Positions 1 through 34,664 of a DNA stretch of 34,664 nucleotides are shown here, piece by piece. Origin of the DNA: an uncultured bacterium (GTDB taxonomy: Bacteria; Patescibacteriota; Minisyncoccia; UBA6257; 2-01-FULL-56-20); the NCBI GenBank assembly GCA_963844965.1, contig CAWJQC010000003.1:1-34664 (forward strand), written 5' to 3'. The position numbers and the translations under genes are program-made. Positions within the stretch are counted from its first letter, which is position 1; each line of letters opens with the position of its first letter. The notes beneath the pieces are model-generated. The model did not search any database. It worked only from the letters and a program-made list of their open reading frames with translations, and was not told where the DNA came from.

Positions 1-3000
1 CAACCTCAACGGCCAACGTTTACCGTCTGCGCATTGAGGTTACGAACACCCGCGCCACAACGACCCAGCCCAAACTCCAGCTTCAGTACCAATACAACGC
101 GACTTCCGGTTCCTGGACACTGGTCCCCACAACCTCCACTTTTTCCAGCCAACTTTTCCTTATCGCCTCCTCAACGAATTTTACGGATGGCGCTTCCACG
201 ACCGCCCAGCTTACCGCGGACGCCAATGCTTCCACTTCCGGCCAAATAAAGCAGTCCTCAAGCACGACGGGACTCGTCAATATAGGTTTTTCCTACAGCA
301 GTCCGACCTCTACCTGGACGGAAGTGGAATACGCCATCCGCGCTGGTCCGCAGGATGTCTACGGTAACAACGGAACCTACTACTTCCGGCTTCAGGAGGC
401 AACGAGCGCGAGCTTTGTTGCGTTTGACTCTTACAACGTCTACCCCGCGCTTTCGCTTTCCCTGCCGCAGCCGCGGCGGCCGATACTGAATTTTCCGGTG
501 GCCGCGACGACGACAGTTGACACCGCTTCCACGACATTCAAAATGACGGCGACTTTGACATCAACCTCTAACCAGTACGTGCAGTACAAGTGGGTTCTCT
601 ACCAGAACGAGGCGTGTACGGATGTTGTAACTTCAAGCACCGAGCCCTCAAGCCAGACCAACTGGAGCGGGCAGAACGCTTCCTCCGGTTCCAGTAACAG
701 CACGGCCTATTCCGCCACTTCGGCGACGGGAACAAGCGGCATTTTTCAGTACACCTTGACAGCCGGCACATACTGGTGGGGCGCGCAGGCCTATGACCCC
801 GACAACTCGGGCCTATATGGCTCAAGCACCCTCACGCGCGTGGACAACACGTGGGCGACGAACGCGGCCTCCCGTGCCCGCAACTGCGGCTCTTTACGGG
901 CATTCCGCGGTCGTCTACAACGGCTACATCTACACGACGGGAGGAGCCACATCAACCACCGGCGCTCCCGCCACAACTCCGGCTACTTCCTCCGTTTTCT
1001 ATGCACAGATAAGTTCCAACGGCGCGGTGGGAGCGTGGTCTACGAACTCCAATAAACTTCTGAGCGGTATCGCCAACCATTCCGCGGTCGCCTATAACGG
1101 ATACATCTATACGATTGGCGGCGCCACGACCACGGCCGCCAACGTTCCTGCCACCACTTCCGTTTTCTTCGCCAAGATAAATCAGGACGGGCACGCGTGG
1201 GAACGTGGACCCTGAATTCCAGTTCCTTGTCTAGCCCTCTTAACGAACTTTCCGCTGTCGCCTATAACGGTTATCTTTTATGCGATCGGCGCGTGCCACG
1301 AACACGGCCGCCGGCGCTCCCGCCACCACCTCTGTTTTCTACGCCCAAATAAACTCGAGCGGCACCGTAGGAAACGTGGACAATCGTATTCAAATTCCTT
1401 GCCGAGCCCGCTTATGTTCCATTCCGCCGTCGCCTATAACGGATACAGCTGCTACCACTGGCGTAATGATTACCACTTCCGGCGTCCCCACCACTTCCGT
1501 TTTCTTCGCCAAGATAAATCAGAGCGGCACGGTGGGAACATGGAGCTTGAACTCCAATTCCTTGCCGAGCCCGCTTATGCTGCACTCCGCGGTCGCCTAT
1601 AACGGATACATCTACACGGTGGGAGGAAGCAGCACAATTTCCAGCGCTATCTCCTAGAATTTTTTCTTATGCCCCGCTTCAGGCGAGTGGCACGGTCGGC
1701 TCCTGGAGCACCGCCGCCACCGCTCTTCCGAGCCCACTTGACGAACTCTCCGCGGTTGTCTCCAATGGTTATATATACACGACCGGAGGAAACCAGACCG
1801 ATAAGCGTCGCCACGACCACAGTTTTTACTCCCAGATAAACCAGCAGGGTATGACCGCCGCCGAGGGCTGGGTGACCCAGGGAGCGGTTTCAACCTCCAT
1901 TTCCCTGAACCAGGCCGTCTTCTCCAACAACTATCTTTATTCCATAGGCGGAACATCGGACGGTACGAACGGCACGACGACAGTGAGTTACTTCTCGGTC
2001 GGCTCAAACGGGACAACTACCGGCTCAGGGAAGACGACCGCGCTTCCCTCCGCCAGCGTCCAGCACCAGGCCTTCGCTTACACGAACTCCGGCGGCACTA
2101 CCATAATGTACGTCGTGGGCGGCGGAACTACGGTAAGCGCGGCGAGCACGCAGGTCGCGCAGTCAACCATCGCCTCAAACGGCACTCTCGGCTCCTGGAG
2201 CACGAGCGTCTCCGCCCAGCTTCCCGCAAACCGCAACAACGCTTTCGCGGGAGTTAACCCTAATACCGGCTATGTCTATGTCGTAGGCGGCGATGACACG
2301 AGCAATGCCACAACTTCCGTTCTCTACGGTCTCATAAGTTCCACGGGAACCATAGCCAACTGGAGCTCAACCCAGGTCTTCCGGCTGCCATGACAAAACA
2401 GAACGGAACCATCCTCAATAACGTCATCTATAACATAGGAGGCAGCACCGGCACCTCGCTTTCCTCCATCACGACCACCGTGAACATGGCCTATCTCAAC
2501 TCCGACGGCTCGGTCGCTTCCTGGACGACCGCCACGGCACTTCCCGCCCCCATCATCCAGCCGGACGTTGAGGGCTACAACAACTTCATTTACGTTACCG
2601 GCGGTTCGTCAACCGCCGCCTACGGAGGGGTGACCACGACCGTTCTCTATGCCCAACAATTAACTACTCCCACGGGCACGTACTGGTATCAGGGCACGGG
2701 CACTCTCTCAAGCTGGCTCACCGCCTCGTCAACGCCTCTTCCTCTCTACCACAGGGTTCCGCTATCGCGAACGGTTATCTCTACATGGTCGGCGGCAAGA
2801 GCACCGGAGGCACTGCTACTTCAACCGTAGAGGACATCGGACTATATACTTCATGCATCGCGTTGAATGTTTACCACAATTACACACCGACTATCTCCGC
2901 TGTGAAACTTAACAACAACAGCAATCTGAACTTGACCGTGAACGCCACGACGACCTTCACGATAAACTACACAGTGCAGGACCTGAACGGCTGCACGGAC

Positions 3001-4627
3001 ATTTATCACGTTACTTCCACCGCTTTCCGCACCGGCGCTTCTTCCACTTGTGAAACAGCCAATCCCACGACCGACAACCGCTGGTGCTACCTCGGAGTCG
3101 TCTCTTCCACTGGTTCCTGTGTGAGCGGCACGAATTACAACGAAACCGATACCGTTGCACTTTACTACTTCGCCGATTCCACGGGCAGCCAATCGCCGAC
3201 CTCAAGTTATCCCACGCAGGATTGGGTGGCTTACGCCGTGGCGGTGGACAAGGAGGGTGCGACATCCAGTGTCACTAACTCAACTTCCTCCAACGTGGAC
3301 GTTGTCGTCCTCACGGGCTTTAACGTTTCGCCCGCGTCCTCAACCTACGGCACGCTCCTCGTCGGCCAGAACACCAGCTCCACGAACCAAATCCACTATG
3401 TGAGCAACGCCGGCAATTCCTCAACAACCCTCGCCATATCCGGTACCGCCTTCAGGTGACGGTTTGGGACATTTCCTGGCAACGAGTTCCCAGCATTACG
3501 CGACTTCTTCCTTCACATTCGGCGGAGCGGAACAGCAGTTGAGTGATTCCTCGGCGACCGTGAGCGGTTTCAATACGATTCCGTCGCACATCAACGCGTC
3601 GCCAATCGTGCAGGCGTGGCAGACGAACCCAAATTCGCTGCCCGTTGCGCTTAATCATTACTCCGCCGTCGTTTACAACGGATATATTTATACGTTAGGT
3701 GGGGGTACCAATAATGTTTACTATGCTCCGATAAACTCCAATGGCACCATAGGCGTGTGGAAAACGAATCCGAACAATATGCCCGCTTCACTTATCTATA
3801 ACACGGCTGCCGTTGCCTATAACGGATACATATATTCAATCGGAGGCGAGGATAATGGAGTCGGCGTTAACACCTCCAGTGTTTTCTATGCTCAGATAAA
3901 CGCTTCAAGCACCGGCACGTGGTATAAAAATCCCAATTCCCTGCCTACGGCGCTGGAGTACAACTCGGCTGTCGTCTGGAATGGCTATATCTACAATCTC
4001 GGCGGCACCGCAAATACAGGCAACGGTAACGGAGGCACCACTACGGTTCTCTATGCCCAAATCAACACCTCCAGCACCGGCGCGTGGACGACAAATCCGA
4101 ATTCACTGCCGAGCGGACTGGCAGCTTTTGCTGCCGCCGCCTATAACGGCTATGTGTATGTTATCGGGGGATATGTTAATGGCAGCGGTCTCGCCTCCAC
4201 CGTCTATTATGCTCCGATAAACTCCGACCACACGCTTGGCGCCTTTCAGACGAACTCCAACTCTCTGCCGAGCGCACTTGATTTCCTCTCAGCCATCGCC
4301 TATAACGGATACCTCTATGTGATAGGAGGAGAAACCGGTTCCGGCGCTACCTCCTCGGTTTTCTACGCCGCGATAAATTCCACGGGGTCGGTCGGAGTAT
4401 GGCAAAATGCCGCCTCTCTTCCGGACTCAAACGAACAAAGCTTTGCCGTTGTCTCAAACGGCTATGCCTATCTCGTGGGCGGCAGTAACGGGACGAACAA
4501 CACCTCCAGCGTCTTCTATGTATCTCTGGACAACCGCCCGATCTACTGGGGCGCGACCGCCCCCTTGCGTTCCGCCGCCGGCAACTACCAGAGCACCGTA
4601 ACCTACACGGCGGTGTGGAGCCAATAA
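1..4627 (+). pseudogene. Kelch-like beta-propeller surface protein paralogue. It is 5'-truncated by the window edge and broken by at least 6 frameshifts. Its 3' part is rearranged, with a Kelch block inserted into the shared C-terminal domain.
   Basis: Frame 3 is open from nt 3 to 1055. ORFs then alternate frames (793-1215, 1280-1657, 1851-2393, 2390-2830, 2785-3459, 3464-4627). Each resembles consecutive segments of the paralogue at 5735-8999. Repeated 'SAVAYNGYIYTIGG...SVFYAQIN...GxW' units look like Kelch repeats. The segment 3464-4627 is intact and about 90% identical at nucleotide level to 6240-7140. Confidence 0.6.
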
Positions 4628-4630
4628 AAA

Positions 4631-4662
4631 AATTAACGACATCGCAAGTCGTTAATTTTTTT
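4631..4662 (+). terminator. Rho-independent terminator hairpin (aattaacgac / atcgcaa / gtcgttaatt) followed by a T7 run. It belongs to the TTAACGACATCGYAAGTCGTTAA palindrome family.
   Basis: Perfect 10-bp stem plus T-run directly after the TAA at 4625-4627. Confidence 0.6.
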
Positions 4663-4716
4663 ATAAGACCTATAGGTCCTATACGACTTATACGACCTAT
4701 AGGTCTTATAGGTCTT
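4663..4716. repeat. Tandem 8-9 bp units TATAGGTC / TATACGAC / TATAAGAC (array 1 of 5 around the 4HB gene).
   Basis: Direct reading: ataagacc tataggtcc tatacgac ttatacgac ctataggtc ttataggtc. Confidence 0.8.
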
Positions 4717-5479
4717 GTTTCTTTTTCTTCTCCCTCGCTTCTTTCAGAATTTTTTCTATCATCTCGTCGGTTTCTTTCTCAGCTTCTTTTTCTTTCGTCA
4801 AAATTTTCCTCAGCTTCTGTTCCCGCGGTTCGAAAATCGCGCCGTTTGCTTCATGCTCCGCTCTCACTGCTCTTATCTGCATGTCCAGAAGATAATTGGT
4901 TTGGTTGATAAGACAGATAAGGCAGTTTGCCGCCTCTTCGGGATTTTCAAGATAGGTCTTATAGGTCGTATAGGACTTATCAATCCTATCAATCCTATCA
5001 GTCCTATCAGTCCTATCAATCCTATCAGTCCTATCAGTCCTATCCGTCCTATCCGTCCTATCCGTCTTATAAACCAATTGCCGAACCGCAAGCGCCCTCG
5101 GGTTGTCCTTCTTCCAGATTTGGAAATTCCGCTGGCGCAGAAAATCGGAGTAATCTTCCAGCAGTTCTTCAAAGGAAGCCCGCGCGACGCCGAGAAGAAA
5201 AATTTCGGTTTTCGGCGAGTTCTTTCCGGCGGCTGCGCCCTCTACGATGTTTTGTTTTCCTGAACGTGCCGCCTGCATCATCTGGTCGCTTTGGCGCGTA
5301 AAATGATAAGTCGTATAGGTCTTATATGTCCTATCCGACCTATCCGTCTCATCGGTCTTATCCGACTTATCGAACCCGGACCCGCGGGGTTCAACGTACC
5401 GGCGGCAAAACTCCGCGGTCATGTCGCAAATTACGGTTGCCTGTTCGTAGGATTTCAAATTTTTGTAAGTGGGCGGCAT
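4706..5479 (-). CDS. Four-helix-bundle protein (PF05635-like, '23S rRNA intervening sequence protein' family) carrying two in-frame tandem-repeat insertions.
   Basis: The core reads 'QMMQAARSGKQNIVEGAAAGKNSPKTEIFLLGVARASFEELLEDY' and matches the 4HB motif 'QL.RS..S...NI.EG..R.S..EF..FL.IA.GS..E'. A 9-bp repeat GTCCTATCA x10 is translated in frame as TDRTDRTDR. Start is placed at Met33 (5479) because upstream codons lie inside a repeat array. Confidence 0.5.
   Translation of the reverse strand: MPPTYKNLKSYEQATVICDMTAEFCRRYVEPRGSGFDKSDKTDETDRSDRTYKTYTTYHFTRQSDQMMQAARSGKQNIVEGAAAGKNSPKTEIFLLGVARASFEELLEDYSDFLRQRNFQIWKKDNPRALAVRQLVYKTDRTDRTDRTDRTDRIDRTDRTDRIDRIDKSYTTYKTYLENPEEAANCLICLINQTNYLLDMQIRAVRAEHEANGAIFEPREQKLRKILTKEKEAEKETDEMIEKILKEAREKKKKQDL
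4953..5073. repeat. Tandem array of about 13 units of 9 bp (GTCCTATCA / GTCCTATCC / ATCCTATCA) plus TATAGGTC units, inside the 4HB ORF.
   Basis: Seen directly. Period 9, so the reading frame is preserved. Confidence 0.85.
5306..5376. repeat. Tandem 8-9 bp units (TATAGGTC / CTATCCGAC family), array 3, inside the 4HB ORF.
   Basis: Seen directly. Confidence 0.75.
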
Positions 5480-5500
5480 CGTTTCGGTTTTGGTTTTTTT

Positions 5501-5561
5501 ATGCGTCCCATGCGTCTTATAGGTCCTATAAGACCTATACGTCTTATAAGTCGTATAGTAG
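5501..5561. repeat. Tandem 8-9 bp units (ATGCGTCC / TATAGGTC / TATAAGAC), array 4.
   Basis: Seen directly. Confidence 0.75.
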
Positions 5562-5606
5562 ACCCGCCGGTACAACTTATCAACATCTCCAAAAACAACG
5601 GAGCAG

Positions 5607-5615
5607 TGTTAGAAT
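5607..5615 (+). promoter_or_regulatory. TGTTAGAAT extended -10-like element (one of 4 identical copies in the window).
   Basis: Exact 9-mer TGnTAnAAT upstream of the 5735 gene. The same 9-mer occurs at 9270, 9568 and 27544, each upstream of a + strand gene. Confidence 0.35.
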
Positions 5616-5654
5616 TAGAGAAAGCGGGCATCGCGGCCCGAGGTTTTTGGTATT

Positions 5655-5720
5655 AAGTCCTATGCGTCCTATAAGTTCTATTGGCCTTATAAGTCCTATG
5701 CGTCCTATAAGACCTATAAA
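5655..5720. repeat. Tandem 8-9 bp units (TCCTATGCG / TCCTATAAG), array 5.
   Basis: Seen directly. Confidence 0.75.
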
Positions 5721-5734
5721 AAACCGTTCGCATT

Positions 5735-8700
5735 ATGAATAAGCACTTTGCCCTTGCGCTCATAATCATTGCCTCCGCGATAGTCGTTGCCGGCGGCGTT
5801 GTCGGCGTCGTTTTGGGCGACAGCACGTCGCAGATGAACCTCGGGGTTTTGAACATAACGCCGCGGCGGCCGATACTGAATTATCCTGCGCCGAACTCAA
5901 CTATTTCGTACGCGGGCAGCACTTTTCAGATAACGGCGACGAAGCCCACGGGCGGCGGCAGTTACGTGCAGTACAAACAAGTGATTTATCAGAACGAGGC
6001 CTGCACGCAGGTCGTGCAGACAAACGACGAAACGGCGTCGCAAACCGGCTGGAGCGGCGAGAACGCTTCTGCGAGCGAGGCCTATGCCGCCGGAAACGCA
6101 ACCGGTTCTGCCGGTACCTTCACTTTACAGACGAACTTGGCGACCAATACCACTTACTGGTGGGGCGCGCAGGCCTACGACCCCGACACTGCGGGAAGCT
6201 GGGGCACGAGCACGCTCACGCGAGTGGACAACGCGTGGACTACGAACGCGAATTCCCTGCCGACCACACTTTCAATGTTCTATGCCGTTACTTACAATGG
6301 ATATATTTATGCGTTAGGAGGGTGCGCTAGCACTGTTTATTACGCTCCGATAAATTCCGGCGGCACTGTGGGTATATGGACGACGAATCCGAACAATATG
6401 CCTGCTTCACTTGGCAGTGACGTAGCCGCTGTCGCCTATAACGGATATATATATACAATCGGAGGGGGAGTTTGTGGCCCCAGTGTCAACACCACTACCA
6501 TTTTCTATGCCCAGATTAACGGCTCAAGCACTGGCCCGTGGCTCACAAACCCCAATCCGCTGCCCACAGCGCTTGAGCACAACTCAGCTGTCGTCTGGAA
6601 TGGCTATATCTACAATCTTGGTGGAAGCACATCAGTCGGTAACTGTGCCAATGGCACCACCACCGTCCTCTACGCCCAAATCAACGGCTCCAGCACCGGG
6701 GCGTGGCAGACAAATCCGAATTCGTTGCCCACCACCGTAACGTGCGCAGCCGCTGCCGTCTATAATGGCTACATATATGTGATTGGGGATGATGCCATAT
6801 ATTATTCTACTTCCAGTGTCTTCTACGCCCCGATAAACTCCGACCACACGGTTGGCGCCTTTCAGACAAACCCCAATTCCCTGCCGAGTGCGATTGGGGA
6901 CAACTTCGCCGTCGCCTATAACGGCTATATATATTTGATTGGGGGGGAGAATGCCGCTAGTGTTGCTACCTCCACCGTCCTCTACGCCGCGATAAATTCC
7001 ACAGGGTCGGTCGGTGTATGGCAAAATGCCGCCTCTCTTCCGAGCTTAAACAGATACGGCTCTGCCGTTGTCTCAAACGGCTATGCCTATCTTATGGGCG
7101 GCAATGACGGGACGAATGACACTTCCACTGTTCTCTATTCCCAAATCAACCAGCTCGGTTCCACCGCCGCCGAGGGCTGGATAAACAACTCCGCTCTCGC
7201 AAGTTCAATCTATCTGAACGATGCCCTTGCCTATAACGGCTACATTTACTCAACAGGAGGAACATCGGACGGCACGAACGGAACAACAACCGTGAATTAC
7301 GCCATGCTGAACTCCAACGGCACCCTGGGCAACTGGCAAACGACGGCAGCTCTTCCCGCGAACACCGTCCAGCACGGAGCATTCGCCTATACGAACTCAG
7401 GCGGCACGACCCTCCTCTATACAATAGGCGGCGGCACCACGGTAGGAGCTGCAGGAAACAAGGTGAACCAGGCGACGGTCAACACGAACGGCACCTTGGG
7501 AACCTGGAGCGCTGCCGTTTCGGCAAACCTTCCGGCAAACTACGAGAACAGCTTCACGGGAGCGGCGAACGGCTACGCCTATCTCGTGGGAGGGGATAAC
7601 GGCACGAATGCCACAAGCGCCGTCCTCTACGGCCTCATAAGCTCCACGGGTACTATCAAGAACTGGTCTTCAACGAACCCTCTTCCCGCTGCCGTAACGA
7701 ATCAGGGAGGCATAATCCTGAACAACGTCATTTACGACATCGGCGGCAGCACGGATATCGCGGCTGCGAACATCACGACTACCGTTAACTACGCTCCCAT
7801 CAATTCCAACGGTTCTGTCGCGAGCTGGACAGTGAGCACATCTCTGCCTGCTCCCATCATCCAGCCGGACGTTGAGACCTGGAACAACTTCATCTATGTC
7901 ATCGGCGGCTCGTCAACCGTGGCCTACGGAGGAGCGACGACAACGGTTCTCTACGCCGTTCCAGCCGGCAACCAAAGTAGCTCCGGCTTCATAGTCCAGT
8001 CCAGCGGCACCTTGTCGTCATGGCTTGCCGCCACCCCTCTTCCTTCTCCTCTTTACGAGGAGGGTTCGGCTGTAGCAGACGGCTATCTCTATACCGTGGG
8101 AGGCAAGAACTCTTCGGGAGCCACTACGACCGTTCAAAACACCGGACTTTATACTTCCTGCATAGCGTTCAATTCGGTGACGAACTACGCGCCGTCGGTT
8201 TCCGCGGTTTCCTTGAACGGCGGCAACGCGCTTACCCTGACGGCCAACGCCACGACGAGCTTCAGCATAAATTATTCCGTGACCGACCCGAACGGCTGTT
8301 CCAATATCGCGAGCGTAACCTCCACCGCCTTCCGCACGGGAGTCGCCGGTGCTTGCGCCACGGCGAATCCCGCGACCGACAACCGAAATTGCTACCTGAG
8401 TGTCGTCAACTCCACGAGTTCCTGCGCGGGCACGAACTACAACGAAACCGATACTGTCGCTCTTTATTATTTCGCCGATTCAACGGGTATCACTACCTCA
8501 AGTTACCCAACCCAGCACTGGGAGGCCTACGCCACGGTCTTGAGCAATTCGGGCTTGACCGCGAGCGCCACTTCTTCCAACGTGGACGTGAACGTCCTCT
8601 CCGCCATAAACGTGACGGAGCCACTTCCAGTGTCATTAATTATGGTGCTTTATCGCAAAACGCGAATACCGGTTTGTGAATCAGACAACGACGGTGCAGA

Positions 8701-8999
8701 ACGCCGGAAATTCTTCCACGACACTTCAGATTTATGCGTCGCAGGTTTTGACTTCCGGCACGAGCACAATACCGGCGGCCTACCAGCACTATGCGACTTC
8801 TTCCTTCACCTTTGGCGGCAACGAGCAGCAGCTTACGACAAGCACGAACCCCGCCTTCGTTCCCGGATTTGTACTCACCGTTCCCACGAGCACGGCTTCG
8901 GTCCAAAAATTGACATACTGGGGCGCTGGCACGCCGGCCGGCCAGGCGGGCGGCAGTTATCAGGGCACGACTATGTTCGCGGCAGGGTTTTCACAATAG
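5735..8999 (+). CDS. Large secreted surface protein. It has an N-terminal signal anchor, an Ig/FN-like module, about 20 Kelch-like propeller repeats and the shared roughly 240-aa C-terminal domain. It needs two -1 frame changes near 8617 and 8677.
   Basis: ORF 5735-9058 runs into out-of-frame low-complexity text after 'SAINVT'. The conserved C-terminal sequence continues in the other two frames as 'GATSSVINYGALSQNANTGL' and then in ORF 8676-8999 as 'NQTTTVQNAGNSSTTLQIY...WGAGTPAGQAGGSYQGTTMFAAGFSQ*'. These match the C-termini of the 12570 and 16027 genes. Confidence 0.65.
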
Positions 9000-9002
9000 T
9001 TA

Positions 9003-9236
9003 CAAAGTCAAAATTCAAAAGGCAAAAGTCAAAAGTTAAAGTAAAAAATCAAAAATGAAATACTTTTTACATTTGACATGCAATTTTGACCTTTGAGTTT
9101 TAACTTTTGACATTATCTGAGCTGACTTTTGATTTTTGCCTTTTGACCCCGAGCCCTGCGTACTGAAACAAGAACGCGACGACTTTTGACATTTGACCTA
9201 TACTTTTGACTTTTGAATTTTGCCTTTTGACCTTAA
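9003..9236. repeat. Inverted arrays of the 8-mer GTCAAAAG / CTTTTGAC. There are about 6 units on the + arm (9003-9060) and about 10 on the - arm (9066-9236).
   Basis: Seen directly. A large imperfect palindrome centred near 9062, with no gene inside. Confidence 0.75.
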
Positions 9237-9361
9237 TTACCCTTGTGTATAAAAAAAACAGGTGAGTGGTGTTAGAATTATAAAAAGGGGAGGGCGTTCC
9301 CTCGGTTTTTGTTAGAAAGAGTTCGGCGGTTCCATGTTCTATGTTACATGCTTCATGTTAT

Positions 9362-9466
9362 ATGAATAAGAGAATTACATTCAGTTTGCTGATTTTTGCG
9401 GTAATTATGATTGGCGGTTTTTTGTTCGCGCCGAAGGCGCAGGCGGCGATTTCATTCGTGATATAA
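9362..9466 (+). CDS. Possible 34-aa peptide that is essentially a signal peptide (MNKRITFSLLIFAVIMIGGFLFAPKAQAAISFVI).
   Basis: ATG followed by a hydrophobic core and an AQA motif. It could be an N-terminal remnant of a surface-protein gene. Confidence 0.2.
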   Translation: MNKRITFSLLIFAVIMIGGFLFAPKAQAAISFVI

Positions 9467-9567
9467 TAGGGTTTAGGTGCGGATATTTGGCTATGTGAAG
9501 TTTCGTAATTCAAGGTATGATAAGTTAAGTCCAACGCGCCCCCATGCGTCTTCTGTTATGTCTTATG

Positions 9568-9576
9568 TGTTAGAAT
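9568..9576 (+). promoter_or_regulatory. TGTTAGAAT extended -10-like element, 99 nt upstream of the DGR target gene. It is followed by an imperfect 18-bp inverted repeat at 9583-9621.
   Basis: Exact copy of the 9-mer. The hairpin is gtcaaccctgttagaaac / gtttctaacagggtcaac. Confidence 0.35.
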
Positions 9577-9674
9577 AATTAGGTCAACCCTGTTAGAAAC
9601 TACGTTTCTAACAGGGTCAACGAGAATAATGATAAACTTAAAGGTCAAAAATAAATAATTAATTCAATACAATT

Positions 9675-10349
9675 GTGAACAAAACAACGGGCAGAATAAA
9701 AGAAATTGCGCGGAACAAAAAGGCAAAAATCGGGCTCTTAATCTGCGCCGTGATTGCGGCAATATTATCCGGCTACCTCATAGTCAAAGCTCTCTCGTTT
9801 GTTGATAATTTCACCACCACCAATTACGTGTCAAGCGTGTGGCACACGCAAGTGGCGACTTCTTCGGGCGTTGCCGAATTGCAGGCGAAAACTTGCAATA
9901 CTATTTCCACCTCAACCTGGTTTTGCTCCGCCACTTCCACCTCCATATGTTTGAACGACCTTGGCGACGGCGACTACATTATAGTTGCCCAAGCCGATAG
10001 CGGCCACCTGGCGTGGAAAAATGACGATACTGCCTGCTCTCGGCCGCAATGCGAGCAAGACGGCCCAGTGGACGGAAACAATCTGGTTGCCGACAACACG
10101 GTAAATTTCAGCGATTACGCGGCGCGGGCTGCCTGCCAAGCGATTGGCGGCCGTTTGCCGACGCGAAACGAATTGGGGTGCTTGTACAACAACTCATCAA
10201 CGTTCGGCGGTAACTTTGCTGCGGACTTCTACTGGTCTTCTGCCGAGGACGATGCCGCGGACGCCTACTACGTGTATTTCGCGAATGGCGGCGTGAGCAG
10301 CTACGGCAAGACCTACGCCTACTACGTCCGCTGCGTCCAAGGGTGGTAA
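9675..10349 (+). CDS. DGR target protein. It has an N-terminal membrane anchor, a Cys-rich region and a C-terminal DUF1566/FGE-like (C-type-lectin fold) domain that carries the variable repeat.
   Basis: GTG start. The C-terminus reads '...LPTRNELGCLYNN...FAADFYWSSAEDDAADAYYVYFANGGVSSYGKTYAYYVRCVQGW*', the classic DUF1566-type ending. Its last 128 nt align to the TR with A-only mismatches. Confidence 0.8.
   Translation: MNKTTGRIKEIARNKKAKIGLLICAVIAAILSGYLIVKALSFVDNFTTTNYVSSVWHTQVATSSGVAELQAKTCNTISTSTWFCSATSTSICLNDLGDGDYIIVAQADSGHLAWKNDDTACSRPQCEQDGPVDGNNLVADNTVNFSDYAARAACQAIGGRLPTRNELGCLYNNSSTFGGNFAADFYWSSAEDDAADAYYVYFANGGVSSYGKTYAYYVRCVQGW
10215..10342 (+). other. DGR variable repeat (VR).
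   Basis: 128 nt, colinear with the TR at 11061-11188 with no indels. There are 14 mismatches, all at positions where the TR has A (TR AAC codons read as TTC, GAC, TAC, AGC or GGC in the VR). A shared GC-rich 3' end 'cgtccgctgcgtccaagg' could be the IMH (initiation of mutagenic homing) element. Confidence 0.85.
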
Positions 10350-10392
10350 GATTTGGAATTTGGGCATTTGAGGATTTGTGGATTGGGTTGTA

Positions 10393-10460
10393 GTTGGTAG
10401 CTTGTAGCTGGTAGGTAGTAGGGAATTCCTACAAGCTAAAAAGCTACAAGCTAAAAAGCT
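10393..10460. repeat. Hairpin-forming repeat (GTAGCTTGTAGCTGGTAGG ... CTACAAGCTAAAAAGCTACAAGCTAAAAAG) on the left flank of the 4HB gene.
   Basis: 'agcttgtag' and 'ctacaagct' are reverse complements around gaattc. A similar copy sits on the right flank. Confidence 0.7.
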
Positions 10461-10462
10461 GA

Positions 10463-10825
10463 ATGAAAATAAATTCATATACAGACCTGATTGTTTGGCA
10501 AAAAGCAGTTGATTTAGTTGTGGAAGTTTATAATCTGACTGAGAAATTTTCCAAAAGCGAACTTTTTGGTCTAACTTCACAAATGAGACGGGCAGCAGTT
10601 TCTATTCCGTCTAATATTGCCGAGGGCAGGAGGAGAGGAACAAGAAAAGATTTTTGCCATTTTTTGGTTATCGCTTTTGGTTCAGGAGGAGAATTGGAAA
10701 CCCAAATAATAATTGCCAAGAAACTAAACTTTATAAAAATAGGCGAGTATTCAAAGGTCGATTTGTTATTAGACGAGGTTATGCGCATATTGAACGTCAT
10801 GATTCATAACCTGCAGGTTCATTAG
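10463..10825 (+). CDS. Four-helix-bundle protein (PF05635 / '23S rRNA IVS protein' family).
   Basis: 'DLIVWQKAVDLVVEVYNLTEKFSKSELFGLTSQMRRAAVSIPSNIAEG...ELETQIIIAKKL' is a near-consensus member. Confidence 0.8.
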   Translation: MKINSYTDLIVWQKAVDLVVEVYNLTEKFSKSELFGLTSQMRRAAVSIPSNIAEGRRRGTRKDFCHFLVIAFGSGGELETQIIIAKKLNFIKIGEYSKVDLLLDEVMRILNVMIHNLQVH

Positions 10826-10885
10826 CTGGTAGGTCGTAGCCTGTAGGAATTTACAAGCTAAAAAGCTACTAGCTACAAACTAATT
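10826..10885. repeat. Right-flank copy of the GGTAGG...CTACAAGCTAAAAAGCTAC hairpin repeat.
   Basis: ctggtaggtcgtagcctgtaggaatttacaagctaaaaagctactagctacaaac. Confidence 0.7.
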
Positions 10886-11060
10886 CGGCCGGAGTCTTTA
10901 ATCACGCAGCGGCTCAAGCCGCGCGGGTTAAAGAGAGTTTGCTGATATAAACCACGATTTCGCCGCCCCGTTAGGGAGCTGTGAATGTTGGGCTAAACTA
11001 ACAGGGCATTGTTGGCAAGCAGCTGTTTTACGGCTGCTGAGACAGTCCAGCGCGAAATAT

Positions 11061-11188
11061 TTTGCTGCGGACAACTACTGGTCTTCTGCCGAGAACGATG
11101 CCGCGAACGCCTACAACGTGAATTTCACGAATGGCGGCGTGAACAACAACAACAAGACCAACGCCAACTACGTCCGCTGCGTCCAAGG
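11061..11188 (+). other. DGR template repeat (TR).
   Basis: AAC-rich (reads as AADNYWSSAENDAANAYNVNFTNGGVNNNNKTNANYVRCVQG*). Every difference from the VR is at a TR adenine. Confidence 0.85.
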
Positions 11189-11227
11189 TTGATTTATAAA
11201 AGCGAAAATCGCCGATATTTCAAAAAA

Positions 11228-11584
11228 ATGCGCAACACCGAGCGATTGCCTCTTTATCACAAGACATACGGACTAATCAAGCATTTATACGGCGTGATCA
11301 GGAGCTTTCCCAAGGAATATAAATATTCTATGGGGAGCGAAATCATGAATCTTTCGTGGAAATGCCTTGACCTTATTATTGAAGCGAACGCCTACCCCAA
11401 TGCTCAAAAGAGCGTGAAAGTCGCCGAATTAAGCGCGGCATACGATAAATTAAAAATGCGGCTGCGGATGAGCCAGGAAATCAACCTGACATCAGCCGGC
11501 CAATTCGCTCATCTTGAAGAAAATTACATGCTGGAAATAGGGAAAATGATTGGCGGCTGGAAAAAATGGGCGGGGGCAGAATAA
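11228..11584 (+). CDS. avd: Avd (DGR accessory variability determinant).
   Basis: About 118 aa, placed between TR and RT. It matches the bAvd pattern (Y..L..L..V.R.FPK.YKY..G..I....W.CLDLII.A...K.......LS...D.L...LR......I......H.E...LEIGKMIGGWKK) and has the C-terminal GGW motif. Confidence 0.7.
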   Translation: MRNTERLPLYHKTYGLIKHLYGVIRSFPKEYKYSMGSEIMNLSWKCLDLIIEANAYPNAQKSVKVAELSAAYDKLKMRLRMSQEINLTSAGQFAHLEENYMLEIGKMIGGWKKWAGAE

Positions 11585-11620
11585 ATTTCTAATTTCTAAT
11601 TGACCTAATTGATTTAAATA
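11584..11620. repeat. Left inverted-repeat arm (aatttctaatttctaattgacctaatt...) of a MITE-like element.
   Basis: Its reverse complement recurs at 11863-11900. The same family, without cargo, is at 28797-28887. Confidence 0.65.
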
Positions 11621-11833
11621 ATGTTCAATTCCAAAATCCCAAACAAAGATAAATATGATTTGGAAGAAAGAACCGCAAAATTCGGCGAAGAAGTTATCAG
11701 ATTTTGCCAAGAATTGCCCCAAAATGAAATAACCAGACCGATAATAAATCAGCTGATAAAATGCGCAAAATTATGGGTTGAAGCCAAAGAGTTAAATCTG
11801 ATTTTCAACGCAATCAACAATAAATTGAAATGA
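11621..11833 (+). CDS. Truncated 4HB-family gene fragment (N-terminal two-thirds only).
   Basis: 'YDLEERTAKFGEEVIRFCQELPQNEITRPIINQLI' matches the 'FDLEERL..FA..II.L...LPK......I..QL.RS' N-terminus of 4HB proteins. It lacks the C-terminal helices. Confidence 0.4.
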   Translation: MFNSKIPNKDKYDLEERTAKFGEEVIRFCQELPQNEITRPIINQLIKCAKLWVEAKELNLIFNAINNKLK

Positions 11834-11862
11834 CGCTTTTGGTTATTGGGATTTAGGATTTA

Positions 11863-11900
11863 TTTAGGTCAATTAGAGCAATTAGAATAATTAGAAATTA
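11863..11900. repeat. Right inverted-repeat arm (tttaggtcaattagagcaattagaataattagaaatta).
   Basis: Its reverse complement matches the left arm at 11584-11620. Confidence 0.65.
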
Positions 11901-11903
11901 CCC

Positions 11904-13040
11904 ATGGCCATCTTCACCTATGAAAACCTGTATCGCGCGTATCTTGACTGCCGGCGCAATAAAAGAAAAACGATTAACGCGCTGAAATTTGAGATTGATT
12001 TAGAAAAGAATTTGTCTTTACTGCTTGAAGAATTAACGAGCCGTCGATACCAGCCAGGCCGCTCGATTTGTTCGTGGTCAAATATCCCCAGCCGCGGGAA
12101 ATATTCGCGGCTGATTTCCGCGACAGGATAGTGCACCATCTGCTGGTCGGCCAAATTCTGGCCGAAAGCGAAAAAAGCTTTTTTTACAACAGTTTCGCTT
12201 GCCGCAAAGGAAAAGGTACGCACAAGGCGGTCGGACTTTTGAGAAGATACCTGAAAAGCGCTTCCAGAAGCGGAAAAGAGAAAATATTTTACCTGCAATT
12301 GGATATCGGAAGTTTTTTCGTGTCAATCCGGCACCGCGTTTTATTTTCCATTTTCAGCGAATTTGTCGGCAAATTGAACCGGACCGAAGAATGGAAACAA
12401 GAAATTTTATGGCTGGCTGAAAAAATCATTTTTTACGAACCAGCCAAAAATTGCGAAATAAGAGGCGATAAGAGCTTGCTCGCGCTGATACCGCCGCACA
12501 AGTCGCTTTTTAACGCGCCGCCAGAACGGACTGCCGATTGGCAATTACACCTCGCAATTTTTCGCCAATATGTATCTGAACCGATTGGATTATTTCACCA
12601 AGCAGACGCTTAAGGAAAAATTTTATATCAGATATGTTGACGACATTGTGATTTTAGGAAAAAGCGCCGGCGCGCTTAAAGGTCTGATTCCCGAAATTAA
12701 CAGGTTTTTGAAAAAAGAATTGGAGATTGAACTGAATCTTGACAAGATCAAGTTCAAAAACGTTTCGGCGGGCATAGATTTTCTGGGCTATTTTGTGAAG
12801 CCGGATTACACGCTTGTCCGCCGCCGGGTGGTTAAGAATTGCAAGGAAAAAATCCGCCCTGCCCCCGAAGTTTCGAAAAAATTGGTCTCGCAAGCCAATT
12901 CTTATCTGGGGCATTTTATCCACGCCGCGAGCTACGGATTGAGAAAAATGATTTCAGAGAGGTTAATCAAAGCGGACAATTCTATACATTTTAGCAATGG
13001 CTATAAATCGATATTCGCAATAATTGGCGGGCAAAGAAAA
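11904..13040 (+). CDS. DGR-type reverse transcriptase. It is frameshifted (frame 0, then +2 near 12065, then back to 0 near 12520) and read through in frame into the downstream surface-protein gene.
   Basis: It carries these DGR-RT motifs:
- 'YQPGRSI / FVVKYPQPREIFAADFRDRIVHHLL'
- 'SFACRKGKGTHKAV'
- 'IFYLQLDIGSFF'
- 'GLPIGNYTSQFFANMYLNRLDYF' (found in frame 0)
- 'YIRYVDDIVILG' (the YxDD box)
- C-terminal 'SQANSYLGHFIHAASYGLRKMI'. Confidence 0.8.
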
Positions 13041-14975
13041 ATAATCAAAACGGCGGTTGCCGCGGCAGTTCTGCTCGCGGGCTTTTCGTTTGCTCATTCC
13101 GCCTCCGCCGCTTATTTCAAGACCGGCTCTTTGGTTTCCGCTAACCTCTTGGACGGCTTGACCAACGTCGGCGCGATTACCCAATTTAACGCCACAACTT
13201 CCATCGCGGCGGGCACTTCGGTAAGCGTCCAATTTTCCCGCAATAAACTTACCTGGTACAGCGCCTCCGGCACGGCGTTCGCCACAAGTTCGCTTTCGGA
13301 CGGCGCGAACAGCATTGACTTGTCGGCGTTGGGGTGGACCGGCCCGATTTTTTATTACAAGCTGCAATTCGCGACGAATGATTCAAGCATCACTCCGACT
13401 GTATCGGGCGTGGCCGTGAATTACAATTACAGCTCCGGACCGACGTACGAGTATTTCGGGCAAGGGTCTTTGGTTTCCGCCAATGTGCTTGACGGTCATA
13501 CGGACGTCGGCGCAATTACCGGATTTTCCGCTTCAACTACCGTGCCGGCCAGCACGACAATAACAGTCCAGTTTTCGCGCGACAAATTGGTTTGGTACAA
13601 CCATTCCGGCGTGGCGTACGCCGAAGACAGCTTGTCCAACGGCTCCAATGTCGTTAATTTGTCCGCTTTGAATTGGACCGGTCCGCTGATTTATTATAAA
13701 TTGCATTTTACCACAAGCGATGTCGGCCAGACGGCGGCTATTTCATCGGCCGAGATTGATTATTCAGCCGGTTCCGGCTCGGTATATTTCAAGCAAGGAA
13801 CATTGGTTTCAACAAATCTTTTGGCTGGCGGAGGGACGCTTAGCGGAAACGAATTGTTCGGCTATAACATTTCTTCTTTGCCTTCTGGAACAACGGTTCA
13901 GGTCCAATTCAGCACCAGTAGCGCCAATTGGTTCAGTTCCACTGGCACCGCTTGGGCGTGGGACACCTTGTCCAGCGGCAGCCACCTTACCGCTTCAACC
14001 GCGATTAACTTGTCCGCGCTTGGCTGGACCGGCGCCAGTTTTTATTACAAATTAGAATTCACAACGACTGATGCCGGCACAACTCCGACAGTCGCTCAAA
14101 TATCGCTCTTTACGCCGGGAGCGCTGCCCATCGTTACGGTTCTGATGACGGTCGTCTCAAGCAGCGCTCCCATCGTATCCGCCGTATCGGTGAACGGCGG
14201 CAATTCCATCACGCTCACGCCCGCGACAACGACCCCGATCAGCGTCAATTTCACGGTTACGGATTATTCCGGCTGTTCAAACGTTTTCACGAGCGGCAAC
14301 GTTACGACCACGCTTTACCGCATGGGCGTCGGGAGTTCGTGCGTGGCGGACAACCGCAACTGCTACAGGACTTCCTCGCAAACCAACAATTGCTCGGGCA
14401 GCGGTGCCAACGCCACGGCAACTTTGAATCTTTACTATTTCGCCGATTCCACCGGCAGCCAATCGCCGACCTCAAGTTATCCATCCGACCACTGGCAGGC
14501 CTATGTGCAGGCGCTGGACGGGACGGCGAACGCCACGGGCACCGCCACGTCAACCGTGAACGACGTTAATGTCTTGACGGCCATCACCGTTACAACTTCT
14601 TCCATCAACTACGGCACGATGTCGCCGAATGCGACGACCTCGGCCGCGAGCGACCAGCTCGCGACCGTGCAGAACGTCGGCAATTCGTCCACGACTTTGA
14701 AAATTTCCGGCACGGCGCTCGTAATGTCCTCGCCTTACGACGCGTTCGCAACGTCCAGCCAGCATTACGCCACATCCACTTTCCAGTGGAACGCCAGCGG
14801 CCCGGAGCAGCAACTTCAGCAAACACAAACAACGGTTCCGGGATTTTCTCTGACTACCCCCACCTCCACGAGTGCCGTGAGCGGTAACACTTATCGGGGC
14901 GTGCAAATTCCCGGCAGCGCGCAAAGCGGCGTGCACGTGGGGATGATAACGTTCAGCTCAAATTGGAGCCAATAA
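13041..14975 (+). CDS. Secreted surface protein with three tandem repeats of about 100 aa and the shared C-terminal domain. The start is uncertain because there is no canonical in-frame start codon.
   Basis: A signal-peptide-like 'KIIKTAVAAAVLLAGFSFAHSASA' is followed by three units of 'YFKxGSLVSxNLLDG...VQFS..KL.WY..SG.A.....LS.GSN...LSAL.WTGP..YYKL.FTT.D'. The tail is 'VSAVSVNGGN...DNRNCY...LYYFADSTGSQSPTSSYP...TVQNVGNSSTTL...QHYATSTF...WSQ*'. Confidence 0.55.
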   Translation: MIKTAVAAAVLLAGFSFAHSASAAYFKTGSLVSANLLDGLTNVGAITQFNATTSIAAGTSVSVQFSRNKLTWYSASGTAFATSSLSDGANSIDLSALGWTGPIFYYKLQFATNDSSITPTVSGVAVNYNYSSGPTYEYFGQGSLVSANVLDGHTDVGAITGFSASTTVPASTTITVQFSRDKLVWYNHSGVAYAEDSLSNGSNVVNLSALNWTGPLIYYKLHFTTSDVGQTAAISSAEIDYSAGSGSVYFKQGTLVSTNLLAGGGTLSGNELFGYNISSLPSGTTVQVQFSTSSANWFSSTGTAWAWDTLSSGSHLTASTAINLSALGWTGASFYYKLEFTTTDAGTTPTVAQISLFTPGALPIVTVLMTVVSSSAPIVSAVSVNGGNSITLTPATTTPISVNFTVTDYSGCSNVFTSGNVTTTLYRMGVGSSCVADNRNCYRTSSQTNNCSGSGANATATLNLYYFADSTGSQSPTSSYPSDHWQAYVQALDGTANATGTATSTVNDVNVLTAITVTTSSINYGTMSPNATTSAASDQLATVQNVGNSSTTLKISGTALVMSSPYDAFATSSQHYATSTFQWNASGPEQQLQQTQTTVPGFSLTTPTSTSAVSGNTYRGVQIPGSAQSGVHVGMITFSSNWSQ

Positions 14976-14983
14976 TCTTAAAA

Positions 14984-15036
14984 TTAACGACATCGTAAGT
15001 CATTAATTAATAATTAACGATGTCGTAAGTCGTTAA
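14984..15036. repeat. Two REP-like palindromes (TTAACGACATCGTAAGTCATTAA and TTAACGATGTCGTAAGTCGTTAA) between convergent genes.
   Basis: Seen directly. They are the same family as the hairpin at 4631-4657 and the palindrome at 15752-15774. Confidence 0.75.
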
Positions 15037-15722
15037 TCGAGCGAAACGTTTTTGACCTCTTCTATTTCAATATCCTTAAGCCACTGTTTTATATTTTTTT
15101 CGTATTCCGCGGGGCCGCCGAAAAATTTCATAAGAAATTCTCTATTAGTAACCGACGGAAAATTTTTCTTGCCGAGATAATCAAGGTGGCTTGACCAGCG
15201 GTAATTATCCAAGAATTTCATCGCTTCTCTATGGTTCTTGATCTCGCGTTCGCGCCATTCCGGCGCCGCGAGGTCCAGCGGGTTCACGTGTATGTAATAG
15301 GGGATATGGTTGAAATGCGATTCGTTCTTTATCACCATGGATTTGTACCTGCCTTCAAATAACGTCCCCTTCCTTTCGTATTTCTGATTGAAATATTTTG
15401 CGTATCCCACGTTGATTTTTTTCATAAACGCCGTGATAGCTCCATCCGTGCGCGGGGAAAGAAGGAGATGATAGTGGTTGGGCATTAGACAAAACGCGTA
15501 TATATCAACCAAGAGTTTTCTTGGTTCTCTTGGCTTTGATTTGCCGCCAATATAACGACTTGCGACATCGTTAGATTGGTTGAATCTATAAAAAGCGTTA
15601 TTTACCCTGTTTTGGTCGTTAAATTCAAAAAGATCGTGGATAAACCTCAAATAATCCTGTTTATCAAGGAAGATTTTGCGTTTATCCACGCCCCTGTTCA
15701 GTGTGTGGTAGACATCAGCCAT
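15033..15722 (-). CDS. REP-associated tyrosine transposase (RAYT), a Y1 HUH transposase of the IS200 type.
   Basis: HuH motif 'CLMPNHYHLLL', then 'GAITAFMKKINVGYAKYFNQKYERKGTLFEGRYKS', then 'YYIHVNPL'. REP-like palindromes flank it on both sides. Confidence 0.7.
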   Translation of the reverse strand: MADVYHTLNRGVDKRKIFLDKQDYLRFIHDLFEFNDQNRVNNAFYRFNQSNDVASRYIGGKSKPREPRKLLVDIYAFCLMPNHYHLLLSPRTDGAITAFMKKINVGYAKYFNQKYERKGTLFEGRYKSMVIKNESHFNHIPYYIHVNPLDLAAPEWREREIKNHREAMKFLDNYRWSSHLDYLGKKNFPSVTNREFLMKFFGGPAEYEKNIKQWLKDIEIEEVKNVSLD

Positions 15723-15751
15723 GCTTTTGCCTATAGGTTATAGCACGCCCA

Positions 15752-15774
15752 CTAACGATGTCGCAAGTCGTTAA
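15752..15774. repeat. REP-like palindrome CTAACGATGTCGCAAGTCGTTAA upstream of the RAYT gene.
   Basis: Seen directly. Confidence 0.7.
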
Positions 15775-15868
15775 TAATTTTGACGCTGGTCCTGGCGGAA
15801 CAAAAACCGGAGCGGAGTTGTGCACAGCAACCTTTTCGTCCGATTTACTATAATGAATAGGTAGGGAA

Positions 15869-16956
15869 ATGAACAAAAGCAACTCAGGTCTGACTCAAAT
15901 CGGCAAGGTTTTGCTCGTAGGGGTCGTCATCCTCGGGGTTTTTGGCTTTTTCTCAACTTTTCTCGGAGGCATCGGCGGTTTTCCGAGCAGGCAATCGGGT
16001 TCACCGGGGGAAACTGGATTCTCGGTTTGGGTTTCTTCGGCATTAATGTGGCTAACGCCACGGACACAACCAATACTCCCACAAGCACGGTCACCGTCGG
16101 AAACTCCGCCCCGACAGTTAGCGGCATAAAACTGAACAACAACAGCGATATCATTCTCACCGTCAACGCCACGACGGCGGTCGTCCTGAACTACACCGTA
16201 GCCGACAACAACGGCTGCTCCGACATCAACACGAACGCAATGACCTCCACATTGTTCGTGGCGAGCTCCTCGCCGTTCGTCGTTTGTAATTCCACATATC
16301 CGACGACAAGCAGCGTCTATTGCTACCTGTACTCTTCGCGAACAACGAGCAGCTGCAGCGGAAGTTCCTACAACGTCTCCGACACTTTCTGGCTTTATTA
16401 TTACGCCGCCGGCACGGGCAACGCCTCGGCGACCGACGGGTCATCCAGCTTTTGGGACGCCCACATAGTTGCGGTTGACAAGTCCTTAGCAACAGGCGAT
16501 GGGACCTCTTCCAACCAAAACGTCACCACTCTCATCGGGCTCACCGTCACGACCTCCACCATCAACTATGGCACCATGGCGGGCGGCGCCACCTCAAGCG
16601 TCGCGAACATCCTGACCCAAATCGCCACCACGACCAACGCCGGCAACGCGACGACATCCCTCAAACTTTCATCGCTGATAGATCTGTACAGCAGCGGCAC
16701 CGGCCAAGTCATCTCTTCAACCTACCAGCACTACTCCACATCGTCCTTCACTTACGGCGGCAACGAGCAGCAGCTTCAGGGGTCGTCAACGCCGCAGCTC
16801 GTCACCGGCTTAACGCTTTGGGTTGTGACGAGCACCGCGAGCGGCGCTTCAAGCAGCAAGGCGACCTGGTGGGGACTTCAGGCTCCCAGCGTGGCAACCG
16901 GCACTTACAACGGCCTCGTTACTTTCTCGTCGGTATGGACGGGAACGCAACAATAA
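15869..16956 (+). CDS. Small secreted protein with a long signal anchor and the shared C-terminal domain. It has one frameshift in a G5 homopolymer at 16006-16010.
   Basis: ORF 15869-16129 and ORF 16027-16956 join cleanly if one G is added: '...SGSPGGNWILGLGFFGINVANA|TDTTNTPTSTVTVGNSAPTVSGIKLNNNSD...'. The tail is 'QHYSTSSFTYGGNEQQL...VTFSSVWTGTQQ*'. Confidence 0.6.
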
Positions 16957-17003
16957 CAAAAAATCAGTTAACCATCTTGACAAAAAATCAGTTAACCATC
17001 TTG
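16957..17003 (+). repeat. Direct repeat of 2 x 24 bp (CAAAAAATCAGTTAACCATCTTGA).
   Basis: Seen directly, immediately after the stop at 16954-16956. Confidence 0.7.
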
Positions 17004-17023
17004 AGGAGTTAACAAACTGTGAA

Positions 17024-17051
17024 CAGGGGGCCCTTTGCCCCCTTTGTTTTT
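17024..17051 (+). terminator. Rho-independent terminator (aggggg-ccctttg-ccccc + TTTGTTTTT).
   Basis: GC stem plus T-run. Confidence 0.6.
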
Positions 17052-17130
17052 ATGGTACGATATGTTATGCTCTATCACATATGCGCGTGACGGTGTTGGA
17101 CGGCGCGCCACCTTCTGAAGAGGCGCGGTA

Positions 17131-17139
17131 TGGTATAAT
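17131..17139 (+). promoter_or_regulatory. TGGTATAAT extended -10.
   Basis: Perfect TGnTATAAT, 100 nt upstream of the 17243 gene. Confidence 0.4.
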
Positions 17140-17242
17140 AAAAAGCACGGAATTTGTTCATTAACTGATTAGCGAATTGCGGATTAAAGGTCAATTTTAA
17201 TTTATTAATACGTTAATCCGTTAGTTTATCCGTTAACCGATA

Positions 17243-18146
17243 ATGAAGAGGAAGTTTTTATACATTCTTTTGCTTGGGGGTACGCTTGCCGTCACTTTGC
17301 CGAGCTTTGCTTCGGCGGCTTTCGGCGTTTCACCGCCGTTCGTCAATGCCACGCACCTAATGCCGGGCGTAACGTATTCCCAGGTTGTTTACCTCGTTCA
17401 AGACAAGCCGGATGAGGATTTGGGCATTCACGTCGCGCTAGATATTGCGGACCGTGTCCGTTCGTGGATTTCCATAGATAAGGGTTTTGACTTTGTCATT
17501 CCAAAAGGGACGCGGCAATTTCCCATTAATGTGATAGTGACCGTTCCCAAGAACGCCGAGCGCGTGTCGTATGGGGGCAATCTGATAGTAACAAGCGAGC
17601 CGTCCGCAAAGGGGCAGGTAACCATCGCCTTGGGCGCGAATATTTCCATAAATCTGACTGTCGGCAACGATATTTACGAAAAGTACAGCGTGCCGCTCAT
17701 AAACTTTTTGGATATTGAGGAAGGATGGAATCCGAAAATAGACATCAGGTTCGTGAACGACGGCAACGTGCCTGAAAGCCTGGGCGGCGCGACTTTTGAA
17801 GTCTACGACCGTTTTGACTCCGTGCGTCTCGCTTTTATCCAGAAGACAAGCGGTTTTCCGGAGGTAGAACCTTTTACCACGGACGAATATACCATTGAGT
17901 TTCCTCTGGATTTGCATCTTGGACAAGGGCAGTATTGGGGGAGTGCCGTGCTTTATGACAAAGGCAACGCGATTTTAGCCACCCAAAGGACTGTTTTCAA
18001 CGTCCTCCCGCCCGGCGCTATCGGGGGGGACAAACGCGAAGATCATGACCTACCTGAAGGCCAACTGGATGTTTTACGCTATCGGCGCAGCCGTGCTTAT
18101 CATCTCGGGTTTCGTTCTCTGGAGGAAGAAAAAGCGCGTCGTGTAA
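17243..18146 (+). CDS. Secreted protein with a C-terminal membrane anchor. It has a frameshift in a G7 homopolymer at 18023-18029.
   Basis: Signal peptide 'MKRKFLYILLLGGTLAVTLPSFASA'. After the G7 run the other frame gives a textbook C-terminal anchor 'WMFYAIGAAVLIISGFVLWRKKKRVV*', ending at 18146. Confidence 0.6.
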
Positions 18147-18167
18147 TTTGTTAGTTTTTTGTTTTTT

Positions 18168-18237
18168 ATTAACGAGTTAACGAGTTAACGGGTTTTTTGT
18201 TATTTTTATAACTCGTTAACCCTTTAACTCGTTAACT
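18168..18237. repeat. GTTAAC-based palindromic repeats (TTAACGAGTTAACGAGTTAACGGG ... AACTCGTTAACCCTTTAACTCGTTAAC).
   Basis: Inverted copies that could form a terminator-like hairpin. The family recurs at 20720-20888, 21541-21612, 23915-23975 and 27419-27500. Confidence 0.7.
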
Positions 18238-18355
18238 GACTAATAAAATAATTTTTTAAGTAAAGTTAACTCCCTAACTCGTATTTTTAATTAGCGTATA
18301 AAGGAGCACGGATTGGTGGTAAAATTAGGAAAAATATCTCAAAGAACGTAACGGA

Positions 18356-19330
18356 ATGAAATTGCGAAATAAAACTTTTTTGCCGTCGCTCGTCGCATTT
18401 GCGCCAGCTTTTTCTATTTTCTATTTTCTATTTTCTATTTTCTACCCGGTATACGCGGACAATAGCGTCAACGTCAGCACGACATTTGTTTTGGCTCCGA
18501 CAACGATCGTTCTCACCCAAAACTCGTACAGATGGTATGACAATATAGATGCCCTGACCCCCAGTAATCCGCTTACCGCTGGGGAAAGTTCTCCGACCTC
18601 AACGCCGGCAGGCGGGACAGTCCTGCGTTTGCGGATGAACATAGTGGACAGCGGCCTTGGCATTGGCGCCGGAGCAACCTTCAAGCTTCAATACGCGAAT
18701 TCCACATCTGGAAGCTGGACCGATATCAGCACGTCCACCGCTTGGGTTCTTTACGATAATCCCTCGGTTGCCGATGGGCAGGTAATAGTCACGACAGTTT
18801 TGGCTAGTTCTAACATGGGGGAAAGTTACTGTGAGTCAAATCCGACTGCGGCAATGCCAAGCCCGATACTCCAGGGGCAAAGCGGGGAGTGGGATTGGGT
18901 GGTCGCCAATAATTACGCCGACACGGCGAGCAACTGGTTTTTCCGGATGGTCTATTCTTCAAGCACGGAGCTTGATAACTATTCTGGCTATCCGGAATTA
19001 ACCGCGGTGGTGCCTCCATCCCCGCCGACGCCGCCCGCTCCGTCCGGCGGAGGGGGCGGGGGAGTAGTGGGCGTGGGGGCTGGTCAAACATTGTTGCCAA
19101 GCCAGCCCGCGACCACGACGCCGTACCTGCCGATTCCGCCGCCCTTCGTCCCGCCCGCAATGCAGTGCATTGACTATAACGGCGACAACCGCGTTGACAT
19201 GATTGACCTATCCATTCTGCTCTATCATTACGGCGAAACCGGCCCGGATATCGGCTGTTTTGATTTGAATCACGACGGCATTGTGGATTTCCCGGATATT
19301 TCCATTCTGATGTATTATTGGACTTCGTAA
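18356..19330 (+). CDS. Secreted protein with a jelly-roll-like central domain, a Pro/Gly-rich linker and a C-terminal dockerin-like domain of 2 EF-hand-like repeats.
   Basis: Signal peptide. Dockerin pattern 'CIDYNGDNRVDMIDLSILLYHYG...CFDLNHDGIVDFPDISILMYYW'. The central domain (RLRMNIV...FKLQYANSTSGSW...NWFFRMV) is homologous to the protein encoded at 3-480 of this window. Confidence 0.55.
   Translation: MKLRNKTFLPSLVAFAPAFSIFYFLFSIFYPVYADNSVNVSTTFVLAPTTIVLTQNSYRWYDNIDALTPSNPLTAGESSPTSTPAGGTVLRLRMNIVDSGLGIGAGATFKLQYANSTSGSWTDISTSTAWVLYDNPSVADGQVIVTTVLASSNMGESYCESNPTAAMPSPILQGQSGEWDWVVANNYADTASNWFFRMVYSSSTELDNYSGYPELTAVVPPSPPTPPAPSGGGGGGVVGVGAGQTLLPSQPATTTPYLPIPPPFVPPAMQCIDYNGDNRVDMIDLSILLYHYGETGPDIGCFDLNHDGIVDFPDISILMYYWTS
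18410..18444 (+). repeat. Heptanucleotide repeat TTTTCTA x5 inside the signal-peptide coding region.
   Basis: Seen directly. It encodes FSIFYFLFSIFY. A 7-bp unit is not a multiple of 3. Confidence 0.85.
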
Positions 19331-19332
19331 TA

Positions 19333-19393
19333 ATCCGCTAATCAACGCTAACAAACATAATCCGCTAATAGACGCTAATCATAAGACGCTAAT
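19333..19393. repeat. About 5 units of CGCTAAT(C/A)A immediately upstream of the GxxExxY gene.
   Basis: Seen directly. Confidence 0.65.
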
Positions 19394-19807
19394 ATGAAAA
19401 AAATTATAGAAGATCTAATTTATAAAGATTTGTCTTTCAAAATACATGGCGCGGCTATTGAAGTGCGTAGGGATTTTGGAGCAGGGCATAAAGAGAAGTT
19501 ATACCAACAGGCTCTTGCCGCAGAATTAGACAGGCGCGGTATAAAATTTGAAAGAGAGAAAGCCATCAAAATTTATTCGCCAAAAGATGGCAAGTTTGTC
19601 GGCCTCTATCGGCCAGATTTTGTCGTGGAAAACAAGATAATTGTTGAAACAAAAGTAGAAACATTTGTGAGACAGGATGAAATAAAAAGAATATATGATT
19701 ATTTGAGGAATAGTGAGTACGAGCTTGCTTATCTGGTCAATTTTGCTTCGCCGCAACTATACGTAAGAAGGATAGTTTATACAAATAAATATAAATCAAA
19801 AATCGGT
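19394..19807 (+). CDS. GxxExxY protein (PD-(D/E)XK nuclease superfamily). It has no stop codon of its own and runs in frame into the next gene.
   Basis: 'DLIYKDLSFKIHGAAIEVRRDFGAGHKEKLYQQAL...YRPDFVVENKIIVETKV...YLVNF' contains G-HK-E-KL-Y, the family signature. It is related to the ORF at 24870-25313. Confidence 0.6.
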
Positions 19808-20695
19808 ATGAAAATTGCAATACTATTCTTGGCGTCTATTGGCTTATTATTAGCGGATATTAGCGGCGTACGGGCCGCTTCGCAGTCGCTTTATTTCTCG
19901 GCGCCTTCGGGAACCATCGCCGTCGGAAGCGAATTTCCGGTCAAAATACTGATCGATTCCGACCAGCCGCTTAACGCCTATGTCGTGACTTTTTCCTACG
20001 ATCCGGGCGTGCTCACGATTGTGGGTTTTGACAACGGCAAGTCAATCATAGATGTTTGGCAGGGGCAGCCGGCCGTTTCCGAAAACGGTTCCGTCGGCTT
20101 GCGCGGCGGCAGCGTCACCCCGTTCAGCGGGAAAGGCGGTAACATCATTACCGTCAATTTCCGGGCGGTGGGAGAAGGAGAGCCGATGCTCGCGTTCGGC
20201 AACTCATCGTTTTATATGGCGAACGGCAAAGGCACGAAAGTTGTTCCGCAAACCGCCGATCTGAAGTTTCAAATTCTTTCGGCCGGCGCCGTCACTTCAA
20301 CACTTCCGGTTTACGAGGAGGCATCGGATATCGCGCCGCCGACCATAAAATATCTGTCTCTCGTCCAGGATCCGTTCAACAGCGGGCAAAAACTTCTGAG
20401 CTTTATGGTTTCGGATCCCGACTCCGGTATCAGGGAGACTCTGGTGCGTACGCGTTCACTCCTCCTCTGGAGCGACTGGATTCCGGCGCAAAACCCGACC
20501 GCGATTCCATTATCCGCCTGGTCCATCGGCTTCAGAGCCATTGATAACAGAGGAAATATTTCGGAAAGAACGCTTTACAACTTTTCGGCGTTTTTGCGTC
20601 CCGAAGCGTTGGGCGTCGCGGCGCTCTTCATTATATTTTTAGTTATCATCGGCTTTATTATAGTAAAGATTAAAAAAGGTCGTTCCGTATCATAG
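19808..20695 (+). CDS. Secreted protein with a cohesin-like N-terminal domain and a C-terminal TM anchor.
   Basis: ATG at 19808 is followed by the signal peptide 'MKIAILFLASIGLLLADISGVRA'. The motif 'AYVVTFSYDPGVLTIVGF' resembles the cohesin 'F.YDP.VL' core. The C-terminus 'LGVAALFIIFLVIIGFIIVKIKK' is a membrane anchor. Confidence 0.45.
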   Translation: MKIAILFLASIGLLLADISGVRAASQSLYFSAPSGTIAVGSEFPVKILIDSDQPLNAYVVTFSYDPGVLTIVGFDNGKSIIDVWQGQPAVSENGSVGLRGGSVTPFSGKGGNIITVNFRAVGEGEPMLAFGNSSFYMANGKGTKVVPQTADLKFQILSAGAVTSTLPVYEEASDIAPPTIKYLSLVQDPFNSGQKLLSFMVSDPDSGIRETLVRTRSLLLWSDWIPAQNPTAIPLSAWSIGFRAIDNRGNISERTLYNFSAFLRPEALGVAALFIIFLVIIGFIIVKIKKGRSVS

Positions 20696-20719
20696 TTATT
20701 GGTTATTATCGGTTGCTCG

Positions 20720-20888
20720 GTTAACGAGTTAACTTCTTTTCTTAACCGGTTGGTCGGTTATTGCGGTTAACGAGTTCGCGAGTTAACGAGTTAAAATCCA
20801 AACCCGTTAACTCGTTAACACGTTAACTCGCCAACTACATAACTGTTTGTTCGATAAATTAAACTCGTTAACACGTTAACTCGTTAAT
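20720..20888. repeat. Cluster of GTTAACGAGTTAAC-type palindromic repeats, about 10 units in both orientations.
   Basis: Seen directly. Fills the whole intergenic region upstream of sodA. Confidence 0.75.
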
Positions 20889-20914
20889 AAGTAATTATCA
20901 AGTTAATAAAAATC

Positions 20915-21538
20915 ATGAAATTCGAATTACCAAAGTTGCCGTACGCATATGACGCGCTTGAGCCATTTATAGATGCGCGAACAATGGAGCTGCACCATGC
21001 CAAACATCATCAGACCTATGTTACCAAGCTAAACGAAGCCATGGCGAAGCATCCCGAACTGGAAACGCCGAGTTTGGAAAAATTGCTTCAGTCGCTGGAT
21101 AGCGTTCCCGCAGATATTCGCACTGCCGTGCGGAATCACGGTGGCGGCCACTATAACCACTCGTTTTTCTGGAGGGTGATGGCGCCGCATTCCGAAAAAA
21201 GCGATAAGCCGCAAAACGGCGGACTTGCCGAAAAAATCGAAAAAACATTCGGCAGCTTCGCAAAATTCAAAGAAACTTTCAGTTCGGCAGCCGCCGGCGT
21301 TTTCGGCAGCGGCTGGGCGTGGCTCGTTTCCGATCCATCGGGTAAATTATCTATCACGACAACGCTGAATCAAGATAGCCCGATCGTGAGCGGCCTCAAG
21401 CCATTGCTTTGTCTTGACGTCTGGGAACACGCCTATTACCTGAAATATCAAAACCGCAGGTCCGAGTACATTGAAGCGTGGTGGAGTGTCGTGAACTGGG
21501 AACAGGTTAATAAGAACCTTAACGAATTAATCGATTAA
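20915..21538 (+). CDS. sodA: Fe/Mn superoxide dismutase.
   Basis: '[29 protein letters not shown]', 'GSGWAWL' and '[15 protein letters not shown]...VVNW' are hallmark SOD motifs. Confidence 0.9.
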
Positions 21539-21540
21539 AG

Positions 21541-21612
21541 AGTTAACGAGTTCACGAGTTAACGGGTTAAAATATCAAACAACTCGTTAACACGTTAATA
21601 AACAACCCGTTA
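21541..21612. repeat. GTTAACGAG palindromic repeats downstream of sodA.
   Basis: agttaacgagttcacgagttaacgggtt ... aactcgttaacacgttaat ... cccgttaattcattaacg. Confidence 0.7.
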
Positions 21613-21683
21613 ATTCATTAACGTGGCCACTTGTTTGGATTGGACAGATTATGGCTTGTTCACAGCAAGAGCGGCGCCCTTAG

Positions 21684-21692
21684 TGCTATAAT
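21684..21692 (+). promoter_or_regulatory. TGCTATAAT extended -10. It lies 8 nt before the ATG at 21700, so the transcript may be leaderless.
   Basis: Perfect TGnTATAAT. There is no room for a Shine-Dalgarno sequence. Confidence 0.4.
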
Positions 21693-21699
21693 ATAAGGG

Positions 21700-23898
21700 A
21701 TGTCTAAGCCGCGTAAGATCGGTCGTTTGGCGGTGTTTGCCGTAGGTTGCGCGACCTTGTTTTTGTTCGCAACGGCGTCGCGAGCCGAGGCGGCCGCTTC
21801 GCTTTACCTAGCGCCTCCGTCGGGAACCTTTATAGTAGGCAACACGTTCACCGTTTCCGTATACGTGAACACCGGCGGCCAGTCGATCAACGCCGTCAGG
21901 GCGGATTTGAGTTTCCCTCCGGATAAATTACAGATAGTGTCGCCTACGACCGGCAAATCGTTCATACAGATCTGGGTTAGCCAGCCGACATATTCCAACG
22001 AAGATGGGACGATGACATTTCAGGGAACGATTCCCACGCCGGGCATCATGACCGACGCCGGCCTGATTTCCACGGTGACTTTCCGTGTGAAAGCGCCGGG
22101 AACGGCTGCGGTGAGAATTTTGGATACTTCACAGGTGCTCCTAAACGACGGCAGGGGGACGAACATTTTAGGGCAAACTACCGACGGTATATACTATCTG
22201 ACCTTGCCGCCGCCGGAGGGACCGATCGTGACTTCGCGCACCAACCCCGACCAGGAAAAATGGTATGCCGTGAAAACCGTAACTTTTGAGTGGACATCCC
22301 CGACAGACATCCAGGGTTACAGTTACACTTTGGACCAGGACCCCGCCGGCGAACCGGATGATGTTTCGGAGGGTACGAACACAGAAGTTGCATATAACAA
22401 CCTTGCGGACGGTGTTTATTATTTCCATATAAAATCCTTGAGACAGGGAGCCTGGGGCGGGATAACGGATTATGTGGTGCACATTGATAATACGCCGCCG
22501 GCCGTGTTCACCATAAACATTTCTCCTTCCGATTACACTTCCAACCAGCGGCCGATCATTGATTTCGGGACAACCGACCAGACATCCGGCATGGACCATT
22601 ACGAACTGAAGATCGTGGCGCTTAACGTTCCGGCGGCGCTTACCACGCAGGATTCAACGCCATTTTTCATAGAAGTTTCTCCTCCGTATTCCATGCAGCT
22701 GGCGGAGGGAAGTTATAACATTATTGCCAGGGCATATGACGAGGCCGGGAATTATTACCAGGCAGAACAAAAACTTTCCGTCGTAAAGCCGGTCTTTGAG
22801 ATCATTGCCGCCGACGGTTTGCGGATAGGCGGGGTCTACACAATGCCCTGGCCATATGTCGGCATCATCGGAGCGATCCTCTTGGCGATTCTCCTGTACT
22901 TCGGGCGTTTGGCTTGGATTTGGCATCGTGAGGTAGAGCGTATGCTGGAGAAAGGAGCGCTTGCCCATCCCGCTATTGCTCCGAAGCTGGAAGAGCTCAG
23001 AACCAAACAGAAGGAGTATGGTTCGCCCCGCTCCGGCCCCGGCGAAGCTGGCCCGCCGCGTCCTCCCAGAGTTGCCTCGCTGGATGATAAAACCGATCCG
23101 CCCCACAACGGGAGAAGCAATGGCGGCGAAGTTTTGCCGGTACTCTTTTTGTTCTTCGCTTTGGCGTTCGGCATCTTCGCCGCGCATTCCGTATTTGCAA
23201 CCGGCGTCACGAGCAGCGGGCTCATGGCGCCGGAGAACGTGCCGCTTGAACCGCCGGTCATTACCATGTTCCCGAGATCCATATCCAACGATGAAATTTT
23301 ATACATCGGCGGACGAGCAGGCGCGCCGGACGCCACGGTTCTGATATACATACAGGAAAAAGCGACCGGCGAGTCATTTACGGAAACAGCCATGAGCGAC
23401 GAGAACGGTTCCTGGTTCTACTCTCTGCCGCAATTTTTGAACGCCGGCGACTACATGGTTTGGACCCAGCTTAAAGTGGCTGACGAGTTGAGCGCGCCGA
23501 GTTCAAGAATGGATTTGACAGTGGCGCCAACTGCTATACAGATCGGCGGAAACCGTCTGAGCTACGAAAATCTTTATCTGATTTTGTTCATTGTATTCCT
23601 TCTTGCGCTCCTCATCCTCATAATTTTCTTTTCCTATCATACTTATCACTTCCGCGCCAAAAACCGCCGCTTGGCCTTTGTGGTAAGGGAAGCCGAGGAA
23701 TCCATACGGCGCGGGTTCTCTATCTTGCATCACGATATAGAATCGGAACTGGGTCTGATACACAAGGCGAAACTCAGCAAGGAACTGTCGGTGGAGGAGA
23801 AACTGCGGGAGGAGAAATTACTCAAGGATTTGGATACGATCTCCTCCTACATCGGCAAAGAAGTTTGGAAGGTTGAGGAGGCCGAAAAGGAATTGTAA
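21700..23898 (+). CDS. Large surface/membrane protein with a signal peptide, a cohesin-like N-terminal domain, Ig-like modules, 3 TM helices and a C-terminal coiled coil.
   Basis: The start 'AASLYLAPPSGTFIVGNTFTVSVYVN...' is similar to the start of the 19808 protein. TM segments are at 'IIGAILLAILLYF', 'VLPVLFLFFALAFGIFAA' and 'LYLILFIVFLLALLILIIFF'. Confidence 0.5.
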   Translation: MSKPRKIGRLAVFAVGCATLFLFATASRAEAAASLYLAPPSGTFIVGNTFTVSVYVNTGGQSINAVRADLSFPPDKLQIVSPTTGKSFIQIWVSQPTYSNEDGTMTFQGTIPTPGIMTDAGLISTVTFRVKAPGTAAVRILDTSQVLLNDGRGTNILGQTTDGIYYLTLPPPEGPIVTSRTNPDQEKWYAVKTVTFEWTSPTDIQGYSYTLDQDPAGEPDDVSEGTNTEVAYNNLADGVYYFHIKSLRQGAWGGITDYVVHIDNTPPAVFTINISPSDYTSNQRPIIDFGTTDQTSGMDHYELKIVALNVPAALTTQDSTPFFIEVSPPYSMQLAEGSYNIIARAYDEAGNYYQAEQKLSVVKPVFEIIAADGLRIGGVYTMPWPYVGIIGAILLAILLYFGRLAWIWHREVERMLEKGALAHPAIAPKLEELRTKQKEYGSPRSGPGEAGPPRPPRVASLDDKTDPPHNGRSNGGEVLPVLFLFFALAFGIFAAHSVFATGVTSSGLMAPENVPLEPPVITMFPRSISNDEILYIGGRAGAPDATVLIYIQEKATGESFTETAMSDENGSWFYSLPQFLNAGDYMVWTQLKVADELSAPSSRMDLTVAPTAIQIGGNRLSYENLYLILFIVFLLALLILIIFFSYHTYHFRAKNRRLAFVVREAEESIRRGFSILHHDIESELGLIHKAKLSKELSVEEKLREEKLLKDLDTISSYIGKEVWKVEEAEKEL

Positions 23899-23914
23899 CC
23901 GAACTAATTAAAGG

Positions 23915-23975
23915 ATTAACGGATTAACGCATTAACGGATAATAATTCGTTAATTCGCAATTCGTTAATAAGAAA
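23915..23975. repeat. ATTAACGGATTAACGCATTAACGG / TTCGTTAATTCGCAATTCGTTAAT inverted repeats.
   Basis: Seen directly between convergent genes. Confidence 0.65.
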
Positions 23976-23994
23976 TTAGTCAATCCGTGCTGGC

Positions 23995-24855
23995 TTAAAG
24001 TGATTTTGGGCGTCCGCCTTCCTCTTGTATTATTTTGAGCGCAAGTTTACCGTTTTGGATTTCAGCTTCCAGAAGCTTGATTCGTTTCCCGTTTTTCATT
24101 GTCCAAACGCCGGGCTCAGGGTTCAGCGCCCGGATCCTCCTTTCAATTGCCGCAACTTTTTCCGAACTCGCGCCATTCACGGCCTCGTTGAGGTCGCTTT
24201 CGGCGACGAAGGCGTCGGCTGTCGCAAATTTTTTCGTGTATGTCGCTTCCGCCTCATTCTGTGGTCGTGGCTTGATCTCTCCCGCCAGGAATTTTGGCAG
24301 TGTTTCAACCAGCAGGTTGCCACCCAATTCTGCCAGTTTTTCAAGGAGAGTTGGAAATTGGAAATTGGAAATTGGAAATTCCAATTCTCGCTGCGCGAGA
24401 ATTGGCCCATGGTCAACTTTTTCGTCCAAAATATACAACGTGACGCCGGTTTCTTTATCGCCCTCCAGTATGGCGGTTTGGATAGGGGATGAACCGCGGT
24501 GTTTGGGAAGGAGCGACGGATGGACGCCCACCACGCTGCGCGGAAAAGCGGCGATTATTTCCGCGGGGATTATCTTGGCGTAGGCGGCGACAACCGCGAA
24601 GTCCGGTTTGGAAATTGGTAATTGGTAATTGGAAATTGACAAAACTTCCGGCTGCAATATCGGAATGTTATATTTTTGCGCCAAAAGTTTCGTGGGTGGC
24701 GGCGTTATGATTTCCTTCCTCCCGACTGGTCGGTCGGGATTGCAAACCACGGCCGCAGGCGGCATTCCGGCGTCAGTCAGCTTTTGCAAAATTATAGCGG
24801 CAAATTCGGGTGTGCCGAAGAATACGAAATTGGGCTTACGAAAATACGAAATCAT
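23995..24855 (-). CDS. fmt: Methionyl-tRNA formyltransferase.
   Basis: 'FFGTPEFA', 'VVCNPDRPVGRK', 'HPSLLPKHRGSSPIQTAILEGDKETGVTLY' and 'KLAELGGNLL'. The N-terminal 9 aa and two internal 7-aa stretches are encoded by tandem 7-mer arrays. Confidence 0.85.
   Translation of the reverse strand: MISYFRKPNFVFFGTPEFAAIILQKLTDAGMPPAAVVCNPDRPVGRKEIITPPPTKLLAQKYNIPILQPEVLSISNYQLPISKPDFAVVAAYAKIIPAEIIAAFPRSVVGVHPSLLPKHRGSSPIQTAILEGDKETGVTLYILDEKVDHGPILAQRELEFPISNFQFPTLLEKLAELGGNLLVETLPKFLAGEIKPRPQNEAEATYTKKFATADAFVAESDLNEAVNGASSEKVAAIERRIRALNPEPGVWTMKNGKRIKLLEAEIQNGKLALKIIQEEGGRPKSL
24353..24380. repeat. GGAAATT x4 inside fmt.
   Basis: Seen directly. Translated as 'PISNFQFP' on the - strand. Confidence 0.85.
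24610..24637. repeat. GGAAATT-GGTAATT-GGTAATT-GGAAATT inside fmt.
   Basis: Seen directly. Translated as 'SISNYQLPIS'. Confidence 0.85.
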
Positions 24856-24871
24856 ACGAAAGTACGAAACT
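24821..24871. repeat. TACGAAA(A/T/G) x5 array spanning the fmt start and the GxxExxY stop.
   Basis: Seen directly. Confidence 0.8.
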
Positions 24872-25313
24872 AGCGAATGTTGATAATTCTTTTGTATTTC
24901 ACGCCCGACCTCGTGAATCTTGCCAAAATTCCCAATTTTAAACCAGTAGCCTTTAGATAGTTATACAGTTGATCGATGTCACGCTTGTTAAATGTATTGC
25001 CCTGCTTTATTTCCAAAACAATCTTTCCGTCAATCAAAAAATCTAAATAATTTGTGGCGATAAATTTATCGCGATAGCATATTTTTACAGGCAATTCTCG
25101 CTTAAAATTCAGACCCACGCCCTTAAAAGCAACTTCGATTGCTCTTTGATATTGGTTTTCTCTGTAGCCGTAGCCGAGTTGCAAGAAAATATCAAAAAGA
25201 ACCCCAACGATTTGGTAACTTAATTCAGGATATATTAAGTCTGGCTTGTAGACCCTACCCCTTTTCGTATTTTCGTACATTTTCGTATTTTCGTATGTTG
25301 CTTGCTTTGTCAA
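24870..25313 (-). CDS. GxxExxY protein (PD-(D/E)XK superfamily) inserted between def and fmt.
   Basis: 'LSYQIVGVLFDIFLQLGYGYRENQYQRAIEVAF...KIVLEIKQG' contains G-YR-E-NQ-Y. The ORF opens with TTG at 25313, and the first ATG (about 25280) lies inside the TTTCGTA repeat array. Confidence 0.6.
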   Translation of the reverse strand: MTKQATYENTKMYENTKRGRVYKPDLIYPELSYQIVGVLFDIFLQLGYGYRENQYQRAIEVAFKGVGLNFKRELPVKICYRDKFIATNYLDFLIDGKIVLEIKQGNTFNKRDIDQLYNYLKATGLKLGILARFTRSGVKYKRIINIR

Positions 25314-25764
25314 TGAACAGCACTCCGTTCAGATGGTCCATTTCATGCTGAAAAACCCTGGCCAGAAGTCCCCAGGCCTTGATTTTGAGGCGCTTGCCGT
25401 TTTTATCGTAGCCGGAGAGGGTCACCCGCCCGGGGCGCTCAACCGCGCCGTAAGTCAAAGGAACGCTGAAGCACCCTTCTTCCAGCGGCACCTTTTCGCC
25501 GCTTGTTTTTTCTATCGCGGGGTTGAAAATGGCGTAGAACTTATTGCTGCCGTCGCGGTCAGGCACTTCGGCTACAAAAAATCTGAGATCAAGGCCGATC
25601 TGGTTCGCCGAAAGCCCGACGCCGCTTGCCGCGCGCATTTCTTTTTTCATGCGAGCAATAAGTTCGTTGATCTCTTTCTTTGTAAATTTATTGAAATCAA
25701 AATTTTCCGTCGCGCGTCTCAAGATTTTTTCGTCCTTTTTATTGTCGGTCCTCAAAATATTCAT
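25255..25764 (-). CDS. def: Peptide deformylase.
   Basis: 'GVGLSANQIG', 'EGCFSVP' and 'QHEMDHLNGVLFIDK'. The last ~15 aa (SNIRKYENVRKYEKG) are repeat-derived. Confidence 0.85.
   Translation of the reverse strand: MNILRTDNKKDEKILRRATENFDFNKFTKKEINELIARMKKEMRAASGVGLSANQIGLDLRFFVAEVPDRDGSNKFYAIFNPAIEKTSGEKVPLEEGCFSVPLTYGAVERPGRVTLSGYDKNGKRLKIKAWGLLARVFQHEMDHLNGVLFIDKASNIRKYENVRKYEKG
25260..25297. repeat. TTTTCGTA x4-5 array (the reverse complement of the TACGAAAA array).
   Basis: Seen directly. It overlaps the def 3' end and the GxxExxY 5' end. Confidence 0.8.
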
Positions 25765-26096
25765 AATAAACGGTTTTTGGCGCGATTTCCGCGCTTTTGT
25801 TTTTTGGTTGGCTTTCGTTTCAGCCAGGCCTTAGCCTCTTTTTCGGTTTTGAGAAGCGCGGCCATGAAATATGCGCCCTTATTTTTTATGTTCTCACGGG
25901 AGGCGACATCGGCAGCGAGCCACTCCAACTTTGCCGGGTTGCCTTCCTTCGCCAGTTTCATGTAGAGCCCCTTGTGTTTTCTGTCGTTCAATTCCTCGCC
26001 GATCCGCAAACCAGTGAGCTGGTGCTTCTTGTACACGTGCGACTTTTTCGCCCGTTCTTTGAGTTTTTTCAGGTATGCGTCTCGCACCGTGGTCAT
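25761..26096 (-). CDS. Hypothetical basic protein. Its TGA stop overlaps the def start as ATGA.
   Basis: ORF only, Lys/Arg-rich. The 4-bp overlap suggests an operon with def. Confidence 0.35.
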   Translation of the reverse strand: MTTVRDAYLKKLKERAKKSHVYKKHQLTGLRIGEELNDRKHKGLYMKLAKEGNPAKLEWLAADVASRENIKNKGAYFMAALLKTEKEAKAWLKRKPTKKQKRGNRAKNRLL

Positions 26097-26193
26097 AGAG
26101 CAATTCTAACCTATGGCTAGATAAATTCCCAGCCTTCATACATATAAAAACGGGCGCGCATTTGCGTCGCCCGTGATTGCGAATGCGAGCCGC

Positions 26194-26655
26194 TTATCTG
26201 GTAATTACTAAGGCTAGCTCGGTTTTCTGAAGAGATTCCGCACGAGTTTTGTTACGGTCTATGGGCGCTTGCAATTCCTGCCCCCTTTCGGCAAATACAA
26301 TCTGAGCTCCTTTTTTTAGCACCTCTTCCCACGTGCGCTCAGCTGGCACGCGTTTTTTCTTCCACGAGTCATCCCATGGCCCACTTTCTACGCTACCAAG
26401 GATGCGTTTTTTGGGGTCATTCCCAAAAACTCCGAACTCAAACGTAGCCATTGGTTTTCCTTCCAGCCAAAAAGAACACTCAGCGGTGTCTCCGTGCTTC
26501 TCAAATCTCAAACTCAATCCGTCGCCAATGATTTTTGCGAGCTTTGCGGCCCACGCTACGCACTTGTTGTAGAAATCAGCCTCGCCGCTTTCAAATCGGA
26601 GATTGGGTATCGATCGCAATGCTGAACTTAGATTCCGCCATGTACCCTCCTTCAT
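26194..26655 (-). CDS. Hypothetical protein.
   Basis: ORF with plausible composition. No family recognised. Confidence 0.35.
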   Translation of the reverse strand: MKEGTWRNLSSALRSIPNLRFESGEADFYNKCVAWAAKLAKIIGDGLSLRFEKHGDTAECSFWLEGKPMATFEFGVFGNDPKKRILGSVESGPWDDSWKKKRVPAERTWEEVLKKGAQIVFAERGQELQAPIDRNKTRAESLQKTELALVITR

Positions 26656-26765
26656 GCCGCTCGGTTTTATCCTGCGGCTTTGAAAGAACGGCTCTTAACC
26701 GGACAATCCAAAACCGCAACGCGAATTTTCTCGGTGAGCCGAATAGATGATAGATCGGCTGGAAT

Positions 26766-27410
26766 TTGAAGTCAAGGAACGCTTGGCTTACAATGAATTG
26801 GATGCGGAAGCGAGTTTTCGTCGCCTTGAATCTTGAAAAAAGTGCGCTCGACGCGATCGAGCGCCTTGTTGACGAGCTCCGGCCGAAATTCGGCGGCGTT
26901 CGGTTTGTCTCGCGCGAGAACTGGCACCTCACTGTTTCGTTCCTGGGTTATCAGGAGGAGGCCGATATTCCGTGCATTGTTGAGGCGATGAAGCAGGCCG
27001 CGAAGGATTTTGGCGGGCAGGAGATTGCGTTCAGGAAATTGCTTTACGGACCTCCGGGCCGCACGCCGCGTATGATTTGGCTTCTGGCGGACAGCGGTAT
27101 CTCGCGCAAACTTTCCGAGATGAAGACGGCGCTGGAAGATAATTTAGAGGAAGCGGGCATTCACTTTGGGCGGGAAGCCCGGCAGTTTACGGCCCACTTA
27201 ACCCTTGCCCGCCTAAATTTTCAAAATGAAAACTTTGGCGGGCGAGCCAGATTCGGCGATTTCGGCAGTGCCACGCCGCTACCGCCAATAGCGGGCGATG
27301 TAGACATCCGCTCCGTTGCCGACACGCTGGATCTGATGGAATCGGAATTAAAGCGTGGAGGGGCGGAATACATTGTTTTGCAGAGAATACCATTTACTGG
27401 GCGGTTGTAG
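26766..27410 (+). CDS. thpR: RNA 2',3'-cyclic phosphodiesterase (2H phosphoesterase, LigT/ThpR family).
   Basis: Two H-x-T-x motifs, 'WHLTVSFLG' and 'AHLTLARL'. The start is probably an internal Met near 26793. Confidence 0.7.
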   Translation: MKSRNAWLTMNWMRKRVFVALNLEKSALDAIERLVDELRPKFGGVRFVSRENWHLTVSFLGYQEEADIPCIVEAMKQAAKDFGGQEIAFRKLLYGPPGRTPRMIWLLADSGISRKLSEMKTALEDNLEEAGIHFGREARQFTAHLTLARLNFQNENFGGRARFGDFGSATPLPPIAGDVDIRSVADTLDLMESELKRGGAEYIVLQRIPFTGRL

Positions 27411-27418
27411 GTTGGTTA

Positions 27419-27500
27419 GCGGGTTAACGCGTTTAAAGAGTTAACGAGTTTAGAAATTCACAACCCGTTAACGCATTAACTCGTTAACTATATAATCGGT
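27419..27500. repeat. GGTTAACGCG ... GTTAACGAG ... CCCGTTAACGCATTAACTCGTTAAC palindromic repeats.
   Basis: Seen directly. Confidence 0.7.
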
Positions 27501-27543
27501 TAATAATTAACAAGGTGCGGGGGACTTCATTAAATCTACAAAA

Positions 27544-27552
27544 CTGTTAGAA
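27544..27552 (+). promoter_or_regulatory. TGTTAGAAT extended -10-like element about 20 nt upstream of the ctpA ATG.
   Basis: Exact 9-mer copy. Confidence 0.4.
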
Positions 27553-27571
27553 TATTAGTAATATCAATACC

Positions 27572-28792
27572 ATGAAAAAACGCATCCTTACGGTTGTGCT
27601 GGTCATAATTACTGTCGCCGCATTGCTTACGAGCGGGTTTATGCTGGGCTACAAACAGGGCAAGAAATTTCCCGAAACCATAGTGGTCAAAGGCGCGAGC
27701 GATCTGAATGGGGGGCAGCCGGGGGACGTGGACTTCGGAATTTTTTGGCAGGCATGGCAAACGATCAACGATTATTACCTGAACAGTAGCAGTACCTCAA
27801 GCGCGGACAAACTGCAGGGTTCCATCAACGGCCTGGTTAACTCTTTGGGCGATCCCTATTCGGAATATTTCGCTCCCAGCGAAAACCAAAAGTTCCAGCA
27901 GGATATTGAAGGCAACTTTGGCGGCATTGGCGCGGAACTCGGGATGAAAAACGACCAGCTCGTCGTTATCGCGCCCCTGAAAGACACTCCGGCGAGTGAG
28001 GCCGGTCTTCAGCCGAACGACCAAATTTTGGCGATAAATTCCTCATCCACCGAGGGTATCATCATTGACAGCGCCGTCAACTTAATCCGCGGTCCTGTAG
28101 GCACAAGCGTTACTTTGACGATAATGCGCGAGGGGTGGGATAAGCCGAAAGATTTCAAGATGACGAGGGCGAATATCACGGTACCGACACTTGACCTGGA
28201 AACGGTCGGCGGCGATATCGCGCACATATCGCTTCACCAGTTCAACGGCAATGCCGACGAGCAATTTTATGAGGCAGCGGCTAAAGCTCTCTCGCAGGGG
28301 GACAAAGGAATGATTCTGGACTTGCGGGACGACCCCGGCGGTTATTTGGAGGTGGCCGTTGACTTGGCCGGCTGGTTTCTTCCGCAAGGAACTTCTGTAG
28401 TAACCGAAGAGGGCAGAAGCATTCCCACGCAGAATTTTCGCGCCGAGGGCAACGCCGCCCTGAAGGACATGCCGGTGGTGGTCATTATAAACGGCGGTTC
28501 GGCCTCCGCTTCGGAGATTTTAGCCGGCGCGCTTCGCGACGAACGGCACATTGAGCTTGTCGGCGAAACAAGCTTCGGCAAAGGCACGGTTCAGCAGCTG
28601 GAAAATTTAAACGACGGCTCTTCCATAAAACTGACCGTGGCTCATTGGGTATTGCCATCCGGAAAAATATTGGAAAACGGCGGCCTGAAACCGGACGTTG
28701 AGGTTAAAATTACGGACGATGACATCGCCGCGAAGCGCGACCCACAGCTTCAAAAGGCGATAGAGGTTTTGCAATCGGAGATTGCGAAATAA
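27572..28792 (+). CDS. ctpA: Carboxyl-terminal processing protease (S41 peptidase) with an N-terminal TM anchor and a PDZ domain.
   Basis: 'FGGIGAELG', PDZ motif 'LQPNDQILAIN', 'DLRDDPGGYL' and 'NGGSASASEILAGALRD...GETSFGKGTVQ'. Confidence 0.85.
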   Translation: MKKRILTVVLVIITVAALLTSGFMLGYKQGKKFPETIVVKGASDLNGGQPGDVDFGIFWQAWQTINDYYLNSSSTSSADKLQGSINGLVNSLGDPYSEYFAPSENQKFQQDIEGNFGGIGAELGMKNDQLVVIAPLKDTPASEAGLQPNDQILAINSSSTEGIIIDSAVNLIRGPVGTSVTLTIMREGWDKPKDFKMTRANITVPTLDLETVGGDIAHISLHQFNGNADEQFYEAAAKALSQGDKGMILDLRDDPGGYLEVAVDLAGWFLPQGTSVVTEEGRSIPTQNFRAEGNAALKDMPVVVIINGGSASASEILAGALRDERHIELVGETSFGKGTVQQLENLNDGSSIKLTVAHWVLPSGKILENGGLKPDVEVKITDDDIAAKRDPQLQKAIEVLQSEIAK

Positions 28793-28796
28793 ATGA

Positions 28797-28887
28797 CTAA
28801 TTTCTAATTGACCTAATTACTCTAATGTTTTTAGAGATTTTGAGGTTGGGATTTATTTGGAAATTAGATATTAGAAATTAGGAATTT
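28797..28887. repeat. Cargo-less copy of the MITE-like inverted-repeat element (ctaatttctaattgacctaatt ... ggaaattagatattagaaattagg).
   Basis: Same arms as at 11584-11620 and 11863-11900. It fills the ctpA-rplI intergenic region. Confidence 0.6.
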
Positions 28888-28892
28888 AAACA

Positions 28893-29339
28893 ATGAAAGT
28901 CATCTTTCTCCAAGACGTTAAAAGTGTCGCGAAGCGTTATGACGTGAAGGACGTCGCCTCGGGCTACGCGCGCAACTTTTTGCTTCCGAAGAAACTTGCC
29001 GAGCAGGCAACGCCCGCGGCGCTCAAGGAGCTCGCCGCGCTTCGGGAAAAAGCCGCCGCAGAGGCCCATGAATTTGAGAAGCGCGTTGAAGAGTTAAAAA
29101 GAAAGATAGGCGGACAAGCGCTTGAGTTTTATCTCAAGGCCGACGAGAGCGGTTCTGTGTTCGGTTCGGTCAATAAAGAAGCGATTTTGAGCGCCTTGCG
29201 GGATTCCGGCTTGATCACCAAAGAGCGGGTAGAAATAAAACTTGAACGCCCGATCAAGGAGTTGGGCGAGTATAAAATTACGGTGCGCTTCAAAAACGGC
29301 GGCGAAGCCGAACTCAGAATTATCGTACGGCCCCAGTAG
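28893..29339 (+). CDS. rplI: Ribosomal protein L9.
   Basis: '[40 protein letters not shown]'. Confidence 0.9.
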
Positions 29340-29353
29340 CAGAGCGAAGCACG

Positions 29354-29626
29354 CTACTGGACGCGCACAAGAGTAGCTTTCCTGCGATTGCCGTCAAAGT
29401 GAGTTCTGGTTTTCGTGAAGAACTTCACTACGCCGTTTTTCATGGCGTAGAGCGTGTCGTCGCCGGCGCGTTTCACATTCTGGCCGGGGACGTATTTTGT
29501 GCCACGCTGGCGGATGATAATTTCGCCGACCGATACCCTCTCACCGTCCTGAACTTTGACGCCGAGGCGCTTGGAAACCGAATCGCGTCCCAGCTTTGTT
29601 GAACCCAATGCTTTTGTATGTGCCAT
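29354..29626 (-). CDS. rpmA: Ribosomal protein L27.
   Basis: '[24 protein letters not shown]...[16 protein letters not shown]'. Confidence 0.9.
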
Positions 29627-29747
29627 TTTTGCCCAAGAGCGAAGCGATTGGCTGCAAAAATGAGCATCCCGCCGGAGCTTTTAGCGGAGGCGGGGAGCCA
29701 TTCCTTCGCGTATTTATTTCTATCAATTTTATGCTAAGATATGTGTA

Positions 29748-30467
29748 ATGTCAAATCCACAGAAACTTGTTATAGATATTGAGACCGTCGGCGAGGATTT
29801 TGATGCCCTTGACCGCGCAACGCAGGAGGTTTTGACGCGCTGGATAAAGAAGGAATCGGAAAACGAGGAAGAATTCAGGGTCGCGCTTGAGGAATTGAAA
29901 AACGGGCTCGGTTTCTCGCCGCTGACCGGCGAAGTCGTGGCGATCGGCGTTATGGATTATTACAAGAACGAGGGTGTCGTTTATTTCCAGGCGCCGGGTG
30001 AGAAAATCAAGGAGTCGTCGGAGGAGGGGATTACATTCAAGCCGATGGGCGAAAAAGAAATGCTTCAAAAATTCTGGGACGGCGCGACACATTATCAGCA
30101 TTTCATTACTTTCAACGGCCGCGGCTTTGATATCCCGTTCTTGATGGTCCGCTCGGCCATCCACGATATCCGGCCGACCAAAGACCTGATGCGCGGCCGT
30201 TATGTCTATCAGCACAATGCCGATGCGATTCATATAGACCTTTTGGACCAGCTTACTTTCTACGGAGCTGTCCGCCGGAAAGGCGGTTTGCACCTCTGGA
30301 GCCGCGCGTTCGGCATAGAAAGTCCCAAAGCCGGAGGCGTGACCGGCGACGATGTCGGGCGGTTGTTCAGGGAGAAAAAATATCTGGATATCGCTAAGTA
30401 CAACGTTGGCGATCTCCGTGCGACAAAAGCGCTTTACGAGAGGTGGGAAAAGTATTTGAATTTCTAA
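29748..30467 (+). CDS. Predicted 3'-5' exonuclease of the RNase-H-like / DnaQ superfamily (PolB-exonuclease-like).
   Basis: 'LVIDIETVG', 'FNGRGFDIPFL', 'HIDLLD' and a downstream 'Y...D' look like DEDD-type motifs. Confidence 0.5.
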   Translation: MSNPQKLVIDIETVGEDFDALDRATQEVLTRWIKKESENEEEFRVALEELKNGLGFSPLTGEVVAIGVMDYYKNEGVVYFQAPGEKIKESSEEGITFKPMGEKEMLQKFWDGATHYQHFITFNGRGFDIPFLMVRSAIHDIRPTKDLMRGRYVYQHNADAIHIDLLDQLTFYGAVRRKGGLHLWSRAFGIESPKAGGVTGDDVGRLFREKKYLDIAKYNVGDLRATKALYERWEKYLNF

Positions 30468-30498
30468 TTAATAATTTTTAATAGGCCTAATCAACGTG

Positions 30499-30639
30499 AT
30501 GGATTGGATTTTGAATCATAAAAAGGAAATCGTCTTTGCCATGATCATATTTTTAGTGGCGGTCTTAAGTTTCGGTTTGGGATATTTAGCGAACCGCGAA
30601 TACAATCATGCGCCGATAATCATTGAGCAGCGCCAATGA
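30499..30639 (+). CDS. Possible 46-aa small membrane protein.
   Basis: 'MDWILNHKKEIVFAMIIFLVAVLSFGLGYLANREYNHAPIIIEQRQ' has one TM segment. It ends just before a strong hairpin. Confidence 0.3.
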   Translation: MDWILNHKKEIVFAMIIFLVAVLSFGLGYLANREYNHAPIIIEQRQ

Positions 30640-30666
30640 AATTCCGGTCCGGCGCTACAAGCTGTG

Positions 30667-30703
30667 AAAACCGAAAGCCCGCCTTTAGGCGGGCTTTCGG
30701 TTT
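30667..30703. terminator. Bidirectional terminator hairpin (aaaaccgaaagcccgcc-ttta-ggcgggctttcggttt).
   Basis: 13-bp GC-rich stem flanked by A and T runs. The stop codon of the - strand gene sits in the loop. Confidence 0.65.
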
Positions 30704-31743
30704 AATGTCGCGTTGGGGTTCTGGTTTTTCTTTCCGTCATGTTCTTTTTGGGGATGCTGGTGGACGGCTGGTGGGTGAACGGCTGGTCTTTGTGTCGCGG
30801 CCGATTTTTCAGTCAGGAATACCGGTTTATACGCCGGAGTGACGGGAGCGTCCGCAGAGGGAACGGGACTGGTCGTCGCGCTCCCTGCTGGAGTCACGAC
30901 CGACCTGAGCGGCGAATAAACGGCTGGCGGCGGGGTTTGCGTCGGAAAAAGCGATTCCGCAGGCAACTCCACCGGTTCAAATGAAGGTTCGGGTTCGTCA
31001 ATAAGATGAGTGGCACCGGAAGATGTCGCTGCGCTCACCGCGGGCTCCTTCTCGTCTTTTCTCCAGAACGACAGTGTGATTATCGCGGCTCCGACGACGA
31101 GTATAACGATTGGCCAAGTGAGTTTATGATAGTCAAAACCTGCAGATGCTTGCGCGGTCTCTGGGGCGGCCCCGTTTTCGGCGGTCGGCTCGGCGGAGAT
31201 GGAGAGCGGTGTTCCTTCGGGATTTTCATTCATGGCGGTTGTCGGAGTTTCGTTTTGGCTGGCTGCTGGAATGGATTTTTCCGGCTGGCTGGCGATCGCG
31301 GGCGGCAGAGGCGCGGGATTTTGGACGACGGCCGCTCCTTCTTGCAGGGCGGCAAGTGTTCCGTTTATGAAGGTGAGGTTTGTTTTGATGACGTCCAGTG
31401 TCGCGCTGACCAAGGTCTTATCCCAGGGCAACGTTCCGGCGGCTAAGCTTTGCTTTATCTCGGTGAGCAGTCCCTGAAGCGCGTTGAGCGCGCTCGCCAA
31501 AGTCGCTGCGTCTTTCGGGTCTATTGGATTAAGTTGCCCTTCTTTCGCCGCAACCTGCTGCATTTCCAAAAGGACAGCGGTGAGGCTGTTAAGTTCTTCG
31601 TTCAGAATTGCTTTCTGCGCCGGGTCAATGGCCTGCACGTTTTGAGTCGCATCAGCGTGTGTAAGCGGCACCCTCGCGACAAAGTTAAAAACAATAATAA
31701 GCGTGATGACGCCAAAGAGAATTTTTTTCATAGTTTTAATCAA
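30685..31743 (-). CDS. Secreted/membrane protein with a signal peptide, a helical domain, a Pro/Thr-rich region and one TM.
   Basis: 'MKKILFGVITLIIVFNFVA' and the TM 'LTWPIVILVVGAAIITLSFW'. Confidence 0.45.
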   Translation of the reverse strand: MIKTMKKILFGVITLIIVFNFVARVPLTHADATQNVQAIDPAQKAILNEELNSLTAVLLEMQQVAAKEGQLNPIDPKDAATLASALNALQGLLTEIKQSLAAGTLPWDKTLVSATLDVIKTNLTFINGTLAALQEGAAVVQNPAPLPPAIASQPEKSIPAASQNETPTTAMNENPEGTPLSISAEPTAENGAAPETAQASAGFDYHKLTWPIVILVVGAAIITLSFWRKDEKEPAVSAATSSGATHLIDEPEPSFEPVELPAESLFPTQTPPPAVYSPLRSVVTPAGSATTSPVPSADAPVTPAYKPVFLTEKSAATQRPAVHPPAVHQHPQKEHDGKKNQNPNATLNRKPA

Positions 31744-31934
31744 TCAAACGGACTGACCTTTAATTGCCTTCTGTTCAGATATTCAAAGAGCTTGCCCCTG
31801 CAGCCGATTTTGATCGGTTTTCTGCGGGGCGTTCGGTTTTCAAATCAGCCGTCTCAATTATAGATGCAAGGCGTCTATAAATACAAGCGTGGCGGCGGTT
31901 ATCGGCCAACTGCCGTAAAATTCTCCATTTTCGG

Positions 31935-32276
31935 TCAGAAGGAGAGCTGATTCAGGGTGCCCAGCGATTCGTTCACGGAATCTAACATGATTTTCGCGGT
32001 CCAAATCGTTATGGCGAGCGAAATAATGGTCAGGACGAGCGCCGCAACGCCGATCTCTTTGGATTTTTTATCCGGCTGCCGCAGATACTTCCAAACGTAC
32101 CAGAGCCCTAACGGCGGCAGAAGCAAGCTCACGCCGTAAACAGTTATCTGTTTCAGTATTGAGATTGAAGGGGGATTATTCTTGAGAGCCATGCCGCATT
32201 TTGGGCAAAAGTTCGCCTCCGGCGGCAAAACCGTGAAGCACGACGGGCAAAATTTTTTAATTGGATTCTCCGGCAT
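31935..32276 (-). CDS. Zinc-ribbon domain membrane protein.
   Basis: 'CPSCFTVLPPEANFCPKCG' followed by two TM helices. Confidence 0.5.
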   Translation of the reverse strand: MPENPIKKFCPSCFTVLPPEANFCPKCGMALKNNPPSISILKQITVYGVSLLLPPLGLWYVWKYLRQPDKKSKEIGVAALVLTIISLAITIWTAKIMLDSVNESLGTLNQLSF

Positions 32277-32281
32277 ATTAG

Positions 32282-32833
32282 TTAGTTTTCTCTCTGTTGC
32301 GGCCAGTGCGAAGCCGTGTAGGAAGCGATCTCACTAAGCTTGAGCGGCGTCGTGACGTTGCCGGTGCGCACGTAAAAATGTTCGTTGTCGTCCATCTTGA
32401 GATAGACCGGTCGCGCGCTCGGCGCGACGTCAACCACGCAAATGTCCTGCCCTCCTACCGCGTTGAACCACAGCCGGACATGATGCCGCGCCTCCGGCCC
32501 GATCATTTTGTTGAAAACCTGGGTGAAGTGATTTTCAAATCCGTCGCTGTTTTGGCGGGGGAACGTCCGGTAATCGCATTCCAGGCCAAGCGGTTTCCGG
32601 TTGTTGTCCACGCCGAGCACGAGACGCCCGCCTTTTGAATTCAAAAAGGCGGCGACGGTCTTCATGGCCGCTTTCTCAATATTGGCGTTTACGTTATCGG
32701 TGTTGTAATCAAACCTCAATGACGATTTGAATTCCAGCTGTTCGTGCTCGTCTTCCGTGAGGAGGCGCGACAAGTCAGGTCTCTTGTCGGAGAAGGGGAG
32801 ATGGTGTTTCGTGATCCTGACGAATCTCCTCAT
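32282..32833 (-). CDS. AlbA_2 (Schlafen-like) domain protein. The start is taken as the internal Met, because the longer ORF to 32911 overlaps its neighbour.
   Basis: 'EQLEFKSSL', 'NIEKAAMKTVAAFLNSKGGRLVLGVDNNRKPLGL' and 'VDVAPSARPVYLKMDDNEHFYVRTGNVTTPL' match AlbA_2. Confidence 0.55.
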   Translation of the reverse strand: MRRFVRITKHHLPFSDKRPDLSRLLTEDEHEQLEFKSSLRFDYNTDNVNANIEKAAMKTVAAFLNSKGGRLVLGVDNNRKPLGLECDYRTFPRQNSDGFENHFTQVFNKMIGPEARHHVRLWFNAVGGQDICVVDVAPSARPVYLKMDDNEHFYVRTGNVTTPLKLSEIASYTASHWPQQREN

Positions 32834-33284
32834 AATGTTTCTTCGGGTAAGAAACGTCGGAGAGCGCGAGCGAGTTTTCCTTCCCGCCGTTGCCGATCGT
32901 GACCGTTCCATAATGGAGGAATTTTCCGAGCGGGCCCACGGAGAGCGTTACGGAGAGCGTTTCCCGCGGTATCACACCTTTTTCTTTCTTGAAAAACACG
33001 CCCCACTTGTGTGTGATCGCTTCCGGCTGGATAACATACGTTTCATAGTACCAGTGGAAGAATGCATAGATGGTTATGATAAGTTGGGCGCCGGAAAGAA
33101 AGAGAAATTTGGCGACCTGATAAGAGATCAAGGACGAAAAAATTGGCAGGTGTGTGTAGAGTTCGTATTTATAATATCCGAGTGTCGCGAGAAGAAAATA
33201 ACCAACGAACCCCAGGAATTCAATGATAATGAACGTGCGGATGAGCACTCTCGGGCTCCGCCTTATGGTTGTCGTACCGTCCAT
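32775..33284 (-). CDS. Membrane protein with 2 TM helices followed by a bacterial PH-like (bPH_2 / YdbT-like) domain.
   Basis: 'FIIIEFLGFVGYFLLATLGYY' and 'LIITIYAFFHWYY', then 'RETLSVTLSVGPLGKFLHYGTVTIGNGG'. Confidence 0.4.
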   Translation of the reverse strand: MDGTTTIRRSPRVLIRTFIIIEFLGFVGYFLLATLGYYKYELYTHLPIFSSLISYQVAKFLFLSGAQLIITIYAFFHWYYETYVIQPEAITHKWGVFFKKEKGVIPRETLSVTLSVGPLGKFLHYGTVTIGNGGKENSLALSDVSYPKKHYEEIRQDHETPSPLLRQET

Positions 33285-33573
33285 GCTTGATATGATTCAG
33301 TTTAAAGCAAACCCATTTTTTTGGCAAAATTGGCTGTGTGAACAAAAACCGGCTCAGATGGAAGCCGGTCAAATTTTCACGTAGATTTTCTTTTTGTCCA
33401 AGATCCAAGCCACAAAAAGGCAGGGGAAGACAACGCCGTTATTGCAACGGCCCAGCCGATGGCGAGAGACGGTGAAAAAACATTTTCAATGAGAAACGAT
33501 TCAAGCCCGCCTACCGATGTAAAGGATAGGTTTCTTTAGACAGTGATTCGACGGCTTTTTGCCGTTTTTTTCG

Positions 33574-34352
33574 TTAAGCCGCAATCTTCTCGGCAAACAC
33601 GGACGGCGGCATCTTGAGGGCGGAGTGGATCCGCGTGTGGTTGTACTGCCACAAGGTGCTGTAGATCTCCGCCACGAGCTCGCCGAAGGTCCCGAACCGG
33701 TTGGGATCACCGAGGTCAATCTTGAACTTGTCATAGAACGATTCCTGGTAGCCGTTTTCCCATCGGGCACCGGGCCGCGACCGCGAGATCGTGATGCCAC
33801 AGTCCCCCAGTGTATCGGTGAACGCTCGTGCCTTGTACTCGCTGCCGTTGTCCGAATGGAAGATGACCGGATGCGGATGGTGGAAAAGCGCGTTGGCCAG
33901 GGTCTGTATCGTGAGGGGCGATCCTTTCCGCAACGCCACATGGACGCCCATCAATCGTCTCGTGAAAAGATCGAGTATCGTGGACACGTACACTTTCTTG
34001 CCGCGATACAGGATCCGTGAAATCGGTTGCCCAGACGTGGTTCGCGTACGAGGGCATGATGGCAAGTAAGAGGTTCGGAAAGGCCCGCGATGCCTTTGAT
34101 TTCCGGTATTTCCTGCCTCGCCTCCGGTACGGCCTTATGCCGAAGATTCGCATGACGCGCTGCGCTCGCGGACGGCTCACGCCCAGAGCTTGTCCCAACG
34201 CCGGGAACCGTATGCCGGATGGCGCTGCAATTCTTCTTCGTTGCGGACCCTGAGCGCCCAATCTTTCTTGTCCTGCCGTGATACGTAGTAGAGCGATGCC
34301 CGCGGACGCCCATGGCCCGCGCCATGGCGGACTTGTTCCGCTTTTCCGTCAA
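33574..34352 (-). pseudogene. IS3-family transposase OrfB (DDE integrase core). Beyond the programmed -1 site it is split across three frames by two extra frameshifts.
   Basis: The 33951 frame reads 'AMARAMGVRGHRSTTYHGRTRK'. The 33731 frame reads 'LGVSRPRAQRVMRIFGIRPYRRRGRKYRKSK...PNLL...NHVWATDFT'. The 33574 frame reads 'YVSTILDLFTRR...HSDNGSEYKARAF...GITISRSRPGARWENGYQESFY...YNHTRIHSAL'. Confidence 0.65.
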
Positions 34353-34612
34353 TTCTTTTTTTGGGCCTGGGAGAGCTTCACGGTGAGCTCGCCCACCACT
34401 TCAAACAGCTCCCTGTTCTGCTTCTGGAGACGGCTGAACTCGCCCCAGGAAGGGATGCCGATGCTCCTGCGCCTAGCCAATTGTAGATGGTGGACTCGTG
34501 CAAACCGTGGTCCTTCACCGCCTGCGCTACGGGGACTCCTTCTTCCTTCACCCCGGCGGAGGATGTCCGCCTTCACTTCCTTCGCAATCCGATGCCCTTT
34601 TTTGTTGCTCAT
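34349..34612 (-). CDS. IS3-family transposase OrfA (HTH / leucine zipper).
   Basis: '...SWGEFSRLQKQNRELFEVVGELTVKLSQAQKKN', followed by the AAAAAAG frameshift site. Confidence 0.7.
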   Translation of the reverse strand: MSNKKGHRIAKEVKADILRRGEGRRSPRSAGGEGPRFARVHHLQLARRRSIGIPSWGEFSRLQKQNRELFEVVGELTVKLSQAQKKN

Positions 34613-34664
34613 GACACAATGGTAGTTTGTTTCGACCTTTGTGTCTAAATTATCCTATCCGGGT

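Follow-up and report, generated by a model that had tools for sequence, protein, structure and literature searches.

A GxxExxY nuclease gene between inverted repeat arms in the def-fmt operon of a Patescibacterium: a candidate homing-like cassette

Introduction

How does a small nuclease gene come to stand between two genes that are normally neighbors in an essential operon, and what part is played by the short repeats on either side of it? The question is posed by the junction of def and fmt in a 34,664-nucleotide stretch of DNA (the window) from an uncultured bacterium of the Patescibacteriota, within the candidate phyla radiation (CPR). The nuclease belongs to the GxxExxY/PDDEXK_3 family, the function of which is recorded as unknown (PMC3424549). 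An earlier reading of the sequence (the original prediction) held that a repeat-borne gene had been inserted here and that both host genes now draw on repeat sequence for their termini. Comparison with related genomes suggests that the insert belongs to a widespread class of cassettes lodged within housekeeping operons, for which a published description was not found; the literature search, which was not exhaustive, covered the family, CPR repeats, and IVS and four-helix-bundle proteins, and these cassettes were not described there.

Anatomy of the def-fmt Insert

All three genes at the locus are read from the minus strand in the order def, nuclease gene, fmt, and each has strong HMM support. 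The peptide deformylase gene def (25255-25764) matches TIGR00079 (1.7e-41) and PF01327 (2.1e-46), and the methionyl-tRNA formyltransferase gene fmt (23995-24855) matches TIGR00460 (2.4e-63), both genes scoring above cutoff. Between them lies the GxxExxY gene (24870-25280), which from its ATG encodes 136 amino acids and matches TIGR04256 (1.1e-26) and PF13366 (3e-26). The original prediction gave this reading frame 147 codons, the length obtained from a TTG start (24870-25313, minus strand). The frame is present as described, although the 136-residue ATG form is the more likely product because it is recorded in the protein collection and because its MYENTK start is conserved among homologues; in an exact-sequence look-up that form was on record, and neither the 147-residue frame nor Def had a match.

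Assignment to the GxxExxY family was also part of the original prediction, for this protein (gxx1) and for a second one in the window (gxx2), and it holds for both, with HMM scores far above the TIGR04256 cutoff (93.4 bits for gxx1 and 101 for gxx2, against a curated 35) and with motifs and predicted fold in agreement. The PF13366 (PDDEXK_3) match reaches 92.5 bits against a cutoff of 22. The GxxExxY and D...ExK residues are supplied by GYRENQY, LDF, and EIK in gxx1 and by GHKEKLY, PDF, and ETK in gxx2, and Glu-41, Tyr-44, Asp-80, Glu-90, and Lys-92 are invariant across 46 sequences. The predicted structure has the PD-(D/E)XK (restriction-endonuclease-like) fold; no solved structure was found by sequence search. 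Neither GxxExxY protein matched a PADLOC defense model at E ≤ 0.01, phage-endonuclease matches were weak only, and models of DDE, Y1, serine, and TnsA transposases gave no match, leaving GxxExxY/PDDEXK_3 as the sole family found.

The gene is enclosed by two arms, both given here in mRNA sense. The 5' arm (25262-25296) consists of four TACGAAA units with spacing 8/10/8 (by Tandem Repeats Finder, TTTTCGTA in 4.1 copies), and the 3' arm (24837-24869) of four TTTCGTA units with the same spacing (TACGAAAA, 3.9 copies). The bracketing TACGAAA arrays of the original prediction are thus real, but they are not in the same sense: read on one strand, the left arm is TACGAAA and the right arm TTTCGTA, and the two form inverted repeats of 33 nt, 88% complementary, with 393 nt between them. 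When joined by a tetraloop, the arms fold at -37.5 kcal/mol, against -15.5 ± 3.1 in shuffled sequences (z = -7.2; 0 of 200 as low), which argues that they are not the work of chance, and both the minimum-free-energy and the centroid fold of 24800-25330 (minus strand) pair the 3' arm with the 5' arm. No promoter-like site was found upstream of the nuclease start within the cassette; the sole minus-strand promoter-like match, at 24818-24791, lies inside fmt just past its start. Rfam identified no RNA family in the window, and there is no tRNA in it either.

The arms also reach into the coding sequences. As originally proposed, the nuclease start lies within an array, its ATG (25280-25278) falling in the central spacer of the 5' arm. 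The ATG in the central spacer of the 3' arm (24855-24853) is the present start of fmt, and direct reading of the sequence finds no further ATG, GTG, or TTG between it and the conserved VFFGTPEFA. The Fmt profile begins at residue 10; the MISYFR that precedes it is array-encoded, giving a 7-residue N-terminal extension derived from the arm. At the other end, the Def profile stops at about residues 158-162 of 169, and the gene passes through the 5' arm with its final 13 codons, IRKYENVRKYEKG, and its stop. That the C terminus of Def is array-encoded was therefore correctly foreseen, with the 15 residues allotted to it being slightly generous. Within Fmt, alignment with 16 relatives and inspection of the loop DNA show that two surface loops (24351-24380 and 24608-24638) contain heptamer arrays as well, also in frame; such arrays recur in orthologous surface loops of other species with different units and orientations.

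A fifth TTTCGTA-like unit can be read directly at 24822-24829 (minus strand), within the conserved fmt codons N-F-V-F, where relatives with an empty junction read AAATACGTATTT; it may belong to the element or may be native sequence that resembles a unit. The native 5' end of fmt, AAATACGTATTTTTCGG, itself resembles two units, a likeness that might explain why the site has been used repeatedly.

The def-fmt Junction in Related Genomes

In about 50 of 59 related Patescibacteria loci def adjoins fmt, with gaps from -21 to about +100 nt, as expected from the original claim that a small gene has been inserted here. At such empty junctions Fmt starts M[KN]Y[VI]FFGTP (for example MKYVFFGTP), and Def of relatives ends ...FIDKAK(E/D)LH... 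with 6-15 unrelated residues after that. A cassette within about 12 kb of def-fmt is lacking in most related genomes. Three further lineages (loci L035, L055, and L085) are filled at this junction by the same gene and arms. In all four filled loci Fmt starts M[ILF]SYFR from the ATG of the arm, the native ATG being gone, and about the first nine Fmt codons are common to all of them; the repeat origin of the Fmt N terminus in the window thus has counterparts elsewhere. In three of these loci the reading frame of Def continues through the 5' arm. According to the original prediction, relatives that kept the gene without its repeats would point to an old, stable arrangement; the gene-bearing relatives carry the repeats, and they are not one another's closest relatives.

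In host trees, which were built by neighbor joining (NJ) on three short proteins (509 columns), the four filled loci form a clade in 0 of 100 bootstraps, and the window groups with an empty locus (L007) in 98 of 100. The loss of the native ATG and the shared M[ILF]SYFR start nevertheless fit one origin more readily than four separate insertions, except if a few flanking codons move along with the cassette. When host segments beside the cassette were compared with distal ones, the 3' end of def and the 5' end of fmt were not more similar among the filled loci, so that no co-conversion tract is detectable at this divergence. Unrelated inverted array hairpins occupy the def-fmt spacer of other relatives, with units ATGAAT (L011), CTAGAA (L042), and TTAGTT (L061).

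A Cassette Class in Housekeeping Operons

The pairing of nuclease and arms extends well beyond def-fmt. Matching inverted arrays, defined as an upstream hexamer present at least three times with its reverse complement present at least twice downstream, accompany 54 of 79 unique GxxExxY loci (68%) and 7 of 235 control open reading frames (ORFs) from the same loci (3%); an upstream array alone is present at 21% of control ORFs. The catalytic tetrad is intact in 79 of 79 loci, and no copy was seen to be pseudogenised. An arm is built of four units, arranged 2+2 with spacing 7-8/10-11/8, mirrored between the arms. The unit types (TACGAA, TACAAA, TACTAA, CACTAA, and CGCTAA) cluster on the nuclease protein tree, and in 48 of 53 loci the same unit is found on both arms, changes having struck both together.

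Complementarity between the arms is high, with 94.5% of cells pairing. Double-sided changes number 87 against 32 in shuffles (0 of 500 reach the observed value), a partly circular count, since the 3' units had been picked by their similarity to the 5' unit; the seventh unit position, which took no part in the picking and is the sole independent check, pairs in 80%. Complementarity runs past the arrays in 40% of loci (13% in the null), and the spacer columns between units match in 65% against 35% by chance, a figure that is inflated because the alignment is local and the seventh position semi-conserved. Mismatches of the G·U type (86) and of the A·C type (70) do not differ significantly (p = 0.23) and there is no bias toward the transcribed strand, so that RNA pairing, DNA pairing, and the reuse of one protein-binding motif are not told apart by this measure. 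Direct matches of at least 4 nt at the arm borders occur at 13% of loci against 11% in the null, which amounts to no target-site duplication. That the arms belong to the nuclease gene is established, at the level of comparison across loci, by the way they travel with it to different sites, by the tracking of nuclease phylogeny by the units, and by the joint change of both arms.

The type of cassette found at def-fmt also occurs, with the same gene and arms, between corA and cysS (L081) and between secY and adk (L098), and it follows a 972-residue gene in L087-L092; one nuclease clade of 65-75% identity occupies at least four different junctions. Across the class, neighboring genes are co-directional with the nuclease in 70 of 72 upstream and 57 of 62 downstream cases. 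The upstream stop codon precedes the 5' arm in 43 of 49 loci, mostly within 7 nt, and the downstream start follows the 3' arm in 31 of 38, mostly within 17 nt. A host gene that runs into an arm, as at def-fmt, is thus the exception (6 of 49 upstream, 7 of 38 downstream). The neighbors span more than 80 Pfam families, with junctions that include rpsG-fusA, pilB-pilC, and khpA-trmD, and there are at most two cassettes per locus across the approximately 1.2 Mb of DNA covered. As judged from these comparisons, the cassettes sit in short spacers of housekeeping operons, oriented with their neighbors, and are distributed patchily with respect to the phylogeny of the flanking genes.

Arms also occur by themselves. 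Pairs that enclose no ORF lie at 3550-3660 in L008 and at 10177-10270 in L035, and solo TACGAAA pairs are found in L008, L035, and L085. Solo clusters of a cassette's own unit number 13 in the same loci, against 9 over four other units, about a 6-fold rate per unit.

Several other origins of the arrays were considered and ruled out. Copying of the repeat unit from the target site is at odds with a small set of related units whose distribution follows the nuclease tree and not the site. An assembly artefact would not recur as the same architecture in dozens of independent assemblies, and local slippage would not yield a conserved part of a cassette that is found at other sites too.

A Second Cassette in the Window

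The original prediction also pointed to a second GxxExxY gene, preceded by a CGCTAAT array and lacking a stop codon before the next gene, and this description stands in each respect. On the plus strand, a 5' arm of five CGCTAAT units (19336-19392) is followed by gxx2 (19394-19807; TIGR04256, 4.9e-29), which has no stop codon and continues in frame into the next gene, the fused ORF amounting to 433 amino acids. The 3' arm (19847-19868) has ATTAGCG, which is CGCTAAT reverse-complemented, twice and falls where the cohesin-like gene downstream (ATG at 19808) encodes its signal peptide. A homologue of gxx2 with 72% identity (P0121) likewise reads into the downstream gene region. Homologous cassettes in L093 and L095 have CACTAAT 5' arms with matching ATTAGTG 3' arms. 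The arms of the second cassette fold at -28.1 kcal/mol (z = -3.9). This cassette is found in one context in three genomes, at 58-72% identity, lying between a gene ending ...YHWT, read as dockerin-like, and a cohesin-like gene.

A Proposed Explanation

With moderate confidence, the interval 24837-25296 (460 bp; about 0.48 kb) may be taken as a promoter-less, selfish cassette resembling a homing endonuclease gene, the arms of which would loop it out of the operon transcript. In this proposal the cassette consists of the GxxExxY gene and two reverse-complementary arms of about 32 nt, each of four heptamers arranged 2+2, and would have spread horizontally into the def-fmt spacer by homing-like copying initiated by the nuclease. 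It would be transcribed from the promoter of the operon. The arms would pair, in the message and perhaps also in DNA, as an interrupted helix of 31 bp, with the nuclease ORF looped out and the upstream stop codon lying beside the downstream start. On reaching the end of the upstream gene, a ribosome would melt this helix and make that start available, which could both allow an essential operon to tolerate the insert and keep translation of the nuclease low. In the def-fmt lineage, the central ATG of the arm has taken over as the fmt start, the native ATG having decayed, and def has lost its own stop codon, now ending just beyond the 5' arm. A ribosome moving along def would therefore open the helix over its full length and make the fmt AUG accessible. 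What is said here of the activity, target, and mobility of the cassette is comparative inference.

A tentative variant, which we consider rather unlikely, would have GxxExxY nucleases and the heptamer arms cognate to them make up a hitherto unrecognised system for propagating repeats in CPR bacteria, similar to RAYT/REPIN and built on a Cas4-like PD-(D/E)XK enzyme. By recognising its own four-unit arms in hairpin or cruciform form, the nuclease would give rise to further copies of them throughout the genome, and the helix would double as a device that maintains translational coupling across the insert in the manner of ribosome shunting. Such a system would account for ORF-less array hairpins at gene ends, for array-encoded termini and signal peptides, and for in-frame arrays where essential enzymes, Fmt among them, have orthologous surface loops.

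Alternative Explanations

Homing endonuclease genes normally decay after fixation. The uniformly intact active site is unusual for such genes, and a host-beneficial function would also fit. A resident GxxExxY enzyme might act on array hairpins and be kept beside its own substrate over long, mostly vertical descent, for example in processing the operon transcript at the arm helix or in resolving hairpin or cruciform DNA. The intact tetrad of 79 of 79 loci, the persistence of the gxx2 cassette in one context in three genomes, the many gene-end array hairpins of this genome, and the roughly 6-fold rate of own-unit solo arms all speak for a domesticated enzyme, which we hold to be fairly improbable in view of the patchiness of the cassettes against flanking-gene phylogeny, their absence within about 12 kb of def-fmt in most relatives, the presence of a single clade at four or more junctions, and the lack of strand bias in wobble mismatches; nor would a host enzyme need so many different essential operons. 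Still less probable is that the arms are generic intergenic hairpins, terminator- or REP-like and possibly spread by a RAYT, into one of which a nuclease merely landed. The window does hold many ORF-less array hairpins as well as a separate RAYT-like gene (15033-15722; PF01797, 8.6e-11) flanked by its own REP-like palindromes, unrelated inverted arrays occupy the def-fmt spacer of three relatives, and a fifth of control ORFs have an upstream array. The units of those other def-fmt hairpins are, however, different, whereas unit type in the cassettes follows nuclease phylogeny and stays constant across insertion sites, the 2+2 arrangement of four units is conserved along with the spacing to ORF start and stop, and the association itself (68% against 3%) is strong.

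A cut-and-paste or copy-out transposon, with the arms as terminal inverted repeats containing sub-terminal binding sites, a PD-(D/E)XK transposase, and solo pairs of a MITE-like kind, would explain short motifs repeated at both inverted ends (33 nt and 88% at def-fmt, and general across loci), the ORF-less arm pairs of the same genomes, and the many insertion sites; a precedent for the fold is TnsA, the PD-(D/E)XK transposase protein of Tn7. We give it a small chance, because target-site duplications are no more frequent than in the null, the 136-residue single-domain nuclease has no strand-transfer partner nearby, cassettes do not exceed two per locus in about 1.2 Mb, and near-absolute co-orientation with exact stop-to-start placement would not be expected. 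Most improbable of all is an IVS-like RNA element, in which RNase III would cut the arm helix and remove the cassette RNA from the transcript. It would suit a long interrupted helix around an optional ORF, and one array-decorated gene in the window has weak, below-cutoff matches to 23S_rRNA_IVP and to four-helix-bundle proteins; yet cleavage of the helix here would cost the stop codon of def and the start codon of fmt, the cassette lies in an mRNA and not an rRNA operon and in a window without an Rfam family, and there is no sense-strand wobble bias.

Implications

From these comparisons the GxxExxY/PDDEXK_3 family gains a genetic anatomy, that of a nuclease ORF with two co-evolving four-unit inverted arms, and a habitat, that of exact, same-orientation insertion into housekeeping spacers (def-fmt, rpsG-fusA, secY-adk, pilB-pilC, khpA-trmD). 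Together these give rise to testable hypotheses of homing-like spread and of a loop-out helix by which translation along the operon stays coupled. Repeat DNA has also been drafted into essential proteins of small CPR genomes, as in the C terminus of Def, the start codon and loops of Fmt, and a signal peptide. This bears on gene calling, since start and stop codons within repeats are easily mis-annotated. The cassettes may account for part of the repeat load of CPR genomes.

Relationship to Known Systems

The closest parallels are found among free-standing homing endonucleases of phage T4, which are promoter-less intergenic cassettes in polycistronic messages and are regulated by RNA hairpins (PMC2988022). 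The seg and mob genes of T-even phages and the cassette described here are alike in placing a small nuclease gene in the spacer that separates genes which are conserved and often essential, in being promoter-less, co-transcribed (as inferred for the cassette), and patchy among relatives, and in having hairpins at the gene start. They differ in that seg and mob encode GIY-YIG or HNH enzymes in phage hosts, whereas the cassette encodes a PD-(D/E)XK (GxxExxY) enzyme in a cellular CPR genome and, unlike them, has two conserved inverted four-unit arms that co-evolve with the nuclease. That the fold can drive homing is illustrated by I-Ssp6803I, a small, intron-encoded PD-(D/E)XK homing endonuclease without repeat arms, which is absent among the sequence and fold matches listed for the cassette nuclease.

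RAYT transposases sit between their own REP sequences, and the cassette resembles REP/RAYT in placing an enzyme gene between inverted copies of a short repeat, in apparently having that repeat also as ORF-less hairpins, and in the correspondence between enzyme clade and repeat sequence. The enzyme is, however, a PD-(D/E)XK nuclease and not of the Y1 (HUH) type, the repeats are tandem heptamers and not a single palindrome, and the orientation inside operons is fixed. Intervening sequences (IVS) of 23S rRNA and the transcribed palindromes Correia and ERIC likewise have inverted flanks that form a long helix in a transcript of the host, within which a small ORF may lie, and both are tolerated within essential transcription units; the cassette differs in its mRNA operon, its nuclease ORF, and its arms of tandem units, and we know of no RNase III processing of such cassettes. 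The palindromic elements of Rickettsia, 100-150 bp in length, are inserted in frame in genes and have no associated gene. They share with the cassette the presence of repeat DNA inside essential proteins, here the Def C terminus, the Fmt N terminus, two Fmt loops, and a signal peptide, whereas in the cassette this coding use is a by-product of the heptamer arrays.

The def-fmt junction in the window

On the minus strand of the window, a 111-aa gene (25761-26096), first in transcription order, is followed by def (25255-25764; TIGR00079, 1.7e-41), a GxxExxY gene termed here gxx1 (24870-25280 from an ATG, or up to 25313 from a TTG) and fmt (23995-24855; TIGR00460, 2.4e-63). The original prediction assigned the intervening gene to the GxxExxY family, and HMM searches bear this out, with matches to TIGR04256 "GxxExxY" (1.1e-26; 93 bits, curated cutoff 35) and to PF13366 PDDEXK_3 (3e-26). 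The TACGAAA arrays said to bracket the gene are also present, being located by Tandem Repeats Finder at 24837-24869 and 25262-25296, but their orientation had been missed: as the plus strand reads TACGAAA in the left array and TTTCGTA in the right, they are inverted relative to each other, forming 33-nt arms of 88% complementarity separated by 393 nt.

In mRNA sense, the 5' arm at the end of def reads TACGAAAA TACGAAAATG TACGAAAA TACGAAA and is followed by AGGGGTAG, containing the def stop. The nuclease ORF, whose ATG is held in the central spacer of the 5' arm, runs on after this stop and ends in TAG ahead of the 3' arm, which reads TTTCGTAC TTTCGTATGA TTTCGTAT TTTCGTA, then AGCCCAAT TTCGTATTCTTCGGC of fmt (VFFG). 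The central spacer of the 3' arm holds the fmt ATG, and the window sequence offers no alternative fmt start codon ahead of the conserved VFFGTPEFA. That repeats encode the host termini is thus correct for the start ATG of fmt and for Def, in which the 5' arm supplies the last 13 codons rather than the 15 initially counted.

The GxxExxY protein

Residues E41, Y44, D80, E90 and K92 are invariant in a 46-sequence alignment and together make up the PD-(D/E)XK catalytic set, namely the glutamate of GxxExxY and D...ExK; the catalytic tetrad is intact in 79 of 79 GxxExxY copies. The AlphaFold2 model of the protein is confident (pLDDT 90.5). A sequence search returned no solved structure of a homologue, defence-system models gave no match, and matches to phage endonucleases were weak only. 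PF13366 is given as of unknown function in a survey listing the family (PMC3424549). Most gxx1 homologues of 60-86% identity start with MYE[NSI]TK, which the array encodes.

Arms that travel and change with the nuclease gene

The arms belong to the nuclease gene. The same arms accompany a gxx1-type gene at other sites in related loci: between corA and cysS (L081), between secY and adk (L098) and after a 972-aa gene (L087-L092). The second GxxExxY gene predicted in the window (gxx2, 19394-19807, plus strand) is confirmed by TIGR04256 (4.9e-29), with the expected CGCTAAT units upstream and, in addition, ATTAGCG units downstream. Its homologues at 72% and 58% identity share its setting, with a gene that ends in ...YHWT and is read as dockerin-like on one side and a cohesin-like gene on the other; their units are CACTAAT upstream and ATTAGTG downstream, so that both arms have changed together.

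Across 79 unique GxxExxY loci, chiefly from one metagenome scan, an upstream hexamer in at least three copies is matched by at least two downstream copies of its reverse complement in 54 (68%), compared with 7 of 235 control ORFs (3%) in the same loci. In 48 of 53 loci the two arms have the same dominant unit (TACGAA in 29, TACAAA in 15, TACTAA in 2, CACGAA and CACTAA in 1 each). Loci with one unit type group together on the protein tree, and where the type occasionally switches it does so on both arms. Each arm comprises four units spaced by 7-8, 10-11 and 8 nt, an asymmetry mirrored in the partner arm, with a central spacer that is mostly non-complementary. With the arms aligned unit by unit, pairing holds in 94.5% of cells, and changes on both sides occur in 87 cells versus 32 in shuffles, the observed value being reached by 0 of 500 shuffles; this count is partly circular because resemblance to the 5' unit guided the choice of 3' units. 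The seventh unit position, which lies outside that selection, pairs in 80% of cells, and complementarity continues a few bases past the arrays in 40% of loci versus 13% of mismatched locus pairs.

When the RNA of 24800-25330 (minus strand) is folded, the arms pair in both the minimum-free-energy and centroid structures and enclose the ORF (z -2.9); alone, they give a 31-bp helix broken at two facing AUGs (-37.5 kcal/mol, z -7.2). A test for selection on the sense-strand RNA was not significant (86 G.U-type versus 70 A.C-type mismatches, p = 0.23), and the arms may act by pairing in RNA, by pairing in DNA or chiefly as arrays of one protein-binding motif.

Placement of the cassettes

Genes neighboring the cassette, that is, the nuclease gene with its two arms, are co-directional in 70 of 72 upstream and 57 of 62 downstream cases and represent more than 80 Pfam families, with recurrent junctions including S7|EF-G, T2SSE|T2SSF, KhpA|TrmD, def|fmt and secY|adk. 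The upstream stop precedes the first 5'-arm unit in 43 of 49 loci, mostly by 7 nt or less, about 4 nt separate the nuclease stop from the 3' arm that comes next, and the downstream start follows this arm in 31 of 38 loci, mostly within 17 nt. Host termini within the arms, as at def|fmt in the window, are a minority (6/49 upstream, 7/38 downstream). No target-site duplication was found at cassette borders.

The same arms also occur as ORF-less pairs (L008, 3550-3660; L035, 10177-10270). In L085, forward TACGAAA units at 5269-5340 encode the Fmt C-terminus (YYESTKAR) and inverted units lie 1.1 kb downstream (6408-6440); the pair brackets a NifU-like gene and a 168-aa gene, so the arms can enclose non-nuclease cargo. 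Among solo clusters, the cassette's own unit has about six times the per-unit frequency of other units (small numbers).

The def-fmt junction in relatives

Fmt was used to scan species-representative genomes, and the matches were Patescibacteria labelled Wolfebacteria or Paceibacterota, at identities up to 63%. In about 50 of the 59 loci having both genes, def directly adjoins fmt, Def ending in ...FIDKAK(E/D)LH plus 6-15 residues and Fmt starting with M[KN]Y[VI]FFGTP. Three further lineages, Parcubacteria Athens0714_26 (L035), a Wolfebacteria MAG (L055) and a JGI 341-kb contig (L085), have a 62-71% identical GxxExxY gene with TACGAAA/TTTCGTA arms at this junction; the insertion originally proposed agrees with this comparison, in which the same gene without repeats is absent. 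All three use the arm ATG to start Fmt, giving an M[ILF]SYFR N-terminus, and have a decayed native ATG. The host genes of the def|fmt lineage are fused with the arms, def ending just past the 5' arm and fmt starting at the arm ATG.

Neighbor-joining bootstraps of Fmt, Def and the upstream protein (509 columns, 42 taxa, 100 replicates) recover the four cassette-containing def|fmt loci as a clade in 0 of 100 replicates, the smallest split with all four holding at least 20 taxa, and pair the window with L007, a locus lacking the cassette, in 98 of 100. At def|fmt the distribution is patchy, not clade-wise.

The def-fmt spacer is a hot spot. In several relatives lacking the cassette it contains unrelated inverted array hairpins (ATGAAT in L011, CTAGAA in L042, TTAGTT in L061), a direct GCGACTA array (L075) or, in the Wolfebacteria locus L057, a 625-nt insert (5376-5990) carrying a nucleoside 2-deoxyribosyltransferase-like gene (PF05014, 1e-6) on the opposite strand. 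The C-terminus of L057 Def (NLRKFRDNEKARI) resembles a TACGAAA arm that has decayed.

Other arrays and elements

Arrays also encode parts of other proteins. Two Fmt surface loops (24351-24380 and 24608-24638) derive from in-frame heptamer arrays, AATTTCC x4 (FPISNFQFP) and CAATT(T/A)C x4 (ISNYQLPIS); orthologous loops among L001-L008, L011 and L055 have AATTTTC, ATGAATT (YELRIMNYE), CGAAATC or TTCATAA, in L005 the unit, GGAAATT, runs the opposite way (GNWKLEI), and the first loop of L055 has an in-frame insert of about 70 aa. TTTTCTA x5 (18410-18444) encodes part of a signal or transmembrane segment (FSIFYFLFSIFY) of a 324-aa protein, and the C-terminus (KSKFKRQKSKVKVKNQK) of a 1107-aa gene is array-encoded, the gene being followed by AAAGTCA/TTTTGAC inverted arrays (9004-9231). 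Close to the window start, a coding region contains a 172-bp tandem repeat (1080-1618; 3.2 copies, 73% identity) that probably encodes protein-domain repeats. A 289-aa ORF (4640-5740, minus strand) with weak four-helix-bundle/23S-rRNA-IVS-protein matches, all under curated cutoffs (TIGR04258, 1.2e-8; TIGR02436, 4e-5; PF05635, 3.6e-4), is broken in frame by 9-mer arrays such as TATCAGTCC x10 (DRT repeats) and flanked by 9/18-mer arrays (4662-4716 and 5654-5719).

A second type of armed mini-cassette consists of TCTAATT units (11584-11610), a 70-aa ORF (11621-11833) and inverted AATTAGA units (11866-11896); these arms also form an ORF-less hairpin (28800-28890). It lies between two genes of a likely diversity-generating retroelement (11009-11584 and 11904-about 12800), recognized by a bAvd-like protein (PF22296, 8.5e-16) together with a reverse transcriptase divided among three frames, with RVT_1 matches within 12068-12613 and 12570-14975; the last frame runs on into an 801-aa repeat-rich surface protein. 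Nearby, a RAYT-like Y1 transposase gene (15033-15722, minus strand; PF01797, 8.6e-11; REP-associated tyrosine transposase model 4.3e-11, under cutoff) has flanking REP-like palindromes of 23 nt, TTAACGAC-ATCGYAA-GTCGTTAA, with listed sites at 4633-4655, 14984-15036 and 15752-15774. The pattern has five matches in the window, four intergenic and one in the RAYT-like gene (15552-15574), versus none in shuffles, and its stem resembles the TTAACGAG array unit. ORF-less inverted hairpins of the TTAACGAG/AACTCGTT family (z -4 to -7) stand at gene ends (18169-18237, 20766-20887, 21519-21621, 23907-23977 and 27462-27489), one of them where fmt and a 732-aa gene converge; the SOD C-terminus (NLNELID) extends into one hairpin of this family, and the window holds no cognate gene for the unit.

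Interpretation and relation to known systems

Confidence is high that gene and arms together form a discrete, recurrent unit, the cassette, and moderate for the mechanism claimed for it. The cassette best fits a promoter-less selfish nuclease element, on the grounds of its placement between conserved genes, its inferred co-transcription with the host operon, its phylogenetically patchy distribution and the several different sites occupied within one protein clade. The exact order of stop codon, arm, ORF, arm and start codon suggests that the insert is looped out: the arms would remove it from the path of the message, leaving upstream stop and downstream start as neighbors and translation coupled. 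The homing interpretation is weakened on three counts: the expected co-conversion signal beside the cassette is absent, the four cassette-containing loci share the disappearance of the native fmt ATG, and the nuclease is intact in every copy. The main rival is that the enzyme has been domesticated in a RAYT-like role.

The searchable literature yielded no published description of GxxExxY arms, operon habitat or mobility; the gene family itself is already annotated, and the cassette relates to free-standing nuclease cassettes and REPIN-like repeats. As a promoter-less selfish element, it resembles the free-standing homing endonucleases that T-even phages carry: these likewise lie between conserved genes, are co-transcribed, have a patchy distribution and are found at various sites. 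These phage enzymes are often promoter-less and hairpin-regulated (PMC2988022). The feature that is new in the cassette by comparison is its pair of co-evolving four-unit arms.

What the first reader, a model, noticed from the sequence alone, without database searches (positions are those of the whole stretch)
24353..24637. Two perfect 4 x 7-bp tandem arrays inside fmt replace native sequence without changing protein length
GGAAATT x4 (24353-24380) and GGAAATT/GGTAATT x4 (24610-24637) lie inside the Fmt ORF. They encode 'PISNFQFP' and 'SISNYQLPIS'.

Aligned by eye to E. coli Fmt, the repeat-encoded stretches replace segments of the same length (about the 'ITAEDTSG' and 'RPQENQQLV' positions) rather than adding residues.

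This looks like the coding sequence being overwritten by repeat units (gene-conversion-like), rather than simple insertion. It is an unusual fate for a housekeeping gene.
Basis: partly seen in the sequence, partly recalled or inferred. Interest (0 to 1): 0.5.

Follow-up and report, generated by a model that had tools for sequence, protein, structure and literature searches.

The report
Heptamer micro-arrays written into fmt loops
Two ~30-base runs of a repeated 7-base unit really do stand in for native residues in two surface loops of an intact formyltransferase gene, and this turns out to be common in this group of ultra-small bacteria (Patescibacteria), where the same kind of mini-repeat sits in frame inside many housekeeping genes.

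Summary
TT(GGAAATT)4 lies at 24351-24380 and is perfect. GGAAATT-GGTAATT-GGTAATT-GGAAATT lies at 24608-24638 and has two variant units. Both are inside an intact fmt gene (23995-24855, minus strand). They code E159-T169 and S73-K83.

Neither array adds length relative to solved Fmt structures. The site-2 segment is 22 aa in nearly all bacteria examined.

This is not a one-off. In 120 Patescibacteria Fmt homologues, peptides that match a translated heptamer array occur only at these two positions. The units and orientations differ between lineages, and 44 homologues carry the same ISNFQF stretch.

(GGAAATT)n arrays also sit in frame in LeuRS, TsaD, TrmD, GatA, GuaA, LepA, RecG and UvrD. They are no rarer in ORFs than random 28-mers. 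Some are length-neutral and others are net insertions of 3 to about 24 aa.

Best reading: a lineage-wide DNA-level process, slippage-type reiteration of AT-rich heptamers, filtered by reading frame and loop tolerance, with arrays born, decaying and being overwritten. Conversion from another array is not excluded. I found no function and no published description.

The parts
23995..24855 (-). fmt, methionyl-tRNA formyltransferase, 286 aa, intact
   Evidence: Scores 214.2 bits on TIGR00460 (cutoff 201.5). Matches Pfam Formyl_trans_N (E 6e-34) and Formyl_trans_C. PDB Fmt hits reach E 8e-46. The AF2 model has mean pLDDT 89.8.
24351..24380 (-). Array A (protein site 2). On the + strand it reads TT(GGAAATT)4. 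On the coding strand it reads (AATTTCC)4AA, a 30-nt exact period-7 run coding E159-T169 (EFPISNFQFPT)
   Evidence: (x4.3, 100%). In the AF2 model it lies in the coil between strand 152-158 and helix 167-190. It aligns to E. coli CPITAEDTSG without added length.
24608..24638 (-). Array B (protein site 1). It reads GGAAATT GGTAATT GGTAATT GGAAATT on the + strand and codes S73-K83 (SISNYQLPISK)
   Evidence: x4.4, 91%; 93% identical to array A. It is the lowest-confidence internal block of the AF2 model, pLDDT 73, mostly coil. It aligns to E. coli LRPQENQQLVAE and is 2 residues shorter.
24381..24607 (-). 227-nt stretch between the two direct arrays. It codes the conserved catalytic core (residues 84-158, including HPSLLPKHRG)
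   Evidence: The invariant columns H112, P113, S114, L116, P117, R120, G121, D144 and D148 of alignment A1 fall here. No array-like peptide occurs here in any of the 120 homologues.
24837..24869 (.). (TACGAAAA)x3.9 array. It is the left arm of a 33-nt inverted repeat and overlaps the fmt start, coding MISYFRK
   Evidence: inverted repeat I1 (88% complementary to 25263-25295). The same unit sits at the same place in L204 and L205.
24870..25313 (-). GxxExxY / PD-(D/E)XK_3 gene cassette sitting between def and fmt
   Evidence: PF13366 E 3e-26; TIGR04256 E 1e-26. The cassette is present in L204 and L205 and absent in L201, L202 and L203, where def and fmt are adjacent.
25262..25296 (.). (TTTTCGTA)x4.1 array. 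It is the right arm of the inverted repeat and codes the C-terminal tail of Def (NIRKYENVRKYEKG)
25255..25764 (-). def, peptide deformylase, upstream partner of fmt
   Evidence: PF01327 E 2e-46.

Best explanation
The two arrays belong to a Patescibacteria-wide class of roughly 30-nt heptanucleotide micro-arrays, typically four units plus 2-6 nt of the next unit.

Proposed mechanism:
1. An AT-rich heptamer flanked by a few bases of microhomology is reiterated at the DNA level, by slipped-strand or microhomology-primed re-copying.
2. Inside genes only products that keep the reading frame survive. Three added units (+21 nt) is the smallest such step, which gives 4.3 copies.
3. Only products in loops that tolerate a foreign decapeptide survive. 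In Fmt just two surface loops qualify.
4. Loop length there is constrained (22 aa at site 2), so surviving alleles carry the array in place of native residues. This would happen through an accompanying or later deletion.
5. Arrays are born perfect, decay by point mutation, and are overwritten by new arrays with other units or the opposite orientation.

The arrays are passengers. Fmt stays functional, and the coded peptide (a rotation of FPISNFQ) is a by-product of the DNA repeat.

Shown here: the arrays; the net replacement; the two hot spots; the turnover of units; DNA-level rather than protein-level identity; the excess of 4-unit arrays in ORFs; the AT-richness of the units; the spread across many genes.

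Inferred: slippage as the generating step, the deletion step, and neutrality.
For: 1. Clade-wide hot spots. In 120 homologues (57-70% identity), 10-aa windows matching at least 9/10 of a translated heptamer array occur only at reference positions 70-89 (82 windows) and 150-169 (87 windows).
2. Many units and both orientations at the same sites. L001 has AAATTCG and AATTTCC. L007 has GAATTAT, ATAATTC and AATTATG. L202 has AAATGGG x5. L203 has GGAAATT in the opposite orientation at site 1 and TCAAGYG x4 over the other half of site 2.
3. Patchy distribution. The ISNFQF stretch is in 44/120 homologues and needs at least 22 changes on a tree built with the sites masked. The window's nearest relatives lack it.
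4. DNA-level identity. Among identical amino acids, 9/10 codons match in the array against 36-37% elsewhere (window vs L001 and L100), binomial P = 9e-4.
5. A continuum from perfect to decayed arrays. Site-2 best match out of 10 is 10 in 17 homologues, 9 in 26, 8 in 27, 7 in 17.
6. Array lengths follow 7n+m with m = 2-6. In ORFs the 4-unit class outnumbers the 3-unit class 100 to 32. Outside ORFs the counts are 15 and 14 (Fisher P = 0.013).
7. Period 7 dominates the tandem repeats in these loci, 309 of 924 TRF arrays. Units are AT-rich, GC 0.28 against 0.44 for their loci, and lower in 155/183 cases.
8. Native codons supply seeds. KLEIG is coded by AAATTGGAAATTGG, and EFPI by GAATTTCCAATT.
9. 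Site 1 varies by 7-aa steps among homologues: 12 vs 19 aa and 15 vs 22 aa.
10. Other genes. The same arrays lie in frame in LeuRS, TsaD, PrmC, GatA, TrmD, GuaA, LepA, RecG, UvrD, MiaA and the CCA-adding enzyme. They are in ORFs of at least 150 aa 81% of the time, against 83% for random 28-mers. Net length effects range from 0 to about +24 aa.
11. Published context. Heptamer SSR excess has been attributed to the polymerase footprint favouring slippage (Rehm et al. 2015, PMC4692102, citing Mrazek 2007).
Against: - At site 2 no homologue shows the predicted intermediates. None of the roughly 170 Fmt sequences examined has a 15-aa form, and only one or two are near 29 aa (P0012, L027). A one-step length-neutral event would explain this more simply.
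- Three-unit arrays (+14 nt, out of frame if purely inserted) are still common in ORFs, 32 of 153.
- Arrays within one locus share the identical unit in 18/156 pairs more than 150 bp apart, against 1.4% of random pairs. This hints at copying between sites.
- Intergenic heptamer arrays of Xanthomonas and Nostoc also prefer four units although no reading frame applies (PMC4692102).
- Members of 90%-identity clusters show no copy-number change, so no slippage event was actually observed.
Confidence: 0.5

Rival explanations
1. Patch conversion or template switching. During replication or repair the nascent strand pairs with another array of the same unit, nearby or elsewhere in the genome. It copies about 20-30 nt and returns in register. 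This overwrites the recipient without changing its length. One fmt array would have seeded the other.
For: - Net length neutrality at both fmt sites, in LeuRS (gapless against 2v0c) and in GuaA.
- No shortened or lengthened intermediates at site 2.
- The two fmt arrays have the same unit, the same 30-nt extent (4 units + AA) and the same orientation, 229 nt apart.
- Same-unit arrays cluster within loci, 11.5% of pairs against 1.4% at random, in direct and inverted orientation.
- P0072 has site 2 converted to the unit of its own site 1, whereas its near relatives P0057 and P0109 do not.
- L203 carries the same unit inverted at site 1.
Against: - The window holds no donor other than the two arrays themselves.
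- The arrays share no homology outside the periodic part.
- Across 26 distinct Fmt unit pairs, site 1 and site 2 are no more alike than shuffled pairs (P = 0.70 direct, P = 0.23 inverted).
- Many arrays elsewhere are net insertions of 3 to about 24 aa.
- The 4-unit excess specific to ORFs points to a frame filter, which a length-neutral patch would not need.
Confidence: 0.22
2. The arrays are functional cis elements in DNA or mRNA. Candidates are a binding site for a protein that reads four phased heptamers, a recombination or pairing site, a translational pause, or a switch that turns fmt off by gain or loss of one unit (phase variation). On this view selection maintains them.
For: - Arrays persist at the same two gene positions across Fmt proteins down to about 40% identity (L013, L049, L069).
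- Many arrays remain perfect although synonymous sites around them are saturated.
- Four units are also preferred in intergenic heptamer arrays of other phyla (PMC4692102).
- The TACGAAA(A) x4 arrays flanking the GxxExxY cassette keep both unit and copy number in three genomes.
- In L001, L007 and L202, sites 1 and 2 are near-complementary and could pair.
Against: - Unit sequence and orientation at a given site differ freely between lineages. In the window the two arrays are direct repeats, so they cannot pair.
- The single heptamer is not enriched outside the arrays.
- Arrays fall in ORFs as often as random positions do, and in unrelated genes.
- No frameshifted or copy-number variants occur in 90%-identity clusters.
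- Essential genes such as leuS cannot be phase-variable.
- No Rfam family matches anywhere in the window.
Confidence: 0.1
3. Protein-level selection. The decapeptide (FPISNFQFP or similar) is a useful loop for Fmt, and the DNA periodicity follows from codon choice.
For: LEFPISNFQF is shared by 44 homologues at the same place.
Against: - Codons are identical at 9/10 positions although synonymous sites elsewhere are only about 37% identical.
- The same DNA array in the opposite orientation gives an unrelated peptide (LEIGNWK) at the same site in L203.
- The same peptide appears in unrelated proteins and structural contexts.
- Other units give quite different peptides at the same site.
Confidence: 0.03
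4. Assembly or sequencing artefact in a metagenome-assembled contig.
For: Read support could not be examined. Short tandem repeats can be mis-assembled.
Against: - Both arrays keep the fmt frame open.
- Identical arrays at identical codons occur in independent assemblies from other projects (L001, L100, L069).
- 120 further metagenome contigs carry the same array inside long ORFs.
Confidence: 0.02

Closest known systems
Prokaryotic heptanucleotide simple sequence repeats: cyanobacterial STRR heptamers, GGGAATC arrays of Xanthomonas, GGGGA(T/C)T arrays of Nostoc (Rehm et al. 2015, PMC4692102, citing Mrazek 2007 and the Calothrix report)
   Same: Head-to-tail 7-nt units. Period 7 is over-represented relative to other periods. 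About four units are preferred. Arrays are often inverted pairs next to gene ends, which also holds for the intergenic arrays of this window.
   Different: The known arrays are G-rich with proposed G-quadruplex formation. They are intergenic and under-represented in coding regions. The arrays here are AT-rich and cannot form G4. They lie in the middle of conserved housekeeping ORFs, no rarer there than random positions. Many units replace one another at fixed protein sites.
Rickettsia palindromic elements (RPEs): selfish DNA inserted in frame in protein-coding genes (summarised in PMC10969869)
   Same: Repetitive DNA sits in frame inside unrelated housekeeping genes, at positions compatible with the fold. 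The coded peptide is a by-product of the DNA element.
   Different: RPEs are about 150-bp palindromic MITE-like elements of defined families that add 30-50 residues. The elements here are about 30 nt of tandem heptamers, with no palindrome or terminal repeats. The units are highly diverse. In fmt there is no net insertion.
Contingency loci: phase-variable SSRs inside ORFs (Lin & Kussell 2012, PMC3315296; Haemophilus and Neisseria literature)
   Same: The tandem unit inside an ORF is not a multiple of three, so a one-unit change would shift the frame.
   Different: Contingency SSRs sit near the 5' ends of surface, restriction-modification or virulence genes and vary in copy number between close strains. 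The arrays here are mid-gene in essential translation genes, always in frame, and show no copy-number variants in 90%-identity clusters.
Diversity-generating retroelement variable regions
   Same: A defined stretch of coding sequence is rewritten with no change in length. A complete DGR is present in this same window.
   Different: DGR rewriting needs a template repeat, adenine-specific changes and a 3' initiation site in a dedicated target gene. The fmt arrays have no template copy and no A-specific pattern. They are periodic rather than copies of a template.

Membership tests
Methionyl-tRNA formyltransferase (host gene) | Scores above the curated cutoff of the equivalog model and has both the N- and C-terminal formyltransferase domains | tested here: met
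   TIGR00460 214.2 bits against a cutoff of 201.5. PF00551 117.7 bits and PF02911 33.7 bits, both above gathering.
Methionyl-tRNA formyltransferase (host gene) | Conserved catalytic core (the HPSLLP..RG motif and the downstream Asp) is intact and the ORF is uninterrupted | tested here: met
   H112, P113, S114, L116, P117, R120, G121, D144 and D148 are invariant in A1 and present in the window protein. The ORF is a single 286 aa.
Heptanucleotide SSR (STRR / Xanthomonas-Nostoc type) | Head-to-tail tandem copies of a 7-nt unit, typically about four units | tested here: met
   TRF reports x4.3 (100%) and x4.4 (91%). The modal exact run is 30-34 nt across 153 ORF arrays.
Heptanucleotide SSR (STRR / Xanthomonas-Nostoc type) | Intergenic location, under-represented in coding regions | tested here: not met
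   Both arrays are mid-ORF. (GGAAATT)n arrays lie in ORFs of at least 150 aa in 81% of cases, against 83% for random 28-mers.
Heptanucleotide SSR (STRR / Xanthomonas-Nostoc type) | G-rich unit able to form a G-quadruplex with four units | tested here: not met
   The unit GGAAATT has two G's. Mean unit GC is 0.28.
Contingency locus (phase-variable intragenic SSR) | Copy number varies between closely related strains and switches the reading frame | tested here: not met
   Ten clusters of at least 90% identical Fmt proteins show only point changes in the arrays, with no indels of a unit and no truncated products attributable to them. The sample is small and no reads were examined.
Contingency locus (phase-variable intragenic SSR) | Located near the 5' end of surface, virulence or restriction-modification genes | tested here: not met
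   The arrays are at codons 73-83 and 159-169 of fmt. Other hosts are LeuRS, TsaD, TrmD, GuaA and similar genes.
RPE / MITE-type in-frame selfish element | Discrete element of about 100-150 bp with terminal inverted repeats or palindromic structure, and dispersed copies alike over their full length | tested here: not met
   The shared sequence is limited to the 30-nt periodic run, with no flanking similarity or inverted termini.
RPE / MITE-type in-frame selfish element | Adds residues to the host protein (net insertion) | tested here: not met
   Fmt is 0 to 2 residues shorter than E. coli Fmt at both sites. Arrays in TrmD, TsaD, LepA and an IscS-like protein are net insertions.
DGR variable region | A template repeat elsewhere that differs from the variable region almost only at template adenines | tested here: not met
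   No second copy of the fmt segments exists in the window. The window's DGR has its own pair, VR 10215-10345 and TR 11061-11191, with 14 of 15 differences at TR adenines.
Gene conversion from a dispersed repeat family | A donor copy plus flanking homology that defines the converted tract | tested here: inconclusive
   The window holds no donor beyond the two arrays themselves and no flanking homology. The rest of the genome is unknown, and same-unit arrays do cluster within loci elsewhere.

The most novel reading that the evidence does not exclude
Patescibacteria have a distinctive DNA synthesis or repair activity that writes short phased heptamer tracts of about 30 nt into the chromosome. 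Candidates are reiterative gap filling or strand-switch copying. In length-constrained loops it overwrites coding sequence in one step. Its effect would be a template-free generator of surface-loop diversity across the housekeeping proteome. It may be linked to the array-flanked GxxExxY and four-helix-bundle cassettes that fill the same genomes.
Probability: 0.15. Interest if true: 0.85.

Novelty: new variant of a known kind. Interest (0 to 1): 0.6.

Why it matters
[quoted passage not shown] The heptamer arrays described so far are intergenic (PMC4692102).

Here a whole bacterial radiation tolerates, or keeps generating, frame-preserving heptamer arrays inside essential translation genes. They recur at the same loops, and the units turn over.

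If confirmed, this has several consequences:
- It marks a strong lineage-specific mutational process that shapes protein surfaces in organisms with tiny genomes.
- It explains many odd low-complexity peptides in Patescibacteria annotations, such as FPISNFQFP, LEIGNWKLE and NSKFEIRNSKF.
- It warns that such stretches are not homology signals in alignments or phylogenies.
- It offers natural markers of permissive loops in conserved enzymes.
- It shows that the four-unit preference of heptamer arrays does not need G-quadruplexes.

Tried and rejected
- Source contig look-up for P0001 returned nothing on record.
- Seven literature searches found no description. One used the peptide and DNA strings themselves.
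- Uptake-signal idea: the single heptamer GGAAATT is not enriched outside the arrays. Rejected.
- Known RNA: no Rfam family reaches its gathering score anywhere in the window.
- DGR link: the window's DGR has its own TR/VR pair, and the fmt arrays show no template copy or A-specific pattern. Rejected.
- Recombination import of the site-2 region: a sliding comparison of P0001 with array-bearing and array-free homologues gave no clear switch of nearest relatives. Inconclusive.
- Concordance of site-1 and site-2 units within Fmt proteins is not different from shuffled pairs. Pairing or copying between the two sites is therefore not a general rule.
- Copy-number polymorphism within 90%-identity clusters: none seen.
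- Purely protein-level selection is rejected by the codon identity and by the opposite-orientation array in L203.
- Simple net insertion is rejected for fmt.
- Intrinsic length neutrality of the process is rejected by TrmD, TsaD, LepA and the IscS-like protein.

Full report
**What is there**

The window is a complete 34,664-bp contig: the exact-match protein P0001 has a longest contig of that length. Homologue names place it in the Patescibacteria, near the Liptonbacteria, Brennerbacteria, Jorgensenbacteria and Wolfebacteria lineages.

ORF 23995-24855 on the minus strand is methionyl-tRNA formyltransferase.
- It scores above the TIGR00460 cutoff and has both Pfam domains.
- It has strong PDB matches.
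- Its AlphaFold model has mean pLDDT 89.8.

Inside it, TT(GGAAATT)4 occupies 24351-24380 as a perfect 30-nt period-7 run. GGAAATT-GGTAATT-GGTAATT-GGAAATT occupies 24608-24638 and is 93% identical to the first.

Simulated sequences of the same composition never produced a period-7 run of 21 nt or more; the longest was 19 nt in 300 simulations.

On the coding strand both arrays read (AATTTCC)n. They code EFPISNFQFPT (residues 159-169) and SISNYQLPISK (73-83). A 7-nt array gives the same cyclic heptapeptide in every frame, so the two peptides are rotations of each other.

**Replacement, not insertion**

HMMER alignments to solved Fmt structures place both stretches against native residues. The window protein is 0 to 2 residues shorter there.

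The site-2 segment, from the DHG motif to the K-L-A of the following helix, is 22 aa in almost every bacterium sampled. That includes Dehalococcoidia, Syntrophales and others. It is 23 aa here and 22-24 aa in other array-bearing Patescibacteria.

In the model both stretches are coil between conserved secondary-structure elements. They have the lowest internal confidence.

**It is a clade-wide pattern**

Alignment of homologues at 57-70% identity showed the same LEFPISNFQF stretch in many of them. At the other site it showed heptad-periodic peptides of other kinds: NSKFEIRNSKF, KWEMGNGKWEM, GNWKLEIG and KYKIQNTKY.

DNA from related loci confirms that these are heptamer arrays of about 4.3 units.

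| Locus | Site 1 | Site 2 |
|---|---|---|
| L001 | AAATTCG | AATTTCC |
| L007 | ATAATTC | AATTATG (plus GAATTAT at a further site upstream of site 1) |
| L010 | none | AATTTTC |
| L202 | AAATGGG x5 | AATTCCC |
| L203 (closest syntenic relative) | GGAAATT, opposite orientation to the window | TCAAGYG x4 over the first half of the 22-aa segment; native NDTYE kept |

The window keeps the native ILAQRELE and has its array over the second half of that segment.

I scanned all 120 homologues for 10-residue windows matching at least 9/10 of the translation of any heptamer array. Hits occurred only at reference positions 70-89 and 150-169.

The ISNFQF state is present in 44/120 homologues. It needs at least 22 changes on a neighbour-joining tree built with the sites masked, though that tree is weakly resolved. 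Match quality runs continuously from 10/10 down to background. Together this looks like repeated birth, decay and overwriting at two permissive loops.

**It is a DNA-level phenomenon**

Between the window and L001 or L100 (63-66% amino-acid identity), identical residues use the same codon in 36-37% of cases across the gene. Within the array the figure is 9 of 10 (P about 9e-4).

The same unit in the opposite orientation gives an unrelated peptide at the same site in L203.

**It is not confined to fmt**

Only two of those were fmt. Most of the others lie inside long ORFs in both orientations.

Pfam identifies the hosts as LeuRS, an IleRS-type synthetase, TsaD, PrmC, GatA, TrmD, GuaA, LepA, RecG, UvrD, MiaA, the CCA-adding enzyme, a cysteine desulfurase, glycosyltransferases and others. 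Four contigs carry the array at the same LeuRS hairpin.

These arrays lie in ORFs of at least 150 aa as often as random 28-mers do, 81% against 83%.

Alignment to solved structures gives both kinds of outcome.

| Protein | Net length effect |
|---|---|
| LeuRS | 0, gapless against T. thermophilus 2v0c |
| GuaA | -2 |
| GatA | +3 |
| TsaD | +9 |
| TrmD | +14 |
| IscS-like | about +14 |
| LepA | about +24 |

Length neutrality is therefore a feature of constrained loops, not of the process itself.

Period 7 is by far the commonest tandem-repeat period in all the Patescibacteria loci examined. Fmt loci of other phyla have almost no such arrays.

**Clues to mechanism**

- Array lengths are quantised as 7n+m with m = 2-6. 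In ORFs the 4-unit class (30-34 nt) has 100 arrays and the 3-unit class has 32. Outside ORFs the counts are 15 and 14 (Fisher P = 0.013). This is expected if one original unit plus three added units (+21 nt) is the smallest frame-preserving product of reiteration primed on a few bases of microhomology.
- Units are AT-rich, 0.28 GC against 0.44 for their loci. This fits easy local melting.
- Conserved native codons supply seeds. KLEIG is coded by AAATTGGAAATTGG and EFPI by GAATTTCCAATT.
- Site 1 differs by 7-aa steps among homologues.

Against a simple insertion history:
- Site 2 shows no shortened or lengthened intermediates.
- Three-unit arrays do occur in ORFs.
- Arrays within one locus share the identical unit eight times more often than random pairs.

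These points keep a template-switch or conversion mechanism alive. That mechanism is not general for the two fmt sites, because their units are no more alike than shuffled pairs. No event was caught in the act: members of 90%-identity clusters differ only by point changes in the arrays.

**Comparison with what is known**

Excess heptamer SSRs, a four-unit preference and a polymerase-footprint slippage hypothesis have been reported. [quoted passage not shown]

Surveys find SSRs suppressed in the middle of proteins (PMC3315296).

Rickettsia palindromic elements are the classic repetitive DNA found in frame inside housekeeping genes. They are about 150-bp palindromic insertions (PMC10969869).

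Searches for Patescibacteria tandem repeats, and for the peptide and DNA strings themselves, found nothing.

I therefore class this as a new variant of a known kind: heptanucleotide SSRs that are here AT-rich, intragenic, frame-filtered and recurrent at fixed loops across a radiation.

**Verdict**

- The 'overwritten, not inserted' reading is right as a description of fmt.
- 'Unusual for a housekeeping gene' is wrong for this lineage.
- 'Gene conversion' is unproven.
- My preferred mechanism, slippage-type reiteration plus frame and fold filtering with turnover, gets about 0.5. Patch conversion gets about 0.2, a functional element about 0.1, and protein-level selection or artefact get little.

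Noticed in passing
window 9675-14975: A complete diversity-generating retroelement. The variable region (10215-10345) lies at the C-terminus of an Lcl_C-domain protein (9675-10349). The template repeat is at 11061-11191, 89% identical, with 14 of 15 differences at template adenines. An Avd-like ORF ends at 11584. The reverse transcriptase appears split into 12068-12613 and 12570-14975, and the longer ORF carries about 340-nt internal repeats (13113-14092).
   Followed up: partly
window 24837-25296; L204 3702-4019; L205 3534-4019: A GxxExxY (PD-(D/E)XK_3, TIGR04256) gene sits between def and fmt. It is bracketed by 33-nt inverted arms made of four TACGAAA(A) units. These arms also code the Def C-terminus and the Fmt N-terminus (MISYFRK). 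Two other genomes carry the same cassette with the same unit, truncated in L204. In L201-L203 it is absent and def and fmt are adjacent. It looks like an intervening-sequence-type cassette inside an operon.
   Followed up: partly
window 4662-5719: About 1 kb is packed with 9-bp tandem arrays (TATAGGTCT, TATCAGTCC x10.3, TATCCGACT, GTCCTATAA, TAAGTCCTA). They lie in and around a degenerate four-helix-bundle (23S rRNA IVS protein) ORF that also has the 'four helix bundle suffix' domain, 4706-5575 (-). Similar TATAAG-type 9-mers flank a 23S_rRNA_IVP gene in L205 (456-506). Repeat unit type may go with cassette type.
   Followed up: partly
window 4628-4665, 14978-15037, 18169-18237, 20766-20887, 21519-21621, 23907-23977, 27441-27489: Gene ends carry a stereotyped hairpin built on TTAACGA(G/C)...(C/G)TCGTTAA. 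It is often expanded into inverted 8-bp arrays of up to 11 units. TTAACGA is the most over-represented non-GC heptamer in the window. A 30-nt x2 copy of the motif abuts an IS200-like / REP-associated tyrosine transposase-like ORF (15033-15722, minus strand). This suggests a REP/RAYT-type system whose stems have been tandemly multiplied.
   Followed up: partly
window 18410-18444: A perfect (TTTTCTA)x5 array (35 nt) lies in frame near the N-terminus of a dockerin-domain ORF (18356-19330). It is the only other intragenic heptamer array in this window.
   Followed up: no
window 9004-9231 and 9329-9364: Three long imperfect AAAGTCA / TTTTGAC / GACTTTT arrays (7-9 units) lie in alternating orientation at and after the end of the 1107-aa Kelch-repeat ORF, followed by a GTTCCAT array. 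A similar AAAGTCA/TGACTTT pair occurs in L038.
   Followed up: no
window 10350-10460: A stack of different 7-8-bp arrays (GATTTGG, GGTGGTA/GTAGCTG, CTACAAG/AAGCTAAA) lies immediately upstream of a strong four-helix-bundle (23S_rRNA_IVP, E 9e-39) gene at 10463-10825. That gene sits between the DGR target gene and the Avd gene.
   Followed up: no
window 1080-1618: A 172-bp tandem repeat (3.2 copies, 73% matches) lies in the Kelch-repeat protein region at the left end of the contig. It is probably coding-repeat structure rather than an SSR.
   Followed up: no
proteins P0059/P0123 (cluster 1) and P0009/P0150 (cluster 9): Within 90%-identity Fmt clusters, P0123 carries a C-terminal part typical of another lineage (P0023/P0025-like), suggesting recombination. 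P0150 differs from P0009 by the MISYFRK N-terminus and by a 21-aa insertion in the C-terminal linker, a third variable site.
   Followed up: no
metagenome loci L091, L096, L134, L186: Four contigs with GC from 0.32 to 0.55 carry (AATTTCC)4 at exactly the same LeuRS hairpin (SEGA..[EK]FPISNFQFP[IN]). Three of them continue .VFTTRPDT; L134 reads KSQNSNS... after the array instead. L096 is gapless against T. thermophilus LeuRS. This is a second hot spot like the two in fmt.
   Followed up: partly
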